From Flavobacteriales bacterium (lineage in GTDB: Bacteria > Bacteroidota > Bacteroidia > Flavobacteriales > BACL11), in NCBI GenBank assembly GCA_028122735.1, contig JAOHSR010000001.1, positions 15,711-79,710 on the forward strand: a stretch of DNA of 64,000 bases, read 5' to 3'. How positions within the stretch are numbered: position 1 is the stretch's first letter; the number at the start of each line of letters is the position of its first letter. Both the position numbers and the translations under genes were made by a program. Below, one piece after another: positions 1-64,000 of this stretch. Below the pieces are notes generated by a model. The model was not told the origin of the DNA. It was given only the letters and a program-made list of their open reading frames with translations, and ran no database searches.

Positions 1-1194
1 TAAAGCAATTGATCTTATAATATCCTTAATTATAGCTACTCTTTTTATTGGATCTTTTTCACTTTCGGCATTTAGAATATTTGTTTTATATGTAATGAAA
101 TCAATTGCTTCTGTATCAAGAAAATGACTCAACTCTTCTTCTGAACTTTTTTGTGCAAATGAGTCAGGATCTTCATTATCAGGGAATGGTACAACCTTTA
201 CATTCATCCCTTCTTTTAAAATCATATCTACCCCTCTAAAAGAAGCTTTTATTCCAGCATTATCACCATCAAAAAGAATGGTTATGTTTTTGGTAAATCT
301 ATTAATAAGCTTTATTTGTTCAATTGTTAGGGATGTACCAGATGCTGAAACAACATTTTCAATACCTTTCTGATGTAAAGAAATTACATCAGTATATCCT
401 TCAACAAGAAAACAGTTATTTTTTTTACTGATTAAGTTCTTAGCAAAGAAAATACCATAAAGTACTTTGCTTTTATTATAAATTTGTGATTCTGGTGAGT
501 TCTGGTATTTTGCCTTTGCATTTGGGTTAAGCGCTCTACCGCCAAAACCTAAAATTCTACCAGAGAAACTATGTATTGGAAACATTACTCTTTCTCTAAA
601 TCTGTCAACAATCCCAGTATTTTCAATTTTAAAACCTAATCCAGATTTTAAAATATAATCTTCAGAATATAATTTGTTTAAAGCAGTATTAGTAAAGGAA
701 TCTTTTTGCTTAGGGCTGTATCCAAGCCCAAACTTCTTTATGATTTCCTCATTATAACCTCGTTCTTTAAAATAATTTAAACCAATTGTTTTTCCTTCAT
801 TGGTTTGCCATAGTTTTTCAATAAAAAAATCATTAGCAAAGTTTGAGAGAATATACAAGCTATCTTTTTCATTAGCAGCTTTGGCTTGCTCAATAGTCAT
901 TTCTTCTTCAACTATTTCAATATTATATTTTTTAGCTAGATATTTTAGTGCTTCAGGATACGTATAGTGTTCTTTATCCATTAAAAAGCTGACACTATTT
1001 CCCCCTTCTCCGCAGCCAAAACATTTATATATTCCTTTTGTTGGAGAGACGGTAAATGATGGAGTTTTTTCATTGTGAAAAGGACATAGCCCAAGAAGAT
1101 TAACACCGCGTTTCTTTAGAGTAATAAAATCAGAAATAACTTCTTCAATTTTTACGGTTTCAAAAATTTCATCAATTGTATTTTTAGGTATCAT
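1..1194 (-). CDS. dnaG: DNA primase DnaG, first ~398 codons (3' end of gene lies beyond the left window edge)
   Basis: Absent from the ORF track because it runs off the edge. My translation from ATG 1194..1192 reads MIPKNTIDEIFETVKIEEVISDFITLKKRGVNLLGLCPFHNEKTPSFTVSPTKGIYKCFGCGEGGNSVSFLM, the CHC2 primase zinc finger. TOPRIM-type segments follow: NNCFLVEGYTDVISLHQKG and ILFDGDNAGIKAS. The frame stays open to position 1. The ATG overlaps the upstream gene's stop (ATGA at 1191..1194). Confidence 0.9.
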   Translation of the reverse strand, partial: MIPKNTIDEIFETVKIEEVISDFITLKKRGVNLLGLCPFHNEKTPSFTVSPTKGIYKCFGCGEGGNSVSFLMDKEHYTYPEALKYLAKKYNIEIVEEEMTIEQAKAANEKDSLYILSNFANDFFIEKLWQTNEGKTIGLNYFKERGYNEEIIKKFGLGYSPKQKDSFTNTALNKLYSEDYILKSGLGFKIENTGIVDRFRERVMFPIHSFSGRILGFGGRALNPNAKAKYQNSPESQIYNKSKVLYGIFFAKNLISKKNNCFLVEGYTDVISLHQKGIENVVSASGTSLTIEQIKLINRFTKNITILFDGDNAGIKASFRGVDMILKEGMNVKVVPFPDNEDPDSFAQKSSEEELSHFLDTEAIDFITYKTNILNAESEKDPIKRVAIIKDIIRSIAL

Positions 1195-2165
1195 TTCTCT
1201 CTTTTGACAACGTATTCAACCAGATTTATTAAAGAAGATTTTGATTCATTATTTTCAAACTCTTTCAGAATTTTTAAGGCTTCGTTAACAAACAACTCCA
1301 TCTTGTTTTTTGCGTATTCTAAACCTTTTTTTTCTTTGACAATATTAATGATTTGTTCAATCTTTTTTGAGTTTTTACTATCGTTCTTAATAGTGTTTAT
1401 AATAAATGCTCTTGTTTTTTTATCGGAATTATTCAATGTATATATTAAAGGTAGAGTCATTTTTTTCTCTCTTATATCTATGCCTGTTGGCTTCCCAATT
1501 AAAGGGTTTTGGGTGTAATCAAAAAGATCATCTTTGATTTGAAAAGCAATACCTGCTTTTTCACCAAAACTTCTCATTTTCAAAATATCATTTTTATGTG
1601 CATTTGTTGATGCTGCTCCCGCCTCACAACATGCTGAGATTAAAGCAGCAGTCTTTTTTTTAATAATTTCAAAATAAACTTCTTCTGTGATATCTAATCT
1701 TCTAGTTTTCTCAATTTGTAATAATTCTCCTTCACTCATCTCTTTGACAGCTGTACTCATTATTTTTAAAAGTTGATATTGTTCATTTTCAACGGCTAAC
1801 AATAACCCACGTGATAAAAGAAAATCTCCAACTAAAACAGAAATTTTGTTTTTCCAAAGTGCATTTATTGAAAAAACACCTCTTCTGAAGTTTGCCTCAT
1901 CAATAATATCGTCGTGTACTAAAGTTGCAGTATGTAGTAATTCTATTAGACTAGCTGCAGTATACGTACTTTCATTAACATTATTAAATAGCTTAGCTGT
2001 AAGGAATACAAATAGTGGCCTCATTTGCTTGCCTTTTCTTTTAATAATATAGTGCATGATCTTATCTAATAATGGAACACTCGTTTTTAGCGAGTTCTTA
2101 AACTTGCTTTCAAAAAGCGCCATTTCTTTAGAAACGGGTTGTTTGATGTCTTTAATTTTTAACAA
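1191..2165 (-). CDS. ispB: trans-polyprenyl diphosphate synthase (IspB/octaprenyl-type)
   Basis: 324 aa. Both Asp-rich motifs of trans-prenyltransferases are present (LVHDDIIDE and FQIKDDLFDY). Length is typical of long-chain polyprenyl synthases. Confidence 0.85.
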   Translation of the reverse strand: MLKIKDIKQPVSKEMALFESKFKNSLKTSVPLLDKIMHYIIKRKGKQMRPLFVFLTAKLFNNVNESTYTAASLIELLHTATLVHDDIIDEANFRRGVFSINALWKNKISVLVGDFLLSRGLLLAVENEQYQLLKIMSTAVKEMSEGELLQIEKTRRLDITEEVYFEIIKKKTAALISACCEAGAASTNAHKNDILKMRSFGEKAGIAFQIKDDLFDYTQNPLIGKPTGIDIREKKMTLPLIYTLNNSDKKTRAFIINTIKNDSKNSKKIEQIINIVKEKKGLEYAKNKMELFVNEALKILKEFENNESKSSLINLVEYVVKREK

Positions 2166-2229
2166 AATTTATAATAAAATTATTAAGCTAATATACAAAC
2201 TTTATCATCTAGTGAAGATGCGGTTTTCC

Positions 2230-3270
2230 TTATTTTAGTTTGTTAACAAGCTGGCCACACGCAGCATTAATGTCCTTGCCTTTACTTCTTCTTAAGTTTA
2301 CAATAACATTTTTTTCGTTTAGAAAGTTTATGAATTTTTCAGTCTTATTATTAGATGCTTTTTGAAATGGAATATTATCTACACTATTATATTCAATAAG
2401 ATTCACTTTACATGGCGTTGATTTACAAAACTTAACCAGTTCATGCGCATCATCCAAGCTGTCGTTTATGTCTTTAAATAAGATATATTCATAAGTAATT
2501 CTTGTTCCTGTTTTTTCAAAAAAGTATTTAATAGACTCTTTTAATTCTTCTAAATTTATTGATTTATTTATTGGCATTATTTCCTCTCTCTTTTTATCAT
2601 CACTTGTATGTAAACTAATTGCAAGATTAAACCTAACATCATCATCTGCAAGTTTTTTAATCATTTTTGCAATTCCAGCAGTTGAAACAGTTATTCTCTT
2701 AGGCGACATTGAAAGGCCGGTTTTACTTGAAACAAGATCAATACTTTTTAGTAAATTTTCATAATTTAATAAAGGCTCGCCCATACCCATATATACAATA
2801 TTTGAAAGAGGTTTTCCAAAGTTTAGCAAAGCTTCTTCATTTAGAATAAAGATTTGATCATAAATTTCTGCGTAATTTAAATTTCTTTCGAGCTTTAGGG
2901 TTCCTGTTGCACAAAAGGTGCAAGACAAACTACAGCCTACTTGAGAGGAGATACATGCGGTTAATCGTTTTTTAGAAGGTATTAATACGCCTTCTACTAA
3001 TTTATTATCATATAACTTTAAGCTGTATTTTATTGTACCATCATTGCTTCTTTCAGCTTTATGAATTTTTACAGCATTTAAACTGAAGTTTTGTTCTAAT
3101 AACTCTCTTAACGGTAATGATAAGGATGTCATTTCATTAAAATTTATTGCTCTTTTTTTCCATAACCATTCGTGTATTTGTTTTGCTCGATATGAAGGTA
3201 TATTTTGATTTTTAAGGAAATCAATTAATTCTTCCAGCTTAAGTTCACGTATGTTTTTCTTGGGAATCAT
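2230..3270 (-). CDS. rlmN: radical SAM 23S rRNA/tRNA adenine-C2 methyltransferase RlmN
   Basis: 346 aa. Contains the CxxxCxxC cluster CSLSCTFCATG, GMGEPLLN, and a C-terminal INAACGQL with the second catalytic Cys. Confidence 0.9.
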   Translation of the reverse strand: MIPKKNIRELKLEELIDFLKNQNIPSYRAKQIHEWLWKKRAINFNEMTSLSLPLRELLEQNFSLNAVKIHKAERSNDGTIKYSLKLYDNKLVEGVLIPSKKRLTACISSQVGCSLSCTFCATGTLKLERNLNYAEIYDQIFILNEEALLNFGKPLSNIVYMGMGEPLLNYENLLKSIDLVSSKTGLSMSPKRITVSTAGIAKMIKKLADDDVRFNLAISLHTSDDKKREEIMPINKSINLEELKESIKYFFEKTGTRITYEYILFKDINDSLDDAHELVKFCKSTPCKVNLIEYNSVDNIPFQKASNNKTEKFINFLNEKNVIVNLRRSKGKDINAACGQLVNKLK

Positions 3271-3277
3271 CTATTTA

Positions 3278-3285
3278 CAAAGATA
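3278..3285 (-). promoter_or_regulatory. candidate Bacteroidetes -7 box (TATCTTTG on minus strand) for rlmN
   Basis: The plus strand reads CAAAGATA, the reverse complement of TAnnTTTG. It lies 7 nt upstream of the rlmN ATG (3270). Confidence 0.4.
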
Positions 3286-3289
3286 TACT

Positions 3290-3297
3290 TACTTTTG
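3290..3297 (+). promoter_or_regulatory. candidate Bacteroidetes -7 box (TACTTTTG) for the amidohydrolase gene
   Basis: Exact TAnnTTTG match 4 nt upstream of ATG 3302. This implies a leaderless or near-leaderless transcript. Confidence 0.35.
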
Positions 3298-3301
3298 ATG
3301 A

Positions 3302-4429
3302 ATGAGATTTATATCGGCGGATTATTTATATACTCTAGATTCTAAACCTATAAATAATGGGGTTTTGCAGATAAATAATTTTGGGGAAATAACAAATATA
3401 TTTAAAAATAAAGCAGAAATACCTCACCAAAATATTGAGTTTTTCAATGGAATATTATGTCCTGGCTTTATAAATACTCATTGCCATCTTGAACTCTCTC
3501 ACTTACACAATACTTCTAATATGGTAAATGGGTTTTCAGAATTTTTAGAAATAGTTAAAAAAAGAGATAAGTATTCTAAAGCTTTTATTGCTCGGGCTAT
3601 CAAAAGTGCTGAAGATCAAATGATAAAAAATGGGATTGTCGCTGTTGGTGATATTTGTAATACTACAGACTCTCTAGAAATAAAGAAAAACAAAAAATTA
3701 TATTATTATAATTTTATAGAATCATTTGAAGTAAGCAGTAAAAAGTCTAGCGATGCAATTGCAAAAGCATTATTGATTAGAGACGCCTTTAGAAATAATA
3801 ATTTAAAGGCTACAATAACTCCACACTCTCCATATAGTGTAACTCCAGATTTAATGAAATTAATTGCTAATGTTTCTGATGAGTTTGACTATACTTTTAG
3901 TATGCATAATCAAGAAACAGAAGAAGAGAATATTTTATTCAAAAAGAAAAAAGGAAAATTTCATAATTGGTTAAAATCTCTAAATGCATCTGCTGAAATC
4001 TGGACTAAAAGATCCTCGAGCTCTACTGTTTTAGATGAACTACGGCCTAAACGAATTATTCTTGTTCACAACACATATTCTTCTTCAGCAGATTTGAAAG
4101 ATAAATATTATTGTACTTGCCCATGCGCAAATTTATTTATAGAAAATAAATTACCCAATTATTCGATTTTTAATAGTGATAATTTATGTGTGGGTACCGA
4201 TAGTTTGGCATCTAATAATCAACTTTCAATAATAAAAGAATTAGCATTAATTGAAAAGAATTCAAACTTTTCTTTAGAAGAATTATTGAAAATAGGTTGT
4301 AGAAATGGAGCGAATGCATTAGGTTTTAATAAGTATGGAACTCTTGAAATTGGAAAGACTCCTGGAGTTAATTTAATTACTGGGTCTGAATTTGGCTTAG
4401 CTAATTCAAAAGTTAAAAGAATAGCCTAA
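3302..4429 (+). CDS. amidohydrolase-superfamily metallo-hydrolase (chlorohydrolase/nucleoside-deaminase-like; substrate unknown)
   Basis: 375 aa. Shows the HxH metal site PGFINTHCHLELSH, then SMHNQE and a late VGTDSLASN Asp region typical of the amidohydrolase TIM barrel. This is a family-level call only. Confidence 0.6.
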   Translation: MRFISADYLYTLDSKPINNGVLQINNFGEITNIFKNKAEIPHQNIEFFNGILCPGFINTHCHLELSHLHNTSNMVNGFSEFLEIVKKRDKYSKAFIARAIKSAEDQMIKNGIVAVGDICNTTDSLEIKKNKKLYYYNFIESFEVSSKKSSDAIAKALLIRDAFRNNNLKATITPHSPYSVTPDLMKLIANVSDEFDYTFSMHNQETEEENILFKKKKGKFHNWLKSLNASAEIWTKRSSSSTVLDELRPKRIILVHNTYSSSADLKDKYYCTCPCANLFIENKLPNYSIFNSDNLCVGTDSLASNNQLSIIKELALIEKNSNFSLEELLKIGCRNGANALGFNKYGTLEIGKTPGVNLITGSEFGLANSKVKRIA

Positions 4430-4430
4430 A

Positions 4431-5087
4431 TTACTTTTTTATTAAAACTTGTGCTAACTCTAAATCTAAAGGGGTAGTGATTTTTATATTATTATAGTTT
4501 CCAATTACGTTCTTTATTTTCCTATTCTTAGACTCAAATACTGAGGCGTCATCAGTAAAAGACGAATTATAATCTATATTATAAGAATTGAAGATTTCAT
4601 TAAATATAAAGCATTGTGGAGTCTGAACATGATAAATAGTATCTCTGTTTACTACCCTCGAACTATCACCTTCTATTATCCGTATTGAGTCTGTAGCATG
4701 AATAACAGGGATAATACCAAAACCACTAGATACTTTATTTGTTAGGGTTGTTATTAATTCTTTTTTAACAAAAGGTCTTGCCCCGTCATGTATAAGAACA
4801 ATATCCGCAGAATTGATAGCATTTAACCCGTTTTTTACAGAACAAAATCTATTGTCTCCACCTTCAACTAAAACATGCTCTAAATCAAAATTATATTTTT
4901 CACACAGCTCTTTCCAGTCATTAAAATATTTTTTGGGTAATACTAAATAAATTCTGTCTAAGTGAGAAAATTTATTTAAGGTGTGCATTAAAATAGGTTT
5001 GTCCCCTAAAATTAAAAATTGTTTAGGCGTATGACTATTTAACCTTTTACCAACACCTCCAGCAACAATTAATGCATATTTTCTCAT
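4431..5087 (-). CDS. ispD: 2-C-methyl-D-erythritol 4-phosphate cytidylyltransferase
   Basis: 218 aa. Has the N-terminal nucleotide-binding loop ALIVAGGVGKRL. Length and architecture fit IspD. Confidence 0.85.
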   Translation of the reverse strand: MRKYALIVAGGVGKRLNSHTPKQFLILGDKPILMHTLNKFSHLDRIYLVLPKKYFNDWKELCEKYNFDLEHVLVEGGDNRFCSVKNGLNAINSADIVLIHDGARPFVKKELITTLTNKVSSGFGIIPVIHATDSIRIIEGDSSRVVNRDTIYHVQTPQCFIFNEIFNSYNIDYNSSFTDDASVFESKNRKIKNVIGNYNNIKITTPLDLELAQVLIKK

Positions 5088-5089
5088 TA

Positions 5090-6145
5090 TTAAATGATTA
5101 ACATAGCATCACCAAAGGTGTGAAACTTATATTTTTTCTTAACAGCCTCCTTATAGGCTTTCATGAGTAAGTCATATCCAGAAAAAGCAGAAACTTGCAT
5201 CATTAAAGATGATTTTGGTAGATGAAAATTTGTTAGCATACAAGATCCAATTTTAAAATCATATGGTGGGAAAATAAAAATATTTGTCCACCCATCGTAT
5301 GGGATGACCATATTTTTTGTTGAAACAGTTGTTTCAAGACTTCTCATCACAGTAGTACCAACTGCACAGACTTTTTTTCTTCGAACAAGAGCATTATTTA
5401 TTATTGTTGATGCAGTTGAATTGATCATCATCTGCTCAGATTCCATTTTGTGTTTTGATAGATCTTCAACCATAATTGGGCTAAAAGTTCCAAGGCCAAC
5501 GTGAAGAGTTGTTTCCGCAAATTCAATTCCTTTAATTTGCATTTTTAACATTTGAGTCTTACTAAGATGTAGACCAGCAGTTGGTGCTGCTACTGCACCT
5601 TCATTTTTAGCAAATACTGTTTGATATCTTTCAGTGTCATTTGGTGTTGGTTCTCTTTTTATGAATCTCGGTAGAGGAGTTTGGCCTAATGAATTTAGGG
5701 TTTCTTTGAACTCTTCGTGAGTTCCGTCATACAAAAATCTTAAGGTTCTACCTCTTGAAGTGGTATTATCAATAACTTCTGCAATTAGTTCATCATTTTC
5801 GCCAAAAAAAAGTTTGTTTCCAATTCTAATCTTTCTTGCAGGATCAACTAGTACATCCCAAAGCCTATTTTTTTTATTTAATTCTCTTAATAAAAAGACT
5901 TCAATCCTGGCTCCTGTTTTTTCTTTATTTGCATAAAGTCTAGCGGGAAATACCTTAGTGTTATTTATACAGACTACATCTCCATCATCAAAATACTGAA
6001 TAAGATCTGAAACTTTTTTGTGTTCAATTTCTCCAGAATCTCTATGTAAAACCATTAGCTTTGCATCATCTCTATTTTTAGCTGGAGTATCTGTGATCAA
6101 CTTTTCAGGTAGATCAAAATTAAACATTGATAATTTATATTTCAT
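5090..6145 (-). CDS. queA: S-adenosylmethionine:tRNA ribosyltransferase-isomerase
   Basis: QueA-like throughout ([26 protein letters not shown]). The ORF track starts at TTG 6169. I prefer ATG 6145 ([17 protein letters not shown]) because a -7 box lies on top of the TTG at 6167..6174. Confidence 0.85.
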
Positions 6146-6166
6146 AGAATTAAATTTTAAGGTCTG

Positions 6167-6174
6167 CAAATATA
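6167..6174 (-). promoter_or_regulatory. candidate -7 box (TATATTTG on minus strand) for queA
   Basis: The plus strand reads CAAATATA. It lies 21 nt upstream of ATG 6145. Confidence 0.45.
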
Positions 6175-6203
6175 ATGTATTGGCGTCCCCTTGTCAATAG
6201 GTT

Positions 6204-6908
6204 TTATAGATTAAGTTTTTTTTTAAATTCATCAATAGTTAAAGCTCTAGCTAAATCATGATCTCCAATCTGATTTCTAGTTAACTGCGATAGGTGTGCG
6301 CCATTTTTTAGATATTTCCCAAAATCATCCGCAATTGAACGAATATAAGTGCCCTTGCTACATTCTATTTGAAATTTAAAATGAGGTAAGTCAATGTCTT
6401 TAATCTCAAATGAAAAAATAGTAGTTTCTCTGCTTTTAATTTCAATTGACTCTCCTCTTCTTGCTTTTTCATATAATCTTTCCCCCTTTACTTTTATTGC
6501 GGAATAGATAGGAGGTTTCTGTTGAATTACTCCAATAAATTTATTTGCTGTTTCTAGAATATTTTTTTTTGAAATATTTGAAATATCAAAAACTTTATCA
6601 GTTGAGGTTTCAAGATCATAAGAAGGTGTTGTAGAACCTAAAGTAATTTGTCCCGTGTAAACTTTTTTTTGACTTTGAATCTCAGAGATTTTTTTTGTGA
6701 ATTTACCAGTACAAATAATTAATAAACCACTAGCCAATGGGTCAAGAGTTCCCGCATGTCCTACTTTAATTTTTTTTATTTGATATGTTTGACGAATTAG
6801 ATTCTTGACTTTTTTTACAACATCAAAAGATGTCCAACCAATTTCTTTACGAAACAATAATATTTTCCCATCTTCAAAATCTTGTTTTGAAAAAGTATTT
6901 ACTTTCAT
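6204..6908 (-). CDS. truB: tRNA pseudouridine(55) synthase
   Basis: 234 aa. Contains the catalytic-Asp motif GHAGTLDPLASGLL. Confidence 0.9.
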   Translation of the reverse strand: MKVNTFSKQDFEDGKILLFRKEIGWTSFDVVKKVKNLIRQTYQIKKIKVGHAGTLDPLASGLLIICTGKFTKKISEIQSQKKVYTGQITLGSTTPSYDLETSTDKVFDISNISKKNILETANKFIGVIQQKPPIYSAIKVKGERLYEKARRGESIEIKSRETTIFSFEIKDIDLPHFKFQIECSKGTYIRSIADDFGKYLKNGAHLSQLTRNQIGDHDLARALTIDEFKKKLNL

Positions 6909-6915
6909 TTATTTA

Positions 6916-7704
6916 TTAAAGACTAAAAATTATTGAAATTGTCCCAATTATGAAACAGTAAAATGAAAAGTATTTAAGCTGACTGTTTTTAACTAACTTA
7001 ATCATCCATTTACAGGCTAAAATTCCAGTAAAAAATGCGCAAATAAACCCAATTACTAAAGGTAAAAATGATTGGCTGTAACTTAATGTTTCAACAGAAA
7101 TAAGGTCTTTTAAAACTTTGCCAAAAATTAGAGGAACAACCATTAGGAAAGAAAATTTTGCAGAATTTTCTTTGTCAATTCCTAATAAAACAGCCGTTGA
7201 AATTGTTGCTCCCGATCTTGATATTCCAGGAACAATGGCTATTGCTTGAGATAACCCAATTATAACTGCAGATTTAATATTAATGCGTTTGTCTGTTGGT
7301 CTTGCTTTATCAGCTAATAATAATAGTAAGCCTGTTATTATTAGCATTCCACCAACACTGACTAAATTTCCTGTAAATAGACTTTCCACTTCAGATTCAA
7401 GAAAGAAACCAACAAAAGCAGCGGGTATCATTGAAATTACAATTTTTAAAGAAAACCAAAAACTTTCATTTTTTTTAAAGCCAATTAAGTCTAATATTAT
7501 TTGTTTAATCTCATTTTTAAATATTACAATAGTACTGCATGCAGTTGCAAAGTGTAAAATCACTGTCATCAACAAGCTTTCATTTGCTAGTTTTTCCTCT
7601 CCAAGTATAACCTTGAAGATTTCCAGATGTCCACTACTACTCACAGGAAGAAACTCGGTTAAACCCTGAATAATTCCAAGGATTATAGCGTTAACTATAT
7701 CCAC
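6916..7704 (-). CDS. uppP: undecaprenyl-diphosphate phosphatase
   Basis: 262-aa polytopic membrane protein. Carries the BacA/UppP motifs SSSGHL and PGISRSGATI. Confidence 0.9.
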   Translation of the reverse strand: MDIVNAIILGIIQGLTEFLPVSSSGHLEIFKVILGEEKLANESLLMTVILHFATACSTIVIFKNEIKQIILDLIGFKKNESFWFSLKIVISMIPAAFVGFFLESEVESLFTGNLVSVGGMLIITGLLLLLADKARPTDKRINIKSAVIIGLSQAIAIVPGISRSGATISTAVLLGIDKENSAKFSFLMVVPLIFGKVLKDLISVETLSYSQSFLPLVIGFICAFFTGILACKWMIKLVKNSQLKYFSFYCFIIGTISIIFSL

Positions 7705-7923
7705 TTATTTTTTAGACTTGGTCATAATAGCAAAAACTCCCATAACAAATCCAGAAACAATGAGAATAGGGGCTAGAGTTAATCTTTGAAAGTTAAAAAT
7801 TTCTTCAGAAAATTTTGTAGGATCTTCAGAGCCTCCACCAATCATTAGAGTAATTCCTAACAAAATTAATACTAAACCAGCAATGAGTATCATGTAGTTT
7901 TTTTTCTTAAAGACAAAATCCAT
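7705..7923 (-). CDS. small two-TM membrane protein (DUF3098-like)
   Basis: 72 aa with two hydrophobic helices. It sits between ftsX and uppP, as I recall from other Flavobacteriia. The family name is from memory, not from a search. Confidence 0.6.
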   Translation of the reverse strand: MDFVFKKKNYMILIAGLVLILLGITLMIGGGSEDPTKFSEEIFNFQRLTLAPILIVSGFVMGVFAIMTKSKK

Positions 7924-7938
7924 TTGATGTAATTTTAG

Positions 7939-8817
7939 TTAATTATATAATTCCCCTTCATTTAAATAGATAAATTTTCTTACTGCAAAAAACGTTGAGG
8001 TTCCACTTAATATTATCCCAGAACAAAATAAAACAATAAAAACTAAACCAATAATTTGTAAATCATTAATATTTAGAATACTTGCCGTTTCACTTTGGAT
8101 TAATTGTATTGAACCAATTAGCATAAATATTGCGAAAATCGCACTATATAATCCCTGATAAATACCTGAGATTAAAAAGGGTTTTTGAATAAATGAGTTT
8201 TCTGCTCCAACTAATCTCATTGTTTTGATGATAAATCTTTTTGAATAGACAGAAAGTCTTATCGTATTATTTATAAGTGCAAAAGCAATAAAAAATAAGA
8301 TTATGCTTATACAAATCAAAAAAAACGAAATTTTACCAACATTACTGTTAAGCTTTTTGATTAAATTTTTTTGATAAAAAACTTCATAAACGATATCATT
8401 TTTTTCAAGCCTTGAACTAATATTCTGTAGGCTATCATTATTTGCATATGAAGAGTTTAGCTTTACATCTATCGATGCCATAACTGGATTGTATCCTAGA
8501 AAGCTGACAAAATCTTCTCCTAAATCTTTTTCTAACTCTTTTGTAGCGTGTTCTTTTGAAAAAAATCTAGTACTCTTTGTGAAATCTTCGGCATCTAATA
8601 TTTTGTTAAATTCAATTAATTCAATTTCTTTAATATCTTCTTTTATCATAATAGAAAAACCAATATTTTCCTTTACATAATTTGATAGTTTTTGGGCATT
8701 TATCAGTACAAGAGAAAGCAGTCCAACAACAAAAAGAACTAAAGAAAGACTTATTATAACTGACACTGAAGATGAGACAATTTTTTTGTTAAATGATTTG
8801 TATTTCTTCTTTCTCAT
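7939..8817 (-). CDS. ftsX: cell-division FtsX-like permease
   Basis: 292 aa. Has an N-terminal TM, a large external loop and three C-terminal TMs. MRLVGAENSFIQKPF matches the FtsX-family segment. Confidence 0.8.
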   Translation of the reverse strand: MRKKKYKSFNKKIVSSSVSVIISLSLVLFVVGLLSLVLINAQKLSNYVKENIGFSIMIKEDIKEIELIEFNKILDAEDFTKSTRFFSKEHATKELEKDLGEDFVSFLGYNPVMASIDVKLNSSYANNDSLQNISSRLEKNDIVYEVFYQKNLIKKLNSNVGKISFFLICISIILFFIAFALINNTIRLSVYSKRFIIKTMRLVGAENSFIQKPFLISGIYQGLYSAIFAIFMLIGSIQLIQSETASILNINDLQIIGLVFIVLFCSGIILSGTSTFFAVRKFIYLNEGELYN

Positions 8818-8865
8818 AATTAATGCTAAAATATAAAAATACTATAAAGATTAGTTGGGATTAAT

Positions 8866-8873
8866 TAACTTTG
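8866..8873 (+). promoter_or_regulatory. candidate -7 box (TAACTTTG) for leuS
   Basis: Exact TAnnTTTG match 20 nt upstream of ATG 8894. It lies inside the TTG-initiated extension given in the ORF track. Confidence 0.45.
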
Positions 8874-8893
8874 TAGACTACTTAATATATTAT

Positions 8894-11659
8894 ATGCAAT
8901 ATAACTTTATAGACATAGAAAAAAAATGGCAAGAATATTGGGCTAAAGAAAAGACTTTTCAAGTTTTTGAGGATAAAAGCAAGGAAAAATTCTATGTTTT
9001 AGATATGTTTCCTTATCCTTCAGGATCTGGATTGCATGTTGGTCATCCTTTAGGTTATATTGCTTCGGATATTTATGCTAGATATAAAAAACATAAGGAT
9101 TTTAATGTTTTGCACCCAATGGGCTATGATTCTTTTGGTTTACCTACAGAACAGTATGCTATTGAAACAGGAATTCATCCAAAAATTGCCACTGAAAAAA
9201 ATTCAAATAGATATAGAGAACAATTAGATAAATTAGGCTTTTCCTTTGATTGGAGTAGAGAAATCAAAACATCTGATCCTAATTACTACAAATGGACACA
9301 GTGGATTTTTAAACAATTATTTAACTCTTATTACTGCAATGTAGAAGACAAGGCTCTTCCTGTAACTAAATTAATTAAGGAATTTGAAAGAAATGGTAAT
9401 TCTTATACCAATGTTGTTTGTAGCGATAATACGCTGTTTTTTTCTTCAATAGACTGGCTAGGATTTTCTGATGAAAAAAAACAAGAAATACTTTTATCAT
9501 ATAGGTTAGCTTATCTGTCAGAAAGCATGGTGAATTGGTGTCCTGAATTAGGAACGGTACTTGCGAATGATGAAGTTAAAGATGGTCGTTCGGAACGAGG
9601 TGGTTTTCTTGTTGAGCAAAAAAAAATGAAGCAATGGTCTTTAAGAATAACTGCTTATGCTGATAGATTAAATGAGGATTTAAATCAACTTGACTGGTCT
9701 GATTCATTAAAAGAAATGCAGCGAAACTGGATTGGCAAGTCCAAAGGGGTTTCTATGAAATTTTCAATAGAAAACAATGAGGTGATTGAGGTTTTTACTA
9801 CACGTCCTGATACGCTTTACGGAGTTAGTTTTCTTGTCTTATCTCCTGAACACAAATTAGTTGATTCACTCATATCAAAAGAAAAAGAAAAATATGTTGC
9901 TGATTATTTATCTATTTCAAAATTAAAATCTGAGAGAGAAAGACAATCAGAAAAAAAAATTAGTGGAGTCTTTACAGGAAGTTATGCTATTCATCCTTTT
10001 ACTAAAACTAAAGTTGAAATTTGGATTGCAGATTATGTGCTTGCCTCATATGGAACCGGCGCTGTTATGGCCGTTCCATGTGGAGATCAAAGAGATTGGC
10101 TATTTGCAAAGCACTACAATATTGAAATTTTAAATATTTTCAAAGGAATAGATATTTCTGAAGCCGCTTATGAAGGTAAAGATGCTATTATATGTAATTC
10201 TGAATTTTTAGATGGTTTAAACTGTCTTGAAGCAATTGATTACTCAATTTCTAAAATCGTAAAATTAGGAATTGGTGAAGAAAAAATAAACTATAGATTA
10301 AGGGACGCTGTCTTTTCAAGGCAGAGATATTGGGGAGAGCCTTTTCCAGTTTATTACAAAAATAATATACCACACATTGTAAAAAATGATGGTCCGGTCA
10401 CCTTGCCCGAAATTGATAAGTATTTACCAACTGAATCTGGGGACCCTCCACTTGCAAGAGCAAATAAAACCGATTGGAATATTTTTGAAGGAGAAAGAAT
10501 GGATACAAATATCATGCCTGGCTGGGCAGGATCTTCATGGTATTTTTTGAGATTCATGGATGCTAATAATGAAAATGAATTTGTTTCTAGAAAAAAATCT
10601 GATTACTGGGGCCAAGTTGATTTGTATATTGGTGGAGCTGAACATGCAGTTGGTCATTTATTATATTCTCGGTTTTGGACAAAATTTCTATACGACAGAG
10701 GATTTATTTCATTTGAAGAGCCATTTAAAAAGTTAATAAATCAAGGGATGATTTTGGGTAGGTCTAATTTTGTGTATAGGCTTAAAGGGTCTAATACTTT
10801 TGTTACGAAGTCACTAAAAAACAATTATGATACATCTAGAATGCATGTAGATATTGATTTGGCAGAAAATGATTACTTAGATATTCCAAGATTTAAAAAA
10901 TGGCGTAATGAGTTTTTGGATGCTGAATTTATTTTAGAAGAAGATGGAAAGTATAAATGTGGTTTTGAAGTTGAAAAAATGTCTAAATCAAAATACAATA
11001 CTCAAACTCCTGATGTGTTAGTTGAAAAGTATGGCGCTGATACATTAAGATTGTATGAAATGTTTTTAGGTCCGCTGGAGCAGTTCAAGCCCTGGGATGT
11101 AAATGGAATAAGTGGAGTTCATAATTTTTTAAGAAAAATATGGAGGCACATACATAATGATGAAAATCAAATTTCATTAACTTCTGAAGTTCCAAGCGAA
11201 GAATCTTTGAAAACTTTACATAAAACAATAAAAAAAGTAGATGAGGATATTCAAAGGTTTTCTTTTAATACTGTTGTTAGCACTATGATGATCTGTTTAA
11301 ATGAATTAATAGATCAAAAATGCAAAAACAAAGAAATATTTTCCGACTTTATAATTCTTTTATCCCCATACGCTCCTCATTTTACTGAAGAAATTTGGCA
11401 AAAGATGGGCAATACCTCATCTTTATCAACGGTTAAATTTCCACAATATAAATCAGAATATTTAATTGAAAATGAAATAAATTACCCTGTATCATTCAAC
11501 GGAAAGATGAGGTTTAAGGTTAGTTTGCCAGCTTCAATGAGTATTAAAGACATTGAAGTATATATCTTAAAGCACGAAAAGACAATTCACTACATTTCTT
11601 CTGCTGAACCTAAACGAATAATAATAGTTCCCCAAAAAATAATCAATATTGTTATTTAA
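8894..11659 (+). CDS. leuS: leucine--tRNA ligase
   Basis: Class I signatures HVGHPLGY (HIGH) and KMSKS are present. The N-terminus MQYNFIDIEKKWQEYW is typical of LeuS. The ORF-track start at 8855 is a TTG extension that I reject. Confidence 0.93.
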   Translation: MQYNFIDIEKKWQEYWAKEKTFQVFEDKSKEKFYVLDMFPYPSGSGLHVGHPLGYIASDIYARYKKHKDFNVLHPMGYDSFGLPTEQYAIETGIHPKIATEKNSNRYREQLDKLGFSFDWSREIKTSDPNYYKWTQWIFKQLFNSYYCNVEDKALPVTKLIKEFERNGNSYTNVVCSDNTLFFSSIDWLGFSDEKKQEILLSYRLAYLSESMVNWCPELGTVLANDEVKDGRSERGGFLVEQKKMKQWSLRITAYADRLNEDLNQLDWSDSLKEMQRNWIGKSKGVSMKFSIENNEVIEVFTTRPDTLYGVSFLVLSPEHKLVDSLISKEKEKYVADYLSISKLKSERERQSEKKISGVFTGSYAIHPFTKTKVEIWIADYVLASYGTGAVMAVPCGDQRDWLFAKHYNIEILNIFKGIDISEAAYEGKDAIICNSEFLDGLNCLEAIDYSISKIVKLGIGEEKINYRLRDAVFSRQRYWGEPFPVYYKNNIPHIVKNDGPVTLPEIDKYLPTESGDPPLARANKTDWNIFEGERMDTNIMPGWAGSSWYFLRFMDANNENEFVSRKKSDYWGQVDLYIGGAEHAVGHLLYSRFWTKFLYDRGFISFEEPFKKLINQGMILGRSNFVYRLKGSNTFVTKSLKNNYDTSRMHVDIDLAENDYLDIPRFKKWRNEFLDAEFILEEDGKYKCGFEVEKMSKSKYNTQTPDVLVEKYGADTLRLYEMFLGPLEQFKPWDVNGISGVHNFLRKIWRHIHNDENQISLTSEVPSEESLKTLHKTIKKVDEDIQRFSFNTVVSTMMICLNELIDQKCKNKEIFSDFIILLSPYAPHFTEEIWQKMGNTSSLSTVKFPQYKSEYLIENEINYPVSFNGKMRFKVSLPASMSIKDIEVYILKHEKTIHYISSAEPKRIIIVPQKIINIVI

Positions 11660-11668
11660 TTTTCTGAA

Positions 11669-12472
11669 TTGAATCATCTAATAATTTTTTTTTTAAATAG
11701 TAAGATTTTTATTTCTCTTTGTGTTTTATGCCTTGCCTTATCGACTCAATTTGTTGTTGGAGTATATAACTTAAATTTACTTTTAATAATCTTTTTTGGA
11801 ACATTCTTGTCTTACAATTATCAAAGAATAATATTTCATTTGAAGTTAAAGAAAAAACTCTTTAATTCATGGTTCGTAAGAAATAATAAATTAGTTTTTT
11901 TAATAGTTGCAGCTGCAACAATATTCTTGTTTTGTTTTTTTAAGCTTAAAAATATTACTAAGTTAATGGTGATTTTAGTTTCATCAGTTTCTTTATTTTA
12001 TCCAATACTTAGGAAAATACCTCTTTTAAAAATCTTCCTTATTTCTTTTTCTTGGGCATTTTCGACAGTTGCATTAATTTATTTTGAAAATAATTTAGAT
12101 TTTAATCAGAGTTATTACGTTTCTATTATTTCACGTACATGCTTCATACTAGCAATTACTATACCTTTTGATATAAGGGATATTGAGCACGATAGATTTA
12201 AACTCAATACTATTCCTTTAGTTTTTGGAGTAGAAGTAGCAAAAAAAATTGCTTTAACTTTTTTAGCTCTTTATTTATGTATTGAGTACTATTTGTATCT
12301 TCAGGATTTTGCTTTTAATTTTATAATATCTACAAGCTTATGTTTTTTATACTCTTTCTTTATTGTAAAAAATCTTAATAAAAATGTAGGTGATTATTAC
12401 TACTCATTTTGGTTGGAGTCATGTTCAATTTCCCTTTTATTTTTTTTAATAATTACATCAATCTTGTTATAA
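11669..12472 (+). CDS. polytopic membrane protein, UbiA-prenyltransferase-like with only one recognisable Asp-rich loop
   Basis: 267 aa with about 8 hydrophobic helices and a TTG start. PFDIRDIEHD resembles the second UbiA DxxDxxxD motif. I could not find a first NDxxDxxxD motif. Confidence 0.4.
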   Translation: MNHLIIFFLNSKIFISLCVLCLALSTQFVVGVYNLNLLLIIFFGTFLSYNYQRIIFHLKLKKKLFNSWFVRNNKLVFLIVAAATIFLFCFFKLKNITKLMVILVSSVSLFYPILRKIPLLKIFLISFSWAFSTVALIYFENNLDFNQSYYVSIISRTCFILAITIPFDIRDIEHDRFKLNTIPLVFGVEVAKKIALTFLALYLCIEYYLYLQDFAFNFIISTSLCFLYSFFIVKNLNKNVGDYYYSFWLESCSISLLFFLIITSILL

Positions 12473-12510
12473 AATATCTTACTATATTTACTCCAGTTAA
12501 AACACTACAA

Positions 12511-13608
12511 ATGTCTAAAAAAAACTCTTCTGTTCATTACAATGAGTATTTGGATCTTGATAAAATACTTGATGCTCAAACCCCACTAAGTAAGGCTGGA
12601 AATAATGAGGCTCATGAAGAAATGCTTTTTATTATTATTCATCAAACTTATGAGTTGTGGTTTAAGCAAATTATTCACGAAATAGATTCTGTAATGGCTT
12701 TACTTAGTACGCAGAAAATGGATGAGGGAAATGTTGGTTTGGTAGTTGGTAGATTTGAAAGGGTAAATAAGATACTAGAAGTTTTGGTTAAGCAGTTAGA
12801 TATTTTAGAAACTATGACTGCTCTTGATTTTTTAGATTTTAGAAATTATTTGTCCCCTGCCTCTGGCTTTCAATCTCATCAATTTCGTAAAATTGAAGTG
12901 ATGTTAGGTCTTAAAATCGATAAGCGTCACCAATTTGGAGGATGCCCATATCATGATCAATTTATTGGTGAAAAGAAAGATGAAATATTAGAAATTGAAA
13001 AGGATACCTCTCTATTCGCTTTAGTTGAAAAATGGTTAGAAAGAATACCATTTTTAAATATGGAGGGGTATGACTTTGTGGATCAGTACAAGTCTTCCGT
13101 TGTTAAAATGCTTAAAAATGAAATAGCTGTAATTAATGCTTCGGGACTTAGTGAAAGCGACAAGATGATTAGGGTGAAAATGATAGAAGAAAATAGAAAA
13201 TATTTTGATAATATTTTTGATGAAAAGAATCATTTAAAATCAATTGAAAATGGATTAACTAAATTATCATACAAGGCTACTATGTCAGCATTATTAATCA
13301 ACCTTTATCGTGAACAGCCAATACTACAACTGCCGTACAAGTTTTTACGTCAACTTGTTGAAACGGATCACAAGATTTCATTGTGGAGATTTAGACATGT
13401 TCAAATGGTTGAAAAAATGTTAGGTCAAAAAATTGGAACTGGAGGCTCATCTGGACAAGGGTATTTAAAGAAAACTGTTGATCAGCATAGATTGTTTGAG
13501 GATATTGCAAATATTGCTACCCTTATGATTTCAAGAGAATATCTTCCCGAGCTCCCAAAAAATATTAAACAAAAATTGAGTTTTAATTTTACTAACAAAA
13601 AAATATGA
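12511..13608 (+). CDS. kynA: tryptophan 2,3-dioxygenase
   Basis: TDO-like throughout (YNEYLDLDKILDAQ, FRKIEVMLG, GTGGSSGQGYL). I prefer ATG 12511. The first 34 codons of the ORF-track start (12409) overlap the preceding gene. Confidence 0.88.
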   Translation: MSKKNSSVHYNEYLDLDKILDAQTPLSKAGNNEAHEEMLFIIIHQTYELWFKQIIHEIDSVMALLSTQKMDEGNVGLVVGRFERVNKILEVLVKQLDILETMTALDFLDFRNYLSPASGFQSHQFRKIEVMLGLKIDKRHQFGGCPYHDQFIGEKKDEILEIEKDTSLFALVEKWLERIPFLNMEGYDFVDQYKSSVVKMLKNEIAVINASGLSESDKMIRVKMIEENRKYFDNIFDEKNHLKSIENGLTKLSYKATMSALLINLYREQPILQLPYKFLRQLVETDHKISLWRFRHVQMVEKMLGQKIGTGGSSGQGYLKKTVDQHRLFEDIANIATLMISREYLPELPKNIKQKLSFNFTNKKI

Positions 13609-14381
13609 ATTTAGGATTAAGAAATAAAAAAGCTATTGTTTGTGGTAGTACTCAAGGAATTGGGAAATCTATTGCTGAGGAGTTGGCTTTACAAGGAGTG
13701 AGCATTACTTTAATTGCAAGAAATCAGAATGCCCTTGAGGAAGTTACCTCTTCATTAGATGTATCATTAGGCCAAAAACATGATTTCTTATGTGTTGATT
13801 TTTCTGCAAATAACTTTTCAGAGAGAATAAATTCTTTGACCCAGGATTATGATATCTTAATTAATAATACAGGAGGCCCTGCTTCAGGTCCAATTACTGA
13901 TGCGCAACCAGCAGATTTTGAAAATGCATTTAAAATGCATTTATTAAACAATCAAATTTTAGTTAAAAAAGTTGTTGAGGGAATGAAGAAAAATTCTTTT
14001 GGTCGGATAATAAATATCATCTCAACTTCTGTCAAAGCTCCAATTCCTGGTCTTGGGGTTTCTAATACTATTAGAGCAGCTGTAGCAAATTGGGCTAAAA
14101 CACTTTCTTTGGAATTAGGAATATATGGAGTCACAGTGAATAATGTATTGCCTGGATTTACAAATACTAATAGATTAAATTCTTTAATAAATAAGAAAGC
14201 AGAAGTGCAGGGAAAATCTATTGATGAAGTTGCGTCGCAAATGAAAAAATCTGTACCAATGAATAGGTTTGGTAATTCTAATGAAGTAGCTAATGCAGTT
14301 GTGTTCCTTAGTTCGATAAAAGCAAGTTATATAAATGGAATAAATTTACCTGTTGATGGTGGCAGAACAGCAAGTTTGTAG
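13605..14381 (+). CDS. short-chain dehydrogenase/reductase family protein with non-canonical active site
   Basis: 258 aa with a Rossmann loop (GSTQGIGKSIA), NNTGG and VNNVLPGF. In an ungapped comparison with E. coli FabG, recalled from memory, the YxxxK positions read S-N-T-I-R. The start overlaps the kynA stop (ATGA). Confidence 0.75.
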   Translation: MNLGLRNKKAIVCGSTQGIGKSIAEELALQGVSITLIARNQNALEEVTSSLDVSLGQKHDFLCVDFSANNFSERINSLTQDYDILINNTGGPASGPITDAQPADFENAFKMHLLNNQILVKKVVEGMKKNSFGRIINIISTSVKAPIPGLGVSNTIRAAVANWAKTLSLELGIYGVTVNNVLPGFTNTNRLNSLINKKAEVQGKSIDEVASQMKKSVPMNRFGNSNEVANAVVFLSSIKASYINGINLPVDGGRTASL

Positions 14382-14383
14382 AA

Positions 14384-15826
14384 ATGGAAAAAATAAAAAA
14401 TTATATTAACGGAGAGTTAGTTGAGCCAAGTTCAGGAAAATATATTGATAATTATAATCCTGCTTCCGGCAAAGTTTATTCATTAATACCAGATAGTAAT
14501 GAAAATGACATCAATACTGCAGTATTAGCTGCGAAAAATGCTTTTCAAAGCTGGAGTAAAACATCCAAGAAATACAGATCTGACCTTTTAATGCGTCTTG
14601 CTTCAAGAATAGAAGATTATTCAGAGGAGCTCATTATTGCAGAAAGTAGAGATAATGGTAAGCCCGAATCTTTAGCTCGCTTAGTTGACATTCCAAGAGC
14701 TTCAGAAAATTTTAGGTTTTTTGCTACTGCAATTTTACACTTTTCTTCTGAACTGCATGATATGGATGGTAGGGCTTTGAATTATACATTACGAGAACCT
14801 ATTGGTGTTGCAGCATGTATTTCTCCTTGGAATTTACCCCTTTATTTATTGACATGGAAAATAGCTCCTGCTTTAGCAGCTGGAAATACAGTAGTTGCAA
14901 AACCCTCAGAGGTTACACCAATGTCTGCTTATATTTTAAGCAAGATATGTGCAGAGATCGATTTTCCACCAGGAGTATTAAATATTGTTCATGGTTTAGG
15001 GAGTAAAATTGGGGATTCTCTTACTGGTCATGAAGATACCCCTATAGTTTCATTTACGGGCGGTACTCAAACAGGAAGACATATTGCGGGAATTGCCTCT
15101 CCAATGTTTAAGAAAATTTCTTTAGAATTAGGTGGAAAAAATCCTAATATTGTTTTTGCAGATGCAAATTTTGATAAAGCAGTTTCAATGGCAGTAAAAG
15201 CTGGTTTTTCTAACCAGGGTCAAATTTGCTTATGTGGTTCAAGACTATTTATTGAAGATGGAATTTATGAAAAATTTAAAAAAGCATTAATTGAAAAGGT
15301 GTCAAAATTAAAAGTTGGTGATCCACAAGATAATGATGTTGATTTAGGAGCTGTGGTTTCTAAGGAACACATGAATAAAGTATTATCAAAAATTACTCTA
15401 GCAAAAAAACTGGGTGGAAATATTTTAATTGGAGGAAATCGTAAATTAATAGAAGGTGATTTATCAAATGGTTATTATATTGAGCCAACCGTTATTGAAA
15501 ATCTATCATTTGACTGTGAAGTTAACCAAGAAGAAATCTTTGGCCCTGTATTAACTTTGATTCCATTTAAGGGTGAAGAAGAAGTTATTAGTATGGCAAA
15601 TTCAACAAAATATGGTCTTTCAGCTAGTATATTTACTGAAAATTTAAGCAAAGGTCATAGAGTAGCTGCTGCTGTTAAATCAGGAGTTGTTTGGATTAAT
15701 ACTTGGCTCTTAAGAGATTTACGTATTCCATTTGGAGGTATGAAACAGTCTGGAGTTGGGAGAGAGGGAGGTTTTAAATCACTACAATTTTTTACCGAAC
15801 CTAAAAATGTTTGTGTTAAAATTTAA
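14384..15826 (+). CDS. NAD-dependent aldehyde dehydrogenase, by context 2-aminomuconate-6-semialdehyde dehydrogenase
   Basis: 480 aa. Contains the ALDH glutamate motif ELGGKNP and the catalytic Cys context NQGQICLCGSR. The subfamily is inferred from operon context. Confidence 0.75.
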   Translation: MEKIKNYINGELVEPSSGKYIDNYNPASGKVYSLIPDSNENDINTAVLAAKNAFQSWSKTSKKYRSDLLMRLASRIEDYSEELIIAESRDNGKPESLARLVDIPRASENFRFFATAILHFSSELHDMDGRALNYTLREPIGVAACISPWNLPLYLLTWKIAPALAAGNTVVAKPSEVTPMSAYILSKICAEIDFPPGVLNIVHGLGSKIGDSLTGHEDTPIVSFTGGTQTGRHIAGIASPMFKKISLELGGKNPNIVFADANFDKAVSMAVKAGFSNQGQICLCGSRLFIEDGIYEKFKKALIEKVSKLKVGDPQDNDVDLGAVVSKEHMNKVLSKITLAKKLGGNILIGGNRKLIEGDLSNGYYIEPTVIENLSFDCEVNQEEIFGPVLTLIPFKGEEEVISMANSTKYGLSASIFTENLSKGHRVAAAVKSGVVWINTWLLRDLRIPFGGMKQSGVGREGGFKSLQFFTEPKNVCVKI

Positions 15827-15829
15827 AAT

Positions 15830-16246
15830 ATGAATGGAGAAAAATATAACAGTAAAAGAGCTCCACAAGCAGTCGGTCTATATCCACATGCTAGAAAAGT
15901 TGGTAATCTTTTATTTCTTTCTGGAGTTGGCCCTAGAGCTGTAAATGAACAAAAAATACCCGGAGTTAAATTAAATAAAGAAGGTGGAATAGCAAGTTAT
16001 GATATAGCAAAACAATGTCACTCTGTATTTAACAATGTTAAATATATTTTAGAAGATGCTGGCTCATCATGGGACAATATTATAGATGTTCAGGTTTTCT
16101 TAACCAATATGAAAGATGATTTTAAAATATATAATAAAATATATGCTGAATACTTTAATGAGAATCAACCTTGTAGAACTACTGTTGAGATAAATGCACT
16201 GCCAACCCCAATTGCAATTGAATTAAAAATAATAGCAACAATTTAA
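15830..16246 (+). CDS. RidA/YjgF-family deaminase, by context 2-aminomuconate deaminase
   Basis: 138 aa. YjgF-fold hallmarks are present (GNLLFLSGVG, C-terminal IAIELKIIA). The known 2-aminomuconate deaminases AmnD and NbaF belong to this family. Confidence 0.65.
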   Translation: MNGEKYNSKRAPQAVGLYPHARKVGNLLFLSGVGPRAVNEQKIPGVKLNKEGGIASYDIAKQCHSVFNNVKYILEDAGSSWDNIIDVQVFLTNMKDDFKIYNKIYAEYFNENQPCRTTVEINALPTPIAIELKIIATI

Positions 16247-16258
16247 AACATAAAAATT

Positions 16259-16795
16259 ATGAGTAAAATAAAACCCCCCTTTAACTTACAGAAATGGATT
16301 GATGATAACAGACACTTATTAAAACCACCTGTAGGAAACAAAAATTTATACGTAGAATCAGAGGATTATATTGTTATGATTGTGGCTGGTCCTAATGCAA
16401 GAAAAGATTACCACTATAATGAAACAGAAGAGTTATTTTATCAAATTGAAGGAGATATTGTTGTAAAAACACAACAAAATGGTAAGTTGGTAGAATATCC
16501 AATTAGAGAAGGCGAGATGTTTCTATTACCTCCAAAAGTACCACATTCTCCTGTTAGATCAGCAGGTTCAATTGGATTAGTCATAGAAAGAAAAAGAAAG
16601 GAAAATGATAAAGATGGTTTGATGTGGTTCTCAGATACTGCCAATGAATTATTGTATGAAGAGTATTTTAAATTAACCAATGTGGAAAAGGATTTTTTCC
16701 CGGTCTTTAAGAGATTCTATTCAGACGAAAAGCTTAGAACATGCCCAAAAACGGGAGAGGTGATGGAAGCTGATGAGCGATATATAGGTAAATAA
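16259..16795 (+). CDS. 3-hydroxyanthranilate 3,4-dioxygenase
   Basis: 178-aa cupin. Metal-ligand segments are HYNETEELFYQIEG and KVPHSPVR. Size and N-terminus (FNLQKWIDDN) are typical of HAAO. Confidence 0.85.
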   Translation: MSKIKPPFNLQKWIDDNRHLLKPPVGNKNLYVESEDYIVMIVAGPNARKDYHYNETEELFYQIEGDIVVKTQQNGKLVEYPIREGEMFLLPPKVPHSPVRSAGSIGLVIERKRKENDKDGLMWFSDTANELLYEEYFKLTNVEKDFFPVFKRFYSDEKLRTCPKTGEVMEADERYIGK

Positions 16796-16805
16796 AAAAT
16801 TCAAT

Positions 16806-17846
16806 ATGAGAATAAATGGTCATGGTCATATATTACCTGAGCCATCTCAAATCCCTAAGTTTTTAAAGGATAAGAGGCTGTTTTGGATTGATGAAGATAA
16901 AAAGTTCATGAGACAGGGTGAATGGTCAAGACCTATTAATGGTTCTGGTTTTTTCTTAAAAGAAAAAATTGAATGGATGAAGCAGAATAATATTGATCAT
17001 GCTGTTATGTTATGTCTGTCTCAGTTATATTGTAACGGTTGGGAAGAAAAAGATTGTGCAGATGCAATTCGTTTTCAAAATGATTTTAATGCTTCTATCC
17101 AAAGGGATTATCCACAAAAGTTTACATGCGGTTTTGTTGTGCAGCCATTATATATTGATCATGCTTTAAAGGAAATTGACAGATGTGTAAATGAGCTTGG
17201 TTTGAAATTACTTTGTTTACCTACACATTTTGTAAATTCTAAAGGTGAATGGTTATCAATTGCGGAAGCTGAAGTTGATCCAATTTTTGAATTAGCTAAT
17301 AAATATAAATTAGCAATTCAAATCCACCCATATGATGGTGAGAAAATGATTGCATTAAAAAATTCATACTGGAGATTTCATTTGATTTGGATGATGGCGC
17401 AATGCGCAGATACCCTTCATCTTTTTACTTTGAGGGACTTACCAAACAAATATCCAAATATAAGAACATGTTTCGCGCACGGAGGAATGTTAGGTATGGC
17501 TAATTATGGCAGGAGAATTCAAGGATTTGACGGTCGTCCCGATATCTTTGAGGAGTTACAAGACCCAAGAAAAACACTAGGTCATAAAAACTTGTATTTC
17601 GATACTTTAGTACACGATTCTCATACTTTAGACTTACTAAAAAAACGTGTAGGATCTAGTCAAATTATAATGGGTTTAGACGATCCATTTCCATTAGGTG
17701 AGATGGAAGGAGTAGGGACTTCTTATCCTGGTAGAGTTTTAGATTACGCTGTGGAGATTGGGGTTTTAACCCAACAGCAGGGTAAGGATATATGGCATAA
17801 AAATGTATTAAATTGGTTGAATTTAAATCAAGAATATTTTAAATAA
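16806..17846 (+). CDS. 2-amino-3-carboxymuconate-6-semialdehyde decarboxylase (amidohydrolase_2 family)
   Basis: 346 aa. Has the N-terminal HxH site (INGHGHILP), IHPYDG, FAHGG and DDPFPLGE, as in ACMSD-type decarboxylases. Confidence 0.8.
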   Translation: MRINGHGHILPEPSQIPKFLKDKRLFWIDEDKKFMRQGEWSRPINGSGFFLKEKIEWMKQNNIDHAVMLCLSQLYCNGWEEKDCADAIRFQNDFNASIQRDYPQKFTCGFVVQPLYIDHALKEIDRCVNELGLKLLCLPTHFVNSKGEWLSIAEAEVDPIFELANKYKLAIQIHPYDGEKMIALKNSYWRFHLIWMMAQCADTLHLFTLRDLPNKYPNIRTCFAHGGMLGMANYGRRIQGFDGRPDIFEELQDPRKTLGHKNLYFDTLVHDSHTLDLLKKRVGSSQIIMGLDDPFPLGEMEGVGTSYPGRVLDYAVEIGVLTQQQGKDIWHKNVLNWLNLNQEYFK

Positions 17847-18646
17847 TGGATGCAAAATTTCTTATTGACAACAAAGGCTATACATTAGATTTTTCAAAAT
17901 TTCATGATTTATCTATTCCAATAAACTTTAATGGGGAACAGCCTAACACTTATGGTGTTGATAAAGCAATATCAACTGCTTATGAAGATGGTAAATTCAT
18001 TGGAGACACAAGAAAAGGAGGTCCATGTAATTTCGAAACTTATTCTATTACCCCTCACTGTAATGGCACGCACACCGAATGTATTGGGCATATCACTGAC
18101 GAAAGAATTTCTATTTTATCCTCCTTAAATTCAGCTTTATTTCCAAGTACTCTAATTAGTGTTTTGCCAAAATCAAATCAAGAAACATATATTCCTAAAA
18201 TTGAAGCTAGTGATCTTTTAATCACAAAGGAGAGTTTAGAGAAAAAATTAAATGACGTATCAGATGCTTTTTTAGAGGGTTTGATTATTAGAACTTTACC
18301 AAATCTTGAGTCCAAAAAATCTATTGATTACATGAAACAAAAGCCTTCTTTTTTCACTTTAGAGGCTATGAAATACATAAGAAGCAGGGGTGTAAAGCAT
18401 TTAATGGTTGATATACCATCAGTAGACAGATTGTTTGATGATGGACATCTGAGTTGTCATAATATCTTTTGGGATACATCATCTAAAAAATTAAATACAG
18501 CTGCAATTCATTTCACAATTACAGAAATGATTTATGTAGATAATAATATTTGTGATGGTTCTTACTTTACTAATCTGCAAATACCAGCTTTTAATTCAGA
18601 TGCTGCTCCAAGTCGCCCAATAATTTTTAGTATAAATGAATTATAA
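17846..18646 (+). CDS. kynB: cyclase-family protein, candidate kynurenine formamidase with divergent metal motif
   Basis: 266 aa. HCNGTHTECIGH stands where KynB-type enzymes carry HxGTHxDxPxH. It sits between ACMSD and kynureninase in the operon. The ATG shares one nucleotide with the preceding stop (TAATG). Confidence 0.6.
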   Translation: MDAKFLIDNKGYTLDFSKFHDLSIPINFNGEQPNTYGVDKAISTAYEDGKFIGDTRKGGPCNFETYSITPHCNGTHTECIGHITDERISILSSLNSALFPSTLISVLPKSNQETYIPKIEASDLLITKESLEKKLNDVSDAFLEGLIIRTLPNLESKKSIDYMKQKPSFFTLEAMKYIRSRGVKHLMVDIPSVDRLFDDGHLSCHNIFWDTSSKKLNTAAIHFTITEMIYVDNNICDGSYFTNLQIPAFNSDAAPSRPIIFSINEL

Positions 18647-19886
18647 AAAAACTAAAGAATTTGCACAAATACTTGATAATGATGATCCATTAGCATCATA
18701 TCAAAGTCAATTTCATTTTCCATATCAAAGAGATGGAAATAAACATATTTATCTGTGCGGAAATTCACTTGGACTACAAAGTAAAAAAACTTCTGATTTT
18801 GTTAATCAAGAATTAGAGGATTGGAAGACTTTAGGAGTTGAAGGGCATTTTCATGCTAGAAATCCATGGCTCCCATATCATGAATTTTTATCGGAAAGTT
18901 ATTCTAAAATTATTGGTGCAAAAGCTACAGAAGTTATTGCAATGAATACATTATCTGTTAATTTACATTTAATGCTTGTTTCATTTTATAGACCAAGTAA
19001 AAAACGCTTTAAAATTATAATTGAGGATGATGCATTTCCTTCAGATATTTATGCAGTTGAATCTCATATTAGTCATCACGGCTTAGATCCTGACAAGGTT
19101 CTTATAAAACTAAAGCCTCGTAAGGGAGAGGCAGCACTAAGAACTGGTGATATTACTAAATATATAAAAGAAAATTCATCAGAGATTGCATTAATAATGT
19201 TGGGTGGTGTAAATTATTATACTGGACAGGTTTTTGACATGCAAAAAATTACTAAAGTAGCTAAAGAAAATAAAATTATAGTTGGTTTTGATTTAGCTCA
19301 TGCAGCAGGAAACATAAAGTTGGCATTACATGAATGGGGTGTAGATTTTGCCGTTTGGTGCTCATATAAATATTTAAATTCTGGACCTGGTTCTGTTGGC
19401 GGAGTATTTATTCACGAAAAGCATCATGAGAAAAGCATCCCAAGGTTTGCTGGATGGTGGGGTCATGATAAAGATAGTAGATTTAAAATGCCTGATAAAT
19501 TTATTCCGATTAACACCGCAGAAGGCTGGCAATTAAGTAATCCTCCAATTTTGTCACTTGCAGCGGTTCGCGCTTCCTTGTCATTATTTGATGAGGTTGG
19601 AATGGAAAATCTAATTGATAAATCAAAAAAATTAACATCGTATTTAGTTTTTTTAATGGAAAATTTATCCTCGAATAGAATTAGTATTATTACTCCTGAG
19701 GAGCGTGGTTGTCAAATATCAATTAGAGTTTTAAATGGTAACAAGCAGTTATTTGATGAAATTACTACAAGAGGTGTCATTGCTGACTGGAGAGAGCCTG
19801 ATGTTATTAGAGTTGCTCCTGTCCCCTTATATAATAGTTATATGGATGTGTTTAATTTTTATAAAATTTTAGAAGATATATTATAA
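18636..19886 (+). CDS. kynU: kynureninase
   Basis: 416 aa. The PLP-lysine context is AVWCSYKYLNSGPG. The overall class-V aminotransferase-like layout is typical of KynU. It overlaps the upstream gene by 11 nt. Confidence 0.9.
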   Translation: MNYKKTKEFAQILDNDDPLASYQSQFHFPYQRDGNKHIYLCGNSLGLQSKKTSDFVNQELEDWKTLGVEGHFHARNPWLPYHEFLSESYSKIIGAKATEVIAMNTLSVNLHLMLVSFYRPSKKRFKIIIEDDAFPSDIYAVESHISHHGLDPDKVLIKLKPRKGEAALRTGDITKYIKENSSEIALIMLGGVNYYTGQVFDMQKITKVAKENKIIVGFDLAHAAGNIKLALHEWGVDFAVWCSYKYLNSGPGSVGGVFIHEKHHEKSIPRFAGWWGHDKDSRFKMPDKFIPINTAEGWQLSNPPILSLAAVRASLSLFDEVGMENLIDKSKKLTSYLVFLMENLSSNRISIITPEERGCQISIRVLNGNKQLFDEITTRGVIADWREPDVIRVAPVPLYNSYMDVFNFYKILEDIL

Positions 19887-19887
19887 A

Positions 19888-21225
19888 ATGGAGAAAAAAA
19901 TCATAATAGTTGGAGCCGGTCTTGCAGGCTCTTTATGTGCTTTATATATGCTGCAGCGTGGTTATGCTGTATCAATTTATGAGAGAAGATCCGATATGCG
20001 TAAGTCTGTAATGACTGCTGGTCGCTCTATTAATCTTGCTTTGTCAGAAAGAGGCTGGACTGCTTTAAAAAAAGTTGATATTGAAGATAAAGTAATGGAG
20101 ATTTCTATTCCCATGCCAAAAAGAATAATGCATGATTTAGAAGGAGGGCTTACTGATCAGTACTATGGTAATGAGGACCAAGCGATTTATTCAGTTCCGA
20201 GAGGTGAGCTTAATGTTTTGTTAATGAATCTGGCTGAAGAAAAAGGAGCTCAAATATTTTTTAATCACAAATGTGTTGATGTTAATACAGAATATGCTGA
20301 GTTAAAGCTAATTAATGACAAAGAAGGATCTGAAATCAATATTAAATGTGATTTAATTGTTGGTGCAGATGGGGCATTTTCTGCTGTAAGAGATAAAATG
20401 AGTCGTCAGGATCGGTTTCAGTTTTCACAATATTATATAGAACATGGATATAAAGAGTTGTTAATTCCTGCTAATAATGATGGCTCTCATAAAATTGAAA
20501 AGAATGCATTACATATATGGCCCAGAGGGAATTTTATGCTAATTGCCTTGCCTAATTTAGATGGGAGTTATACATGTACACTTTTTTCTCCTTTTGAAGG
20601 GGAGGATTCATTTAAAGAGCTTAATACACCCAAAAAAGTAACATCTTTTTTTAACAAGGTATTTAAGGATTTTACGCCATTAATTCCCAATCTGGTTGAT
20701 CAGTTTTTTAATAATCCAACAGCATCGCTTGGTATTTTTAAATGTTATCCATGGCATATCAAAGGACATTGTGTATTAATCGGAGACTCTGCTCATGCTA
20801 CTGTTCCTTTTTATGGACAAGGAATGAATGCGAGTTTTGAAGATTGCAGGGTTCTTGATGAATTAGTTGAGAAGTATGAGGAAGACTTCTCATTAGTATT
20901 AAAAGCGTTTTCTAAATCAAGAAAGCCAAACGGAGATGGTTTACAGGATCTTTCATTACACAATTTTATTGTAATGAGAGACAAGACAGCTGACCCAAAA
21001 TTTTTATTACAAAAGAAAATAGAACAAAAATTTTCTCAATTATATCCTGATAAATGGGTTCCATTGTACACAATGGTATCTTTTACTAATATTTCATATT
21101 CTGACGCATGGGAAATTGGTATGCAACAAGAAAAACTTATGTCAGATATTATGTCAATTAAAAATATCGATAAACTTTGGGACTCTGATGAGGTTATGCA
21201 AAAAATGCTTGATCTTTCTATATAA
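19888..21225 (+). CDS. kmo: kynurenine 3-monooxygenase (FAD-dependent)
   Basis: 445 aa. Contains the FAD loop IIVGAGLAGS and the GD motif LIGDSAHATVPFYGQGMN. Confidence 0.88.
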   Translation: MEKKIIIVGAGLAGSLCALYMLQRGYAVSIYERRSDMRKSVMTAGRSINLALSERGWTALKKVDIEDKVMEISIPMPKRIMHDLEGGLTDQYYGNEDQAIYSVPRGELNVLLMNLAEEKGAQIFFNHKCVDVNTEYAELKLINDKEGSEINIKCDLIVGADGAFSAVRDKMSRQDRFQFSQYYIEHGYKELLIPANNDGSHKIEKNALHIWPRGNFMLIALPNLDGSYTCTLFSPFEGEDSFKELNTPKKVTSFFNKVFKDFTPLIPNLVDQFFNNPTASLGIFKCYPWHIKGHCVLIGDSAHATVPFYGQGMNASFEDCRVLDELVEKYEEDFSLVLKAFSKSRKPNGDGLQDLSLHNFIVMRDKTADPKFLLQKKIEQKFSQLYPDKWVPLYTMVSFTNISYSDAWEIGMQQEKLMSDIMSIKNIDKLWDSDEVMQKMLDLSI

Positions 21226-21270
21226 TTACTTCCTTTATTAGATTTTACTATTCTTTAAAAAAGACTTTCT

Positions 21271-21380
21271 TCTATAAATAGTTAAAAAGTATATAAAAGT
21301 ATATAAAAGTGTATAAAAGTGTATAAAAGTGTATAAAAGTGTATAAAAGTGCACAAAAGTGCATAAAAGTGCATAAAAAT
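21271..21380. repeat. 10-bp-period tandem repeat (about 9 clean plus 2 degenerate units), consensus GTATAAAAGT
   Basis: Read directly. Clean units are ATATAAAAGT x2 (21291, 21301), GTATAAAAGT x4 (21311-21350), GCACAAAAGT (21351), GCATAAAAGT (21361) and GCATAAAAAT (21371). Degenerate units TCTATAAATA and GTTAAAAAGT precede them (21271, 21281). The repeat is intergenic, between kmo and the MORN gene. Confidence 0.95.
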
Positions 21381-21431
21381 AATTTATTCTAAAAGATTAA
21401 TGTATTAAAACATAGTTTATTTAATTATATT

Positions 21432-21439
21432 TAGATTTG
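21432..21439 (+). promoter_or_regulatory. candidate -7 box (TAGATTTG) for the MORN-repeat gene
   Basis: Exact TAnnTTTG match 18 nt upstream of ATG 21458. It lies about 50 bp downstream of the tandem repeat. Confidence 0.45.
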
Positions 21440-21457
21440 AACATATAAAATACGTAC

Positions 21458-21862
21458 ATGATTAAATTTTTACTCCTCTTTTTTTTGATTCCCTTTTATA
21501 GCTATTCTGGCTGTGAAGATGGAGACTGTAATAATGGCTATGGTACATATATATGGTTTAATGGTGATACTGATACGCGTGGTTGGGTTGAGGGAGATAA
21601 ATATGTTGGTATGTTTCTTAATGGAAAGATGCACGGACACGGAATACTTTATTTTAAAAACGGCAATATTTATAATGGATCATTTCATAATGGAAGCAAG
21701 TCAGGCTATGGAAGTTTAATTTACAAAAACGGAGAAAAGTATTTGGGTAATTTTTTAAATGACAAGAAGCATGGCGCCGGAATTTTAATTACTAATAATG
21801 GGGAAGAGAACAATGTTCGTTATAAATTTGGTGTAAAATTGAAGGATAATGAATTATTTTAA
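21458..21862 (+). CDS. MORN-repeat lipoprotein
   Basis: 134 aa. Signal peptide with a lipobox-like FYSYSGC, then an acidic stretch after the Cys (EDGD). At least four YxGxxxxGxxxGxG MORN units follow (YVGMFLNGKMHGHG, YNGSFHNGSKSGYG, YLGNFLNDKKHGAG). Confidence 0.75.
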   Translation: MIKFLLLFFLIPFYSYSGCEDGDCNNGYGTYIWFNGDTDTRGWVEGDKYVGMFLNGKMHGHGILYFKNGNIYNGSFHNGSKSGYGSLIYKNGEKYLGNFLNDKKHGAGILITNNGEENNVRYKFGVKLKDNELF

Positions 21863-22577
21863 ATTTAATAGTCTATTTTTTTTATTAATACTTTTTTACT
21901 GTAATAATTCTTTTGCACAAATTGATCTCTTAAAGGATTTTTCAAAAAATACAGATGTTATTTTTAGAAAAAAAAACATTTCAAATAATGAAATTTATTC
22001 TGGACTAAATGAGGCTTTAGTAATTTCTGTTAAAAATTCTTGTAATAAAGCTTCAAAGGCAGGCGGGTTTTTAGAGAATAATAAAATTAGAATAGACTTT
22101 CCTAAAGAAATCATAAGAGTTAAAATATCATGTAATAAGATAGGTTTATCTCATTTGGTTGTCAAATTTGAAGGTAAATTAAATAAAACTGCTGAACAAA
22201 TTTCATTGTACGCTAGTGAGATAATTTTAGAATCTGTTAATGATTTAAAATTTACTGACGCTATTGCTATTTTGAATGGTCCCGAAAACGCTCTAACTAA
22301 ATATTTGAGAGATGATTCATATAATAATTTATATAATGCTTTTTACCCACAAACACTGAGAGCCATTTCCAATACTGGTATTCAAAAGCTATTTGATAAT
22401 ATCATAAAAAAATATAATAAAATACCGCTAGTTAAAAAAGTAGATTTTGATTTGTCAAATTATATAACCGTTAAAACAATTGATGGAATTTTTTTTCTAA
22501 TTAGCGAAGAAGAAAAAAAGATTAGAAATAATCCAAAGGCTAGAACCACTGAACTTTTACAGAAAATTTTTAAATAA
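21849..22577 (+). CDS. secreted protein, DUF4197-like
   Basis: 242 aa with a signal peptide (FFLLILFYCNNSFAQ). The segments SNNEIYSGLNEAL, TDAIAILNGPENALTKYL and KKYNKIP match my recollection of the DUF4197 pattern. It overlaps the MORN gene by 14 nt. Confidence 0.5.
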   Translation: MNYFKFNSLFFLLILFYCNNSFAQIDLLKDFSKNTDVIFRKKNISNNEIYSGLNEALVISVKNSCNKASKAGGFLENNKIRIDFPKEIIRVKISCNKIGLSHLVVKFEGKLNKTAEQISLYASEIILESVNDLKFTDAIAILNGPENALTKYLRDDSYNNLYNAFYPQTLRAISNTGIQKLFDNIIKKYNKIPLVKKVDFDLSNYITVKTIDGIFFLISEEEKKIRNNPKARTTELLQKIFK

Positions 22578-22578
22578 T

Positions 22579-23346
22579 ATGAAAAAATCTATCTATATAA
22601 TAATATCCTTTTTATTAGTATCATGCTCATCAAATGGATTAAAAAAAACCATCATACTTTCCAAAGCATCACCTAATTATGTTAATTGGTTGATGGATTC
22701 AAACTTTAATATTGTTAATGCATATGATTGTAATAATTTAGATAGTCTTCTCTTGCTTGCAGATGGAATTGTATTAACTGGAGGTGAGGATATAAATCCT
22801 TTAATGTATGGAGATAGCTTAAACTTATTACTTTGTGAAGCGATGGATTTTCGTCGAGATACTATTGAGAAAAAGCTATTTGATTTTGCATTGTCTAAGC
22901 AAATTCCGTTTGTAGGAATTTGTAGAGGTATGCAGATGATGAATGTAGCACATGGAGGAACATTATATGGCGATATTCCAACAGAGTTGGGAGATAGCGT
23001 GGTACACAGGAATAATGGAGAGGTAATGCATGATATATTAGTCACATGTAAGAATTTAGATTATGTGAATATGATTTTCCCTCAAGTATCTATTTCACTT
23101 CCCCAAAGTATTGTTAGAGATACGATATTTACAGTTAATTCTTGGCATCATCAAGGACTAAAAGATATCGCTGAGGGAATCAATGTTATAGCTGAATCTT
23201 CAGATGGTTTGCCTGAAGCTGTTATAATGGATCAAAATATTCATCCATTTATGATTGCCGTTCAGTTTCATCCTGAAAGATTAGGTTCGGATAATGGGAT
23301 TAATAAAAATATGCGTAGTCGTTTTTTCGATGCTATTTTTGAATAG
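22579..23346 (+). CDS. lipoprotein with class-I glutamine amidotransferase / peptidase C26 (gamma-glutamyl hydrolase-like) domain
   Basis: 255 aa with lipobox LLVSCSS. Shows the nucleophile elbow GICRGMQMMN, WHHQG and the His/Glu pair in VQFHPE. Confidence 0.75.
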   Translation: MKKSIYIIISFLLVSCSSNGLKKTIILSKASPNYVNWLMDSNFNIVNAYDCNNLDSLLLLADGIVLTGGEDINPLMYGDSLNLLLCEAMDFRRDTIEKKLFDFALSKQIPFVGICRGMQMMNVAHGGTLYGDIPTELGDSVVHRNNGEVMHDILVTCKNLDYVNMIFPQVSISLPQSIVRDTIFTVNSWHHQGLKDIAEGINVIAESSDGLPEAVIMDQNIHPFMIAVQFHPERLGSDNGINKNMRSRFFDAIFE

Positions 23347-23363
23347 CATCACAGTAGTTTTTC

Positions 23364-23371
23364 TATTTTTG
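23364..23371 (+). promoter_or_regulatory. candidate -7 box (TATTTTTG) for gpmI
   Basis: Exact TAnnTTTG match 6 nt upstream of ATG 23378. Confidence 0.4.
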
Positions 23372-23377
23372 TATTAG

Positions 23378-24889
23378 ATGCAAATAAGCAAAACCATACT
23401 AATTATTTTAGATGGATGGGGTCACGGTAATAAATCAAAGTCTGATGTTATTTATAACGCTAACACTCCTTTTATAGATTCTTTATATACTCGATTTCCA
23501 AATTCGGAACTATTAACTGACGGAGAAAAAGTTGGACTTCCAAATGGACAGATGGGAAATTCCGAAGTCGGTCATCTAAACATTGGCGCAGGAAGAATTG
23601 TCAATCAAGATTTGGTGAAAATCAATAATGCATGCGAAACAAATTTACTAGCAAAAAATAAAAATTTACTAGCATCTTTTGAATATGTTAAAAAACAGAA
23701 TTCATCCTTACATTTAATTGGTCTTGTTTCAAACGGGGGTATACATTCTCATCAAAAACACCTATACTCCTTGTGTAGATTAGCAAATGAAAATAAAATT
23801 GCTAAGGTTTATATACACGCATTTACTGATGGTAGAGATTGTGATCCTAAATCAGCGAAAAATTTTATTAAGGAATTAGAAAAAAACTTGTTTGGAGCAA
23901 AAATCGCTTCAATTTCCGGAAGATTTTATGCAATGGATCGTGATAAAAGATGGGAGAGGATTAAGAAATCTTATGAAGCAATGGTAAATGGTAGTGGATT
24001 AAAAACTTCTAATATTCAAGAAACAATACAGGACTATTATAATGAAAATATTACTGATGAATTTATTCCCCCCACAGTTTGTGTTGATTCAGAAGGATCT
24101 GCAATTTCACTAATTCAAGACGGTGATGCGGTTATATGTTTCAATTTTCGTACTGATAGATGTAGAGAAATTACAACTGTTCTTACTCAAAAGAATATGC
24201 CCAAATTTCAAATGAATACATTAAATCTTCATTATACAACTATGACAAGGTATGATCAAGAGTACATTGATGTAAATGTTCTTTTTGATAAAAAAAATAT
24301 AGAAAATACTCTTGGTGAGGTTTTAGCTAGACATAAATTGTCTCAAACTAGAATTGCTGAAACTGAGAAATATCCTCATGTAACTTATTTTTTTTCCGGT
24401 GGTCGTGAGGTAAATTTTGAAGGAGAAAAAAGGTTAATGGTTGATTCTCCAAAAGTTTCGACATACGATATACAGCCTGAAATGAGTGCTTATGATTTAA
24501 CCAATATAACCATTGATGAGATTAATAAACTGCCTGATTTTATTTGTGTAAATTTTGCAAATCCTGATATGGTTGGTCATACTGGAAATTATAAAGCAAT
24601 TTTAAAAGCAATAGAAGTTGTAGATGTTTGTACACAAAAAGTTGTTGAGGCAGCTATGGATCAAAATTATAAAATAATGATTATTGCAGATCATGGAAAT
24701 GCAGATTTTGCTATTAATGCTGACGGATCTCCAAACACAGCACATAGCTTAAACCCTGTTCCATGCTTTATAATTAATACGACTTTTAAAAAGATGAACA
24801 ATGGTATTCTTGCTGATGTCGCTCCCACTATTTTAAGATTAATAGGAGTTGAAAAGCCCGAGGAAATGACAGGTAAAAGTTTAATATAA
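23378..24889 (+). CDS. gpmI: 2,3-bisphosphoglycerate-independent phosphoglycerate mutase
   Basis: 503 aa. Motifs are ILDGWG, GNSEVGHLNIGAGR and ADHGNA. Confidence 0.92.
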   Translation: MQISKTILIILDGWGHGNKSKSDVIYNANTPFIDSLYTRFPNSELLTDGEKVGLPNGQMGNSEVGHLNIGAGRIVNQDLVKINNACETNLLAKNKNLLASFEYVKKQNSSLHLIGLVSNGGIHSHQKHLYSLCRLANENKIAKVYIHAFTDGRDCDPKSAKNFIKELEKNLFGAKIASISGRFYAMDRDKRWERIKKSYEAMVNGSGLKTSNIQETIQDYYNENITDEFIPPTVCVDSEGSAISLIQDGDAVICFNFRTDRCREITTVLTQKNMPKFQMNTLNLHYTTMTRYDQEYIDVNVLFDKKNIENTLGEVLARHKLSQTRIAETEKYPHVTYFFSGGREVNFEGEKRLMVDSPKVSTYDIQPEMSAYDLTNITIDEINKLPDFICVNFANPDMVGHTGNYKAILKAIEVVDVCTQKVVEAAMDQNYKIMIIADHGNADFAINADGSPNTAHSLNPVPCFIINTTFKKMNNGILADVAPTILRLIGVEKPEEMTGKSLI

Positions 24890-24894
24890 ATAAT

Positions 24895-26289
24895 ATGAAA
24901 TACATTAATAAATATATAGAAGAAAATAAAAATAGATTCTTAGACGAACTTATAGAGCTATTGAAGATTCCATCAATAAGTGCAGACCCTAATTTTAAAA
25001 AGGATGTCCTTAATTGTGCAGAAGTAGTTGCCGATTCATTAAAAAATGCAGGCGCTGATAATGTTGAGATTTGTCCAACAGCTGGATATCCAATTGTTTA
25101 TGCTGACATGATTATTGATAACAGTTTACCTACTGTTTTGATTTATGGGCATTATGATGTGCAACCTGCTGATCCACTAGAATTATGGGAAAGTGGTCCT
25201 TTTGAGCCTATTATTAAAAAAACAGAAATTCATCCTGATGGAGCGATTTTTGCTAGAGGGGCATGTGATGATAAAGGACAGTTCTATATGCATGTAAAAG
25301 CATTTGAATTAATGATGAGTACTAATACCCTACCATGTAATATTAAGTTTATGATTGAAGGAGAAGAAGAGGTAGGTTCGGAAAATTTATCTGAATTTGT
25401 CGTTTCAAATAAAGAGAAATTATCATGTGATGCTATTTTAATTTCCGATACAGGGATTATTTCAAATACAACACCTTCAATTACTACAGGTCTAAAAGGG
25501 TTAAGTTATTTAGAAGTTGAGGTGACAGGTCCAAATAGAGATTTACATTCGGGTCTGTATGGTGGTGCTGTTGCAAATCCCATTAATATTTTGTGTGAAA
25601 TGATTGCTTCAATGAAGGATGAAAAAAATCATATTACTATTCCTGGTTTTTATGACAAAGTTTTAGAATTATCTAATGAGGAAAGAAAAAAAATGGCACT
25701 TGCTCCTTTTTCATTAGATGAATATAAAAAAGCAATAGACCTTTCAGATATACATGGAGAAGATGGTTACTCTACAATGGAAAGAGTTGGTATAAGACCA
25801 ACATTAGATGTAAATGGTATTTGGGGCGGATATATTGGAGAAGGTGCTAAAACAGTCATTCCGTCAAAAGCCTTTGCAAAAATTTCTATGCGATTGGTTC
25901 CAAATCAATCAGATGAGGAAATAACTAAATTATTTATTGAGTATTTTAAAGGAACTGCTCCTAAAAGTGTCAGTGTCAATGTAAATCCTCACCATGGAGG
26001 AGAGCCATATGTTGCTCCGACTGATATTTTAGCATATAGAGCTGCAAGCGAAGCGATGAAAGAAACATTTGGAAAAGAACCTGTTCCTGTAAGATCGGGT
26101 GGTAGCATCCCAATTGTTGCTCTTTTTGAAAAGGAGTTAAATGTTAAATCTATTTTATTGGGATTTGGATTAGATAGTGATGCAATACATTCACCTAACG
26201 AACATTATGGAATTTTTAATTATTTAAAAGGCATTGAAACTATACCATATTTCTTTAAAAATTTTACTAGAATGTTTAAAGAGGAATAA
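24895..26289 (+). CDS. M20-family dipeptidase
   Basis: 464 aa. Motifs are GHYDVQPAD, ARGACDDKG and EGEEEVGS, which are the metal and catalytic residues of M20 peptidases. Confidence 0.8.
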   Translation: MKYINKYIEENKNRFLDELIELLKIPSISADPNFKKDVLNCAEVVADSLKNAGADNVEICPTAGYPIVYADMIIDNSLPTVLIYGHYDVQPADPLELWESGPFEPIIKKTEIHPDGAIFARGACDDKGQFYMHVKAFELMMSTNTLPCNIKFMIEGEEEVGSENLSEFVVSNKEKLSCDAILISDTGIISNTTPSITTGLKGLSYLEVEVTGPNRDLHSGLYGGAVANPINILCEMIASMKDEKNHITIPGFYDKVLELSNEERKKMALAPFSLDEYKKAIDLSDIHGEDGYSTMERVGIRPTLDVNGIWGGYIGEGAKTVIPSKAFAKISMRLVPNQSDEEITKLFIEYFKGTAPKSVSVNVNPHHGGEPYVAPTDILAYRAASEAMKETFGKEPVPVRSGGSIPIVALFEKELNVKSILLGFGLDSDAIHSPNEHYGIFNYLKGIETIPYFFKNFTRMFKEE

Positions 26290-26365
26290 AAATATAATTT
26301 GAGATGAATGTTAATAATTGCTATTTATAGTATCTACAACAATTTGTTATTCTCAGAATAATATA

Positions 26366-28393
26366 ATGCCAAATTCAAAAAAAATTCGATATAAAAATTC
26401 TTTAATAAAAGAATCTAGTCCTTATTTGTTGCAACACGCATACAATCCTGTTGACTGGTATCCATGGAATGAAAAAGCCTTAGATAAAGCAAGAAAAGAG
26501 GATAAATTACTTCTCATTAGTATTGGTTATTCCGCATGTCATTGGTGTCATGTAATGGAAAATGAAAGTTTTGAAGATGAAGAAGTAGCTAAAATTATGA
26601 ATGATAATTTTATATGTATTAAGGTTGATAGAGAGGAAAGACCCGATATTGATCAAATATACATGGCTGCGGTACATTTAATGAACCAAAGGGGCGGTTG
26701 GCCATTAAATTGTATTGCTCTTCCAGATGGTAGGCCGTTCTGGGGAGGAACTTATTTTAGAAAAGAAGATTGGAAAAATCAAATTCTTAGCTTATCAAAA
26801 CTATATGCCGATCAAAGGAAAACCGTAATTGAATTTGCTGATAAACTTAAAGAAGGAATTTCTCAAGTTGAATTAATTGTAAAAAATATAGAAGAAAAAA
26901 TTTTTTCTTTCAACGATTTAGACAAAACACTTACTAATTGGATAACTTCTTTTGATATTATTGATGGTGGTATTGAAGGCGCGCCTAAATTTCCAATGCC
27001 AAATGCTTATAGCTTTTTACTAAAATATGGGCATTTTTCAAATAATAATAAAATATTAGATCATGTTAGGTTAACACTTGATAAGATTGCTTTTGGAGGA
27101 ATATATGATCAAATAGGTGGTGGTTTTTCAAGATATTCTGTAGATCAAAAATGGAAGGTTCCTCATTTTGAAAAGATGTTGTACGATAATGCCCAACTAG
27201 TAAGCTTATATTCCGAGGCTTTTTTAAAATTTAGAGAACCTATTTATAAAGAAATTGTTTTTGAGACGCTTGATTTTGTAGAACGAGAATTATATGATGA
27301 TTCTGGAGCTTTTTATTCAGCCCTTGATGCAGACAGCGAAGGGGAGGAAGGTAAGTTTTATACATGGAGGGAGGAGGAATTAAAAAAACTAATTACAATT
27401 AATTATCAAATATTTAAAGATTATTATAATATTAACAAAATAGGATTTTGGGAAAAAGGAAACTATATTCTTCTAAGAAAAAAATACAAATCTGAGATAA
27501 TTGAGAAGTATAATATTACCGTTGATGAACTAAATTTATATATATCAGATTGGAAAAAAATTCTCTTTAATTCAAGAGAGAAACGAATAAGGCCTGGCTT
27601 AGACGATAAGTCGTTAACCTCATGGAATGCCCTTATGTTGAAAGCATATATTGATGCATACCTTTCTTTTGGTGATGAAAAACATTTGAAAATTGCCAAA
27701 AGAAATGCTAATTTCATTAAAAACAAGCAGTTAAATCGTAATGGAAAATTATGGCATAATTATAAAAACGGAACTTCATCTATAAATGGATTTTTAGAAG
27801 ATTATGCTCAATCAATTTCAGCATTCATTCGCCTATATGAAGCAACCTTTGAACTAAAATGGTTAGAGTTGTCTGAAAGAATGATGCTTTATGTTTTAGA
27901 GCATTTTTATGATTCAACATCATCGATGTTTTTCTTTACATCTGACTTAGATCCTAATTTAGTAGCCAGAAAAATGGAGGTTCATGATAATGTTATTCCT
28001 GCTTCAAATTCTGTGCTGGCAAATTCATTATTTGATTTAGGTACAATAAGAAAAAATAATGAATATAAAAATATGGCAGCATCTATATTAAATAATATTA
28101 AGCCTAAAATGGATTCTTATTTCACTTCTTATAGTAACTATGCTAATCTTTTTATTAAGTATACAAAACCGTTCTATGAAGTCGTTGTTACAGGTAAAGG
28201 TGCTGTCAAGAAAATAATAGAAATCAATGATTTTTATTCGCCAAATAAATTATTTATTGGAGGGGATAATTCAATTTATATTCCACTACTAAAAGGAAAA
28301 AAATCCAATAATTTGGTTTTTTATATTTGTGAAGATGGACTTTGCAAGAAACCAACATCAGAAATACACGAAGCAATTACCCTTTTACGATGA
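26366..28393 (+). CDS. thioredoxin-domain protein of the YyaL/DUF255 type with (alpha/alpha)6-barrel C-domain
   Basis: Motifs are [17 protein letters not shown] and [11 protein letters not shown] (CxxC). Its length fits the YyaL family. The ORF track starts at TTG 26318. I prefer ATG 26366, but the start is uncertain. Confidence 0.8.
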
Positions 28394-28854
28394 ACAAAAA
28401 TTATTTTATAGAAAAACAAAAGTTTACACAACTATGGCTTTGGTTAGTGCTCTTTTTGTTGTCTTTTTTACCAATATTAATTGAGTATTTATCTTCTTCT
28501 AAATTTAGCCTCCATCTAGCTCACTTAATTTTGCTTTGTGTAGTTGCTTTATTTTATTTTTTAGAACTTAGAGTATGTGTAAATGAAAAGGGTATAAATT
28601 ATCAGTTTTTTCCTTTTCATTTAAAATCATATGTTATAAAATATGATGAAATTGAAAGTTATTTAGCTGTTACTTATTCGCCTATATTAGATTATGGTGG
28701 CTGGGGAATTCGCTATGGATTTAAAAAAAAGGCCTATAATGTAAAGGGGAATCACGGAGTGAGGATAAATTTGAAGACAGGAAAGCATATACTTTTTGGA
28801 AGTCAAAATAAAATAGAATTTGTCCAAGCTTTAGAAAAATTTATGAAACCTTAA
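28390..28854 (+). CDS. hypothetical membrane protein (two TM helices plus small soluble domain)
   Basis: ATG 28390 overlaps the upstream stop (ATGA). The ORF-track start at 28342 lies inside the upstream gene. No family was recognised. The 3' end overlaps tyrS by 14 nt. Confidence 0.5.
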
Positions 28855-30109
28855 TAACAAAATAATTTTTTTTACCCTTTTGAACAAGAAGATATTGTTC
28901 ATTAATAAGTGAGATATCTGAAGAGTTAAAATCCGAGCTTATTTTTTCTTTGTTAAAACTTACTGCATTTGAAGAAATCATTCGTCTTGCCTCGCCCTTA
29001 CTATTAAAAATAGATGTTTTTTCTACTAACAATGTAAAGATATCAGTATTTAACTCTTCTTTGCTAATATTATATTGTGGTACTCCTTCAAAAACTGCTA
29101 GAAATGTTTCAGAATCTAACTTTTTTAAGTCATCAGATGTTGATTTTCCAAATAAGATGTTTGATGCAAGAATAGCATTTTCTAATTCTTTTTTACCATG
29201 TACTCTAATAGTAATTTCTTCAGCTATTTGTTTTTGTAAACTTCTTAAGTGAGGCGCTTGATTATGTTCTTTTATTAAGATGCTTATTTCTTCTTTACTT
29301 TTGAGAGTAAATATTTTAATATAATTTTTAGCATCATCATCAGAACTATTTAGCCAAAATTGATAAAACTTATAAGGAGAGGTTTTTGTTTTGTCTAACC
29401 ATACATTTCCCTCCTCAGTTTTCCCAAACTTTCCACCATCAGATTTTTTGATAAGAGGAGTTGTAACCGCAAAAGCTTCTCCCCCAGATTTCCTTCTTAT
29501 TAATTCAGTTCCTGTTACAATATTTCCCCACTGATCTGAACCACCCAATTGCACTTTACATTGTTTGTTTTTCCATAACCAATAAAAATCAAACCCTTGA
29601 ACTAATTGATATGAAAACTCAGTAAAACTCAATCCAGTTTCTAGTCGTGATTTCACAGAATCTTTAGCCATCATATAATTAATTGAAATGTGTTTTCCGT
29701 TATCTCTAATGAAATCTAAGAAAGATAAGTGTTCAAACCATTCAAAATTATTAACTACAACAGCAGAATTATCTCCACAATCAAAATCAAGAAATTTTTC
29801 TAATTGATTTTTTACACAGTTTAGATTATGTTCTAATGTTTCTTTATTTAAAAGGTTACGTTCTTTAGATTTTCCAGATGGATCTCCAACCATTCCAGTC
29901 GCACCTCCAATTAGAGCATATGGTTTGTGACCACTCTTTTGAAGATGTACTAAAATCATTATTTGTACTAAACTTCCAATATGTAGTGAATCAGCTGTTG
30001 GATCAAAACCAATATAAGCAGATGTCATTTCTTTTTGGAATTGTTCTTCTGTCCCAGGCATAATATCATGTATCATACCTCTCCATTTTAATTCTTGTAC
30101 AAAATTCAC
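28841..30109 (-). CDS. tyrS: tyrosine--tRNA ligase
   Basis: 422 aa with a GTG start. Shows the HIGH-type [14 protein letters not shown], the KMSKS-type KFGKTE and a C-terminal S4-like domain. Confidence 0.92.
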
Positions 30110-30123
30110 CTATTGTTTTTTTT

Positions 30124-30131
30124 CAAAAATA
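30124..30131 (-). promoter_or_regulatory. candidate -7 box (TATTTTTG on minus strand) for tyrS
   Basis: The plus strand reads CAAAAATA. It lies 14 nt upstream of the tyrS start (30109). Confidence 0.45.
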
Positions 30132-30177
30132 AGTAATATATCTCTTATTATAAATAATTGCATTTGTATCTTATGTG

Positions 30178-30185
30178 TATCTTTG
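30178..30185 (+). promoter_or_regulatory. candidate -7 box (TATCTTTG) for the epimerase-family gene
   Basis: Exact TAnnTTTG match 5 nt upstream of ATG 30191. It lies inside the TTG extension of the ORF track. Confidence 0.4.
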
Positions 30186-30190
30186 TGTAT

Positions 30191-31195
30191 ATGATTTTTC
30201 TTACTGGAGGAACTGGATTAGTAGGCTCACATATTCTGATGATGTTAGTACAAGATAATATTTCTGTAAAAGCATTAAAAAGAAATTCGAGTAGATTAGA
30301 TGTATGTAGAAAGGTTTTTTCATATCACAATCTTGATCATAAATTTAAAGAAGTGCAATGGTGTGAAGGAGATATTAATGACATCATATCTCTTGAAAAT
30401 CACATGAAGGATTGCGACACTATAGTTCACGCAGCAGCTTTGGTATCATTTAATAAATCAGATTTAGAAATTTTAAGAAAGATAAATATTGAAGGAACAG
30501 CAAATGTTATGAATACGGCTCTTCATTTTAATTATAAAAGATGTATCTATATTAGTTCAGTAGCTACATTGTCTAGAGAAATTAATTTTCAAAATGTTGA
30601 TGAAAACTGTCACTTTGAGCCACACAAGGATACTAGTAATTACGCGTTCACAAAATATTATGCCGAACAAGAAGTTTGGAGAGCAAGTAATGAAGGTATT
30701 GATGTTGTTATTTTAAATCCCTCTATAATTTTAGGTCCAGGTGATTGGGATAAAGGAAGTTCTAAGATTTTTCAAAGAATATTTAATGGTTTAAAATTTT
30801 ACTCAACTGGCAGCTCTGGATACGTAGATGTAATTGATGTTGCTCAAATTGCCAAGTCACTGATATTTTCAAATATAAAAAATGAAAGATTTATTTTAAA
30901 TGGGATAAATATTAAGTTTAAAGAAGCATTTAATTTAATTGCTGATGAGTTAAATGTTGAAAGAGCATATATTAAAGTGACTCCTTTTTTAAAAGAATTG
31001 GCATGGAGGATTGAACTAGTTAGATCTTTTTTTACTGGGAATCGCCCTCTTCTTACAAAAGAAACTGCCAATAGTGCAATGAAAAATGTTTCATATTCAT
31101 CTGAAAAAATCAAAGAAAAATTAAAGTATAAATTTATTTCTTTTGATAAGACTGTTAAGGATTGTTGTCGTTTTTATAAACAAGATTTAGTTTAA
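30191..31195 (+). CDS. NAD-dependent epimerase/dehydratase-family (extended SDR) protein
   Basis: Contains MIFLTGGTGLVGSHI (GxxGxxG) and YAFTKYYAE (YxxxK). I prefer ATG 30191 to the ORF-track TTG at 30158. Confidence 0.75.
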   Translation: MIFLTGGTGLVGSHILMMLVQDNISVKALKRNSSRLDVCRKVFSYHNLDHKFKEVQWCEGDINDIISLENHMKDCDTIVHAAALVSFNKSDLEILRKINIEGTANVMNTALHFNYKRCIYISSVATLSREINFQNVDENCHFEPHKDTSNYAFTKYYAEQEVWRASNEGIDVVILNPSIILGPGDWDKGSSKIFQRIFNGLKFYSTGSSGYVDVIDVAQIAKSLIFSNIKNERFILNGINIKFKEAFNLIADELNVERAYIKVTPFLKELAWRIELVRSFFTGNRPLLTKETANSAMKNVSYSSEKIKEKLKYKFISFDKTVKDCCRFYKQDLV

Positions 31196-31522
31196 TTTGG
31201 AGTTTTCTTTTTTGATTTCTTCTAATGCTTTAGTATATATAAGCTCTAATTTTTCATTTTGTAATGAATAATACTTTAGAGTTTTTTGGAAATCATCATA
31301 CGTAATACTGTAGAAGTTAAAAACTGAATCATAATCATTTTGCAATATAGATTTAGCTTCTTTATTTTTTTTAAATTTTATTGTTTCGTACTTAGCTTCT
31401 ATTAAATGAACATCTTTAATTATTTGAATAAATTTTTTTTCTGAAAGAATATTTTCCTCAGAATTATTAGTCATATTTGAACAGGAAAAGAAAAGTATTA
31501 TTAAAACAAAATAATATTTCAT
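31187..31522 (-). CDS. small lipoprotein, DUF4296-like
   Basis: 111 aa with lipobox FFSCSN. FIQIIKDVHLIEAKYE resembles the DUF4296 pattern as I recall it. The 3' end overlaps the convergent gene by 9 nt. Confidence 0.5.
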   Translation of the reverse strand: MKYYFVLIILFFSCSNMTNNSEENILSEKKFIQIIKDVHLIEAKYETIKFKKNKEAKSILQNDYDSVFNFYSITYDDFQKTLKYYSLQNEKLELIYTKALEEIKKENSKLN

Positions 31523-31619
31523 TTAGCGAAATTAATTTAAAGATATTTAATACACAAGTTACTATTGATAACTTGCTTATTTGTTATAGTCTTATTTCTT
31601 TTTAAGCCTCTCTTTTAAC

Positions 31620-31627
31620 TATCTTTG
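31620..31627 (+). promoter_or_regulatory. candidate -7 box (TATCTTTG) for the small acidic lipoprotein gene
   Basis: Exact TAnnTTTG match 30 nt upstream of ATG 31658. Confidence 0.45.
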
Positions 31628-31657
31628 TAACTCTAAACAAACTTAAAAATTAGTAAT

Positions 31658-31849
31658 ATGAAAAAATTAATGTATTTAATAGTAGCAGGTTTCTTATTTG
31701 TGTTTACTGCATGTGGCGGTGGTGCAAATACAGAAGAAGCTGCTGTAGAAACAACTGAGGAAGTTGCTCCAGCAGCTGCAGTTGCAGCTCAAGACTCGGC
31801 AGTTGCTGAAGAAGAGGTTGCTGAAGAGAGTCATGATCATTCTCACTAG
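31658..31849 (+). CDS. 63-aa acidic Ala/Glu-rich lipoprotein ending in HDHSH
   Basis: Signal peptide plus lipobox (LFVFTACGGG), then a low-complexity E/A/V-rich body and a C-terminal ESHDHSH. It has its own -7 box and its own hairpin terminator. No family was recognised. Confidence 0.6.
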   Translation: MKKLMYLIVAGFLFVFTACGGGANTEEAAVETTEEVAPAAAVAAQDSAVAEEEVAEESHDHSH

Positions 31850-31867
31850 TTCTTTCTAAAGAAAATC

Positions 31868-31896
31868 AAAAGCACCTTTTAGGTGCTTTTTTTTTG
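31868..31896. terminator. intrinsic (rho-independent) terminator hairpin, usable in both directions
   Basis: Stem AGCACCT (31871..31877) pairs with AGGTGCT (31881..31887) around a TTT loop. A T9 run follows on the plus strand. An A-run precedes it, which gives a T-run on the minus strand. It sits between the convergent genes ending at 31849 and 31927. Confidence 0.8.
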
Positions 31897-31926
31897 CATT
31901 ATTTTAGCAAGATTACTGATTAATAG

Positions 31927-33258
31927 TTAGCGATTAAACATCAATCGCATCCCTTTTTTACTTTCATCGAAGACTCCTTTTTCATAAGCAATGTGTCCAT
32001 TTACAATCGTGTACTCCACTTGCCCATTTAACTTTTCCCCAACAAAAGGTGACCATCCACATTTGGATAATATTTTGCCTTCAGTTACTTCATATTCTTT
32101 TTCAATATCAACTAAAACAAGGTCCGCATAATATTTTTCTTTAATAAAACCTCTCTTTTCAATTTGAAAGCATATAGCAGGATTATGACACATTTTCTCC
32201 ACTACCTCTTCAATTGTTATCTTTTTTTCTTTTACAAATTTAAGCATGACTTTTAATGCATTCTCAACAAGCGGACCTCCTGAAGGAGCTTGTAGATATT
32301 TATTGTTTTTTTCTTCTATTGTATGTGGCGCATGATCAGTAGCGATAACATCAAGTCTGTTATCTAACAACGCGGCTAACAATGCATCTTGATCAGACTT
32401 TTCTTTAACAGCGGGATTCCATTTAATATGGGTGCCTTTTGTTTTATAATCATTTGAATTAAAGTATAAATGATGGATACAAACTTCGGCAGTAATTCTT
32501 TTTTCACTGAGAGGTTTTGTATTTGTAAATAGTTGTAATTCCTTTTCAGTCGAAATATGAAAAACATGTAATCTTGTATTATGTTTTTTTGCAAGTTCTA
32601 CTGCTAATGATGAAGATTTATAACATGCATCAACAGATCTTATTTTAGGATGCATTTCAATAGGAATATCCTCTCCAAATTTATTTTTTGCTTCATCAAG
32701 GTTTTTTTGGATAGTCTCCTCATCCTCACAATGGACAGCAATTAAACAGTCTGATTTCTTAAATATTTCTTCAAGAACTTTTTTATTGTCCACTAACATA
32801 TCTCCTGTAGAGGAGCCCATAAATATTTTAATTGCACCAACATGCTTTGGATTAGTTTTTAATACCTCGGATAAATTATTGTTTGATGCCCCCATAAAGA
32901 AACTGAAATTTGCAATTGATTTTTTGTCTCCTAGTTGAAATTTTTCCTCTAAAAGTTCTTGCGTCAAAGTTTGAGGTTTTGTATTTGGCATCTCCATAAA
33001 AGAAGTTATTCCTCCTGAAATAGCAGCCTTACTTTCGGTATATATTTCTGCTTTATGCATTAACCCAGGTTCTCTAAAATGCACCTGATCATCAATAATT
33101 CCAGGAATAAGATGCAATCCCATTGCGTCAATAACTCTATCTGCACTCTCATGAATTTTTGGAGCTATTTTTTTTATAATTTTTTCTTCAACAAGTAGGT
33201 CTGAGTAGAAACTTTTACCTTGGTTTACAAGTTTTGCATTTTTAATTAGTAACTTCAC
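31927..33258 (-). CDS. pyrC: dihydroorotase (cyclic amidohydrolase)
   Basis: 443 aa. Motifs are IDDQVHFREPG (the HxH-equivalent site), AVHCED and ATDHAPH. Confidence 0.8.
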   Translation of the reverse strand: MKLLIKNAKLVNQGKSFYSDLLVEEKIIKKIAPKIHESADRVIDAMGLHLIPGIIDDQVHFREPGLMHKAEIYTESKAAISGGITSFMEMPNTKPQTLTQELLEEKFQLGDKKSIANFSFFMGASNNNLSEVLKTNPKHVGAIKIFMGSSTGDMLVDNKKVLEEIFKKSDCLIAVHCEDEETIQKNLDEAKNKFGEDIPIEMHPKIRSVDACYKSSSLAVELAKKHNTRLHVFHISTEKELQLFTNTKPLSEKRITAEVCIHHLYFNSNDYKTKGTHIKWNPAVKEKSDQDALLAALLDNRLDVIATDHAPHTIEEKNNKYLQAPSGGPLVENALKVMLKFVKEKKITIEEVVEKMCHNPAICFQIEKRGFIKEKYYADLVLVDIEKEYEVTEGKILSKCGWSPFVGEKLNGQVEYTIVNGHIAYEKGVFDESKKGMRLMFNR

Positions 33259-33984
33259 TTAATCCCAGTTTTTGAAATAGCTTTTAATTTTCATTTGCAT
33301 TACCCCAAAAAAGGCTTCGAAGAAAATTCCACCGCTCATTTTTGATGCTCCTTCTTGCCTATCTGTGAAAATTACTGGAACTTCTACCACATTAAATCCA
33401 TACTTCCAAGCAGTAAATTTCATTTCAATTTGAAAAGCATACCCAACAAACTGTATTTTTTCGAGATTTATTTTTTCTAAAACTGATCTTTTGTAGCACT
33501 TAAAACCTGCAGTAGAATCATGAATAGGCATACCAGTAATAATTTTCACATATTTTGAAGCAAAGAAAGACATGAGTAGCCTACTCATTGGCCAATTAAC
33601 AATATTTACCCCTTTAATGTATCTTGATCCAATTGCAACATCACCTTTTTCTTCATGACATGCTTTATACAAACGTATTAAATCATCTGGATCATGTGAA
33701 AAATCAGCATCCATTTCAAAAATATAATCGTAATTATTTTTCAGAGCCCATTTAAAGCCAAAAATATATGCAGTTCCTAGACCAAGTTTACCAGTTCTTT
33801 CAACAATATGTAATTTTTTAGGATAGGTTTTTTGTATTTTCTTTATAATATTAGCGGTGCCGTCAGGTGATCCATCATCAACAATTAATATGTCAAAATC
33901 AACATCAAGAGAAAAAACTTTTAGAATAATTTTTTCAATATTCTCTTTTTCATTGTATGTTGGGATTATAATAAGCTTAGACAT
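33259..33984 (-). CDS. GT2 polyprenol-phosphate mannosyl/glycosyl transferase (Dpm1/Ppm1-like)
   Basis: 241 aa. Motifs are IIPTYNEKENI, VDDGSPDGT and EMDADFSHDP (DxD). Confidence 0.8.
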   Translation of the reverse strand: MSKLIIIPTYNEKENIEKIILKVFSLDVDFDILIVDDGSPDGTANIIKKIQKTYPKKLHIVERTGKLGLGTAYIFGFKWALKNNYDYIFEMDADFSHDPDDLIRLYKACHEEKGDVAIGSRYIKGVNIVNWPMSRLLMSFFASKYVKIITGMPIHDSTAGFKCYKRSVLEKINLEKIQFVGYAFQIEMKFTAWKYGFNVVEVPVIFTDRQEGASKMSGGIFFEAFFGVMQMKIKSYFKNWD

Positions 33985-34001
33985 ATTTACAGTTTAGAAG
34001 A

Positions 34002-34009
34002 CAAAGTTA
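34002..34009 (-). promoter_or_regulatory. candidate -7 box (TAACTTTG on minus strand) for the GT2-pyrC pair
   Basis: The plus strand reads CAAAGTTA. It lies 17 nt upstream of ATG 33984. Confidence 0.45.
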
Positions 34010-34020
34010 AGTAATCTTAA

Positions 34021-35919
34021 CTATTTATTGTTTTTCACCTCCGTGATTATTTTCTCCACAACAGCAGGGTCAAGCAGTGTGCTTGTATCACCTAAATCTT
34101 CTGTTATTCCGGAAGCTATTTTTCTAAGAATCCTTCTCATTATTTTTCCAGATCGTGTTTTAGGTAATCCATCAACATATAAAAAACTATCAACTTTTGC
34201 AATTGGGCCGACATGCTTTGTAATTAAATTATTAATCTCAAGATTTATTTCATCGTCTTTTTTGGGTTTTTGATGACAAATAATAAATGCAAATAGACCA
34301 TTTCCTTTAATATTATGAGGATATCCTACAATCGCACTTTCACAGACATTTTGGTGTTCATCTATAGCGCTTTCAATTTCTGCAGTTCCAAGGTTGTGAC
34401 CAGAAACTATTATCACGTCATCTACTCTTCCAGTTATTCTAAATAACCCCTCTTCATTTTTAAAACATCCGTCTCCACTAAAATATTTTCCAGGAAAAGC
34501 CGAAAAATAAGTATTAAAATATCTTTGGTGATCCCCATAAATTGTTCTTGCCATTGATGGCCAAGGATACTTCACGCATAATTTACCCTCAATATTATTT
34601 TGTTCTAACTCTGCACCTTTGTCATCTACAATACATGCTTTTATTCCGGGAAGCGGTAATGTTGCAAATGTTGCCTTTTCTTTATTAATGCCTGCAAGGT
34701 TAGATATCATTATACCTCCTGTTTCTGTCTGCCACCAAGTGTCAACTATTGGACATTTCTTATTTCCAATTTCATTGTAATACCAATTCCATGCATCTTC
34801 GTTAATCGGTTCCCCAACCGTTCCTAAAACCTTTAAAGAGCTTAAGTTATATTTACGAACATATTCATTTCCTTTTGCCTCAAGTGCGCGAATTGCTGTT
34901 GGGGCAGTGTAGAATATATTTATTTTATTTTCTTCAACTATTTTCCAAAATCTACCAGCATCAGGATAAGTTGGAACCCCCTCAAACATTACAGTTGTTG
35001 CACCAGCTAATAATGGCCCATAGATTATGTAGGAGTGGCCGGTTATCCATCCTATATCAGCGGTACACCAGTAAAGATCATTTTCTTGGTATTGAAATAC
35101 GTTTTCAAATGAATATTGAGTATAGATCATATATCCAGCCGTTGTATGTACTATTCCTTTAGGTTTCCCTGTAGAGCCAGAAGTATATAAAATAAAAAGC
35201 TTGTCTTCTGAGTTCATTTCTTCTGGTGTACAATTAATATTTACATTTTTCATCTCATCCTGCCACCAAAAATCTCTATTATCCTTCATATCAATAGTTG
35301 ATTTTGTACGTTCAAGTACAATACAAAATTCAATAGATGGAGTGCTTCTCAAGGCTTCATCAGCAATTGATTTTAGTGGTGTAATCTTATCGCCTCGAAA
35401 TCCTCCGTCAGATGTAATTAGTGCTTTACATGTTGCATCATTTATTCTATCTGATAATGATTTTGCAGAAAATCCTGCAAAAACTACAGAGTGAATAGCC
35501 CCTATTCTTGCACATGCCAGAACTGCAATAGCAAGCTCTGGGACCATAGGCATATATAAGCAGATCCTATCTCCCTTATTAATTCCTTTACTCTTTAATA
35601 CATTAGAAAATTTACATACTTGTAAATGAAGTTCCTTGTAGCTTAATTCTATATTTTTTTCATTTGGATTATTTGCAATCCATTTTATTGCTATTCTATC
35701 ACCATTATTTTTAAGGTGTCTATCAAGACAATTTTCTGTTATATTTAATTTCCCTCCTTTAAACCATTCTACATTTGCAGATTTAAAATCCCAATTTAAA
35801 ACTTCATCCCATTTTCTATACCAAACAAATTTTTTTGCTTTTTCTTCCCAAAAATTCTCTGGTTTTTCCTCAAAATTTTCTTTCTCTAAGTGGTATTCTT
35901 CTAAGCTTTTAATTCTCAT
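34021..35919 (-). CDS. acs: acetyl-coenzyme A synthetase
   Basis: Contains the AMP-binding motif YTSGSTGKPKG, WWQTETGG and a C-terminal PKTRSGKIMRR. I prefer ATG 35919 (MRIKSLEEY) because the ORF-track TTG start at 35937 sits on a -7 box. Confidence 0.92.
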   Translation of the reverse strand: MRIKSLEEYHLEKENFEEKPENFWEEKAKKFVWYRKWDEVLNWDFKSANVEWFKGGKLNITENCLDRHLKNNGDRIAIKWIANNPNEKNIELSYKELHLQVCKFSNVLKSKGINKGDRICLYMPMVPELAIAVLACARIGAIHSVVFAGFSAKSLSDRINDATCKALITSDGGFRGDKITPLKSIADEALRSTPSIEFCIVLERTKSTIDMKDNRDFWWQDEMKNVNINCTPEEMNSEDKLFILYTSGSTGKPKGIVHTTAGYMIYTQYSFENVFQYQENDLYWCTADIGWITGHSYIIYGPLLAGATTVMFEGVPTYPDAGRFWKIVEENKINIFYTAPTAIRALEAKGNEYVRKYNLSSLKVLGTVGEPINEDAWNWYYNEIGNKKCPIVDTWWQTETGGIMISNLAGINKEKATFATLPLPGIKACIVDDKGAELEQNNIEGKLCVKYPWPSMARTIYGDHQRYFNTYFSAFPGKYFSGDGCFKNEEGLFRITGRVDDVIIVSGHNLGTAEIESAIDEHQNVCESAIVGYPHNIKGNGLFAFIICHQKPKKDDEINLEINNLITKHVGPIAKVDSFLYVDGLPKTRSGKIMRRILRKIASGITEDLGDTSTLLDPAVVEKIITEVKNNK

Positions 35920-35934
35920 TTGTAAATTTTTAAT

Positions 35935-35942
35935 CAAATATA
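35935..35942 (-). promoter_or_regulatory. candidate -7 box (TATATTTG on minus strand) for acs
   Basis: The plus strand reads CAAATATA. It lies 15 nt upstream of ATG 35919. Confidence 0.45.
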
Positions 35943-36055
35943 ATACTAAACTTATTAATATTAATTCTATATAATTAACACTTGTTTATTTTATAATATA
36001 ATGTTGATTTTACATCTATATCTTTTTGTAAATTAGCCGTTATAAAAAAATAAAT

Positions 36056-36979
36056 ATGAAAAGAATTTTACAACTAATATTTACTACTTTCCTTGCATTG
36101 CCATTATTTGCTCAAGATTGTACAGAACTTTTTTTTTCTGAATATGTTGAGGGACCCGCCAACAATAATGGTGTAGAAATATATAATCCTTCAAATAATA
36201 ATTTTGATTTAAGTGCATACTCTGTGAACCGTTATTCTAACGGATCAAGTTCTGGACCTGAATCCTGGCCTTTATCTGGAACTATTGTTCCTGGACAGGC
36301 TGTTTCTATTGGAAATGGACAACTTGATTCAGTTTGGGTTACTTCATATTGGTCAGTACCTGTTGATCCGGTCTTTTACAATGCAACAAATTTACATTGT
36401 AGTGGAGTTTATCCAACACCATTTTATTTTAATGGTGATGATGCAATTACTCTTGAAAAAGATGGAGGAATAATTGATATAATTGGGAAGGTTGGAGAGG
36501 ATCCTGGATCTGCATGGACAGATGATGCTACAGCAGGATATACAGATGCAAACGGTGGTACATGGTGGACAAAAAGACAGACATTAGTTAGAAAATCTTC
36601 TGTAAAAAAGGGAGTTACTATGAACCCAATTGTTTTTAATCCAACTTTAGAATGGGATTCTCTTCCAGATGGCACTTACTCTGGTCTTGGATCACATAAC
36701 TGTGATTGTATTTCTTCAACAAATATTTCACAAGGTGAAAATGAAAGTTTTGTAGTATATCCTAATCCAGCAAATATTGGAGATAATATAGTAATTAACA
36801 CTTATAACAAGATAGATAGAGTAGTAGTATATGATATTAGTGGTAAATCATTTCTTGTGAACAAAATAAATGCCAACAGATTAGTATTTCCAACAAATAC
36901 CTTAAGTTCTGGAAGTTATATTTTAAAAGCTTGGCTTGATACAGGCTCTTTTGTTGAGCACAAAATTATTATCCGCTAG
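36056..36979 (+). CDS. T9SS-secreted lamin-tail-domain (LTD) protein
   Basis: 307 aa with a signal peptide (ALPLFAQD). LTD-like segments are LFFSEYVEGPANNNGVEIYNPS, GDDAITLEKDGGIIDIIGKVGEDPG and TLVRK. A T9SS C-terminal sorting domain occupies roughly 36749..36976 (FVVYPNPANIGD...YILKAWL...KIIIR). Confidence 0.7.
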   Translation: MKRILQLIFTTFLALPLFAQDCTELFFSEYVEGPANNNGVEIYNPSNNNFDLSAYSVNRYSNGSSSGPESWPLSGTIVPGQAVSIGNGQLDSVWVTSYWSVPVDPVFYNATNLHCSGVYPTPFYFNGDDAITLEKDGGIIDIIGKVGEDPGSAWTDDATAGYTDANGGTWWTKRQTLVRKSSVKKGVTMNPIVFNPTLEWDSLPDGTYSGLGSHNCDCISSTNISQGENESFVVYPNPANIGDNIVINTYNKIDRVVVYDISGKSFLVNKINANRLVFPTNTLSSGSYILKAWLDTGSFVEHKIIIR

Positions 36980-36991
36980 TTTCATAAATAT

Positions 36992-39808
36992 TTGTTTTTG
37001 ATTACTCGAATTCTATTAATTTTTTCATGTTTTGTTTTTAGTCAGCAAAGCATCCATTCTCAAACTACTATTCGTGGTATGGTTAGCGATGCAATTTCTG
37101 GCGAACCCTTAATAGGCGCTACAATAATTTATGGAAAAGGTAAAGGAGTTGTTTCCGACTTAGAAGGGAACTACTCTTTTTTGATTAACCAAGGAGAGCG
37201 TAATTTAACGATTTCCTATGTTGGCTATAAACCACTTTCCAAAACAATATCTGTAGGAAAAACATCTGCTGTACATAATTTTAAATTAAAAACTCTATTG
37301 CTAAATGAGGTTCAAGTCTTAGTTGATTTGGCAAAGGAAAGAGAAACTCCAGTTGCTTTTTCAAGCATTCCAATAAAGAAAATTTCTGAGGAATTAGCCT
37401 CTCAAGATATTCCGATGATTTTAAATTCTACGCCAGGAGTTTATGCTACTCAATCAGGTGGTGGAGATGGAGATGCTAGAATTACAATAAGAGGATTCAA
37501 TCAAAGGAATGTTGCTGTGATGATTGATGGAATTCCGGTAAATGACATGGAGAATGGCTGGGTATACTGGAGTAATTGGTTTGGTTTAGATGCAGTAACT
37601 TCTAATATTCAGGTTCAAAGAGGATTAGGGGCATCAAAAATTGCAATCCCCTCTGTTGGAGGAACTATGAATATACTTACAAAGGGTACAGGAAATAAAT
37701 CGGGTGGAACCATAAAACAAGAGCTAGGTTCTTTTGGTAAATTACGAACATCACTTGGGTATAATACTGGTAAATTAAAAAATGGATGGGGCCTAACTTT
37801 GGCAGGCTCATACAAACAGGGTAATGGTTTTGTTGAGGAAACTTCAACCCAAGGTTTTTTTTACTATACAAAAATTCAAAAAGAATTAGGTAAACACATA
37901 TTAAGTTTTTCACTTATGGGTGCTCCTCAAAAGCATGGGCAGCGTTCATATAAAAGTGATATAGCAACATACGATACAAGCTTTGCGAGATCACTTGGGG
38001 ATACATCTAGTTTTTCTAATCGAATTGTAAATAAAGGAATTCAATATAATAAACATTGGGGCTTTTTAGATAGATGGACACTAAATTCTAATGGAGATAC
38101 TTTACACTCTAACGAAACATTAAACACCAAACAAAATTATTATCATAAACCACAGTTTTCACTACGAGATTTCTGGACAATTAACAAAAGATTACATGTT
38201 TCTAATATTGCTTATTTATCAATAGGAAACGGAGGAGGAACTGGTCTAAGTGGTAACTCCAGTAATTATGATGAATTAGGAAGATATAATTTGCAGGAAG
38301 CTTATGACCTTAATGTGACTAACATTGATCCATTTTACTCTAACGAAAACAAATCAGAAACATATCTTAGGAGCTCAGTTAATAATCATTTTTGGTATGG
38401 CTTATTATCTACAGTTAATTTTAAAAGTACTGAGAGAATTAATTTATCAGGAGGTATTGATATAAGGTATTATAAGGGGGAACATTACAGAGAGGTATAT
38501 GATTTATTAGGAGGTGACTATGCAATTGATGATGCTAACGGTCTTCAAACTTCTCAGGTGAAAAGAGGAGGTGATAAGGTGGGATATCACAATGACGGTA
38601 TAGTTAAGTGGATTGGTGGATTTTCTCAAATTGAATATAGTGATGGAAAAATAAGTGCTTTTGTTAATTTGTCTGCGGCTAATTCTGCATACAAAAGAAT
38701 TGATCATTTTAAAAAGAAGGATCTAGTTTTAGCAGATACTATATTTTCTGAGGCTTTGGGGACATCTGTAAGTACAACATATCAATTTGATGAATCGGGT
38801 AATATAATTGGTGCCGAAAAATCAATGATTGAAGATACTATTTTTTATAATGGTCAATTTTATACTATGAACTCCAATGAAGCAAGATTAGCAGAGACAT
38901 CGTGGAAATGGATTCCTGGATTTACTTTGAAATCTGGTATGAATTATAATATTGATGATTTTCATAATGTTTTTATCAATCTTGGATATATTTCCAAATC
39001 TCCAAGATTTAATAATGTTTATGACTACAGTAATCAACTTTATAGAGACATTAACAATGAGAAAGTAGTTGCCGCTGAGGCTGGTTATTCTTTTAGATCC
39101 TCAATCTTTTCAGCTAATGTAAATACGTACTACACATCATGGCAAAATAAACCATCGAATGGTGGTGTAAGCGTTATGATTGATGATGTAACATACAGAG
39201 CCAATGTAAATGGTATGGATGCACTTCATAAGGGAATAGAGCTAGATTTTATATATAAGATCCAGCATAACTTGAGTGTCGAAGGTTTATTATCTCTTGG
39301 AGATTGGAAATGGAATTCTGCAGATACTGTTAGATTTTTAGATGATAATAATAATCCAATTTTAGACGACTTTAACAATGAAATTATAGCCACATTTGAT
39401 GCAGTCGGAGTTCATGTTGGTGATGCTGCTCAAACTCAATATGGTCTTAGTATGAGATATGAACCAACATTTAACTCTTATATTAAACTTAGAGGAACTT
39501 TATTTGATAATTATTATTCTGATTTTGACCCTTTATCTTTAAATGGAGAAAACGCACAACGTGAGTCTTGGAAAATACCATCTTATACTTTGTTTGATTT
39601 ACATTGTGGTTATAAAATTAAACTTACAGATAAGAATAAACTTAATTTACGATTTAGTATTTTAAATATTTTAGATGAAATGTATATTTCTGATGCACAA
39701 AATAATGACCCGTATAATGCTAACTATCAAGATTTTGATGCTAAATCTGCAGGTGTTTTCTATGGCTTAGGAAGACGCTTTAATTTATCTGCAACTATAA
39801 ACTTTTAA
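36992..39808 (+). CDS. TonB-dependent outer-membrane receptor with CarboxypepD_reg-like N-domain
   Basis: 938 aa with a TTG start and a signal peptide. Contains IRGMVSDAISGEPLIGATII, the plug segment ITIRGFNQRNVAVMIDGIPVND, and a C-terminal beta-strand ending in RFNLSATINF. No SusD-like gene follows. Confidence 0.85.
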   Translation: MFLITRILLIFSCFVFSQQSIHSQTTIRGMVSDAISGEPLIGATIIYGKGKGVVSDLEGNYSFLINQGERNLTISYVGYKPLSKTISVGKTSAVHNFKLKTLLLNEVQVLVDLAKERETPVAFSSIPIKKISEELASQDIPMILNSTPGVYATQSGGGDGDARITIRGFNQRNVAVMIDGIPVNDMENGWVYWSNWFGLDAVTSNIQVQRGLGASKIAIPSVGGTMNILTKGTGNKSGGTIKQELGSFGKLRTSLGYNTGKLKNGWGLTLAGSYKQGNGFVEETSTQGFFYYTKIQKELGKHILSFSLMGAPQKHGQRSYKSDIATYDTSFARSLGDTSSFSNRIVNKGIQYNKHWGFLDRWTLNSNGDTLHSNETLNTKQNYYHKPQFSLRDFWTINKRLHVSNIAYLSIGNGGGTGLSGNSSNYDELGRYNLQEAYDLNVTNIDPFYSNENKSETYLRSSVNNHFWYGLLSTVNFKSTERINLSGGIDIRYYKGEHYREVYDLLGGDYAIDDANGLQTSQVKRGGDKVGYHNDGIVKWIGGFSQIEYSDGKISAFVNLSAANSAYKRIDHFKKKDLVLADTIFSEALGTSVSTTYQFDESGNIIGAEKSMIEDTIFYNGQFYTMNSNEARLAETSWKWIPGFTLKSGMNYNIDDFHNVFINLGYISKSPRFNNVYDYSNQLYRDINNEKVVAAEAGYSFRSSIFSANVNTYYTSWQNKPSNGGVSVMIDDVTYRANVNGMDALHKGIELDFIYKIQHNLSVEGLLSLGDWKWNSADTVRFLDDNNNPILDDFNNEIIATFDAVGVHVGDAAQTQYGLSMRYEPTFNSYIKLRGTLFDNYYSDFDPLSLNGENAQRESWKIPSYTLFDLHCGYKIKLTDKNKLNLRFSILNILDEMYISDAQNNDPYNANYQDFDAKSAGVFYGLGRRFNLSATINF

Positions 39809-39817
39809 CTTACAACT

Positions 39818-41956
39818 ATGAAAAAAATACAACTAATTTTCACTTTAATGTTATTGTCTCAATTAACCTATACTCAAGATATATTAACTGCAAGATCACA
39901 AGGAGTTGGGGCGAATGTAACGGTAACTGGTGTTATAACTAACGGAGACGAATTAGGCTCAATTAGATATATTGAAGATGCTACTGCCGGCTTGGCTTTA
40001 TATGATTTAACAACAAATGTTTTATTAAGCAGTTGTGTTCGTGGAGATAGTATAACTGTTTCTGGAACTTTGGTTGACTATAATGGATTATTAGAACTTA
40101 ACCCAACCTCTGCAGCTTTTATTCATTCAAATGGAAATACTTTACCAACACCTCAGAATGTAACTCCAAATCAAATTGGTGAAGCAACGGAATCTGAATT
40201 AGTTCAAATTGATAATGTCATTTTTAATTCTGGGGGTTCATTATTCACTGTTGGCACACATGATTTTACATCTAACTCTCAATCCGGAAAGATTTATATT
40301 CGATCTGGTCAGCCTTTAGAGAATTCTTTAATTCCTTCTGGCCCAGTAACTTTAATTGGAATTTCTTCTCAATATACTTTTTTCATTCCAGCAAATGATG
40401 GTTATCAAATTCTTCCTAGAGATTCATCAGATATTATACAATCTGGTAATATTATCTTAACTTCAGGTATTACTCAGACAAATATTACCAACAACAGTTT
40501 TGATCTAAGTTGGAGCACTTCAGATTCAGCAACCACTGAATGTAATTACGGACTCACTCCTGCATTAGGAACTGTCGCTAGTAATCCTATTAATCAGATG
40601 AACCACTCAATTAGTTTAACTGGATTACAGTCTGCTACATTTTACTATGCTCAGTGTTTTTCTGTTAGAGGATTAGATACGGCTTTTTCAAATATGGGAA
40701 TTTATTCTACCGCATCAAATTCATCAGGAATAATAAGGCCATATTTTAATCATAGCATTGATAATTCTGTTTCAACAGGAGTTAATGCTCAGAATATAAC
40801 ATCATATTTTAATGATACGATTAAAGCATATATTGATAGAGCAGATAGCACTTTAGATATTTGTGTTTATAATGCATCTGATGCTTTAATTGGATCTGCA
40901 ATTAATGATGCCTATAATAGGGGAGTACAAGTCAGATATATTGCTGATGATGATGTGGTTAACTCAATGCTTAATAGCTTAGACCCAAATATTCCAATTA
41001 CATACAGGACTCCAATTCCAGCAGCTGGAATTATGCATAATAAGTTTTTAGTTATAGATGCAAATTCAGTGAATAATTCTTGGATAATGACAGGATCCAC
41101 AAATTGGACTAACCCAAGTAATTTATTTAATGATTATAATAATTTGATTTTTGTTCAAGATCAGGCTTTAGCTCGTGCTTATACATTAGAATTTGAAGAA
41201 ATGTGGTCTGGAGTTTTTGGTTCAAATAAAGAAGATAATACTCCACATGATTTTAATGTTAATGGAAAACATATGGAATTGTATTTTTCACCCTCTGATC
41301 AGACTACTAGTCATATTTTAGAATTTATCAATTCTGTTGATTATACATTAGAGTTTGCATTGCTTGAATTTACAAGAGATGATGTTGGAGACGCTATAAT
41401 TGACATTCATAATAATTTTGGCACTAATGTTAGAGGTATTATAGAATCTACAAATTCTCAGTATAGTGAATTTTCTAATCTTGATAATGCCGGCGTAAGT
41501 GTCAAATCTCACTCTGGAATTCCTAAATCAATTCATCATAAATATGCTATAGCTGATGCTGATATTACTGCCTCAGACCCAATGCTTTTAACTGGTTCCC
41601 ACAACTGGAGTAATAATGCCGAAAATAATTCTGATGAAAACACGCTAATCATTCATGATCATGCTACTGCTAATATATACCTTCAAGAGTTTACTAAAAG
41701 GTTTAACGAACTTGGTTCAACATCAACAATACATGATTTTATTAAAATTGATGTTAATGTTTATCCAAACCCTTCGATGGGAGAAATTAATATACAGTCT
41801 AAACTAGATATATATAGTATCAATGTGTATCAAGAAGACGGTAAGTTAATCAAGAATACAAACGAAAAAAACTTTTATTTAGAAGGTAATAAAATATATT
41901 TTCTAAAAATATTTACTGATTCTGGGAATATTGTGAAAACAGTATTTGTAAAATAA
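39818..41956 (+). CDS. T9SS-secreted phospholipase D-superfamily enzyme (two HKD motifs; Nuc-like nuclease or phosphodiesterase) with N-terminal OB-like and FN3-like modules
   Basis: 712 aa with a signal peptide. The two HKD motifs are MHNKFLVIDANSVNNSWIMTGSTNWT and IHHKYAIADADITASDPMLLTGSHNWSNNAENNSDEN. An FN3-like segment reads NSFDLSWSTSDSATTECNYG. A T9SS C-terminal domain occupies roughly 41753..41953 (VNVYPNPSMGEINI...). Confidence 0.75.
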   Translation: MKKIQLIFTLMLLSQLTYTQDILTARSQGVGANVTVTGVITNGDELGSIRYIEDATAGLALYDLTTNVLLSSCVRGDSITVSGTLVDYNGLLELNPTSAAFIHSNGNTLPTPQNVTPNQIGEATESELVQIDNVIFNSGGSLFTVGTHDFTSNSQSGKIYIRSGQPLENSLIPSGPVTLIGISSQYTFFIPANDGYQILPRDSSDIIQSGNIILTSGITQTNITNNSFDLSWSTSDSATTECNYGLTPALGTVASNPINQMNHSISLTGLQSATFYYAQCFSVRGLDTAFSNMGIYSTASNSSGIIRPYFNHSIDNSVSTGVNAQNITSYFNDTIKAYIDRADSTLDICVYNASDALIGSAINDAYNRGVQVRYIADDDVVNSMLNSLDPNIPITYRTPIPAAGIMHNKFLVIDANSVNNSWIMTGSTNWTNPSNLFNDYNNLIFVQDQALARAYTLEFEEMWSGVFGSNKEDNTPHDFNVNGKHMELYFSPSDQTTSHILEFINSVDYTLEFALLEFTRDDVGDAIIDIHNNFGTNVRGIIESTNSQYSEFSNLDNAGVSVKSHSGIPKSIHHKYAIADADITASDPMLLTGSHNWSNNAENNSDENTLIIHDHATANIYLQEFTKRFNELGSTSTIHDFIKIDVNVYPNPSMGEINIQSKLDIYSINVYQEDGKLIKNTNEKNFYLEGNKIYFLKIFTDSGNIVKTVFVK

Positions 41957-41959
41957 ATT

Positions 41960-43600
41960 TTATGTTGTTTTAAAAATACCCTCTACTTTTTTAGCAAAGT
42001 ACATTAAGTAAAGGAAGCATATAACAGTTACCCAATAAGAACTATGTATTCCAATAATATCTGCTAATTTTCCTTGAATAGGAGGTATAATTGCTCCTCC
42101 AAGTATCATCATAACTAAAAATGCCGAGCCTTGAGATGTGAATTTACCTAGCCCCTTAATGCTAAGCGCAAAAATAGAAGGCCACATAATAGAACAAAAT
42201 AATCCTCCACTTAGAAAAGCAAAAATTGCAACCGTTCCACTTGTATATAGGCCAAGTATCATTGCAATTACACCAAAGAGCCCAAAAGTTTTTAAGGTTA
42301 ATGCAGGCTTGTCTTTCCCAATGAAAAAACCGGCAATTTGAATAGCTACACAAATACCAAAAGCAAAAAGATGTTTTACTTCAAAACCTGAAATTGCATT
42401 TACTGATAAGACTACTCCAAAAGCAACATATGGTACAATTATATACAGCCACTTTTTTAAAGTATTTGACGGATTGAAAATTGCAATTGCTCCAGTCCAT
42501 CTTCCAATCATTAACCCTCCCCAGTACATTGAAATATAAGGGGCAATTTGAGTGTCATTTAGCGCACCAAATGCTTCTGTTTTTAAAAGTTCCCCTAAAT
42601 TACTCTGAATAGAAACCTCAACGCCTACATAAGTAAAGATTGCTAACATTCCTAAAACAAGTTGCGGGTATTGCATTGCTCCCCAACCATCTGCATCTTT
42701 TTTGGCTAAAAAATTAGATAAAAATAACCCTCCTACTACAACCGCAAGACTTAATAGAGACAAATTTAGTATTAAAGAATCGGATTCTTCGCTTAGAGAC
42801 TCTCCTTCACCTAAACCAACATATTGGTTAAAAACAAAGTAAAATATTATTATTAAAAGAATAGTTATTGTTATTAATGATGTCATGGCTTTTGATGCAC
42901 CTAAAAAACTTGCATCTTCTTTTCCTTCAGGTAATTTTTTTGAAAAATGAAATAATGCTGCAGCTGCTAAAAATAAAACTCCAACAGCAATATATAAATA
43001 CTGCACAACAGTAAGGGAAATATTGTCATTTGCAATTTCAGAAACTAAATCAATATTTGCACTAGCTGCTGTACCAAACAATGCTAAGGAAACAACAATA
43101 GGACCGATTGCAGTTCCAAAAGAATTAACTCCACCAGCAAGATTAAGTCTATGAGATCCTTTATCAGGATCACCTAATGAGATTGCAAAAGGATTTGCAG
43201 CCGTTTGCTGTAATGAAAACCCTAGTCCAACTATAAAAAGGGCACCTAAAATATAATTAAAGGTAGTTGAATCTCCATGAGAAGCTCCATTTACTGCCAT
43301 TACCATAGCACCTGCACCTAAGGCTGAAAGTATAAGGCCTTTTACAATACTACTTTTAAATCCCCATGAATTCATAATATCAGTATTTCTGAGACTTGAG
43401 GAAATAAATAAAAATAAGGCGCCAATATAATATGCTCCATAAAATGCGAAATCAATTAACTGACTTTGAAATTGATCTAAACTAAAATATGTTTTGCAAA
43501 ATGGAATAAATACTCCGTTACTTGCCGCAATAAATCCCCAAAAGAAAAATACTGTTACTAAGGTTAATAATGCCTGTTTATAATTTTTATTTTCACTCAT
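41960..43600 (-). CDS. MFS sugar transporter of the FucP / glucose-galactose (NagP-like) family
   Basis: 546 aa with at least 12 hydrophobic helices. The N-terminus [18 protein letters not shown] resembles FucP-family transporters. The substrate is inferred from context only. Confidence 0.7.
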
Positions 43601-43607
43601 TTTAATT

Positions 43608-46532
43608 TTATTTTATAGTTATTTCATCAACAAAAATCCAAGTTTTGCCTCCAGCACCTAAATGCCAATCTGGGCAAATTCCATAATTTTCTGCTTTAAT
43701 TTTTATATACCTAGCTTTTAAATTTTTAACATTCAATTTAAAGTCCTTTTGTAAACTTCCTTCAATATTGTTAGGAAAGTTTGCTAATACTTTTCCTTGA
43801 TATGTATAGTTTTCACCATCAAGCGAGCTCCAGTAATCTACTTGTTTTGGATAAAAGATCCACGACCTAACATCTTGATGACAGCCCAAAGATATTGAAT
43901 TAATTTTTTTCACTTTACTAATATCAACTATAACATTTAAATCTTCTCGGTATCCTTGCCAGTTTCCTGTCCTGTAATTATTTCCACCTCTTAGCTGATC
44001 AATTAATGTTTTATCTCCTGCTGCTGCATATTGATTGGCATATGTGCTTAGGATTTTAATTTTCTTACTATCGTCTCTAGGGAAGTATTCACTAGTAACA
44101 GTCTTACTTTTAATTTTGTTTTTTTGGGCATAGCTAGAAATTATACTTTGTTCATTTATAATTATTGGTTTATCATATTTTTTATATTCACTATTATTTA
44201 AAGAATAAAATATATCCGATCCATCCACAGTCCCAAGTACAACGGTATGTCTTTCAACAAATGTTTGACTTGACGCAGAGAAAAAAGGTACTGCTACAAT
44301 TTGATGTTTTGTTATTTCAGAAACAGGTATATCATCTCCTCCCCACTTGCTAGGCTTATTTCCCATAATAAAATCAAGCTCACCTCCATTTAAAATTGTA
44401 GAGTGATGTAAAAAACTTTTGTTGTACTCCTGCCCATTTAATTTAGCCGCTTGAATGTAGATGTTTTTATCAGAAACATTTTTTGCTTTTATTATAAAAC
44501 TATTATTATTTTCTAAATTAATTTTTGCTCTTTTGAAAAGAGGAGTTCCTATTGTATAGTAATCATGTCCTGGTGTTACTGGATAGAAGCCAAGACTACT
44601 TAAAACATACCATGAAGACATTTGCCCACAATCTTCATTCCCCGACAAACCATCTGGGTGTTCAGAATACTGTTCATTCAGAATTTTAGCTATATACTTT
44701 TGTGTTTTAGCTGGTTTACCAATATAATTATAAAGATAGGCCATGTGGTGACTTGGCTCATTTCCATGTGCATATTGTCCAATTAAGCCAGTTACATCTG
44801 GCTGGTGCCTTCCAGTTGTTTTAATTTTAGAAAGAAACATACTGTCGAGATGTTTTTCATAATTTTCTTTGCCTCCTTTCAAATCGATATGTCCTGAAAT
44901 ATCCTGAGGTGTGAATAAAGAGTATTGCCAGGCATTAGCCTCAGTGTAGTTGAAATTTACTTCCTCAGGCTTAAAAGGTCCAAACCAAGAGAATGCATTT
45001 TTACCTCTAAAGAAACCTGATTTTGGATCATATAAATTTTTATAATATTGAGCTCTTTTATAGAAAATTTCTGCAATCGAATCTTGACCGAGAGAATCTG
45101 CCATGATAGCAATACACCAATCATCATATGCATACTCAAGATTTTTTGAAACTGATTCCGGTTCATCACTTGCTTTAATAAATCCATTTTTCTTGTATGC
45201 TACTAATCCAAATTTGTCATTTTGAGCGGAATTTATCATAGCTTCAAGAGCTAAATTAGCATCCCAATCTCTTATTCCTTTAATATACGCATCAACTATA
45301 ACTGGTATTGCGTGATATCCAATCATACAATCTGTATAATTTGCTGCTAATTCCCAGATTGGTAATCTTCCGCCATCTTGATATTGTCGTAACAATGTTC
45401 TAATAAATTCATTTGTTTTTTCAACATTAATCATTGTAAACAAAGGATGAGTGGCACGAAAAGTATCCCAAAGTGAGAAAATGGTATAATGCTTATCTTC
45501 TGTAGAATGTTTTTTAAAATCCATACCTAAATAATTTCCATTTAGATCATTATAGGTATTAGGATTTAATGAAGAATGATACAGTGCTGTATAAAAAATT
45601 TCTTTTTTAGATTTTGAATTTGTTGTGATCTCTATTTTTTTTAATTCATTTTCCCAAATGTTTTGAGCTTCTGTTTTTACCTTTTCAAAATCCCAATCAC
45701 TAATTTCACTAAGATTCCCAATAGCTCCGTCAATGTCAACAGCAGAAATTGAAGCTTTAATTTCTAAGGGTTCTGAAATTTTGCCAAAAGCAAGAGCAAG
45801 TACATTCTTTTCATTATTAAATCCTTCATAATCACTATTGAGTTCAGCATCTGATGTTATTGGATTTAAAAAAGGAATAGAAAATTTAAGTATAAAATAA
45901 ATTCTTTGATCTCGCGCCCACTCTGTCGAATGTCTAAATCCAGTAATTGTTTGACTATCAATTATATTGATTTTATAATCAAGCAGTTTATCTCTGTGTT
46001 TAAGGTCTAGAATTACATTTGCATCTTCGTTTTTTGGATAGGTATATCTATGCACACCTGTTCGAATAGAGCTTGTGAGTTCAACATTAATACTATAATC
46101 ATCTAGTAGAACTTGATAATAACCAGCTTGTGCTATTTCATTTTTATGTGAGAATTTTGATGCATAACCAAGATTATTAATTGGAGCATTATTAATTTTT
46201 GCTTCATCTACTCCATTGGTTAATTGTATTTTTCCAGTTGTAGGCATTAACAAAACATCTGCATAGTCAGAGATTCCTGTTCCGCTTAGATGTGTGTGTG
46301 AAAATCCGTAAATAATAGAGTCTGAGAAATGATAACCCCCACAACCGTCCCACCCTTCTAGCCTTGTGTCAGGACTAAGTTGAACCATTCCAAAAGGAGC
46401 TGAAACTCCTGGGTAAGTGTGGCCATGACCACCAGTTCCAATAAAAGGATTAACATATTTTACTAAATTTTCTTTGTTTTCTTGACATGAAATAAGAAGA
46501 ATAGATAGAAGTATTAAATAAGTTTTTTTCAT
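43608..46532 (-). CDS. GH92 alpha-mannosidase lipoprotein with C-terminal discoidin/CBM32-like module
   Basis: 974 aa with lipobox LLISCQEN. Carries the GH92 hallmark [29 protein letters not shown] and [12 protein letters not shown]. The last ~146 aa resemble a galactose-binding-like fold. Confidence 0.88.
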
Positions 46533-48706
46533 TGTATTATAAATTCATCAATAAATACCCAGCTGTTTGATCCTGCAGCTGGATGTCGTTTTGGTAAAGT
46601 TCCATAATTTTTTGCCTTAAGTCTTACATATCTTGCGGATTGTTCACCATGATAACTAAATTGTTCTTTAAATTTCCCTTCTTGCATTGGATTACAAATC
46701 TGATCTTTATAAAATATTCTGGAGAATGTTTCTCCATTATCAGAAACAAGATACTCAATAGACTTAGGAAGTAAAATCCAAGAAAGATGATACTGAAAAT
46801 AAGATGAGCTTAATTCACTAAATTTGGTTTTTTCTCCTAAATCAATGATGACATCAATATTTGTTCCATAAAATCCTTGCCATTGTCCATCTCTAAAGTT
46901 ATGCTTACTTCCTGCTATTCCATTTACTAGTGTTTTTTCTTTATCAGCTTGATAGCTTGGGTTATAATTTGTTTTATAAATAGTTTTTTTATCAAGTCCT
47001 TTATGGAAATTAAATTCTAAGTTTTTAGTGGCCACTACTTTTCTTTTTGAATTTTTCTCTTTAACTATTAGATTTGTATTTTTTTTGAATTTTAAAGGCA
47101 CTAAATAATCTTTCCATCCTTGATTATTTAAATTATATTCTAGATTCATTTTTGAGTTTCCTTTTTCAACACTAACAATAAATTCATTTTCTTTAAATGT
47201 AGAGTTAAATTTTATAGGGGTCTTTTCATAACCATAATTAACGCCAAGTCTATCAAGTTTAGGATAATGTTTTTCTACGCGATTTGAAAACCCTGTGTAG
47301 TCTTTTTCTTTTTCAGACCAAAGAACTTCACTCATTGCTAAAATTCTTGGAAATACTTTGGAGTCAATTAATTCTTGAGGCGCTCTCTCACTCCACATAT
47401 TGCATTCTCCACCGATTATAAATTTACTCTCAGATTGAGTAAGCTGCTGTGGTATTGGTTCAAATGAATATACTTTTTCAAGATCAATAGCGTCTAGCTC
47501 ATAATCAAAATAGCAATGTGAGGTTGGTGACATTATTGCTTGGTTTTGATTTTTTGCAGCAATAATTCCACCCTCCATTCCTCTCCAAGATTGAATAATG
47601 GCATTTTCTGGAATACCACCTTCAATTATTTCATCCCAACCAATCAATCTTTTATTTTTAGTTTTTAAAAAATCACCTATTCTTTTTATGAAGTAAGATT
47701 GTAGCTCATGCTCATCTTTAAGATTGTTGTTAATTATTCTTTTCTGACACTTAGAACAATTTTCCCAGTGATATTTTGGAGCTTCGTCACCACCAATATG
47801 AATATATTTTGAAGGAAAAAGTTCAATGACTTCTTCTAAAACATCTTCAAGAAAAGTGAATACACTATCATTCCCCGCACAATAGATATCCTTAAAAACA
47901 CCCCAATCAGCTTCTACTTTAATAGAATCTCCTGTGCACGATAAGTATGGGTATGATGCTATAGCAGCAATACTATGGCCCGGAAGTTCAATCTCAGGTA
48001 TGATTTCAATTCCACGATTTTCAGCATATAATACTATTTCTTTTATGTCTTTTTTTGTATAAAAACCACCATATTTTTCTCCATCTTTATTTTCTCTCCA
48101 CGCTCCAATTTCTGTAAGCTTCGGATATTTTTCAATTTCAATTCTCCAACCTTGATCTTCTGTTAAATGCCAATGTAGAATATTCATTTTATGAAAAGCT
48201 AAAAGGTCAATATACCTTTTTACAAAATCTTTTTGCATGAAATGACGGCAGCAGTCTAACAATAATCCTCTCCATTTAAATCTAGGGAAGTCGTGAATTT
48301 CTAGGCAATTGATACTGATTTTTTTTGAAGAAATATTCTCATATATTGGTACAATTTGCCTCAAACTTTGGATTCCATGCATAATACCATTAGGCGAAGA
48401 TGCTTCAATGATAATTTGATTTTCTAAAATTTTTAAAAAGTATTCTTCTTTTAAAAGCAGATTGTTTTTTTTGAAGTAGACAGTATTTTTTTCTTTTACA
48501 TCTTGAATTGAAAATATTTTTTGAAAATATTTTTTTTCTCTTACAAATAAGCTATCACTAATTATTTGAGTATTTGAACTCCAATTGTAAAAACCCTCAT
48601 TTAAAATCATCTTTACAGGTTGGGGGATAATTGTTGGATTGGATACCACTATCTGTTTATCTTGACATGAAAGCAAAAGCAATAAAAAAAATAGATATCT
48701 AATCAT
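46529..48706 (-). CDS. GH20 beta-N-acetylhexosaminidase lipoprotein with C-terminal discoidin/CBM32-like module
   Basis: 725 aa with lipobox LLLSCQDK. GH20 motifs are HWHLTEDQGWRIEI and HIGGDE (the catalytic D-E pair). Its stop overlaps the GH92 start by 4 nt. Confidence 0.88.
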   Translation of the reverse strand: MIRYLFFLLLLLSCQDKQIVVSNPTIIPQPVKMILNEGFYNWSSNTQIISDSLFVREKKYFQKIFSIQDVKEKNTVYFKKNNLLLKEEYFLKILENQIIIEASSPNGIMHGIQSLRQIVPIYENISSKKISINCLEIHDFPRFKWRGLLLDCCRHFMQKDFVKRYIDLLAFHKMNILHWHLTEDQGWRIEIEKYPKLTEIGAWRENKDGEKYGGFYTKKDIKEIVLYAENRGIEIIPEIELPGHSIAAIASYPYLSCTGDSIKVEADWGVFKDIYCAGNDSVFTFLEDVLEEVIELFPSKYIHIGGDEAPKYHWENCSKCQKRIINNNLKDEHELQSYFIKRIGDFLKTKNKRLIGWDEIIEGGIPENAIIQSWRGMEGGIIAAKNQNQAIMSPTSHCYFDYELDAIDLEKVYSFEPIPQQLTQSESKFIIGGECNMWSERAPQELIDSKVFPRILAMSEVLWSEKEKDYTGFSNRVEKHYPKLDRLGVNYGYEKTPIKFNSTFKENEFIVSVEKGNSKMNLEYNLNNQGWKDYLVPLKFKKNTNLIVKEKNSKRKVVATKNLEFNFHKGLDKKTIYKTNYNPSYQADKEKTLVNGIAGSKHNFRDGQWQGFYGTNIDVIIDLGEKTKFSELSSSYFQYHLSWILLPKSIEYLVSDNGETFSRIFYKDQICNPMQEGKFKEQFSYHGEQSARYVRLKAKNYGTLPKRHPAAGSNSWVFIDEFIIQ

Positions 48707-49683
48707 TTAACAAATGCTTGAGCATCTATCATTTTATTTGTTCCGTTTTGATGTAGTGCATAATCGAATCCTTTATGAACAGCAAATGCCCCATGCTCAC
48801 CTTCTTTATTTATCGCTAAATATCCAATTTGCATGTCTTTATAGTTCTGATTCTTTATAATTCTTGATACGCCTTCCTCACAAGCCTCTTGTGGTGTTGC
48901 CCCTTGTCTCATTAGTTCTACAATTAAAAAAGAGCCAAGTGTTTTCATGACAGCTTCCCCAACTCCAGTAGCACAACACCCTCCAATTTCATTGTCCACA
49001 AACATTCCTGCTCCAATAATTGGGGAATCACCTACTCGTCCATGCATTTTCCAAGCAAGCCCAGATGTGGTACAAGCACCTGAGATATCTCCTTTTTTAT
49101 CAATTGCTAACAATCCTATTGTATCGTGGTTTTCTACATTAATTATTGGTTTGTATTTCGAATCTCTTAACCATTCTTTCCATCTTTTTTTCGCTTTTTC
49201 TGTAAGCAAATCTTCTTTGTGAAATCCATTCTTTATTGCAAATTCAAAAGCACCTTGTCCAGAAAGCATGACATGAGGAGTATTATCCATTACTTTCCTT
49301 GCAACAGAAATTGGATGTTTTATATTTTTCAAAAAACTAACAGAACCACAATTTCCTGTGTGATCCATTATGCAGGCGTCAAGAGTTACATTTCCATCTC
49401 TATCTGGCCAGCCTCCATAGCCAACGCTAGTGCAATCTGGATCAGCCTCTGTGACTTTAACTCCTTGCTCAACAGCATCAATAGCTCTCTTCCCATTTTT
49501 AATTAATTCATATGCCTTCTCATTTGCTGCATAGCCATGTTTCCACGTAGAGATTATAATTGGAAGTCCAGTCATTGAATTTTGGTTTTTTTTGCTAAAA
49601 TTTGAAGAAGATGCTTTTGAGCTTAAAAAAGTTCCAGCAACTCCAATAGAAGTCTTTTTAATAAAATTTCTTCGATTCGACAT
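48703..49683 (-). CDS. N4-(beta-N-acetylglucosaminyl)-L-asparaginase (glycosylasparaginase, Ntn hydrolase) with Tat signal
   Basis: 326 aa with a twin-arginine leader (SNRRNFIKKTSIGVAG). The autoprocessing site context is HDTIGLLAID, and GAGMFVDN is also present. Its stop overlaps the GH20 start by 4 nt. Confidence 0.85.
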   Translation of the reverse strand: MSNRRNFIKKTSIGVAGTFLSSKASSSNFSKKNQNSMTGLPIIISTWKHGYAANEKAYELIKNGKRAIDAVEQGVKVTEADPDCTSVGYGGWPDRDGNVTLDACIMDHTGNCGSVSFLKNIKHPISVARKVMDNTPHVMLSGQGAFEFAIKNGFHKEDLLTEKAKKRWKEWLRDSKYKPIINVENHDTIGLLAIDKKGDISGACTTSGLAWKMHGRVGDSPIIGAGMFVDNEIGGCCATGVGEAVMKTLGSFLIVELMRQGATPQEACEEGVSRIIKNQNYKDMQIGYLAINKEGEHGAFAVHKGFDYALHQNGTNKMIDAQAFVK

Positions 49684-49725
49684 AAGTGTTTAATTGAATG
49701 TCACTAATTTAATAAATTTTGTGTT

Positions 49726-50421
49726 TTAATTACTTTTTTTTATTTCGTTAAATGAATTTACTGCTTGTTTGATGAGATGAAAGTGAGTTTCACTTTTACC
49801 AAATTTATCAGTTTTAGTTCCAGATAAATGAAATTGCCTAACACCTGCTTCGTATAATTCATGAATATTCTTATGATTAACCCCCCCACCAGCTAATATT
49901 GTTATTCTTTTTTTTGATATTTTAATTAATTGCGCAATATTTTTTAAACCTTTATTAACATCAGAATATTGCCCAGATGTAAGTAAGTAATCACAACCAG
50001 TCTTAATAATATCTTCTAGATTATTTTCCAAATCAAGACATGTGTCAAAGGCTCTATGAAATGTAACTTTCATCGGTCGAGCAACATCTACCATTTTTTT
50101 TGTTTTAGTAATATCTATTGATCTATCTTCATTTATTGCTCCAATTACAACTCCCTCAACACCAATTTTTTTACAGAACTCGATATCCTTTATAATTTTT
50201 TTTAAATCTTCTTTTGAGTAAATGAATTTATTAGCAATAGGTAAAATTAAAACATGCAAATTAATGTTTGTTAAATTCCTTAATTTTTCGATGTCAGAAT
50301 ATTTAGGAGTAATACCCCCATTTTTAAGATCTGCGCATAATTCAATCCTATTTGCTCCAGCTTTAATACCAATAAGGGCTGAAGTAATTGAGTTAGCGCA
50401 ACATTCTATCACTTTCTCCAA
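49726..50421 (-). CDS. cutC: CutC-family TIM-barrel protein
   Basis: 231 aa. ECCANSITSALIGIKAGANRIELCADLKNGGITP and HRAFD match the CutC family pattern. Confidence 0.8.
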   Translation of the reverse strand: MEKVIECCANSITSALIGIKAGANRIELCADLKNGGITPKYSDIEKLRNLTNINLHVLILPIANKFIYSKEDLKKIIKDIEFCKKIGVEGVVIGAINEDRSIDITKTKKMVDVARPMKVTFHRAFDTCLDLENNLEDIIKTGCDYLLTSGQYSDVNKGLKNIAQLIKISKKRITILAGGGVNHKNIHELYEAGVRQFHLSGTKTDKFGKSETHFHLIKQAVNSFNEIKKSN

Positions 50422-50430
50422 AGTATTTGT

Positions 50431-51765
50431 TTACATGCTAAAATCATCCATAAACTTAGTAGTGTATTTTCCCTTTCGGAAATTTTCATCTTTCATAAGT
50501 TTTTGGTGAAAAGGAATTGTTGTTTTAACTCCTTCAATGACAAATTCATCTAAAGCTCTTATCATTTTTAGTATTGCCTCTTCTCTAGTTTGAGCTACAG
50601 TAATAAGTTTAGCAATCATTGAATCATAAAATGGAGGAATCATATAATTTGCATAAACATGAGTATCTATTCTAATTCCATGACCTCCTGGAGCATGAAA
50701 ATTTGTAATCATACCAGGTGATGGTCTAAAATCATTTGCAGGATCTTCTGCATTTATTCTACATTCAATAGCGTGAAGTTGAGGTATGTAATTTTTACCG
50801 CTTATTTTAATTCCAGAAGCGACCTTAATTTGTTCTTTGATTAAATCAAAATCTACAACTTCTTCAGTAACAGGGTGTTCTACTTGAATTCTTGTATTCA
50901 TTTCCATGAAAAAAAACTTCCTGTATTTATCAACTAGGAATTCAACAGTTCCAACCCCTTCATATTTTACTGCTTCCGCTGCCTTGATAGCTGCAGTTCC
51001 CATTTCCACTCGTAATTTATCTGTCATAAACGGAGAGGGGGTCTCTTCAGCTAATTTTTGATGTCTTCTTTGAATAGAGCAGTCTCTTTCTGATAAATGA
51101 CATGCTTTTCCCGTTTTATCACCAATAATTTGTATTTCAATATGTCTAGGATCTTCAATAAACTTCTCCATATACATGGCATCATTTCCAAATGCTGCCT
51201 TTGATTCTGTTCTTGCACTATCCCAAGAATTTTTTAATTCTTCTTGCTTCCACACAAGTCTCATGCCTTTTCCACCGCCACCTGCAGTTGCCTTAAGCAT
51301 AACAGGATAGCCTACTTCTTTAGCAATTTTTTCGCACTCTTCATACGTATCAATAATTCCTTTTGATCCTGGAATAGTTGGAACACCTGCTTTTTTCATA
51401 GTTGTTTTTGCAGCAGCTTTATCACCCATTCCATTTATCATTTCTGGAGAAGCACCAATAAATTTTATATCATTTTCAGCGCAGATTTTTGAGAAATTAG
51501 CATTTTCTGCTAAAAAACCATATCCAGGATGTATGGCATCAGAATTTGTTATTTCTGCAGCTGCAATAATGTTGGGAATATTAAGATATGAATCGCTGCT
51601 AGCTGCTGGCCCTATACACACTGCTTCATCTGCAAATCTAACATGTAAACTTTCTTTGTCCGCCTTAGAATAAACAGCAACAGTTTTTATATTCATTTCC
51701 TTACATGTTCTGATAACACGTAATGCAATTTCTCCCCTATTGGCAATTAAAATCTTTTTAAACAT
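50431..51765 (-). CDS. accC: acetyl-CoA carboxylase biotin carboxylase subunit
   Basis: 444 aa. Starts [19 protein letters not shown], has an ATP-grasp core (GGGGKGMR) and [14 protein letters not shown]. Confidence 0.93.
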
Positions 51766-51786
51766 ATTTTAAGTTTTTAGAAAATT

Positions 51787-52305
51787 TTATGAAGGATCAA
51801 CTAAAAATAATGGTTGGTCAAATTCAACAGGTGTTGCGTCGTCTACAAGAACTTTAACAATTTTTCCAGAAATTTCACTTTCAATTTCATTAAAAAGCTT
51901 CATTGCTTCTATAATACAAATTGTATCCCCATCATCAATTTCATCACCAACATTAACAAATGATGGCTTTTCTGGAGAAGCACTCCGGTAAAATGTGCCA
52001 ATCATAGAAGATTTAATTGTTACAAGATGGTCCGTATTTTCTTTTGTAGTATCAGTAGTAATCGCACTTAAAGGTGTTTCAAGAGGAGTAATATTCTGTT
52101 GTGTATTTTGTGCAGGAATTACTGCAGTTGGAGCTATTTGTGATTGTTCTTGATTAAAGATTAAAGGGACTTCATCCATTGAACCTCTTCTTTTTTTAGG
52201 AGGAGATTTAATTGAGATTTTAACATTATCTATCTCTAATTCTACTTCGGTAGCGCCTGATTTAGCTACAAACTTAATTAGCTCTTGAATATCTTTTAAA
52301 TCCAT
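51787..52305 (-). CDS. accB: acetyl-CoA carboxylase biotin carboxyl carrier protein
   Basis: 172 aa. Has the biotinyl-lysine motif EAMKLFNEI and a Pro/Ala/Thr-rich linker. Confidence 0.9.
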   Translation of the reverse strand: MDLKDIQELIKFVAKSGATEVELEIDNVKISIKSPPKKRRGSMDEVPLIFNQEQSQIAPTAVIPAQNTQQNITPLETPLSAITTDTTKENTDHLVTIKSSMIGTFYRSASPEKPSFVNVGDEIDDGDTICIIEAMKLFNEIESEISGKIVKVLVDDATPVEFDQPLFLVDPS

Positions 52306-52326
52306 GATTTATTTTGTTTGATAGTA

Positions 52327-52334
52327 CAAATGTA
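52327..52334 (-). promoter_or_regulatory. candidate internal -7 box (TACATTTG on minus strand) for accB-accC
   Basis: The plus strand reads CAAATGTA. It lies 21 nt upstream of the accB ATG (52305), directly after the fabH stop. Confidence 0.4.
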
Positions 52335-52335
52335 A

Positions 52336-53337
52336 TTATTTCTTTGAATCGTAGGCCCATTTTAGATAAATTGATCCCCATGTAAAACCACCACCAAATG
52401 CAGCTAAAACAAGGTTGTCTCCTTTTTTTAGTTGTGATTCCCAATCCCAAAGACATAATGGTATTGTTCCTGTTGTGGTATTTCCATATTTTTCAATATT
52501 TAACATGACCTTTTCTTCGCCAACTCCCATTCTTCTTGATGTTGCATCAATAATTCTTTTATTAGCTTGATGTGGGACGAGCCACGCAACATCATCAGCT
52601 GTTAAATCATTTCTTTTCATAATTTCCTCAGAAACATCAGCCATGCTTTTTACCGCTGCCTTGAAAACTGGCTGCCCATCTTGATAAACAAAATGTTCTC
52701 TAGCATCAATAGTTTTATGTGATGCAGGATGTAGTGATCCACCAGCTTTTTGTCGTAAAAATTCACCTCCACCACCATCACTTCGTAAAATTGTATCCTG
52801 AACACCTAGGCCTTCAAAATTAGGTTCTAAGAGAATTGCACCTGCCCCATCACCAAATAAAACGCATGTTGTTCTGTCTGTGTAATCAACTATAGAAGAC
52901 ATTTTATCACAGCCAACTACAATTACTTTCTTATAAGTTCCTGTTTCAATAAATTTTGAAGCGGTTGATAAAGCATATAAAAATCCAGAGCATGCTGCCA
53001 TAATATCAAATGCACATATGTTTCCAGCACCAATTTTATTAGCAATTAAGCAGGCTGTTGATGGAAATAACATATCAGGTGTAGCAGTCGCACATATTAA
53101 TAGATCAATTTCTTCTGGTAGTGTATTTGTTTTTTTAAGTAAGCCATTAACAGCTGCTGTTCCTAGATCTGAAGACCCTTTGTTTTCCCCTTTTAAAATT
53201 CTTCTTTCTTTTATTCCTGTTCTTGATACGATCCATTCATCATTAGTGTCAACTAGTTTCTCAAGTTCTTTATTATCTAAGACATAGTCAGGAACGTATC
53301 CTTTTATACCAGTTATTGCAGCATTAATTTTTTTCAT
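52336..53337 (-). CDS. fabH: 3-oxoacyl-ACP synthase III
   Basis: 333 aa. The active-site Cys context is [15 protein letters not shown] and GNTTTGT supply the His/Asn catalytic residues. Confidence 0.92.
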
Positions 53338-54276
53338 TTAATTAATATGTTTTTTTATTTTTTCTGAAAGCCTTGCTTCAGCAATATTTTTTGTTAAAAA
53401 TACCATATTTTTTATTGCTAATTGATTTGATATTCCATGCCCTACAACAACAGCTTTATTTAGACCAATAATTGGTGTTCCACCATATCTTTCGTAATTA
53501 AATTTATCAAAATATTCATCTTTAATATTTCTTTTTTTAACTAATTCATAAATAGCTTCTGCTTGTTTAAGAACAATATTACCAGTAAACCCATCACACA
53601 CAATAACATCTGTATCAGAATCAAAGATATCTCTGCTTTCAATATTACCAATGAAATTATAATCTGTTGTTCCAGCCATTAAATTATATGCTGCCTGGGT
53701 TAATAAATTCCCCTTGGATTTCTCTTCTCCAAGATTTAATAAACTGACGTTTGGATTATTAATATTGAAAATGTATTTAGCATATAAGGATCCGAGTAAT
53801 CCAAATTGATAAAGTACATCTGCTTTGCAATCTGCATTTGCCCCCACGTCTAACAATAATGTTTTTCCGCCATTAATTTTTGGTAATACCGAGCAAATGG
53901 TAGGTCTTAAAACTCCCTCTATTGCCTTTACAGAATAGTAGCCTCCAAAAAAAATTGCTCCAGTATTTCCTGCACTTGCAAATCCATCAATATAGTTTTT
54001 TTTAAGCGCTTCAAAACCTTTAGCAATACTCGAGTTAGGCTTATTTCTAAAACCTTTAATTGCATTTTCACCCATTAAAATAGTTTCTTTGCAGTGAACT
54101 ATTTCAAAAACATATTTATTTATGTTGTATATAGATAGAAGATTTTCTATCTTTTTTTTATCTCCGAAAAGTACTAATTCAGTTTTGTCTCTGAACTCTT
54201 CCTTAGCGAGTAATACTCCTTTAACTGTTTTTTCAGGAGCGTAGTCTCCTCCCATTATATCTATACCAATTCTCAT
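53338..54276 (-). CDS. plsX: phosphate:acyl-ACP acyltransferase
   Basis: 312 aa. Starts MRIGIDIMGGDYAP. It abuts fabH with no gap. Confidence 0.9.
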   Translation of the reverse strand: MRIGIDIMGGDYAPEKTVKGVLLAKEEFRDKTELVLFGDKKKIENLLSIYNINKYVFEIVHCKETILMGENAIKGFRNKPNSSIAKGFEALKKNYIDGFASAGNTGAIFFGGYYSVKAIEGVLRPTICSVLPKINGGKTLLLDVGANADCKADVLYQFGLLGSLYAKYIFNINNPNVSLLNLGEEKSKGNLLTQAAYNLMAGTTDYNFIGNIESRDIFDSDTDVIVCDGFTGNIVLKQAEAIYELVKKRNIKDEYFDKFNYERYGGTPIIGLNKAVVVGHGISNQLAIKNMVFLTKNIAEARLSEKIKKHIN

Positions 54277-54314
54277 TTGTATGAGCTGTTTTTTATTGGC
54301 TAAGAATTAATTGA

Positions 54315-54500
54315 TTAAATAGCTGTATTTGATACTAGTTTTCCTTTGTAGTACATTTTTCCATCGTGCTCATAAGCACGGTGGAATAAATGAGATTCTC
54401 CAGTTTCAGGACAAGTTTTAATAGTTTGACTACTTGCTTTATAATGAGTACGTCTTTTATCTCTTCTAGTCTTTGATATTTTTCTTTTAGGATGTGCCAT
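54315..54500 (-). CDS. rpmF: 50S ribosomal protein L32
   Basis: 61 aa. The N-terminus [21 protein letters not shown] is typical of L32. Confidence 0.92.
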
Positions 54501-54507
54501 TTCTTTA

Positions 54508-55026
54508 CTATTTTAGTTTAATGTCATTTAATGCTTCCCACCTAGGATCCATTATTTCATTATTCTTATGTGAATACTTTTCAATTAAATTAATCATTTC
54601 TTTACTACATTCAATATTATTCGTTGCATTAAGTTTATGTTGACGCTTTGCGGGAAATGCTAAAGATATCATTTCATAAAAATAATTTTTTAAACAGATC
54701 GTATTTTCAAAAGCATTTACGATAATTACATCTTCGTTATAAATATTATTTTTTTCTCCTTCTTTTATAATATAGTTCATTTTTGAAGATATTGGAATAT
54801 CAATTTTTTCAGTACAAATATCACAGGGGATGTTATTAATAGTACCCACTAAGATAATATCTAAAGTGGTTTTGTTATCCTGTTTATTTAATGTTGTACT
54901 AGCATTAATTTCTGCCTGTTTAATTTCAGAATTTTCGAATGTATCAAAGAACTTATCCTTAATCTCAAATGAATTACTATGACTTCCATCTTTTATACCA
55001 TTAAATTTAATTTCGTAGTAATTCAT
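54508..55026 (-). CDS. YceD/DUF177-family protein
   Basis: 172 aa. It lies immediately upstream of rpmF, the conserved position for this family. Cys-containing segment [14 protein letters not shown] is present. Confidence 0.7.
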
Positions 55027-55048
55027 TAATTTAAATTTTAAGGGGCTG

Positions 55049-55056
55049 CAAATATA
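55049..55056 (-). promoter_or_regulatory. candidate -7 box (TATATTTG on minus strand) for yceD-rpmF-plsX-fabH
   Basis: The plus strand reads CAAATATA. It lies 22 nt upstream of ATG 55026. Confidence 0.45.
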
Positions 55057-55076
55057 TAAATTTATTGGTATTCCTT

Positions 55077-56102
55077 CTAATTTTCTTTAGAAGAGAGTTT
55101 TTTTATACCAAATCTACTTTGCATTATTTTATATGAAGTAATTATTGCCTGTTTAAATGATTCTTCATTTGCAGTATTTTCTTTTACTATATCATACGCT
55201 ACACCGTGCACTGGTGATGTCCGGATAATATTTAATCCTCCTGTAAAATTCACTCCTTTTGAAAAGGAAAGTGTTTTAAAAGGAATCAACCCCTGATCAT
55301 GATACATAGCAAGAATACCATCATATCTATTTAAATTATCTTTTGTAAAAAAACTATCGGCAGGAAAGGGTCCCACAATATCTAATAAAAATTCTTTGTT
55401 TAGTTTTTTGATTGCAGGCTCAATTATTGTTGAATCTTCTATTCCAAGCATACCATTTTCGCCAGCATGAGGGTTTAGTCCCAGTACAGCAATTTTAGGA
55501 CTTTGGATACTAAAATCTTTTTTTAAAGAATAGTTAAGTTGTTTTGTTTTTTCAATAATTTTTTCTGTAGATACTTCTTGAGAAACTTTATTTAATGGGA
55601 TATGCCCAGTAACAAATGCTATTTTCATTACATCACTAGTCATAATCATTAAAGATTCTCCTTCAAAATTTTGTTCTAAAAACTCAGTATGACCAATAAA
55701 ATCTGAAACAGACTTTCTAATTTGATATTTATCAATTGGAGCAGTAACTAAGGCGTTAATTTTTTTTGATTTAAGCTCTGAAGTAGCATGTAATAAAGAT
55801 TCGTATGAGATTAATGCAGATGCTTTTGAAGGAATACCTAAGTGAACTTTGTGATTATAATTTTTATTTTCTAATAAATTAAGTTTATTTTCTTCAATCT
55901 CATCTAAGGAGAATATTTTTTTAATTAGCGATTTGTCAATATTTTTTTCGGTGAGGTATTCAAAACATTGTTGGTGTGGACCAAATACAACTGTTGAGAA
56001 TTTTTTTAATAAATCATTTTTATTAAATGTTTTAAGAATAATTTCAAGACCAATACCGTGTATATCCCCAATTGATATCCCTATTCTAATATTTGAGGAC
56101 AT
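55077..56102 (-). CDS. pdxA: 4-hydroxythreonine-4-phosphate dehydrogenase
   Basis: 341 aa. Motifs are GISIGDIHGIGLEI, GLNPHAGENG and MYHDQGLIP. Confidence 0.88.
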   Translation of the reverse strand: MSSNIRIGISIGDIHGIGLEIILKTFNKNDLLKKFSTVVFGPHQQCFEYLTEKNIDKSLIKKIFSLDEIEENKLNLLENKNYNHKVHLGIPSKASALISYESLLHATSELKSKKINALVTAPIDKYQIRKSVSDFIGHTEFLEQNFEGESLMIMTSDVMKIAFVTGHIPLNKVSQEVSTEKIIEKTKQLNYSLKKDFSIQSPKIAVLGLNPHAGENGMLGIEDSTIIEPAIKKLNKEFLLDIVGPFPADSFFTKDNLNRYDGILAMYHDQGLIPFKTLSFSKGVNFTGGLNIIRTSPVHGVAYDIVKENTANEESFKQAIITSYKIMQSRFGIKKLSSKEN

Positions 56103-56105
56103 TAA

Positions 56106-57521
56106 TTAAAATTTCTTGATGTAGTTGTACAATAACCTAACCCCCATAGCGGTAGCACCTTTTCCTCTATAGCCATATTTAGAAGTCACATATGCTGGCC
56201 CTGCGATATCTAAATGAATCCAAGGATAGTTGGTAAATGTTGAGAGAAACTTTCCTGCTGTAATAGCACCAGCAAAATCTCCTCCAATATTTTTTATATC
56301 TGCAATGTCTGATTTTATTAAATCATCATAATCTTCCCAAAATGGCATTTCAGCTAACCTTTCGTGCGTTAAATGACCAATTTCTTTTAGATTGTTATGA
56401 TGACTGAGAGCATTTTTATGCATTGAAACAATTCCAAAATGACCAATAGCCCTTGCTGCTGCTCCGGTTAAGGTTGCAAGGTCTATTACTAATTCTGGAT
56501 TGTATTTTTCAGAATAACTTAATGCATCAGCAAGAATCATTCTTCCTTCAGCATCGGTATTTAGTACTTCTACAGTAGATTTATTAAACATAGTTACTAC
56601 ATCTCCAGGAGCATAAGCATTTCCAGAAGGTCTGTTGTCAGTTGCAGGAACTAAGGCAATAACATGTTTATTTAACTTATTGCTAGCAATTGCGTTCATG
56701 GCACCAATAACCGTACCTGCTCCAGCCATATCTACTTTCATAATATCCATTCCTTTAGTAGGCTTTAGACTAAGACCTCCTGTATCATAAACAATGCCTT
56801 TGCCAACTAATATTATTGGTTTTTTATTTGTAGCATTTTTTGGTTTCCATTCTAAAATAGAAAATGTTGGTTCATCGATACTTCCTTGATTTACAGCTAA
56901 AAGCCCTCCCATTTTCAGGGATTGAATCTTCTTTTTATTAAAAATAGTTGTTGTAAATCCAGATTTATTACCAGCTTCTTTTGCTAATTTTGCTAGATCA
57001 GTTGCCTTGAGATGAGAAAATGGCGTGTTTACAAGATCTTTTGTTAGGGTTATAGATTTACAAAGATTATTAATCTCATTTATATCACAAGAATTGTCAT
57101 TTTTAAAAATGTTTATAGTGATTTTTCTTTTCTTATTTTGTTTTGTTTTGTGATTATCAAATGAGTAATTTGATAAAGCGAATCCTTCAGCAAAAGCATA
57201 GGTGTTTATTTGCTTTCTTTCAAGATTATCAATTATAACTTCATTTAAGAATTCAATACTACTAAAGACTTTATCTCCAAGACATCTTAGATTTTCTAAA
57301 TATAGATTAGGATTTGTTATCTCTTTTGGATTTACTATTATAACTTTTCTGCTGTATTGATTTAAAGTAATTATCTCCTGCTTATTTTTTTGCTGGTCAA
57401 GAATATATTTTGTTTCATCTTTACTAAGTTCTATATTTGAGATTTTAGTCTTTTTATTTGATAATATAATGATACTATCTTTTTCAGAAATTGTGTTTTT
57501 GTTTTTAATAATAGTGTTCAT
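56106..57521 (-). CDS. pepA: M17 leucyl aminopeptidase
   Basis: Contains the M17 signature NTDAEGRMILADAL, VGKGIVYDTGG and DMAGAG. I use ATG 57521 (MNTIIKNKN). The ORF-track start at 57833 adds 104 codons that lie antisense to the next gene. Confidence 0.88.
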   Translation of the reverse strand: MNTIIKNKNTISEKDSIIILSNKKTKISNIELSKDETKYILDQQKNKQEIITLNQYSRKVIIVNPKEITNPNLYLENLRCLGDKVFSSIEFLNEVIIDNLERKQINTYAFAEGFALSNYSFDNHKTKQNKKRKITINIFKNDNSCDINEINNLCKSITLTKDLVNTPFSHLKATDLAKLAKEAGNKSGFTTTIFNKKKIQSLKMGGLLAVNQGSIDEPTFSILEWKPKNATNKKPIILVGKGIVYDTGGLSLKPTKGMDIMKVDMAGAGTVIGAMNAIASNKLNKHVIALVPATDNRPSGNAYAPGDVVTMFNKSTVEVLNTDAEGRMILADALSYSEKYNPELVIDLATLTGAAARAIGHFGIVSMHKNALSHHNNLKEIGHLTHERLAEMPFWEDYDDLIKSDIADIKNIGGDFAGAITAGKFLSTFTNYPWIHLDIAGPAYVTSKYGYRGKGATAMGVRLLYNYIKKF

Positions 57522-57530
57522 ATAATTATG

Positions 57531-57538
57531 TAATTTTG
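57531..57538 (+). promoter_or_regulatory. candidate -7 box (TAATTTTG) for the radical SAM-ribE-purT group
   Basis: Exact TAnnTTTG match 23 nt upstream of ATG 57562. It lies in the 40-bp divergent spacer shared with pepA. Confidence 0.45.
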
Positions 57539-57561
57539 AAGATGTAAAATTAAGGTTTTTT

Positions 57562-58686
57562 ATGAACAGCAAAACATTACTTAGCAAGGCATTAAAAAAA
57601 GAATTTCTTTCAGCTGAAGAAGGTATTTTTTTGTTTAATAATGTTCCAACTGCTGAGTTGATGTGGGTAGCAAATGAGCTTAGACAAGAACTAGTGCCTG
57701 GTGACCTTGTTACTTGGCAAATTGATCGAAATGTTAATACAACTAACGCATGTAATGCTAATTGTAAATTCTGCAACTTTTTTAGACATCCCAAGCATGA
57801 GGATGTATATATTACCGATATTGAAACATACAAAACAAAAATAGATGAGACTATTAAGTATGGCGGAGATCAATTACTTTTACAAGGAGGTCACCATCCA
57901 AAGCTAGGGCTCTCTTTTTATACAGATTTATTTCGAAAACTCAAGAGTCTCTACCCGCAGATTAAGTTGCACGCTCTTGGTCCTCCTGAAGTTGCACATA
58001 TATGCAAAATAGATGATATTTCTCATGAGCATGCTCTTGCTGAATTAAAAAATGCAGGAATGGATAGTATGCCAGGCGCTGGTGCGGAGATATTAAGTGA
58101 TCGTGTTAGAAGATTAATTTCTAAAGGCAAATGTACCGGAAGGGAATGGCTTGAAATTATGAGAGTAGCGCATAGGTTGAACATAACTACTTCAGCTACA
58201 ATGATGTTTGGCCATGTAGAAACCCTGAAGGAAAGATTTGATCATCTGGTAGATATTAGAGATGTCCAAAATGACAAGCCTAAGGGTTCTAAAGGATTTT
58301 TAGCATTTATTCCATGGCCATTTATGGACGATGGAACGCTGCTTCAGAGAGTAAAGGGAATTAATAACGAAATAACTTCAGACGAATATATTAGGATGTT
58401 AGCTATTTCTCGAATTATGCTTCCAAATATTACAAATATTCAGGCTTCATGGCTAACAGTAGGAGCTGGAACTGCTCAAATATGTCTTCATGGGGGAGCA
58501 AATGATATGGGTTCGATAATGCTTGAGGAAAATGTGGTTTCTGCCGCTGGCGCTCCTCATAGATTCACTTCCGAAAGTATACAGAATTGTATTACCGATG
58601 CTGGATTTAAACCTCAGTTGAGGGACCAACAATACAATTTTAGAACTCTTCCAAAAAATATAGAACAACAACTAATAGACTACTAA
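57562..58686 (+). CDS. radical SAM enzyme of the MqnC/MqnE/CofH family
   Basis: 374 aa. Cluster motif is NTTNACNANCKFCNF. GGDQLLLQGGHHP and the overall length are typical of the futalosine-pathway and FO-synthase radical SAM family. I cannot assign the subfamily by eye. Confidence 0.7.
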   Translation: MNSKTLLSKALKKEFLSAEEGIFLFNNVPTAELMWVANELRQELVPGDLVTWQIDRNVNTTNACNANCKFCNFFRHPKHEDVYITDIETYKTKIDETIKYGGDQLLLQGGHHPKLGLSFYTDLFRKLKSLYPQIKLHALGPPEVAHICKIDDISHEHALAELKNAGMDSMPGAGAEILSDRVRRLISKGKCTGREWLEIMRVAHRLNITTSATMMFGHVETLKERFDHLVDIRDVQNDKPKGSKGFLAFIPWPFMDDGTLLQRVKGINNEITSDEYIRMLAISRIMLPNITNIQASWLTVGAGTAQICLHGGANDMGSIMLEENVVSAAGAPHRFTSESIQNCITDAGFKPQLRDQQYNFRTLPKNIEQQLIDY

Positions 58687-58687
58687 T

Positions 58688-59269
58688 ATGTTTACAGGAA
58701 TTATTGAAAATAAAGCGCATGTTATTGATATTAAGGAAAATAAAAAAAATTTAGATTTTCTCTTTAAATCAGAAATACTTTCTCAACTTAAAGTTGATCA
58801 AAGCATCTCTCATAATGGGGTTTGTCTTACGGTGGCTAAAATTTTTGAGGATTCTTATTTGGTTAATGTAGTTGATGAAACTTTAGATAAAACTAATTTT
58901 AGTTCATTAAAAATTGGCGATGCTGTTAATATTGAAAGAAGCATGCAAATAAATGGAAGGCTAGATGGACATATTGTTCAGGGGCATGTTGATCAAGTAG
59001 GAGAGTGTACTTCTATTATTGAGCAAGGAGGTTCTTTTTTGATGTCCTTTAAATATTCTAACCCATCTGATGTAACTGTAGAAAAAGGATCTATTTGTAT
59101 AAATGGGATAAGTTTAACAGTTTTTAATTCTATGCCAACCTCTTTTACAGTTGCTATTATTCCGTACACATGGGAAAATACAAATCTAAGAGATGTTAAG
59201 GTGGGTGATACAGTAAATTTAGAGTTTGATATTATTGGAAAATATATTCACAAAATATTAAATAAATAA
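58688..59269 (+). CDS. ribE: riboflavin synthase alpha chain
   Basis: 193 aa. Starts MFTGIIE and shows two repeated lumazine-binding halves (SHNGVCLTV and INGISLTV). Confidence 0.9.
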   Translation: MFTGIIENKAHVIDIKENKKNLDFLFKSEILSQLKVDQSISHNGVCLTVAKIFEDSYLVNVVDETLDKTNFSSLKIGDAVNIERSMQINGRLDGHIVQGHVDQVGECTSIIEQGGSFLMSFKYSNPSDVTVEKGSICINGISLTVFNSMPTSFTVAIIPYTWENTNLRDVKVGDTVNLEFDIIGKYIHKILNK

Positions 59270-59273
59270 TTAA

Positions 59274-60434
59274 ATGAGAAAGAAGATATTATTGCTCGGA
59301 TCTGGAGAATTAGGAAAAGAAGTTGTGATTGCATTTCAGCGCTTGGGACAATATGTTATTGCAGTTGACTCTTACGAAAATGCTCCTGCTATGCAAGTTG
59401 CTAATGATTTTGAGGTGGTCAATATGTTAGATGGTGATGCTCTTGACGGTATTGTTAAAAAGCACAAACCAGACTTTATTGTTCCTGAGGTTGAAAGTAT
59501 TAGGACAGAACATTTTTTTAAGTACGAAAAGCAAGGCTTCAAAGTTGTTCCATCTGCAAAAGCTGCAAATTTCACAATGAATAGAAAAGCAATTAGAGAT
59601 TTAGCTTTTAAGGATTTGAAAATCAAAACAGCTAAATATAAATATGCTACTTCTTATGAAGAACTAGAAGCAGCTGTAAGTTTCTGTGGGATGCCATGCG
59701 TTGTAAAGCCACTAATGTCCAGTTCTGGCAAAGGACAATCTGTAATAAAAAATAAGGATGACATAAAGAAATCTTGGAATTATGCTATGCAAGGTTCCAG
59801 AGGAGATTTGATGGAGGTTATTGTTGAGGAATTTATATCTTTTGAATATGAAATAACACTTTTGACTTTAACCCAAGATAACGGCAACACACTATTTTGC
59901 CCTCCAATTGGTCATAGACAGGAGAGGGGAGATTATCAAGAAAGCTGGCAGCCAATGTTGATGGATGATGATTTATTAAAAGAAGCTGAGAGTATGGCAA
60001 GAAAAGTTACTTCTGCACTTGGTGGATCTGGAATTTGGGGTGTCGAATTTTTTATAACAAAAGAGGGTGTTTGTTTTTCAGAATTATCGCCCAGACCTCA
60101 TGATACAGGAATGGTGACATTAGCCAATACACAGAACTATAATGAGTTTGAGTTACATGCTCGTGCTATTCTTGGAATTCCAATTCCAGAAATAAAATTG
60201 TTGAAAAATGGAGCCTCTGCTGTTGTATTAGCTCATAATGAAAATAGTAATTTCCCATTAATTAGCGGGATAAATGAAGCGTCATTAGTAGATAGTTCTG
60301 ATTTTAAAATATTTGGGAAACCATCAACTAGAAAATATAGAAGAATGGCGGTTGGACTAGCCTATGGAAATGAATCTACAGAGATTCTAGTGAAAAAGGC
60401 TCAACATGTTGCATCGCTAATTAAAGTTGATTAG
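59274..60434 (+). CDS. purT: formate-dependent phosphoribosylglycinamide formyltransferase
   Basis: 386 aa with an ATP-grasp fold. Starts [17 protein letters not shown] and contains SSSGKGQS. The C-terminus is typical of PurT. Confidence 0.88.
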
Positions 60435-60868
60435 AATAATCTCTTATACATTTTATAATGAGGCCCAATTTCACTAATATTAAATTTAGGTCCAGTTTCT
60501 TTAAATCCTAATGATTTGTAGAAATCAATAGCAATAAGCCTTGCATTACACCAAATAGTATCACAATTTTTTTTTTCAAGTATTTGAAACGCTTTTCTCA
60601 TCAATTTATCAGCAGCACCATTTCTTCTATAATTGGGATGTGTTGCCATTCCTCTTAATCTATATCCATTAGTCATTTGAATATCTAAGTCGTTTTGAGG
60701 ATAGAACGTTCCTATTGATACTATTGTATCACCAACTTTAGAAGCTAGATGGAATGTTTTATGATGATCATCTAAATCATAAAAAGTAGTTTCAATAGGT
60801 TGGTTTGGTCTTAAAACTAGATTTCTAAGTGGTCTAATTTCAGAAGCATTTGCAATATGGATAGTCAT
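60431..60868 (-). CDS. GNAT-family N-acetyltransferase
   Basis: 145 aa. The acetyl-CoA loop is [20 protein letters not shown] (R/QxxGxG/A type). Its stop overlaps the convergent purT stop (TTAG, 60431..60434). Confidence 0.75.
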
Positions 60869-60870
60869 AT

Positions 60871-62199
60871 TTATATTGAGAAATCACCTACTTCAAAATA
60901 AAATTCTAGCACTTTTATTTTGAAGATATAATCATATTTAGCTTTTATTAAATTTGACTGAGCAGATTCGTATAATTGCTGAGCTTGAAAAAAATTAATA
61001 CTGTTTAGAGCTCCATTTTCAAATCTTTCTTTTGCATAATTATAGGCTGTTTTTCTTGCTAGTTCTGTTTTTTTAGCGGCTTCAAATGCTTTTATTGCTC
61101 CTCTAGCATCGTTTAGAGATTGATTAATAGTATTTTCTAAATCTAATCGTGTCTGGTCTAGAAAGTTTTTACTTCTTAAAACATTAAGTTTTGATTTCTC
61201 CATGTTTGATCTTGTAGCAAAGCCATTAATTAATGGAATATTTATTTGTAACCCAACACTTTCACCAGCATTTAAATCAAATTGACTTTTTAATGATGTT
61301 GGCGCATCAATTATAACTCTTGAATTATAAGAGTAATATGCAGAAACAGATGGTAGTAGTGCAGATCTGGATATTTTTTCATCTTTAATAGCAATTTTAA
61401 GATTAGTCTCCGCGAGTTTAATATCATTTCTATGCTTTATAGATTCATTAATAATTTCACTTGCACTTTTTTCTAACATATTAGTTTCAGGAACATCATA
61501 GTTTTCATCAGCAATCTCAAAATTTGAATAATCATCAATCATTAATAATTGAGCTAATGAGATTTTAGATATTAAGTAATTGTTTTCTGCAACTACTAAG
61601 CTTTGTTCTGATTTTGCCAAATTTGCTTCAATTTCAAATAGATCTCCTTTTGGAATAACCCCATTTTTAAATTTTGTGTTAGCTATATTTAATTCTTCCT
61701 TAGCAATTTCTAGCTGGGAAGTTTGAACGTTTAATTGTTCTTTGTTAAATAGAATTTGCAAGTATGAATTAGCAATTAATAATGAGATGTCCTCTTTCAT
61801 ATCATCTAATTGATATTTCTTAGCTAAAAGATCAAGATTTGCTCTATGTAATCTTCGGATATTTGCTAAGCCATTAAACATATTCACCCCAACACTCATA
61901 TTTACTGATGAGTTTTCTGTAGTTTGATTTTCTAGAATTCCAGTTGTTATATTTTGTGTTAATCCAGTATTCCAACTATGATTTCCACTTATATTAAAGT
62001 TTGGGACAAAATTTCCAATTGCTAACTTTTTGTTTTCTGAAGAGTTAAGAAGATCTAGCGTTGAATTCTTAATAGAAATATTTTTTTCTATCGCTCTTTC
62101 AATGCATTCTTTTAGTGTTAGTTTTTCTTGAGCTATTGTATTTGAACTGCAACCTAATAGAAAAAACGAAATAAAAATTCTTGATATTATTTTTCCCAT
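60871..62199 (-). CDS. TolC-family outer-membrane efflux protein
   Basis: 442 aa with a signal peptide. Two tandem coiled-coil/beta-barrel repeats are typical of OEP/TolC proteins. It overlaps the adaptor gene by 13 nt. Confidence 0.8.
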   Translation of the reverse strand: MGKIISRIFISFFLLGCSSNTIAQEKLTLKECIERAIEKNISIKNSTLDLLNSSENKKLAIGNFVPNFNISGNHSWNTGLTQNITTGILENQTTENSSVNMSVGVNMFNGLANIRRLHRANLDLLAKKYQLDDMKEDISLLIANSYLQILFNKEQLNVQTSQLEIAKEELNIANTKFKNGVIPKGDLFEIEANLAKSEQSLVVAENNYLISKISLAQLLMIDDYSNFEIADENYDVPETNMLEKSASEIINESIKHRNDIKLAETNLKIAIKDEKISRSALLPSVSAYYSYNSRVIIDAPTSLKSQFDLNAGESVGLQINIPLINGFATRSNMEKSKLNVLRSKNFLDQTRLDLENTINQSLNDARGAIKAFEAAKKTELARKTAYNYAKERFENGALNSINFFQAQQLYESAQSNLIKAKYDYIFKIKVLEFYFEVGDFSI

Positions 62200-63293
62200 T
62201 TGTTTATTTTATTTGGTTTTGTTATGCTCCATACTTTTACTTTTTCATTTTCAGAAATTCCTGAAACAACTTCAACATTTATTCCGTCTGCTAAACCAAG
62301 TTCAACTTCTCTAATTTCAAATTCTTGATCTCCAGTTTCTATTTCTACAAAAGGCATTTTCGTTTCTTTATTATATTGAATTACCGCCTCACTAAGAGTA
62401 TTTACATTTTCTCTTTTAGCAGTAATGATAGATGCATTTGCACTGTAACCTGCTCTCACAAAAAATTCATTATCTATAACTACTTCGGCTTCGATTTTAA
62501 ACTGTACAGCACCACCTTCTTCTACCCCTTTCGGTGCTATAAATTTTAGCTTAGCTTGATATATTTTGTTTTCTATAGCGGCTAAATTTACTTCTAGATT
62601 CATATCTTTTTTTAATTTACTAACCTCTCCTTCATCTACTTTTCCTTCAAAAATCATTACATTCAAATCTGCAATTGTTGCTATAGTTGTTCCAGGGTTA
62701 AATGTGTTTGCTTGAATAACTTGATCTCCTTTTTTTACGGGAATTTCTAAAACTGTTCCAGTTACAGTTGCTCTAACATTTGTGTTTGTAACACTTGAAC
62801 CATCTGAAGAGCCTAGTTTAATAATTTGTAAATCACTTTCTGCATTTTTCAAGTTTTGTTGTGATTGATTGTATTGCAGTTCAATACTATTGTATTCTTG
62901 CTCAGAAATAATTCCTTTAGAAAATAATTTTTTACTCCTTATGAATTCTATTTCAGAATTTGCTAGTATAATTTTAGCGCTTTTCACCCTTCCTTCAGCA
63001 CTATTTAATGTCTGTTCATTTGGAACCACTTTTATCTTTACTAACAAATCACCTGCCTTAACTTGATCACCTTCTTTGACTAATATTTTGTCAATAATTC
63101 CAGCAATCTGAGGTTTGATTTCTACTTCATCTTCTGGAATTACTTTTCCAGTAGCTACAATTTTAGTTTGTATAGTTTCTTTTTTTAGCTGGGTAGTTTT
63201 ATATATAGTCACATCTTTTTTATTTGATTTTATAAAAAAAGATGTTGCAAATATTACACCCAGTACTAATAATCCAATTCCTATTTTTTTCAT
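62187..63293 (-). CDS. efflux periplasmic adaptor subunit (HlyD/MacA-type)
   Basis: 368 aa. Has an N-terminal anchor, a lipoyl-like segment (VKEGDQVKAGDLL) and a coiled-coil hairpin, followed by beta-barrel and membrane-proximal domains. Confidence 0.8.
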   Translation of the reverse strand: MKKIGIGLLVLGVIFATSFFIKSNKKDVTIYKTTQLKKETIQTKIVATGKVIPEDEVEIKPQIAGIIDKILVKEGDQVKAGDLLVKIKVVPNEQTLNSAEGRVKSAKIILANSEIEFIRSKKLFSKGIISEQEYNSIELQYNQSQQNLKNAESDLQIIKLGSSDGSSVTNTNVRATVTGTVLEIPVKKGDQVIQANTFNPGTTIATIADLNVMIFEGKVDEGEVSKLKKDMNLEVNLAAIENKIYQAKLKFIAPKGVEEGGAVQFKIEAEVVIDNEFFVRAGYSANASIITAKRENVNTLSEAVIQYNKETKMPFVEIETGDQEFEIREVELGLADGINVEVVSGISENEKVKVWSITKPNKINKWEK

Positions 63294-63315
63294 TTTTTAA
63301 TTTTTAAAATTACTG

Positions 63316-64000
63316 TTATTCCTCTCTTAGTGCTTCTATTGGTTTAATGCTAATTGCTTTTTCTGCCGGAATAAATCCAATTAATGTTCCAAGCCCAGTC
63401 ATTAGTAATAATGCCCCAAGGATAAATCTTATTGGAACTGTAGCATTTGTAAATGGGACGTCTTCTAAATTTTGAGTAGCTAAATTTATTATATATAAAA
63501 TAAATGCTCCTAAAATAATTCCAATTACTCCGGCAATTAATGTTAAAAATACAGATTCTAACACAATCTGTTTTCTTATGTCATTTGGGGTAGCTCCTAG
63601 AGCTCTTCGTATTCCAATTTCTTTTGTTCTCTCTTTAACCGAAATAAGTAATATATTTCCAATTCCTATCACACCGGCCAAAATAGTTGCAATTCCAATT
63701 ATTAAAGAAATAAAAGACATCCCATTTGCAAAATTTTTAATTCTAGTAAATAATGCCCCAAGATTAAATCCGCCTACTGCCTGTTTGTCATCTGGATGAA
63801 CCCTATGAATTTCTTTTAATTTTGCTCTTACTTTATCTTCAACCTTTACTATATCCACATCATCAAATCCAGCAATTAATAAGAATCCAACATTATCACC
63901 TGTGTTATATAATCTTTTAAATGTTGAAAAAGGCACATGTATATCTCCATCATCAGCAAAACTCCCTCCACCTTCATCCACATATTTATGTATGCCAATT
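63316..64000 (-). CDS. MacB/FtsX-type ABC transporter permease, C-terminal part (5' end beyond the right window edge)
   Basis: The frame is open to the window end. The upstream codons read IGIHKYVDEGGGSF, so the ORF-track start at 63981 is artificial. SVKERTKEIGIRRALGA and three C-terminal TMs mark the FtsX domain. Confidence 0.8.
   Translation of the reverse strand, partial: IGIHKYVDEGGGSFADDGDIHVPFSTFKRLYNTGDNVGFLLIAGFDDVDIVKVEDKVRAKLKEIHRVHPDDKQAVGGFNLGALFTRIKNFANGMSFISLIIGIATILAGVIGIGNILLISVKERTKEIGIRRALGATPNDIRKQIVLESVFLTLIAGVIGIILGAFILYIINLATQNLEDVPFTNATVPIRFILGALLLMTGLGTLIGFIPAEKAISIKPIEALREE

Follow-up and report, generated by a model that had tools for sequence, protein, structure and literature searches.

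The operon described here raises the question of how 2-oxoadipate is formed in organisms that deaminate 2-aminomuconate and have no 4-oxalocrotonate decarboxylase, as is the case for many Bacteroidota and possibly for fungi. For decades the kynurenine pathway had no defined step after 2-aminomuconate; work on ASPDH in 2026 has settled the matter in animals, where the product proved to be an unexpected one. The original prediction put forward an SDR without the catalytic tyrosine and lysine, encoded within the operon, as a candidate for a 2-oxoadipate-forming reduction. Our analysis upholds its linkage to the pathway and adds relatives that reduce C=C bonds, but the loss of Tyr and Lys is no peculiarity of this protein and the premise about the animal gene no longer stands. 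Judged from sequence comparison, the SDR is a strong candidate for this step.

The SDR is encoded within a complete kynurenine operon

The window, a stretch of DNA of 64 kb, contains a complete kynurenine operon, as seen from the list of open reading frames and a Pfam scan. All features given below lie on the plus strand. The first gene is kynA, encoding tryptophan 2,3-dioxygenase (TDO; 12508..13608; Pfam Trp_dioxygenase, E 4e-97). It probably starts at ATG 12508, the mechanically called reading frame beginning at TTG 12409. The second gene encodes the atypical SDR of 258 amino acids (13605..14381), which we predict to reduce a C=C bond with NADPH in the branch that follows ACMSD. The ATG of this gene (13605-13607) shares bases with the kynA stop codon TGA (13606-13608), and the resulting ATGA overlap (13605..13608), noted in the original prediction and read again here in the sequence, is consistent with translational coupling. 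Only 2 nt separate the SDR stop codon from the start of the next gene, which encodes a 2-aminomuconate-6-semialdehyde dehydrogenase of the ALDH type (AMSDH; 14384..15826; best PDB matches 7bzv and 4i1w, E 2e-132 to 4e-128). This is followed by a RidA-family protein, a probable 2-aminomuconate (enamine/imine) deaminase (15830..16246; Pfam Ribonuc_L-PSP; PDB 6izh, E 4e-20), 3-hydroxyanthranilate 3,4-dioxygenase (HAO; 16259..16795; a match to its Pfam family and to NCBIfam NF009763, 254 bits, cut-off 220) and ACMS decarboxylase (ACMSD; 16806..17846; Pfam Amidohydro_2; PDB 2wm1 and 4ofc, human ACMSD, E 1e-31). The operon is completed by a cyclase-type, KynB-like kynurenine formamidase (17846..18646; Pfam Cyclase, E 1.5e-10, with a weak match to TIGR03035), kynureninase (KYNU; 18636..19886; TIGR01814, 452 bits, cut-off 246) and, as the last gene, the FAD-dependent kynurenine 3-monooxygenase (19888..21225; Pfam FAD_binding_3), which is syntenic with KYNU in related loci. 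The PDB and Pfam matches bear out the presence of ACMSD, the semialdehyde dehydrogenase and a RidA-type deaminase in the operon, as first proposed. For the RidA protein, the match to 6izh, a 2-aminomuconate deaminase, stands among generic RidA matches. A promoter and terminator scan gave counts not above those of shuffled controls, and the Rfam and tRNA scans of the window gave no matches.

The SDR retains its fold and replaces the catalytic tyrosine and lysine

The protein matches Pfam adh_short (E 2e-33) and adh_short_C2 (E 1e-35), its only further Pfam matches being to NAD_binding_10 and Sacchrp_dh_NADP. An AF2 model (pLDDT 95.4) has the strand and helix order of an SDR; its structural neighbours are all SDRs, with the best matches to 5va8, 5vps, 5idx, AerF and YwfH. 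The Rossmann half is normal, as had been predicted. The glycine-rich dinucleotide-binding motif G14-S-T-Q-G18-I-G20 (13644..13664) is present, with G14, G18 and G20 invariant in an alignment of 24 orthologues of 43-60% identity (alignment A1), and the NNTGG motif is found at residues 87-91 (N87-N-T-G-G91). Arg39, which follows strand β2 (13719..13721), is likewise invariant among these orthologues and falls in the same column as an arginine in 5va8 and AerF, the structures of which both hold NADP(H). It is a likely contact for the 2'-phosphate of NADP(H). From this invariant arginine and from the NADP(H) in the nearest solved structures the SDR is predicted to depend on NADPH.

The other half of the protein departs from the classical pattern. 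In a MAFFT alignment of 10 sequences (A2), with the full E. coli FabG sequence, identical to PDB 1I01, as the reference, Asn110, Ser138, Tyr151 and Lys155 of FabG align with His112, Ser140, Ser153 and Arg157 of the SDR. The FabG segment used for the original prediction proved correct, and the replacement of YxxxK by S....R holds in the multiple alignment. In place of the classical Y-x-x-x-K the SDR carries S153-N154-T-I-R157 (14061..14075; codons TCT AAT ACT ATT AGA), and the equivalent of the classical catalytic serine, Ser140 (14022..14024), is invariant. Helix α4 contains the sequence H112-L-L-N-N116 (13938..13952), in which His112 replaces the classical SDR asparagine. After the PG motif the protein has T188-N-R190 (14166..14174), invariant in A1. 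We take Thr188 to be the usual nicotinamide contact; Arg190 is an extra invariant arginine and, from its conservation, a candidate carboxylate binder. Threonine and arginine occupy these positions also in AerF, BacG, 5va8 and APE0912, and FabG has methionine at the arginine position.

The classical tetrad Asn-Ser-Tyr-Lys, with its Y-x3-K spacing, is not present in this protein. A shifted Tyr/Lys pair was considered and rejected, as neither residue is conserved near the site in the alignments of 10 and 24 sequences; the tyrosines of the SDR are Tyr82, Tyr174 and Tyr242, none of which is inside the active-site segment 140-165. Ser140, Ser153, Asn154, Arg157, Trp163, Thr188 and Arg190 are invariant both in the 24 orthologues and in all 80 genomic orthologues, and His112 and Asn116 are kept in 78 of the 80 loci, the other two having His112 with serine at 116. 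Because the replacing residues are invariant across orthologues, the loss of Tyr and Lys is under selection and not the result of decay. A pseudogene or decaying enzyme is ruled out by these invariant substitutes at 43-60% identity together with the confident model.

Kynurenine-linked orthologues form a clade within a larger family

The original prediction was right that the SDR is atypical in having lost the tyrosine and lysine; this is not a one-off peculiarity, but characterises a large SDR family of which several structures have been solved. The family comprises 631 clusters at 50% identity (E<1e-30) and includes 5va8, 5vps, 5idx and 2z1n. The best sequence and structure matches to the SDR are the S-N-x-x-R 'BKR-like' proteins 5VA8, 5VPS and 5IDX/5IDY (Burkholderia), 2Z1N (APE0912) and 1O5I (TM1169), a group that we take to be CDD cd05344, with E values of 2e-47 to 8e-38 and TM scores of up to 0.94. 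The 5VA8-type proteins, which bind NADP(H) in their crystals, share with it an identical motif S...S-N-x-x-R...T-x-R, and the window SDR carries the family motif in full, S(140)...S-N-x-x-R...P-G-x-x-x-T-x-R, along with the NADP-type arginine after β2. The 5VA8-type proteins are, however, only ~33-34% identical to the SDR, retain the classical asparagine instead of His112 and fill the position of Trp163 with Phe, Leu or Val. We define the kynurenine-linked clade here by the family motif, H112-x3-N/S/A116 and Trp163, and by adjacency to HAO, ACMSD or AMSDH. The window SDR fits the residue pattern common to 78 of the 80 loci, the other two differing only by Ser116. In a neighbour-joining tree a single clade holds all 80 loci and the window SDR, and AerF and BacG lie outside the S-N-x-x-R family.

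The structural-genomics entries of this family bear generic names only. We also considered the gene context of the Burkholderia homologues as a guide to function and set it aside; in the one context inspected, in Paraburkholderia, the 5va8-type gene adjoins a methylglyoxal synthase and a Zn-ADH rather than kynurenine genes, which is uninformative for the kynurenine-linked clade. Assignment of the SDR to FabG or to another of the named NCBIfam equivalogs was rejected too, all scores being far below the cut-offs (TIGR01830, 128 against 297.75 bits; NF009466, 141.9 against 222 bits).

Orthologues adjoin kynurenine genes in several phyla

Kynurenine genes lie within 400 bp of the SDR orthologue in 48 of the 80 species-level loci and anywhere in the flanks in 53; the remaining 27 have no kynurenine gene in the retrievable flanks (up to 10 kb). 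The immediate neighbours are HAO, AMSDH, ACMSD, TDO or KYNU, and also RidA, in at least four gene orders, AMSDH and HAO being the two most common. The linked loci span at least four phyla and come from Bacteroidota, Calditrichaceae, Ignavibacteria, Planctomycetaceae and one Alteromonadaceae MAG. All-against-all clustering of the reading frames in these loci revealed no conserved neighbours of the SDR other than kynurenine genes. In metagenome loci anchored on ACMSD the SDR adjoins AMSDH in 28 of the 31 cases that could be judged, and some loci retain the SDR-AMSDH pair alone. Adjacency across phyla and gene orders of this kind cannot be chance. This upholds the original prediction on this point: the SDR is not a passenger.

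These data bear on the simplest alternative, that an SDR of FabG-like or housekeeping type, with a generic role, has come to lie in the operon by chance. Public annotations read SDR family oxidoreductase or 3-oxoacyl-ACP reductase, in keeping with such a role, as would be the 27 orthologues that are not beside kynurenine genes. Against this, the catalytic tyrosine and lysine of FabG are missing, the FabG models score far under their cut-offs (128 versus 298 bits, for example), the kynurenine adjacency recurs in different phyla and gene orders, and the ATGA overlap with kynA is consistent with translational coupling. We consider this explanation largely refuted and barely credible.

AerF and BacG reduce a related conjugated 2-oxo acid

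The closest protein of known function is AerF from Microcystis aeruginosa (PDB 6JH7/6JHA/6JHB), with 38% identity to the SDR, an E value of 1.9e-42 and a TM score of 0.91, followed by BacG (YwfH) from Bacillus subtilis (PDB 3U49/3U4C), with ~30% identity, an E value of 3.5e-30 and a TM score of 0.89; over all AerF and BacG structures the TM scores range from 0.89 to 0.92. AerF is described in a citing paper as a double-bond reductase that depends on NADPH and has H2HPP as its substrate (PMC13256417); it has been named an alkenal double-bond reductase. Both enzymes bind NADPH, and share with the window SDR the arginine that follows β2 as well as the T-x-R behind the PG motif. BacG carries out the same reaction as AerF, from H2HPP to H4HPP, and H2HPP is a 2-oxo-3-enoic acid, in which the C3=C4 bond is conjugated to the 2-oxo group. 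2-Oxohex-3-enedioate has this functional group too. Because its nearest characterised relatives reduce the C=C bond of conjugated 2-oxo acids with NADPH, a reduction to 2-oxoadipate by the SDR is chemically credible.

AerF and BacG also have no Tyr/Lys pair at the Y-x3-K site, where the window SDR has S..R, AerF S..N and BacG N..N, so that AerF shares with the SDR the serine at the tyrosine position. They differ from it in having asparagine instead of Arg157 and glycine instead of Ser140. In helix α4 they have a K-x3-Y pair, which in BacG we take to be Lys113 and Tyr117 and to be catalytic, whereas the SDR fills these positions with His112 and Asn116. The mechanism of AerF and BacG is therefore not simply transferable. 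They also work in secondary-metabolite biosynthesis (aeruginosin and bacilysin, respectively) and not in catabolism.

This comparison argues against a role linked to the pathway that involves no C=C reduction, such as the reduction of a carbonyl (yielding 2-hydroxyadipate from 2-oxoadipate, or converting an aldehyde into an alcohol for detoxification) or that of an NADPH-binding, non-catalytic partner of AMSDH. A conserved neighbourhood speaks for functional linkage only and not for chemistry, and the S-N-x-x-R family as a whole has generic structural-genomics names and no assigned function. Yet carbonyl-reducing SDRs nearly always keep the tyrosine and lysine that are both absent here, the invariant polar cluster of Ser140, Ser153, Asn154, Arg157 and Arg190 argues for catalysis, and every characterised relative is a C=C reductase. 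We regard a role of this kind as distinctly unlikely.

A proposed reduction of 2-oxohex-3-enedioate to 2-oxoadipate

As originally predicted, the operon has no 4-oxalocrotonate decarboxylase, hydratase or aldolase. Using tblastn and a Pfam scan of the other large reading frames, including all 50 of at least 150 amino acids, we found no MhpD-, MhpE- or MhpF-like genes in the 64-kb window, and homologues were not found in 79 of 80 genome loci or in any of 80 metagenome loci (159 of 160 related loci, with flanks of up to 10 kb). In one locus, L017, an MhpD/4-OD-like gene accompanies the SDR. Genes for 2-oxoadipate or glutaryl-CoA metabolism were found neither in the window nor as conserved neighbours of the SDR.

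We propose, with a probability of roughly 0.5, that the SDR is an NADPH-dependent C=C (conjugate) reductase dedicated to the post-ACMSD kynurenine branch, which converts 2-oxohex-3-enedioate to 2-oxoadipate. We infer the cofactor, substrate, product and residue roles as follows. AMSDH would make 2-aminomuconate, which would lose ammonia, spontaneously or via the RidA-type deaminase, to give 2-oxohex-3-enedioate, the product reported for this type of deaminase (10.64898/2026.06.05.730449). The SDR would deliver the hydride of NADPH to C4 of the enone. The resulting enolate may be held by Ser140, Ser153 and the Arg157 and Arg190 guanidinium groups, with the two arginines probably also binding the carboxylates, and protonation at C3 would yield 2-oxoadipate, which could enter the glutaryl-CoA route. 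This single step would replace the decarboxylase, hydratase and aldolase route of Proteobacteria. Counting against this proposal are His112 and Asn116 at the K-x3-Y positions, the placement of AerF and BacG outside the S-N-x-x-R family in the tree, the S-N-x-x-R members in unrelated contexts, as in Paraburkholderia, the 27 of 80 unlinked orthologues, locus L017 and the lack of 2-oxoadipate or glutaryl-CoA genes nearby.

The same genomic context would fit a true 2-aminomuconate reductase, in which the SDR reduces the C=C bond of the 2-imino-3-ene tautomer and RidA then hydrolyses 2-iminoadipate to 2-oxoadipate and ammonia. The best-known activity of RidA proteins is the deamination of 2-imino acids, 2-iminobutanoate/2-iminopropanoate deaminases account for many PDB matches of the window RidA, and the gene order SDR-ALDH-RidA is compatible with this sequence of steps. 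RidA is, however, beside the SDR in only about 20 of the 53 linked loci, the window RidA also matches the validated 2-aminomuconate deaminase 6izh, and the substrates of AerF and BacG are 2-oxo and not 2-imino acids, which makes this order of events unlikely. It is also conceivable that the SDR acts before the ALDH, reducing C4=C5 of 2-aminomuconate semialdehyde, an alkenal, and thereby blocking cyclisation to picolinate, with AMSDH and RidA then giving 2-oxoadipate. The window order SDR-ALDH-RidA would suit this, the SDR-ALDH pairing is the tightest and in some loci the only one, and the name given to AerF is alkenal double-bond reductase. The ALDH, though, is close to enzymes validated on the unreduced semialdehyde (E 2e-132), the real substrate of AerF is a conjugated 2-oxo acid, and the invariant Arg157 and Arg190 would seem to fit a dicarboxylate better than an aldehyde-acid. 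We therefore think action on the semialdehyde very unlikely.

Were 2-oxohex-3-enedioate the substrate, the SDR would complete a route from tryptophan to glutaryl-CoA in abundant marine and soil bacteria, and thousands of 'FabG' and 'BacG' annotations could be corrected. An SDR family working without the canonical Tyr-Lys pair would also receive its first function, and with it a starting point for the study of its mechanism. More broadly, and with the odds slightly below even, the clade may represent the first S-N-x-x-R SDRs with an assigned function, as Ser/Arg-based C=C reductases of 2-oxohex-3-enedioate (or 2-aminomuconate). This would be a third, previously unrecognised fate of 2-aminomuconate besides the 4-OD route and ASPDH, namely a bacterial, Bacteroidota-centred path from tryptophan to 2-oxoadipate and glutaryl-CoA. 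The candidate is concrete and cheaply testable, with orthologues in cultured strains such as Winogradskyella aurantia, Tenacibaculum sp. TC6 and Hymenobacter perfusus, and we suggest that a reductase from a 2-oxo-enoate to 2-oxoadipate may serve engineered adipate routes.

Comparison with known systems

In the literature we found no bacterial 2-oxohex-3-enedioate, oxalocrotonate or 2-aminomuconate reductase, nor mention of an SDR of the window type. A review figure names a hypothetical 'oxalocrotonate reductase', and in fungi an SDR has been reported to be syntenic with 3-HAA clusters (PMC7842363). The original prediction held that the animal 2-aminomuconate reductase gene was unidentified and that its product was 2-oxoadipate. 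The first point is now outdated and the second is contradicted by a preprint of June 2026, which reports human ASPDH as the 2-aminomuconate reductase, forming L-2-aminohex-3-enedioate by C=N reduction and double-bond migration, with no deaminase involved (bioRxiv 10.64898/2026.06.05.730449). ASPDH (AMR) and the SDR occupy the same pathway position, an NAD(P)H-dependent step right after 2-aminomuconate, and both were found by comparative genomics. ASPDH, however, has the fold of the aspartate dehydrogenase family, which is unrelated to the SDR and absent from it.

The proteobacterial lower pathway of 4-oxalocrotonate decarboxylase, 2-oxopent-4-enoate hydratase and 4-hydroxy-2-oxovalerate aldolase, found for example in the nba/amn clusters and the Burkholderia cenocepacia kynurenine cluster, starts from the same input, 2-oxohex-3-enedioate. 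It cleaves carbon-carbon bonds to give pyruvate and acetaldehyde. A parallel in chemistry is found in the 3-oxoadipate pathway. There, as the closing stage of an aromatic ring-cleavage route, maleylacetate reductase (EC 1.3.1.32) uses NAD(P)H to turn an oxohexenedioate into an oxoadipate by reduction of the C=C bond. This enzyme has the fold of an iron-type alcohol dehydrogenase, acts on the 4-oxo-2-ene isomer and forms 3-oxoadipate. Its reaction is of the same kind as that proposed for the SDR, although the fold, the substrate isomer and the product differ.

An atypical SDR in a compact kynurenine operon

The ORF list, Pfam and NCBIfam profiles and PDB sequence matches identified a compact kynurenine operon of nine genes in the window, all on the forward (+) strand. 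The SDR (13605-14381) follows kynA (TDO, 12508-13608) and precedes genes for an AMSDH-type aldehyde dehydrogenase (ALDH, 14384-15826), a RidA-family protein (15830-16246), 3-hydroxyanthranilate dioxygenase (HAO, 16259-16795), ACMSD (16806-17846), a cyclase-type formamidase (17846-18646), kynureninase (KYNU, 18636-19886) and KMO (19888-21225). The presence of ACMSD, the aminomuconate-semialdehyde dehydrogenase and RidA, as originally predicted, was borne out by the profile and PDB matches. The predicted overlap is also visible in the sequence, the kynA stop and SDR start sharing an ATGA at 13605-13608, and only 2 nt separate the SDR stop from the next gene. Upstream lies a hydrophobic ORF of 267 aa that matches no Pfam family (11669-12472), the end of which is overlapped by a TTG-extended reading of kynA; downstream are a MORN-repeat protein and a DUF4197 protein (21458-22577). 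The ACMSD is far nearer to the human enzyme (E 1e-31) than to that of Pseudomonas fluorescens (E 2e-11), and a second ACMSD-like type, only 27-31% identical, is found in its place in Hymenobacter, Chitinophagaceae and similar loci.

The operon was also said to lack 4-OD, hydratase and aldolase genes. Using E. coli MhpD, MhpE and MhpF as probes for 4-OD/hydratase, aldolase and acetaldehyde dehydrogenase, we found no match in the window, in 79 of 80 genome loci with SDR orthologues or in any of 80 ACMSD-anchored metagenome loci. A Pfam scan of the other large ORFs of the window (all 50 of at least 150 aa covered) revealed neither lower meta-cleavage genes, in agreement with that claim, nor 2-oxoadipate or glutaryl-CoA genes. 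The sole exception among the related loci is L017, from Mesonia aestuariivivens. Its SDR cluster contains a gene resembling MhpD/4-OD (5799-6587; 31% identical to the E. coli MhpD) between KMO and RidA, and a 425-aa ORF (7131-8408) inserted ahead of the ALDH. This region (L017:5799-8408) may encode a pathway that is hybrid or in transition; alternatively, the substrate of the SDR there may be a decarboxylated enoate.

Loss of the catalytic Tyr/Lys pair

The Rossmann half is normal as described, with both G14-x3-G18-x-G20 and NNTGG present. The FabG segment used in the original alignment was correct, since our full-length FabG matches PDB 1I01 exactly. When aligned by MAFFT with FabG, AerF, 5VA8 and diverse relatives, the SDR has H112/S140/S153/R157 at the positions of the FabG tetrad N110/S138/Y151/K155. 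The predicted loss of Tyr and Lys thus holds, and the same alignment revealed no shifted Tyr or Lys. Ser140, Ser153, Asn154, Arg157, Trp163, Thr188 and Arg190 are invariant in 24 orthologues (43-60% identity) and also in the 80 genomic orthologues. Judged from these sequences, the substitution is a selected feature.

The AF2 model of the SDR has a pLDDT of 95.4. By both sequence and fold the best PDB matches are 5VA8, 5VPS and 5IDX/5IDY, structural-genomics SDRs from Burkholderia with generic names, all of them NADP(H) complexes, followed by AerF (6JH7/6JHA/6JHB), APE0912 (2Z1N), TM1169 (1O5I), BacG/YwfH (3U49/3U4C) and then ordinary FabGs. When all 1.84 billion representatives were scanned, 631 clusters reached E<1e-30, and the S-N-x-x-R motif is present in most of the best 150. 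The absence of Tyr/Lys is therefore a trait of a large family and not peculiar to the window gene. Public annotation calls the SDR 'SDR family oxidoreductase', 'FabG' or, by best hit, 'BacG/YwfH'. In a neighbour-joining tree it forms a single clade with all 80 genomic orthologues, and 5VA8, APE0912, AerF, BacG and FabG all fall outside.

Association with kynurenine genes across genomes

Scanning one genome per species we recovered at least 80 orthologous loci (50-61% identity), mostly from many families of Bacteroidota, with others in Calditrichaceae, Ignavibacteria, Planctomycetota, one Alteromonadaceae MAG and one Sphingomonadales MAG. Searching flanks of up to 10 kb by tblastn with the window's operon proteins placed kynurenine genes in 53 of the 80 loci; in 48 they come within 400 bp of the SDR, whose direct neighbour is HAO, AMSDH, ACMSD, TDO or KYNU. 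The gene orders include TDO-SDR-ALDH-RidA-HAO-ACMSD-KynB-KYNU-KMO, KYNU-KMO-RidA-ALDH-SDR-HAO-ACMSD, SDR-ALDH-RidA divergent from ACMSD and HAO, TDO-SDR-ALDH and the SDR-ALDH pair alone. Clustering 1,309 flanking ORFs revealed no other conserved neighbours, apart from lineage-specific synteny. In the metagenome loci, contig extent allowed a judgement in 31 cases, and in 28 of these the SDR adjoins AMSDH. The other 27 genome loci have no kynurenine genes in the flanks searched.

Two RidA types accompany the SDR, 61-78% and 37-41% identical to the window RidA, the latter in Flavobacteriaceae; RidA counts are lower bounds, as the L017 RidA fell below the tblastn threshold. In 16 Flavobacteriaceae loci a gene of ~213 aa, O-methyltransferase-like by eye, follows ACMSD (e.g. 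L066:12941-13582; ORF cluster 7), a pattern that may be due to lineage synteny; alternatively, the product may methylate a hydroxylated intermediate of the kynurenine pathway. Three metagenome loci (L149:11165-12097, also L143 and L148) lack the S-N-x-x-R SDR and have between ACMSD and AMSDH an extended SDR of 310 aa that has the usual YGISK motif and looks like a GalE-type epimerase or L-threonine dehydrogenase; either non-orthologous replacement or coincidence may explain it. At one locus only, an ORF directly downstream of AMSDH (L026:14749-15405), starting MLDKDGIAKRIAQELKDGYYVNLGIGIPT, resembles a 3-oxoacid CoA-transferase B subunit.

The kynurenine link belongs to the clade of the window SDR and not to the whole S-N-x-x-R family, because a more distant member, the structurally solved 5VA8-type SDR of Paraburkholderia (L082:8001-10276), is followed immediately downstream by methylglyoxal synthase and a gene resembling Zn-dependent ADHs/quinone oxidoreductases. 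The three contigs shown share this layout (they have the same protein and almost the same flanks), which gives a hint of a function in 2-oxoaldehyde metabolism.

A candidate 2-oxoadipate-forming reductase

The statement that the animal 2-aminomuconate reductase gene is unidentified has been overtaken by a preprint of June 2026, which identified human ASPDH as this enzyme, with 2-aminohex-3-enedioate as product, assigned fungi a bacterial-type deaminase and left the following step open (bioRxiv 10.64898/2026.06.05.730449). ASPDH has a fold unrelated to that of the window SDR. Our literature search found no report of a bacterial enzyme catalysing the reduction and no mention of the window SDR. 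In some aspergilli an SDR is syntenic with the HAO/ACMSD/AMSDH/deaminase cluster, according to a figure legend on the Aspergillus 3-hydroxyanthranilate cluster (PMC7842363, Fig. 5). With the window SDR as a candidate, an old gap in the tryptophan catabolism of bacteria, and possibly of fungi, can be put to a direct test.

Deamination of 2-aminomuconate yields 2-oxohex-3-enedioate (bioRxiv 10.64898/2026.06.05.730449), a 2-oxo-3-enoic acid. As this is the functional group reduced by AerF and BacG, we propose that the SDR would transfer hydride from NADPH to C4, with protonation at C3 then giving 2-oxoadipate. NADPH is the likely cofactor, given the invariant Arg39 and the NADP(H) complexes among the relatives. 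Polarisation of the carbonyl would fall to Ser140, Ser153 and Asn154 and binding of the carboxylates to Arg157 and Arg190, and His112 may be a proton relay. We put the probability of C=C reduction of 2-oxohex-3-enedioate at roughly one half; a role of some kind in the branch after ACMSD we consider much likelier. The SDR could instead reduce 2-aminomuconate itself, with RidA hydrolysing the resulting imine, which we consider unlikely, or reduce the semialdehyde ahead of AMSDH, which seems very improbable; both give the same net result as reduction of 2-oxohex-3-enedioate, and sequence cannot separate them. The kynurenine neighbourhood and the C=C-reducing relatives favour the proposed 2-aminomuconate-to-2-oxoadipate role. 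With its conserved Ser/Arg active site, the SDR is a candidate C=C reductase, partly supported, for the 2-oxoadipate-forming step, and the guilt-by-association case for this is strong.

BacG catalyses the same conjugate reduction as AerF, in bacilysin synthesis. AerF is described as an NADPH-dependent double-bond reductase whose substrate is H2HPP, with a mechanism unusual for an SDR (PMC13256417; Qiu et al. 2020, as cited by others). In our alignments both enzymes, like the window SDR, are without the classical Tyr/Lys. They carry a K-x3-Y pair on helix alpha-4, whereas the window SDR has H112-x3-N116 at those positions, a pair kept in 78 of the 80 orthologues, with Ser at 116 in the other two.

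What the first reader, a model, noticed from the sequence alone, without database searches (positions are those of the whole stretch)
36056..41956. LTD protein, TonB-dependent receptor and T9SS-secreted two-HKD PLD enzyme: candidate extracellular nucleic-acid or phosphodiester capture-and-uptake operon
Three same-strand genes are separated by only 12 and 9 nt.

- **Gene 1** is a T9SS cargo. Its body carries the lamin-tail-domain signature (LFFSEYVEGPANNNGVEIYN ... TLVRK).
- **Gene 2** is a 938-aa TonB-dependent receptor with no SusD partner.
- **Gene 3** is a second T9SS cargo. Its N-terminal module resembles the OB-like module that follows the LTD in ExeM/NucH-type extracellular nucleases. 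An FN3-like module and two intact HKD motifs follow.

Together the two secreted proteins rebuild the LTD + OB + catalytic architecture of ExeM/NucH nucleases. Here it is split over two genes. A PLD/Nuc-type catalytic domain replaces the usual endonuclease/exonuclease/phosphatase domain. Both genes flank an outer-membrane importer.

I know of no TonB-dependent receptor established to import nucleic-acid breakdown products. A dedicated eDNA or phosphodiester scavenging module would therefore be new, and plausible for a phosphorus-limited marine flavobacterium. The alternative reading is phospholipid head-group scavenging.
Basis: partly seen in the sequence, partly recalled or inferred. Interest (0 to 1): 0.65.

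Follow-up and report, generated by a model that had tools for sequence, protein, structure and literature searches.

The report
Secreted-nuclease plus TonB DNA-uptake locus
Three tightly packed genes in a marine flavobacterium encode a small secreted surface protein, an outer-membrane importer and a secreted DNA-binding nuclease that together look like a machine for harvesting environmental DNA; I found no description of this widespread variant, which resembles a DNA-utilisation system described in gut Bacteroides in 2025.

Summary
Three same-strand genes lie 12 and 9 nt apart.

- **Gene 1:** signal peptide, lamin-tail domain (LTD) and T9SS C-terminal domain (CTD).
- **Gene 2:** a 938-aa TonB-dependent receptor that is not SusC-type.
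- **Gene 3:** DUF5689, an FN3-like module, two intact HKD (PLD) halves and a CTD-like end.

The nucleic-acid reading is well supported.

- The PLD halves are closest in sequence to the nucleases Nuc, NucT and Zucchini.
- The DUF5689 module folds as a tandem OB domain like HIN-200 DNA binders.
- In sister loci with the same LTD gene and receptor clade, the PLD is replaced by Endonuclease I behind the same DUF5689 module.
- Single-chain LTD-DUF5689-PLD fusions exist.
- Related PLD enzymes also sit in receptor + DUF5689(+DUF5017) loci, the architecture of Riemerella's transformation genes and Bacteroides ddbCD.

The triad occurs in 18 of 80 species-level loci across Bacteroidota. All 8 receptor-anchored look-ups showed LTD upstream and a T9SS nuclease downstream.

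This is a new variant of a known kind. I found no description of its T9SS-anchored, LTD-partnered, PLD/EndoI-swapping form. Import, substrate and phosphate control are untested.

The parts
36023..36037 (+). Conserved promoter-like element TTTTTGTAAATTAGC, about 20 nt upstream of the gene 1 start. It is the only candidate promoter position for the three genes.
   Evidence: The upstream regions of six related loci were aligned, and TTTGTA..TTAGC is conserved in most of them. It contains the TTTG core typical of Bacteroidota -7 elements (own knowledge). The 12-nt and 9-nt intergenic gaps leave no room for internal promoters.
36056..36979 (+). Gene 1: a 307-aa secreted LTD protein. It has a signal peptide (cleavage probably before Q20), a lamin-tail domain (about aa 22-190), a linker, and a T9SS type A C-terminal domain (aa 234-306).
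   Evidence: Pfam LTD and Por_Secre_tail and TIGR04183 all score above cut-off, and residues 9-232 align to the ExeM N-terminus. Full-length relatives were found only directly upstream of clade-A receptors: 18 genome loci and all 8 receptor-anchored look-ups.
36992..39808 (+). Gene 2: a 938-aa TonB-dependent receptor of 'clade A'. It has a signal peptide, a carboxypeptidase-regulatory-like N-terminal extension (aa 27-109), a TonB-box-like NEVQVLV (about aa 104-110), a plug (aa 116-224), a large barrel, and a terminal Phe.
   Evidence: Pfam hits are. E106 and many plug and barrel positions are invariant in 22 relatives. It aligns over its full length with the DUF5689-partnered receptor clade (hhalign E 1.5e-66), and reciprocal HMM hits separate both clades from ordinary receptors.
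39818..41956 (+). Gene 3: a 712-aa secreted DNA-binding nuclease candidate (DUF5689, FN3-like, two-HKD PLD, CTD-like).
   Evidence: The AlphaFold model has pLDDT 88.4 and pTM 0.71. The family has at least 785 clusters (50% identity) at E <= 1e-30.
39872..40459 (+). Gene 3 DUF5689 module (aa 19-214): a tandem OB fold and the predicted DNA-binding part.
   Evidence: The domain model has pLDDT 92 and pTM 0.87. Its best PDB matches are HIN-200 DNA-binding domains (p204, IFI16, p202, AIM2, MNDA) and RPA. It is 45% identical to the N-terminal module of an Endonuclease-I enzyme in a sister locus.
40466..40708 (+). Gene 3 FN3-like beta-sandwich spacer (aa 217-297).
   Evidence: The Pfam fn3 hit is sub-threshold. 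The model shows an all-beta segment with pLDDT above 90, and FN3 hits appear in many homologues.
40733..41713 (+). Gene 3 catalytic region: two PLD halves (aa 306-465 and 478-632). HKD motif 1 lies at 41036-41059 (H407-D414) and HKD motif 2 at 41534-41557 (H573-D580).
   Evidence: PLDc_2 matches twice and NucT models hit both halves. Sequence matches in the PDB are Zucchini/MitoPLD and Nuc. The motifs are invariant in the family. Fold matches are PLD3/PLD4, Zucchini, NucT and Nuc.
41753..41953 (+). Gene 3 C-terminal beta-sandwich (aa 646-712): a probable T9SS type A sorting domain.
   Evidence: Hits are sub-threshold in this copy but above threshold in homologues. The model shows an all-beta fold.

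Best explanation
This is a T9SS-dependent extracellular nucleic-acid utilisation locus, a lipoprotein-free counterpart of the Bacteroides ddb DNA-utilisation loci.

**Proposed mechanism (inferred).**
1. One promoter upstream of gene 1 drives all three genes.
2. The type IX secretion system exports gene 1 (LTD protein) and gene 3 to the cell surface through their C-terminal sorting domains.
3. Gene 3 holds DNA (possibly also RNA) with its tandem-OB DUF5689 module. It cuts phosphodiester bonds with a single active site built from its two HKD halves, by the metal-independent mechanism known for other PLD-family nucleases (own knowledge).
4. The TonB-dependent receptor (gene 2) takes the resulting oligonucleotides across the outer membrane, using TonB energy.
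5. The LTD protein is invariably encoded just upstream of this receptor clade. It acts as an accessory surface subunit that binds substrate or docks the complex on the receptor.
6. Enzymes encoded elsewhere release nucleosides, bases and phosphate for nutrition.

**Shown here:** gene order, domain content, folds, family-wide conservation, fusions and the catalytic-domain swap.

**Inferred:** nuclease activity, what the receptor imports, the role of the LTD protein, and the nutritional purpose.
For: 1. **The gene order is conserved while flanks change.** The order LTD, receptor, DUF5689-PLD occurs in 18 of 80 species-level loci. These span Flavobacteriales, Chryseobacterium, Saprospiraceae, Bacteroidales, Prolixibacteraceae, Phaeodactylibacter and Sphingobacteriales. 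It also appeared in all 8 look-ups anchored on receptors 45-55% identical to gene 2, with different flanking genes.
2. **The catalytic domain is swapped in the same context.** Four of those 8 receptor-anchored loci have a T9SS Endonuclease-I enzyme in place of the PLD. It still carries the DUF5689 module: L088 residues 21-206 are 45% identical to gene 3, and L090/L092/L094 score E about 1e-16. Two unrelated catalytic folds in one slot, one of them an Endonuclease-I/DNase-I-family domain by profile match, point to a nucleic-acid substrate.
3. **The PLD halves resemble nucleases.** They match NucT models and, among solved structures, Zucchini and Nuc by sequence. Fold matches include the ssDNA exonucleases PLD3/PLD4. 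Both HKD motifs are invariant.
4. **DUF5689 looks like a DNA binder.** It folds as a tandem OB domain whose best matches are HIN-200 DNA-binding domains and RPA. Sharan et al. reported the same for DdbD.
5. **Rosetta-stone fusions exist.** LTD+DUF5689+FN3+PLD+CTD occurs in one chain in P0335 and P0387 and in five solitary genome loci. This parallels ExeM, which is LTD + 2xOB + EEP.
6. **The enzyme family also sits in loci built like the characterised ones.** Gene-3-type PLD enzymes follow a receptor and a DUF5689(+DUF5017) protein in L019, L034, L038 and L055. That is the architecture of Riemerella RA0C_RS04915/04920 and of B. thetaiotaomicron DdbC/DdbD.
7. **Gene 2's receptor clade is specifically related to that partnered clade.** Alignment is full-length (hhalign E 1.5e-66). 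The clade-B HMM hits every full-length clade-A receptor at 140-206 bits (contig-truncated fragments less), but gave no hit to five ordinary receptors and only 31 bits to a sixth, partial one.
Against: - No activity, binding or transport has been measured for any member of this variant.
- I could not obtain DdbC or RA0C_RS04915 sequences. The link to the characterised transporters therefore rests on an intermediate clade recognised by its partner's domain architecture, and on 21-23% identity.
- About 37 of roughly 60 PLD loci with enough upstream DNA have no receptor nearby. The enzyme therefore does not need this transporter.
- The 80 loci are the best-scoring of at least 576, not a random sample.
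- The fold alone does not separate nucleases from phospholipid enzymes: the top full-length match is annotated phospholipase D, and PssA also matches.
- ExeM lacking its LTD keeps most of its activity, so the LTD's role is unclear.
- Sharan et al. found DNA a poor sole C, N or P source for B. thetaiotaomicron, so a nutritional pay-off is not guaranteed.
- No nucleotidase, phosphatase or nucleoside transporter is encoded next to the locus in this window.
Confidence: 0.65

Rival explanations
1. This is a DNA-uptake front end for natural transformation. The receptor brings long DNA into the periplasm for ComEC/DprA-dependent recombination, as proposed for Riemerella RA0C_RS04915/04920. The surface nuclease only trims or nicks incoming DNA.
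For: In Riemerella, a receptor + DUF5689/DUF5017 pair next to a ddbB-like nuclease gene is essential for transformation. Gene-3-type PLD enzymes occur in loci of that architecture. Flavobacteriales include naturally competent species.
Against: In this variant the DNA-binding module is fused to a nuclease. That nuclease is freely exchanged for Endonuclease I, a non-specific degradative enzyme family (own knowledge), which fits digestion better than preservation of long DNA. The variant is spread over many lineages not known to be competent. No competence genes lie in the window.
Confidence: 0.15
2. The locus remodels extracellular DNA without importing it. The secreted nuclease and LTD protein degrade matrix or environmental DNA (biofilm control or defence, as for BT3563). 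The receptor imports something else or has a structural or anchoring role.
For: BT3563 in the ddb region acts in bile-dependent biofilm formation by degrading eDNA. Most gene-3 relatives are solitary, without any receptor.
Against: The LTD gene and a DUF5689-nuclease flank this receptor clade in every case with enough sequence: 18 genome loci and 8 of 8 receptor-anchored look-ups. The receptor clade is specifically related to the DUF5689-partnered clade. Such strict linkage is hard to explain if the receptor's ligand were unrelated.
Confidence: 0.12
3. The locus scavenges phospholipid or other phosphodiester head groups. The PLD domain hydrolyses phospholipids or small phosphodiesters, and the receptor imports the released head groups or phosphate esters.
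For: The catalytic domain belongs to the PLD superfamily. The best full-length fold match is annotated phospholipase D, and phosphatidylserine synthases also match.
Against: No phospholipase or cardiolipin-synthase family models were hit at E <= 0.1; only NucT models were. Per-half sequence identity is highest to nucleases. The enzyme carries a tandem-OB DNA-binding-type module. Endonuclease I replaces the PLD in the same slot. LTD fusions mimic the nuclease ExeM.
Confidence: 0.05

Closest known systems
ddbABCDEF DNA-utilisation locus of Bacteroides thetaiotaomicron (Sharan et al., PNAS 2025, PMC12478041; BT3560-3563 of Bechon et al. 2022, PMC8851478)
   Same: A TonB-dependent transporter gene is followed directly by a gene beginning with DUF5689, whose fold resembles HIN-type DNA binders. 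Secreted nucleases lie in the same operon. The overall logic resembles a polysaccharide-utilisation locus, applied to DNA.
   Different: - DUF5689 is fused to the nuclease rather than being a separate SPII lipoprotein.
- Surface display uses T9SS C-terminal domains, not lipidation.
- The nuclease is PLD-type (or Endonuclease I in sister loci) rather than EEP-type, as BT3562/BT3563 are annotated.
- An LTD protein is an invariant extra member.
- The receptor belongs to a different clade, only 21-23% identical to the DUF5689-partnered clade I could sample.
- The loci have three genes, not six.
Riemerella anatipestifer natural-transformation genes RA0C_RS04915 (CarboxypepD_reg outer-membrane protein) and RA0C_RS04920 (DUF5689+DUF5017) (Huang et al. 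2021, PMC8459023)
   Same: The order is Flavobacteriales. The receptor is recognised only by its carboxypeptidase-regulatory and plug parts. A DUF5689 protein lies downstream and a nuclease gene is adjacent. Loci of exactly this architecture (L038, L055) use a gene-3-type PLD enzyme.
   Different: The window has no DUF5017 and no separate DUF5689 protein. The window locus shows no link to competence genes. Function there is transformation; here digestion is more likely.
ExeM/NucH extracellular nucleases (Shewanella ExeM; Binnenkade et al. 2018, PMC6085458)
   Same: The module order is LTD, tandem OB, then catalytic domain. Gene 1 aligns to the ExeM N-terminal region (E 1.6e-19). Fused LTD-DUF5689-PLD proteins reproduce the single-chain layout.
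   Different: The catalytic domain is PLD, not EEP. The architecture is split over two genes around a transporter. Sorting uses a T9SS CTD rather than GlyGly-CTERM/rhombosortase. The OB modules show no detectable sequence similarity.
PLD-superfamily nucleases Nuc (Salmonella plasmid), NucT (Helicobacter) and Zucchini/MitoPLD; also PLD3/PLD4
   Same: HxKxxxxD and GSxN motifs are present. Each half superposes on these nucleases (TM 0.77-0.82 normalised to the target, 21-29% identity). The two-HKD single chain resembles PLD3/PLD4, which are ssDNA exonucleases.
   Different: Nuc, NucT and Zucchini are single-HKD homodimers, whereas here two halves sit in one chain. The added DUF5689, FN3 and CTD modules, the extracellular T9SS display and the linkage to a transporter are absent from these families.
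SusCD-type polysaccharide utilisation loci
   Same: The logic is the same: surface binding proteins and a surface hydrolase feed a TonB-dependent transporter that carries an N-terminal carboxypeptidase-regulatory-like extension.
   Different: There is no SusD. The receptor gives no SusC/RagA model hit. The substrate is predicted to be nucleic acid. The partners are T9SS cargo, not lipoproteins.
Flavobacterium johnsoniae EndA1/EndA2 (Fjoh_4721/4723; LTD+FN3+Endonuclease_1), induced by phosphate depletion (Lidbury et al. 2020, PMC8115612)
   Same: These are Bacteroidota surface nucleases that combine LTD, FN3 and a nuclease domain. They provide experimental evidence that such enzymes belong to a phosphate-starvation response.
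   Different: The catalytic domain differs. They are listed as 'orphan' genes, and no receptor linkage is reported. Whether the window locus responds to phosphate is unknown.

Membership tests
Ddb-type DNA-utilisation / DdbCD-like transporter loci | A TonB-dependent transporter homologous to DdbC (or RA0C_RS04915). | tested here: inconclusive
   No DdbC or RA0C_RS04915 sequence could be fetched. Gene 2's clade aligns over its full length (21-23% identity; hhalign E 1.5e-66) with a receptor clade that is always followed by DUF5689(+DUF5017) proteins. Reciprocal HMMs separate both clades from ordinary receptors. For scale, Sharan et al. report about 25% identity between accepted DdbC types.
Ddb-type DNA-utilisation / DdbCD-like transporter loci | DUF5689 is encoded immediately downstream of the transporter. 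| tested here: met
   Gene 3 starts 9 nt after gene 2 and opens with DUF5689 (39.3 bits against a cut-off of 28.6). Its tandem-OB fold matches HIN domains.
Ddb-type DNA-utilisation / DdbCD-like transporter loci | The DUF5689 partner is a separate lipoprotein (SPII). | tested here: not met
   DUF5689 is the N-terminal module of a 712-aa enzyme. That enzyme has a non-lipoprotein signal peptide (no lipobox Cys in MKKIQLIFTLMLLSQLTYTQD) and a C-terminal T9SS-type domain.
Ddb-type DNA-utilisation / DdbCD-like transporter loci | Secreted nuclease(s) lie in the locus, and the locus is required for DNA depletion. | not testable with these tools
   A nuclease-type PLD is present by homology, and Endonuclease I replaces it in sister loci. 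Activity and phenotype need experiments.
PLD superfamily, Nuc/NucT/Zucchini-like nuclease branch | HxKxxxxD catalytic motifs with the downstream GSxN. | tested here: met
   There are two complete motifs, invariant in 40 relatives. PLDc_2 matches twice.
PLD superfamily, Nuc/NucT/Zucchini-like nuclease branch | The closest sequence relatives are nucleases rather than lipid enzymes. | tested here: met
   Only NucT models hit in NCBIfam. PDB sequence hits are Zucchini and Nuc. Per-half identity of 21-29% to Zucchini, NucT and Nuc compares with 9-16% to the other full-length PLD-fold matches (lipid enzymes, PLD3/PLD4, F13, PPK1).
PLD superfamily, Nuc/NucT/Zucchini-like nuclease branch | Single-HKD subunit acting as a homodimer. 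| tested here: not met
   Both halves are in one chain (aa 306-465 and 478-632), as in PLD3/PLD4.
ExeM/NucH extracellular nucleases | N-terminal lamin-tail domain. | tested here: met
   Gene 1 residues 9-232 align to ExeM model positions 12-191 (E 1.6e-19), and Pfam LTD scores above cut-off. The LTD sits on a separate polypeptide here.
ExeM/NucH extracellular nucleases | EEP (endonuclease/exonuclease/phosphatase) catalytic domain in the same chain. | tested here: not met
   There is no EEP hit in genes 1-3. The full ExeM model score is far below its cut-off (69.5 against 1300).
T9SS type A cargo | C-terminal sorting domain (TIGR04183 / PF18962). | tested here: met
   Gene 1 scores 41.6 bits (cut-off 23) and 33.2 bits (cut-off 27).
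T9SS type A cargo | C-terminal sorting domain in gene 3. | tested here: inconclusive
   The window copy scores below cut-off (21.8 against 27; 16.8 against 23). Homologues pass, and the model shows a terminal beta-sandwich.
TonB-dependent receptors | Plug domain, TonB box, and a 22-strand barrel ending in an aromatic residue. | tested here: met
   Plug scores 53 bits. The NEVQVLV motif has an invariant E106. The protein ends in Phe. The Pfam barrel model does not hit this copy but does hit a few close relatives (P0203, P0228). The barrel region aligns to an ordinary receptor by hhalign. The strand count was not modelled.
SusC/RagA transporters of polysaccharide utilisation loci | SusC/RagA signature and an adjacent SusD-family gene. 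| tested here: not met
   There is no SusC/RagA model among the NCBIfam hits and no SusD-like neighbour.

The most novel reading that the evidence does not exclude
The small LTD-CTD protein is the dedicated extracellular subunit of a previously unrecognised clade of TonB-dependent transporters. Together with a DUF5689-nuclease, it forms a T9SS-assembled, lipoprotein-free counterpart of SusCD that feeds DNA or RNA fragments into the cell. Because the locus is common in abundant marine Flavobacteriales and many other Bacteroidota, it would be a major and so far uncounted route of dissolved DNA (organic phosphorus and nitrogen) turnover. It would also give the bacterial lamin-tail domain its first defined function.
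Probability: 0.3. Interest if true: 0.75.

Novelty: new variant of a known kind. Interest (0 to 1): 0.55.

Why it matters
Dissolved DNA is a large pool of organic phosphorus and nitrogen in the sea, and flavobacteria are leading degraders of polymers. The route by which they take up DNA has nonetheless not been defined.

This locus offers a compact, testable three-gene candidate. Its distribution is wide: thousands of receptor homologues and at least 785 enzyme clusters.

- **Reach of the new system class.** It extends the newly described Bacteroides DNA-utilisation loci to free-living Bacteroidota. It shows that the system can be built from T9SS cargo instead of lipoproteins.
- **Modularity.** The nuclease slot accepts either PLD or Endonuclease I behind one DNA-binding module.
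- **A role for the LTD.** It points to a concrete role for the bacterial lamin-tail domain, whose function is unknown.
- **Annotation.** It supplies a functional annotation for a large family now labelled 'phospholipase D-like' or 'hypothetical'.

Tried and rejected
- **Exact-sequence look-up of gene 3.** It is not on record.
- **Fetching DdbC, BT3560 or RA0C_RS04915 sequences.** No tool route was available.
- **Solved-structure search with gene 2.** It matched only the N-terminal extension of SusC-like proteins, which is uninformative about substrate.
- **Phospholipid reading.** Considered and rejected; see the rivals.
- **Generic iron or B12 receptor reading.** JGI names and weak BtuB hits cover only the plug region. 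I rejected this as evidence of substrate.
- **Co-occurrence of pyrC and a GT2 gene beside the locus.** Considered as a possible functional link. It is more likely inherited housekeeping synteny and was left as a side note.
- **Literature searches for this variant** (LTD + TonB; PLD + T9SS; DNA utilisation + Bacteroidota). They found no description. The library is open-access only, so this is not proof of absence.

Full report
**1. What is in the sequence**

Three + strand ORFs sit at 36056-36979 (307 aa), 36992-39808 (938 aa, TTG start) and 39818-41956 (712 aa). The gaps between them are 12 and 9 nt.

The unit is bounded on both sides:
- Upstream lies a divergently transcribed acetyl-CoA synthetase gene.
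- Downstream lies a convergent MFS transporter gene whose stop codon is 3 nt from that of gene 3.
- Beyond that come GH92 and GH20 genes.

The window is about 30% G+C. Its closest relatives are marine 'Flavobacteriales bacterium' MAGs. A motif, TTTTTGTAAATTAGC (36023-36037), is conserved upstream of gene 1 in related loci. It is the only plausible promoter position.

**2. Domain content**

*Gene 1.* It has a signal peptide, a lamin-tail domain and a T9SS type A C-terminal domain, all above curated cut-offs. Residues 9-232 align to the N-terminal region of the ExeM model.

*Gene 2.* It has a carboxypeptidase-regulatory-like N-terminal extension, a TonB-box-like NEVQVLV, a plug, a long barrel region and a terminal Phe. 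It gives no SusC/RagA hit and has no SusD neighbour. Solved structures match only its N-terminal extension.

*Gene 3.* It has DUF5689 (above cut-off) and two PLDc_2 halves. The FN3 and CTD hits are sub-threshold. A confident AlphaFold model (pLDDT 88.4) shows both of those as beta-sandwiches, and homologues carry clear CTD hits.

Both HxKxxxxD/GSxN motifs are invariant in 40 relatives that are 34-83% identical.

**3. Is the PLD a nuclease or a lipid enzyme?**

*Sequence.*
- The only NCBIfam families hit are NucT nucleases.
- The only solved structures found by sequence are Zucchini/MitoPLD and Nuc.

*Fold.* The full model matches two-HKD enzymes of mixed function: an entry named phospholipase D, the ssDNA exonucleases PLD3/PLD4, vaccinia F13, PssA and PPK1. 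Each half superposes best, and with the highest identity (21-29%), on Zucchini, NucT and Nuc. Fold alone does not decide the question.

*Genomic context.* This is the decisive evidence.
- I searched with a profile of diverse gene-2-type receptors and looked up eight of them, 45-55% identical to gene 2.
- All eight had an LTD-CTD gene directly upstream and a T9SS enzyme downstream.
- In four loci the enzyme was DUF5689-PLD.
- In the other four it carried an Endonuclease_1 domain, with weak deoxyribonuclease I model hits in the two I scanned.
- The Endonuclease-I enzymes keep the DUF5689 module. In L088 it is N-terminal and 45% identical to gene 3 over residues 21-207, with no other similarity between the two proteins.
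- In L090, L092 and L094 the module follows the catalytic domain.

Two unrelated catalytic folds are thus exchanged behind one binding module, in one conserved slot. That argues strongly that the substrate is nucleic acid.

**4. The binding modules**

I modelled the DUF5689 module alone (residues 19-214; pLDDT 92, pTM 0.87).
- It is a tandem OB fold.
- Its best PDB matches are HIN-200 DNA-binding domains (p204, IFI16, p202, AIM2, MNDA), RPA and single OB folds.
- TM-scores are modest (0.36-0.42), probably because the two OB halves are oriented differently.
- Sharan et al. reported the same p202-type similarity for DdbD.
- Relatives with 2-4 DUF5689 repeats give weak hits to OB-fold nucleic-acid-binding families.

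The LTD is linked to the enzyme by fusion.
- P0335 and P0387 carry LTD+DUF5689+FN3+PLD+CTD in one chain.
- So do the long solitary enzymes of L059, L068, L071, L074 and L077.
- This reproduces the layout of ExeM, which is LTD, two OB-like regions and an EEP domain.

**5. Conservation**

The gene-3 family is large: 785 clusters (50% identity) at E <= 1e-30, and nearly all of the top 150 are full-length.

A genome scan with the family alignment found at least 576 relatives among GTDB species representatives and returned the best 80. My ORF and HMM analysis of those 80 gave the following:

| Class | Loci |
|---|---|
| Triad, in the order LTD, receptor, PLD (one, L047, permuted) | 18 |
| Triad receptor present but cut off by a contig end | 3 |
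| Partial variant receptor, not immediately adjacent (L033) | 1 |
| A different receptor clade followed by DUF5689(+DUF5017) proteins, then the PLD (L019, L034, L038, L055) | 4 |
| Ordinary receptor upstream, next to a PLD lacking DUF5689 | 2 |
| No receptor, among roughly 60 loci with at least 4.2 kb upstream | about 37 |

- The 18 triad loci come from Flavobacteriales, Chryseobacterium, Saprospiraceae, Bacteroidales, Prolixibacteraceae, Phaeodactylibacter and Sphingobacteriales.
- Every gene-2-type receptor with enough upstream sequence has a full-length gene-1-type protein just upstream. Such proteins were found nowhere else.
- Flanking genes differ among lineages: RuvB, Pif1, Mfd, a methyltransferase, or Acs. 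The conserved unit is the triad itself.
- Close relatives (69-81% identity) keep both the triad and its flanks.

The 80 loci are ranked by similarity, so the fractions are not population estimates.

**6. Relation to what is known**

- Huang et al. 2021 showed that Riemerella RA0C_RS04915 and RA0C_RS04920 are essential for natural transformation. RA0C_RS04915 is an outer-membrane protein with a carboxypeptidase-regulatory domain, and RA0C_RS04920 carries DUF5689+DUF5017. The authors proposed that the pair carries DNA across the outer membrane.
- Sharan et al. 2025 showed that B. thetaiotaomicron ddbABCDEF is required for DNA depletion and for production of uracil and xanthine from DNA. The locus comprises the TonB-dependent transporter DdbC, the DUF5689 protein DdbD and three nucleases. 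They also showed it is related to the Riemerella genes. The same region is BT3560-3563.

The four 'clade B' loci above have exactly those architectures and use a gene-3-type PLD as their nuclease.

Gene 2's clade A and clade B are related as follows:
- They share 21-23% identity over 850-1000 residues, whereas an ordinary receptor aligns by BLASTP only over the N-terminal ~300 residues.
- hhalign gives E 1.5e-66. Single clade-B sequences score 317-362, against 249 for the ordinary receptor.
- The clade-B HMM hits every full-length clade-A receptor at 140-206 bits. It gave no hit to five ordinary receptors and only 31 bits to a sixth, partial one.

This supports a common DNA-transporter superfamily. 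I could not obtain DdbC or RA0C_RS04915 themselves, so direct membership is untested.

Neither paper mentions PLD enzymes, LTD proteins, T9SS or marine taxa. Literature searches found no description of this variant.

**7. Mechanism proposed, and its limits**

The proposed sequence is:
1. T9SS export of the LTD protein and the DUF5689-PLD enzyme.
2. DNA capture by the tandem OB module.
3. Metal-independent cleavage at the HKD site.
4. TonB-driven import of fragments through gene 2.
5. Further breakdown by enzymes encoded elsewhere.

Gene content, folds, fusions, the domain swap and linkage are shown here. Nuclease activity, the imported species, the role of the LTD and the physiological purpose are inferred.

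Points against over-reading:
- Most family members are solitary enzymes.
- ExeM lacking its LTD remains largely active.
- DNA was a poor sole nutrient for B. thetaiotaomicron.
- No phosphatase, nucleotidase or Pho element accompanies the locus in the window.

The only experimental hint of phosphate control comes from LTD-FN3-Endonuclease_1 enzymes of F. johnsoniae, which are induced by phosphate depletion.

Natural transformation remains a live rival. Matrix-DNA remodelling without import is less likely, and lipid head-group scavenging is unlikely.

**8. Verdict**

- The functional interpretation is largely supported by independent comparative evidence.
- The claim of conceptual novelty is not supported.

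The locus is best filed as a new variant of the recently recognised Bacteroidota DNA-uptake/utilisation systems. It differs in five ways:
- T9SS anchoring.
- A fused DUF5689-nuclease.
- A PLD catalytic module that is interchangeable with Endonuclease I.
- An obligate LTD partner.
- A separate receptor clade.

Interest is moderate to good (0.55). The variant is common, ecologically relevant and directly testable, but the underlying idea is already published.

Noticed in passing
window 31927-33984 (- strand); also L086 12471-14706, L090 12404-15405, L092 11197-13348, L094 11650-13794, L096 11411-13658: A dihydroorotase gene (pyrC; NF006688, 699 bits) and a small GT2 polyprenol-phosphate glycosyltransferase-like gene lie beside the DNA locus in the window. 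They also lie beside it in loci from several sampled receptor sub-clades, often followed by a MORN_2 protein. This is either inherited housekeeping synteny or a link to pyrimidine metabolism.
   Followed up: partly
L086 15233-16297 (-), L087 11421-12485 (-), L090 16176-16754 (-), L094 2724-3815 (-), L095 2550-3641 (-), L096 14151-14826 (-): An Exo_endo_phos_3 protein lies a few genes from the triad in loci whose receptors were named Bacteroidales or Bacteroidota MAG by their sources. In the one I scanned (L086) its core matches the ExeM/NucH DNase model (E 9e-18). It may be a further nuclease of the same system. The window has no counterpart.
   Followed up: partly
L088 9788-10719 and L089 4581-5512; L090 13439-13986; L094 11253-11639: Toxin-antitoxin-type genes are inserted inside or right after the locus: DUF6922 + AbiEii between the receptor and the nuclease, and PemK-type toxins downstream. 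The conserved three-gene order is preserved around them.
   Followed up: no
window 41960-49683 (- strand); same in L001-L003: A convergent cluster resembles an N-glycan salvage set: a GluP/FucP-type MFS transporter, GH92 alpha-mannosidase and GH20 hexosaminidase in the window, plus an Asparaginase_2 gene in the related loci L001-L003 (the window ORF at that position was not scanned). An MFS + GH92 pair also sits near the triad in L084. No functional link to the DNA locus is evident.
   Followed up: partly
L049 8689-9747, L056 8776-9747, L070 9797-10900 (Hymenobacter): In Hymenobacter a separate DUF5689+FN3 protein of about 320-370 aa, without a catalytic domain, is encoded immediately upstream of the full DUF5689-FN3-PLD enzyme. 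This looks like a duplicated binding module acting as a stand-alone accessory protein.
   Followed up: partly
L085 3015-4112: In one triad locus an alkaline phosphatase gene lies about 1.7 kb upstream of the LTD gene, separated from it by a Pif1-type helicase gene. This was not seen in the other loci, so it is no evidence for a general phosphate link.
   Followed up: no
L057 9917-11566, L061 2119-3756, L060, L078, L082: Shorter family members (about 520-550 aa) lack DUF5689 and start at the FN3 module. Two of them follow an ordinary TonB-dependent receptor with a normal Pfam barrel hit. This may be a third kind of receptor association.
   Followed up: no
window 36992: Gene 2 has no ATG near its 5' end. 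The ORF opens with TTG, and a second in-frame TTG lies two codons later. Relatives are mostly 935 aa against 938 aa here, so the true start may be a few codons downstream.
   Followed up: partly
window 12409-15826: A tryptophan 2,3-dioxygenase gene and an aldehyde dehydrogenase gene lie close together. This may be part of a kynurenine-type pathway and is unrelated to the finding.
   Followed up: no
[not shown]
   Followed up: yes
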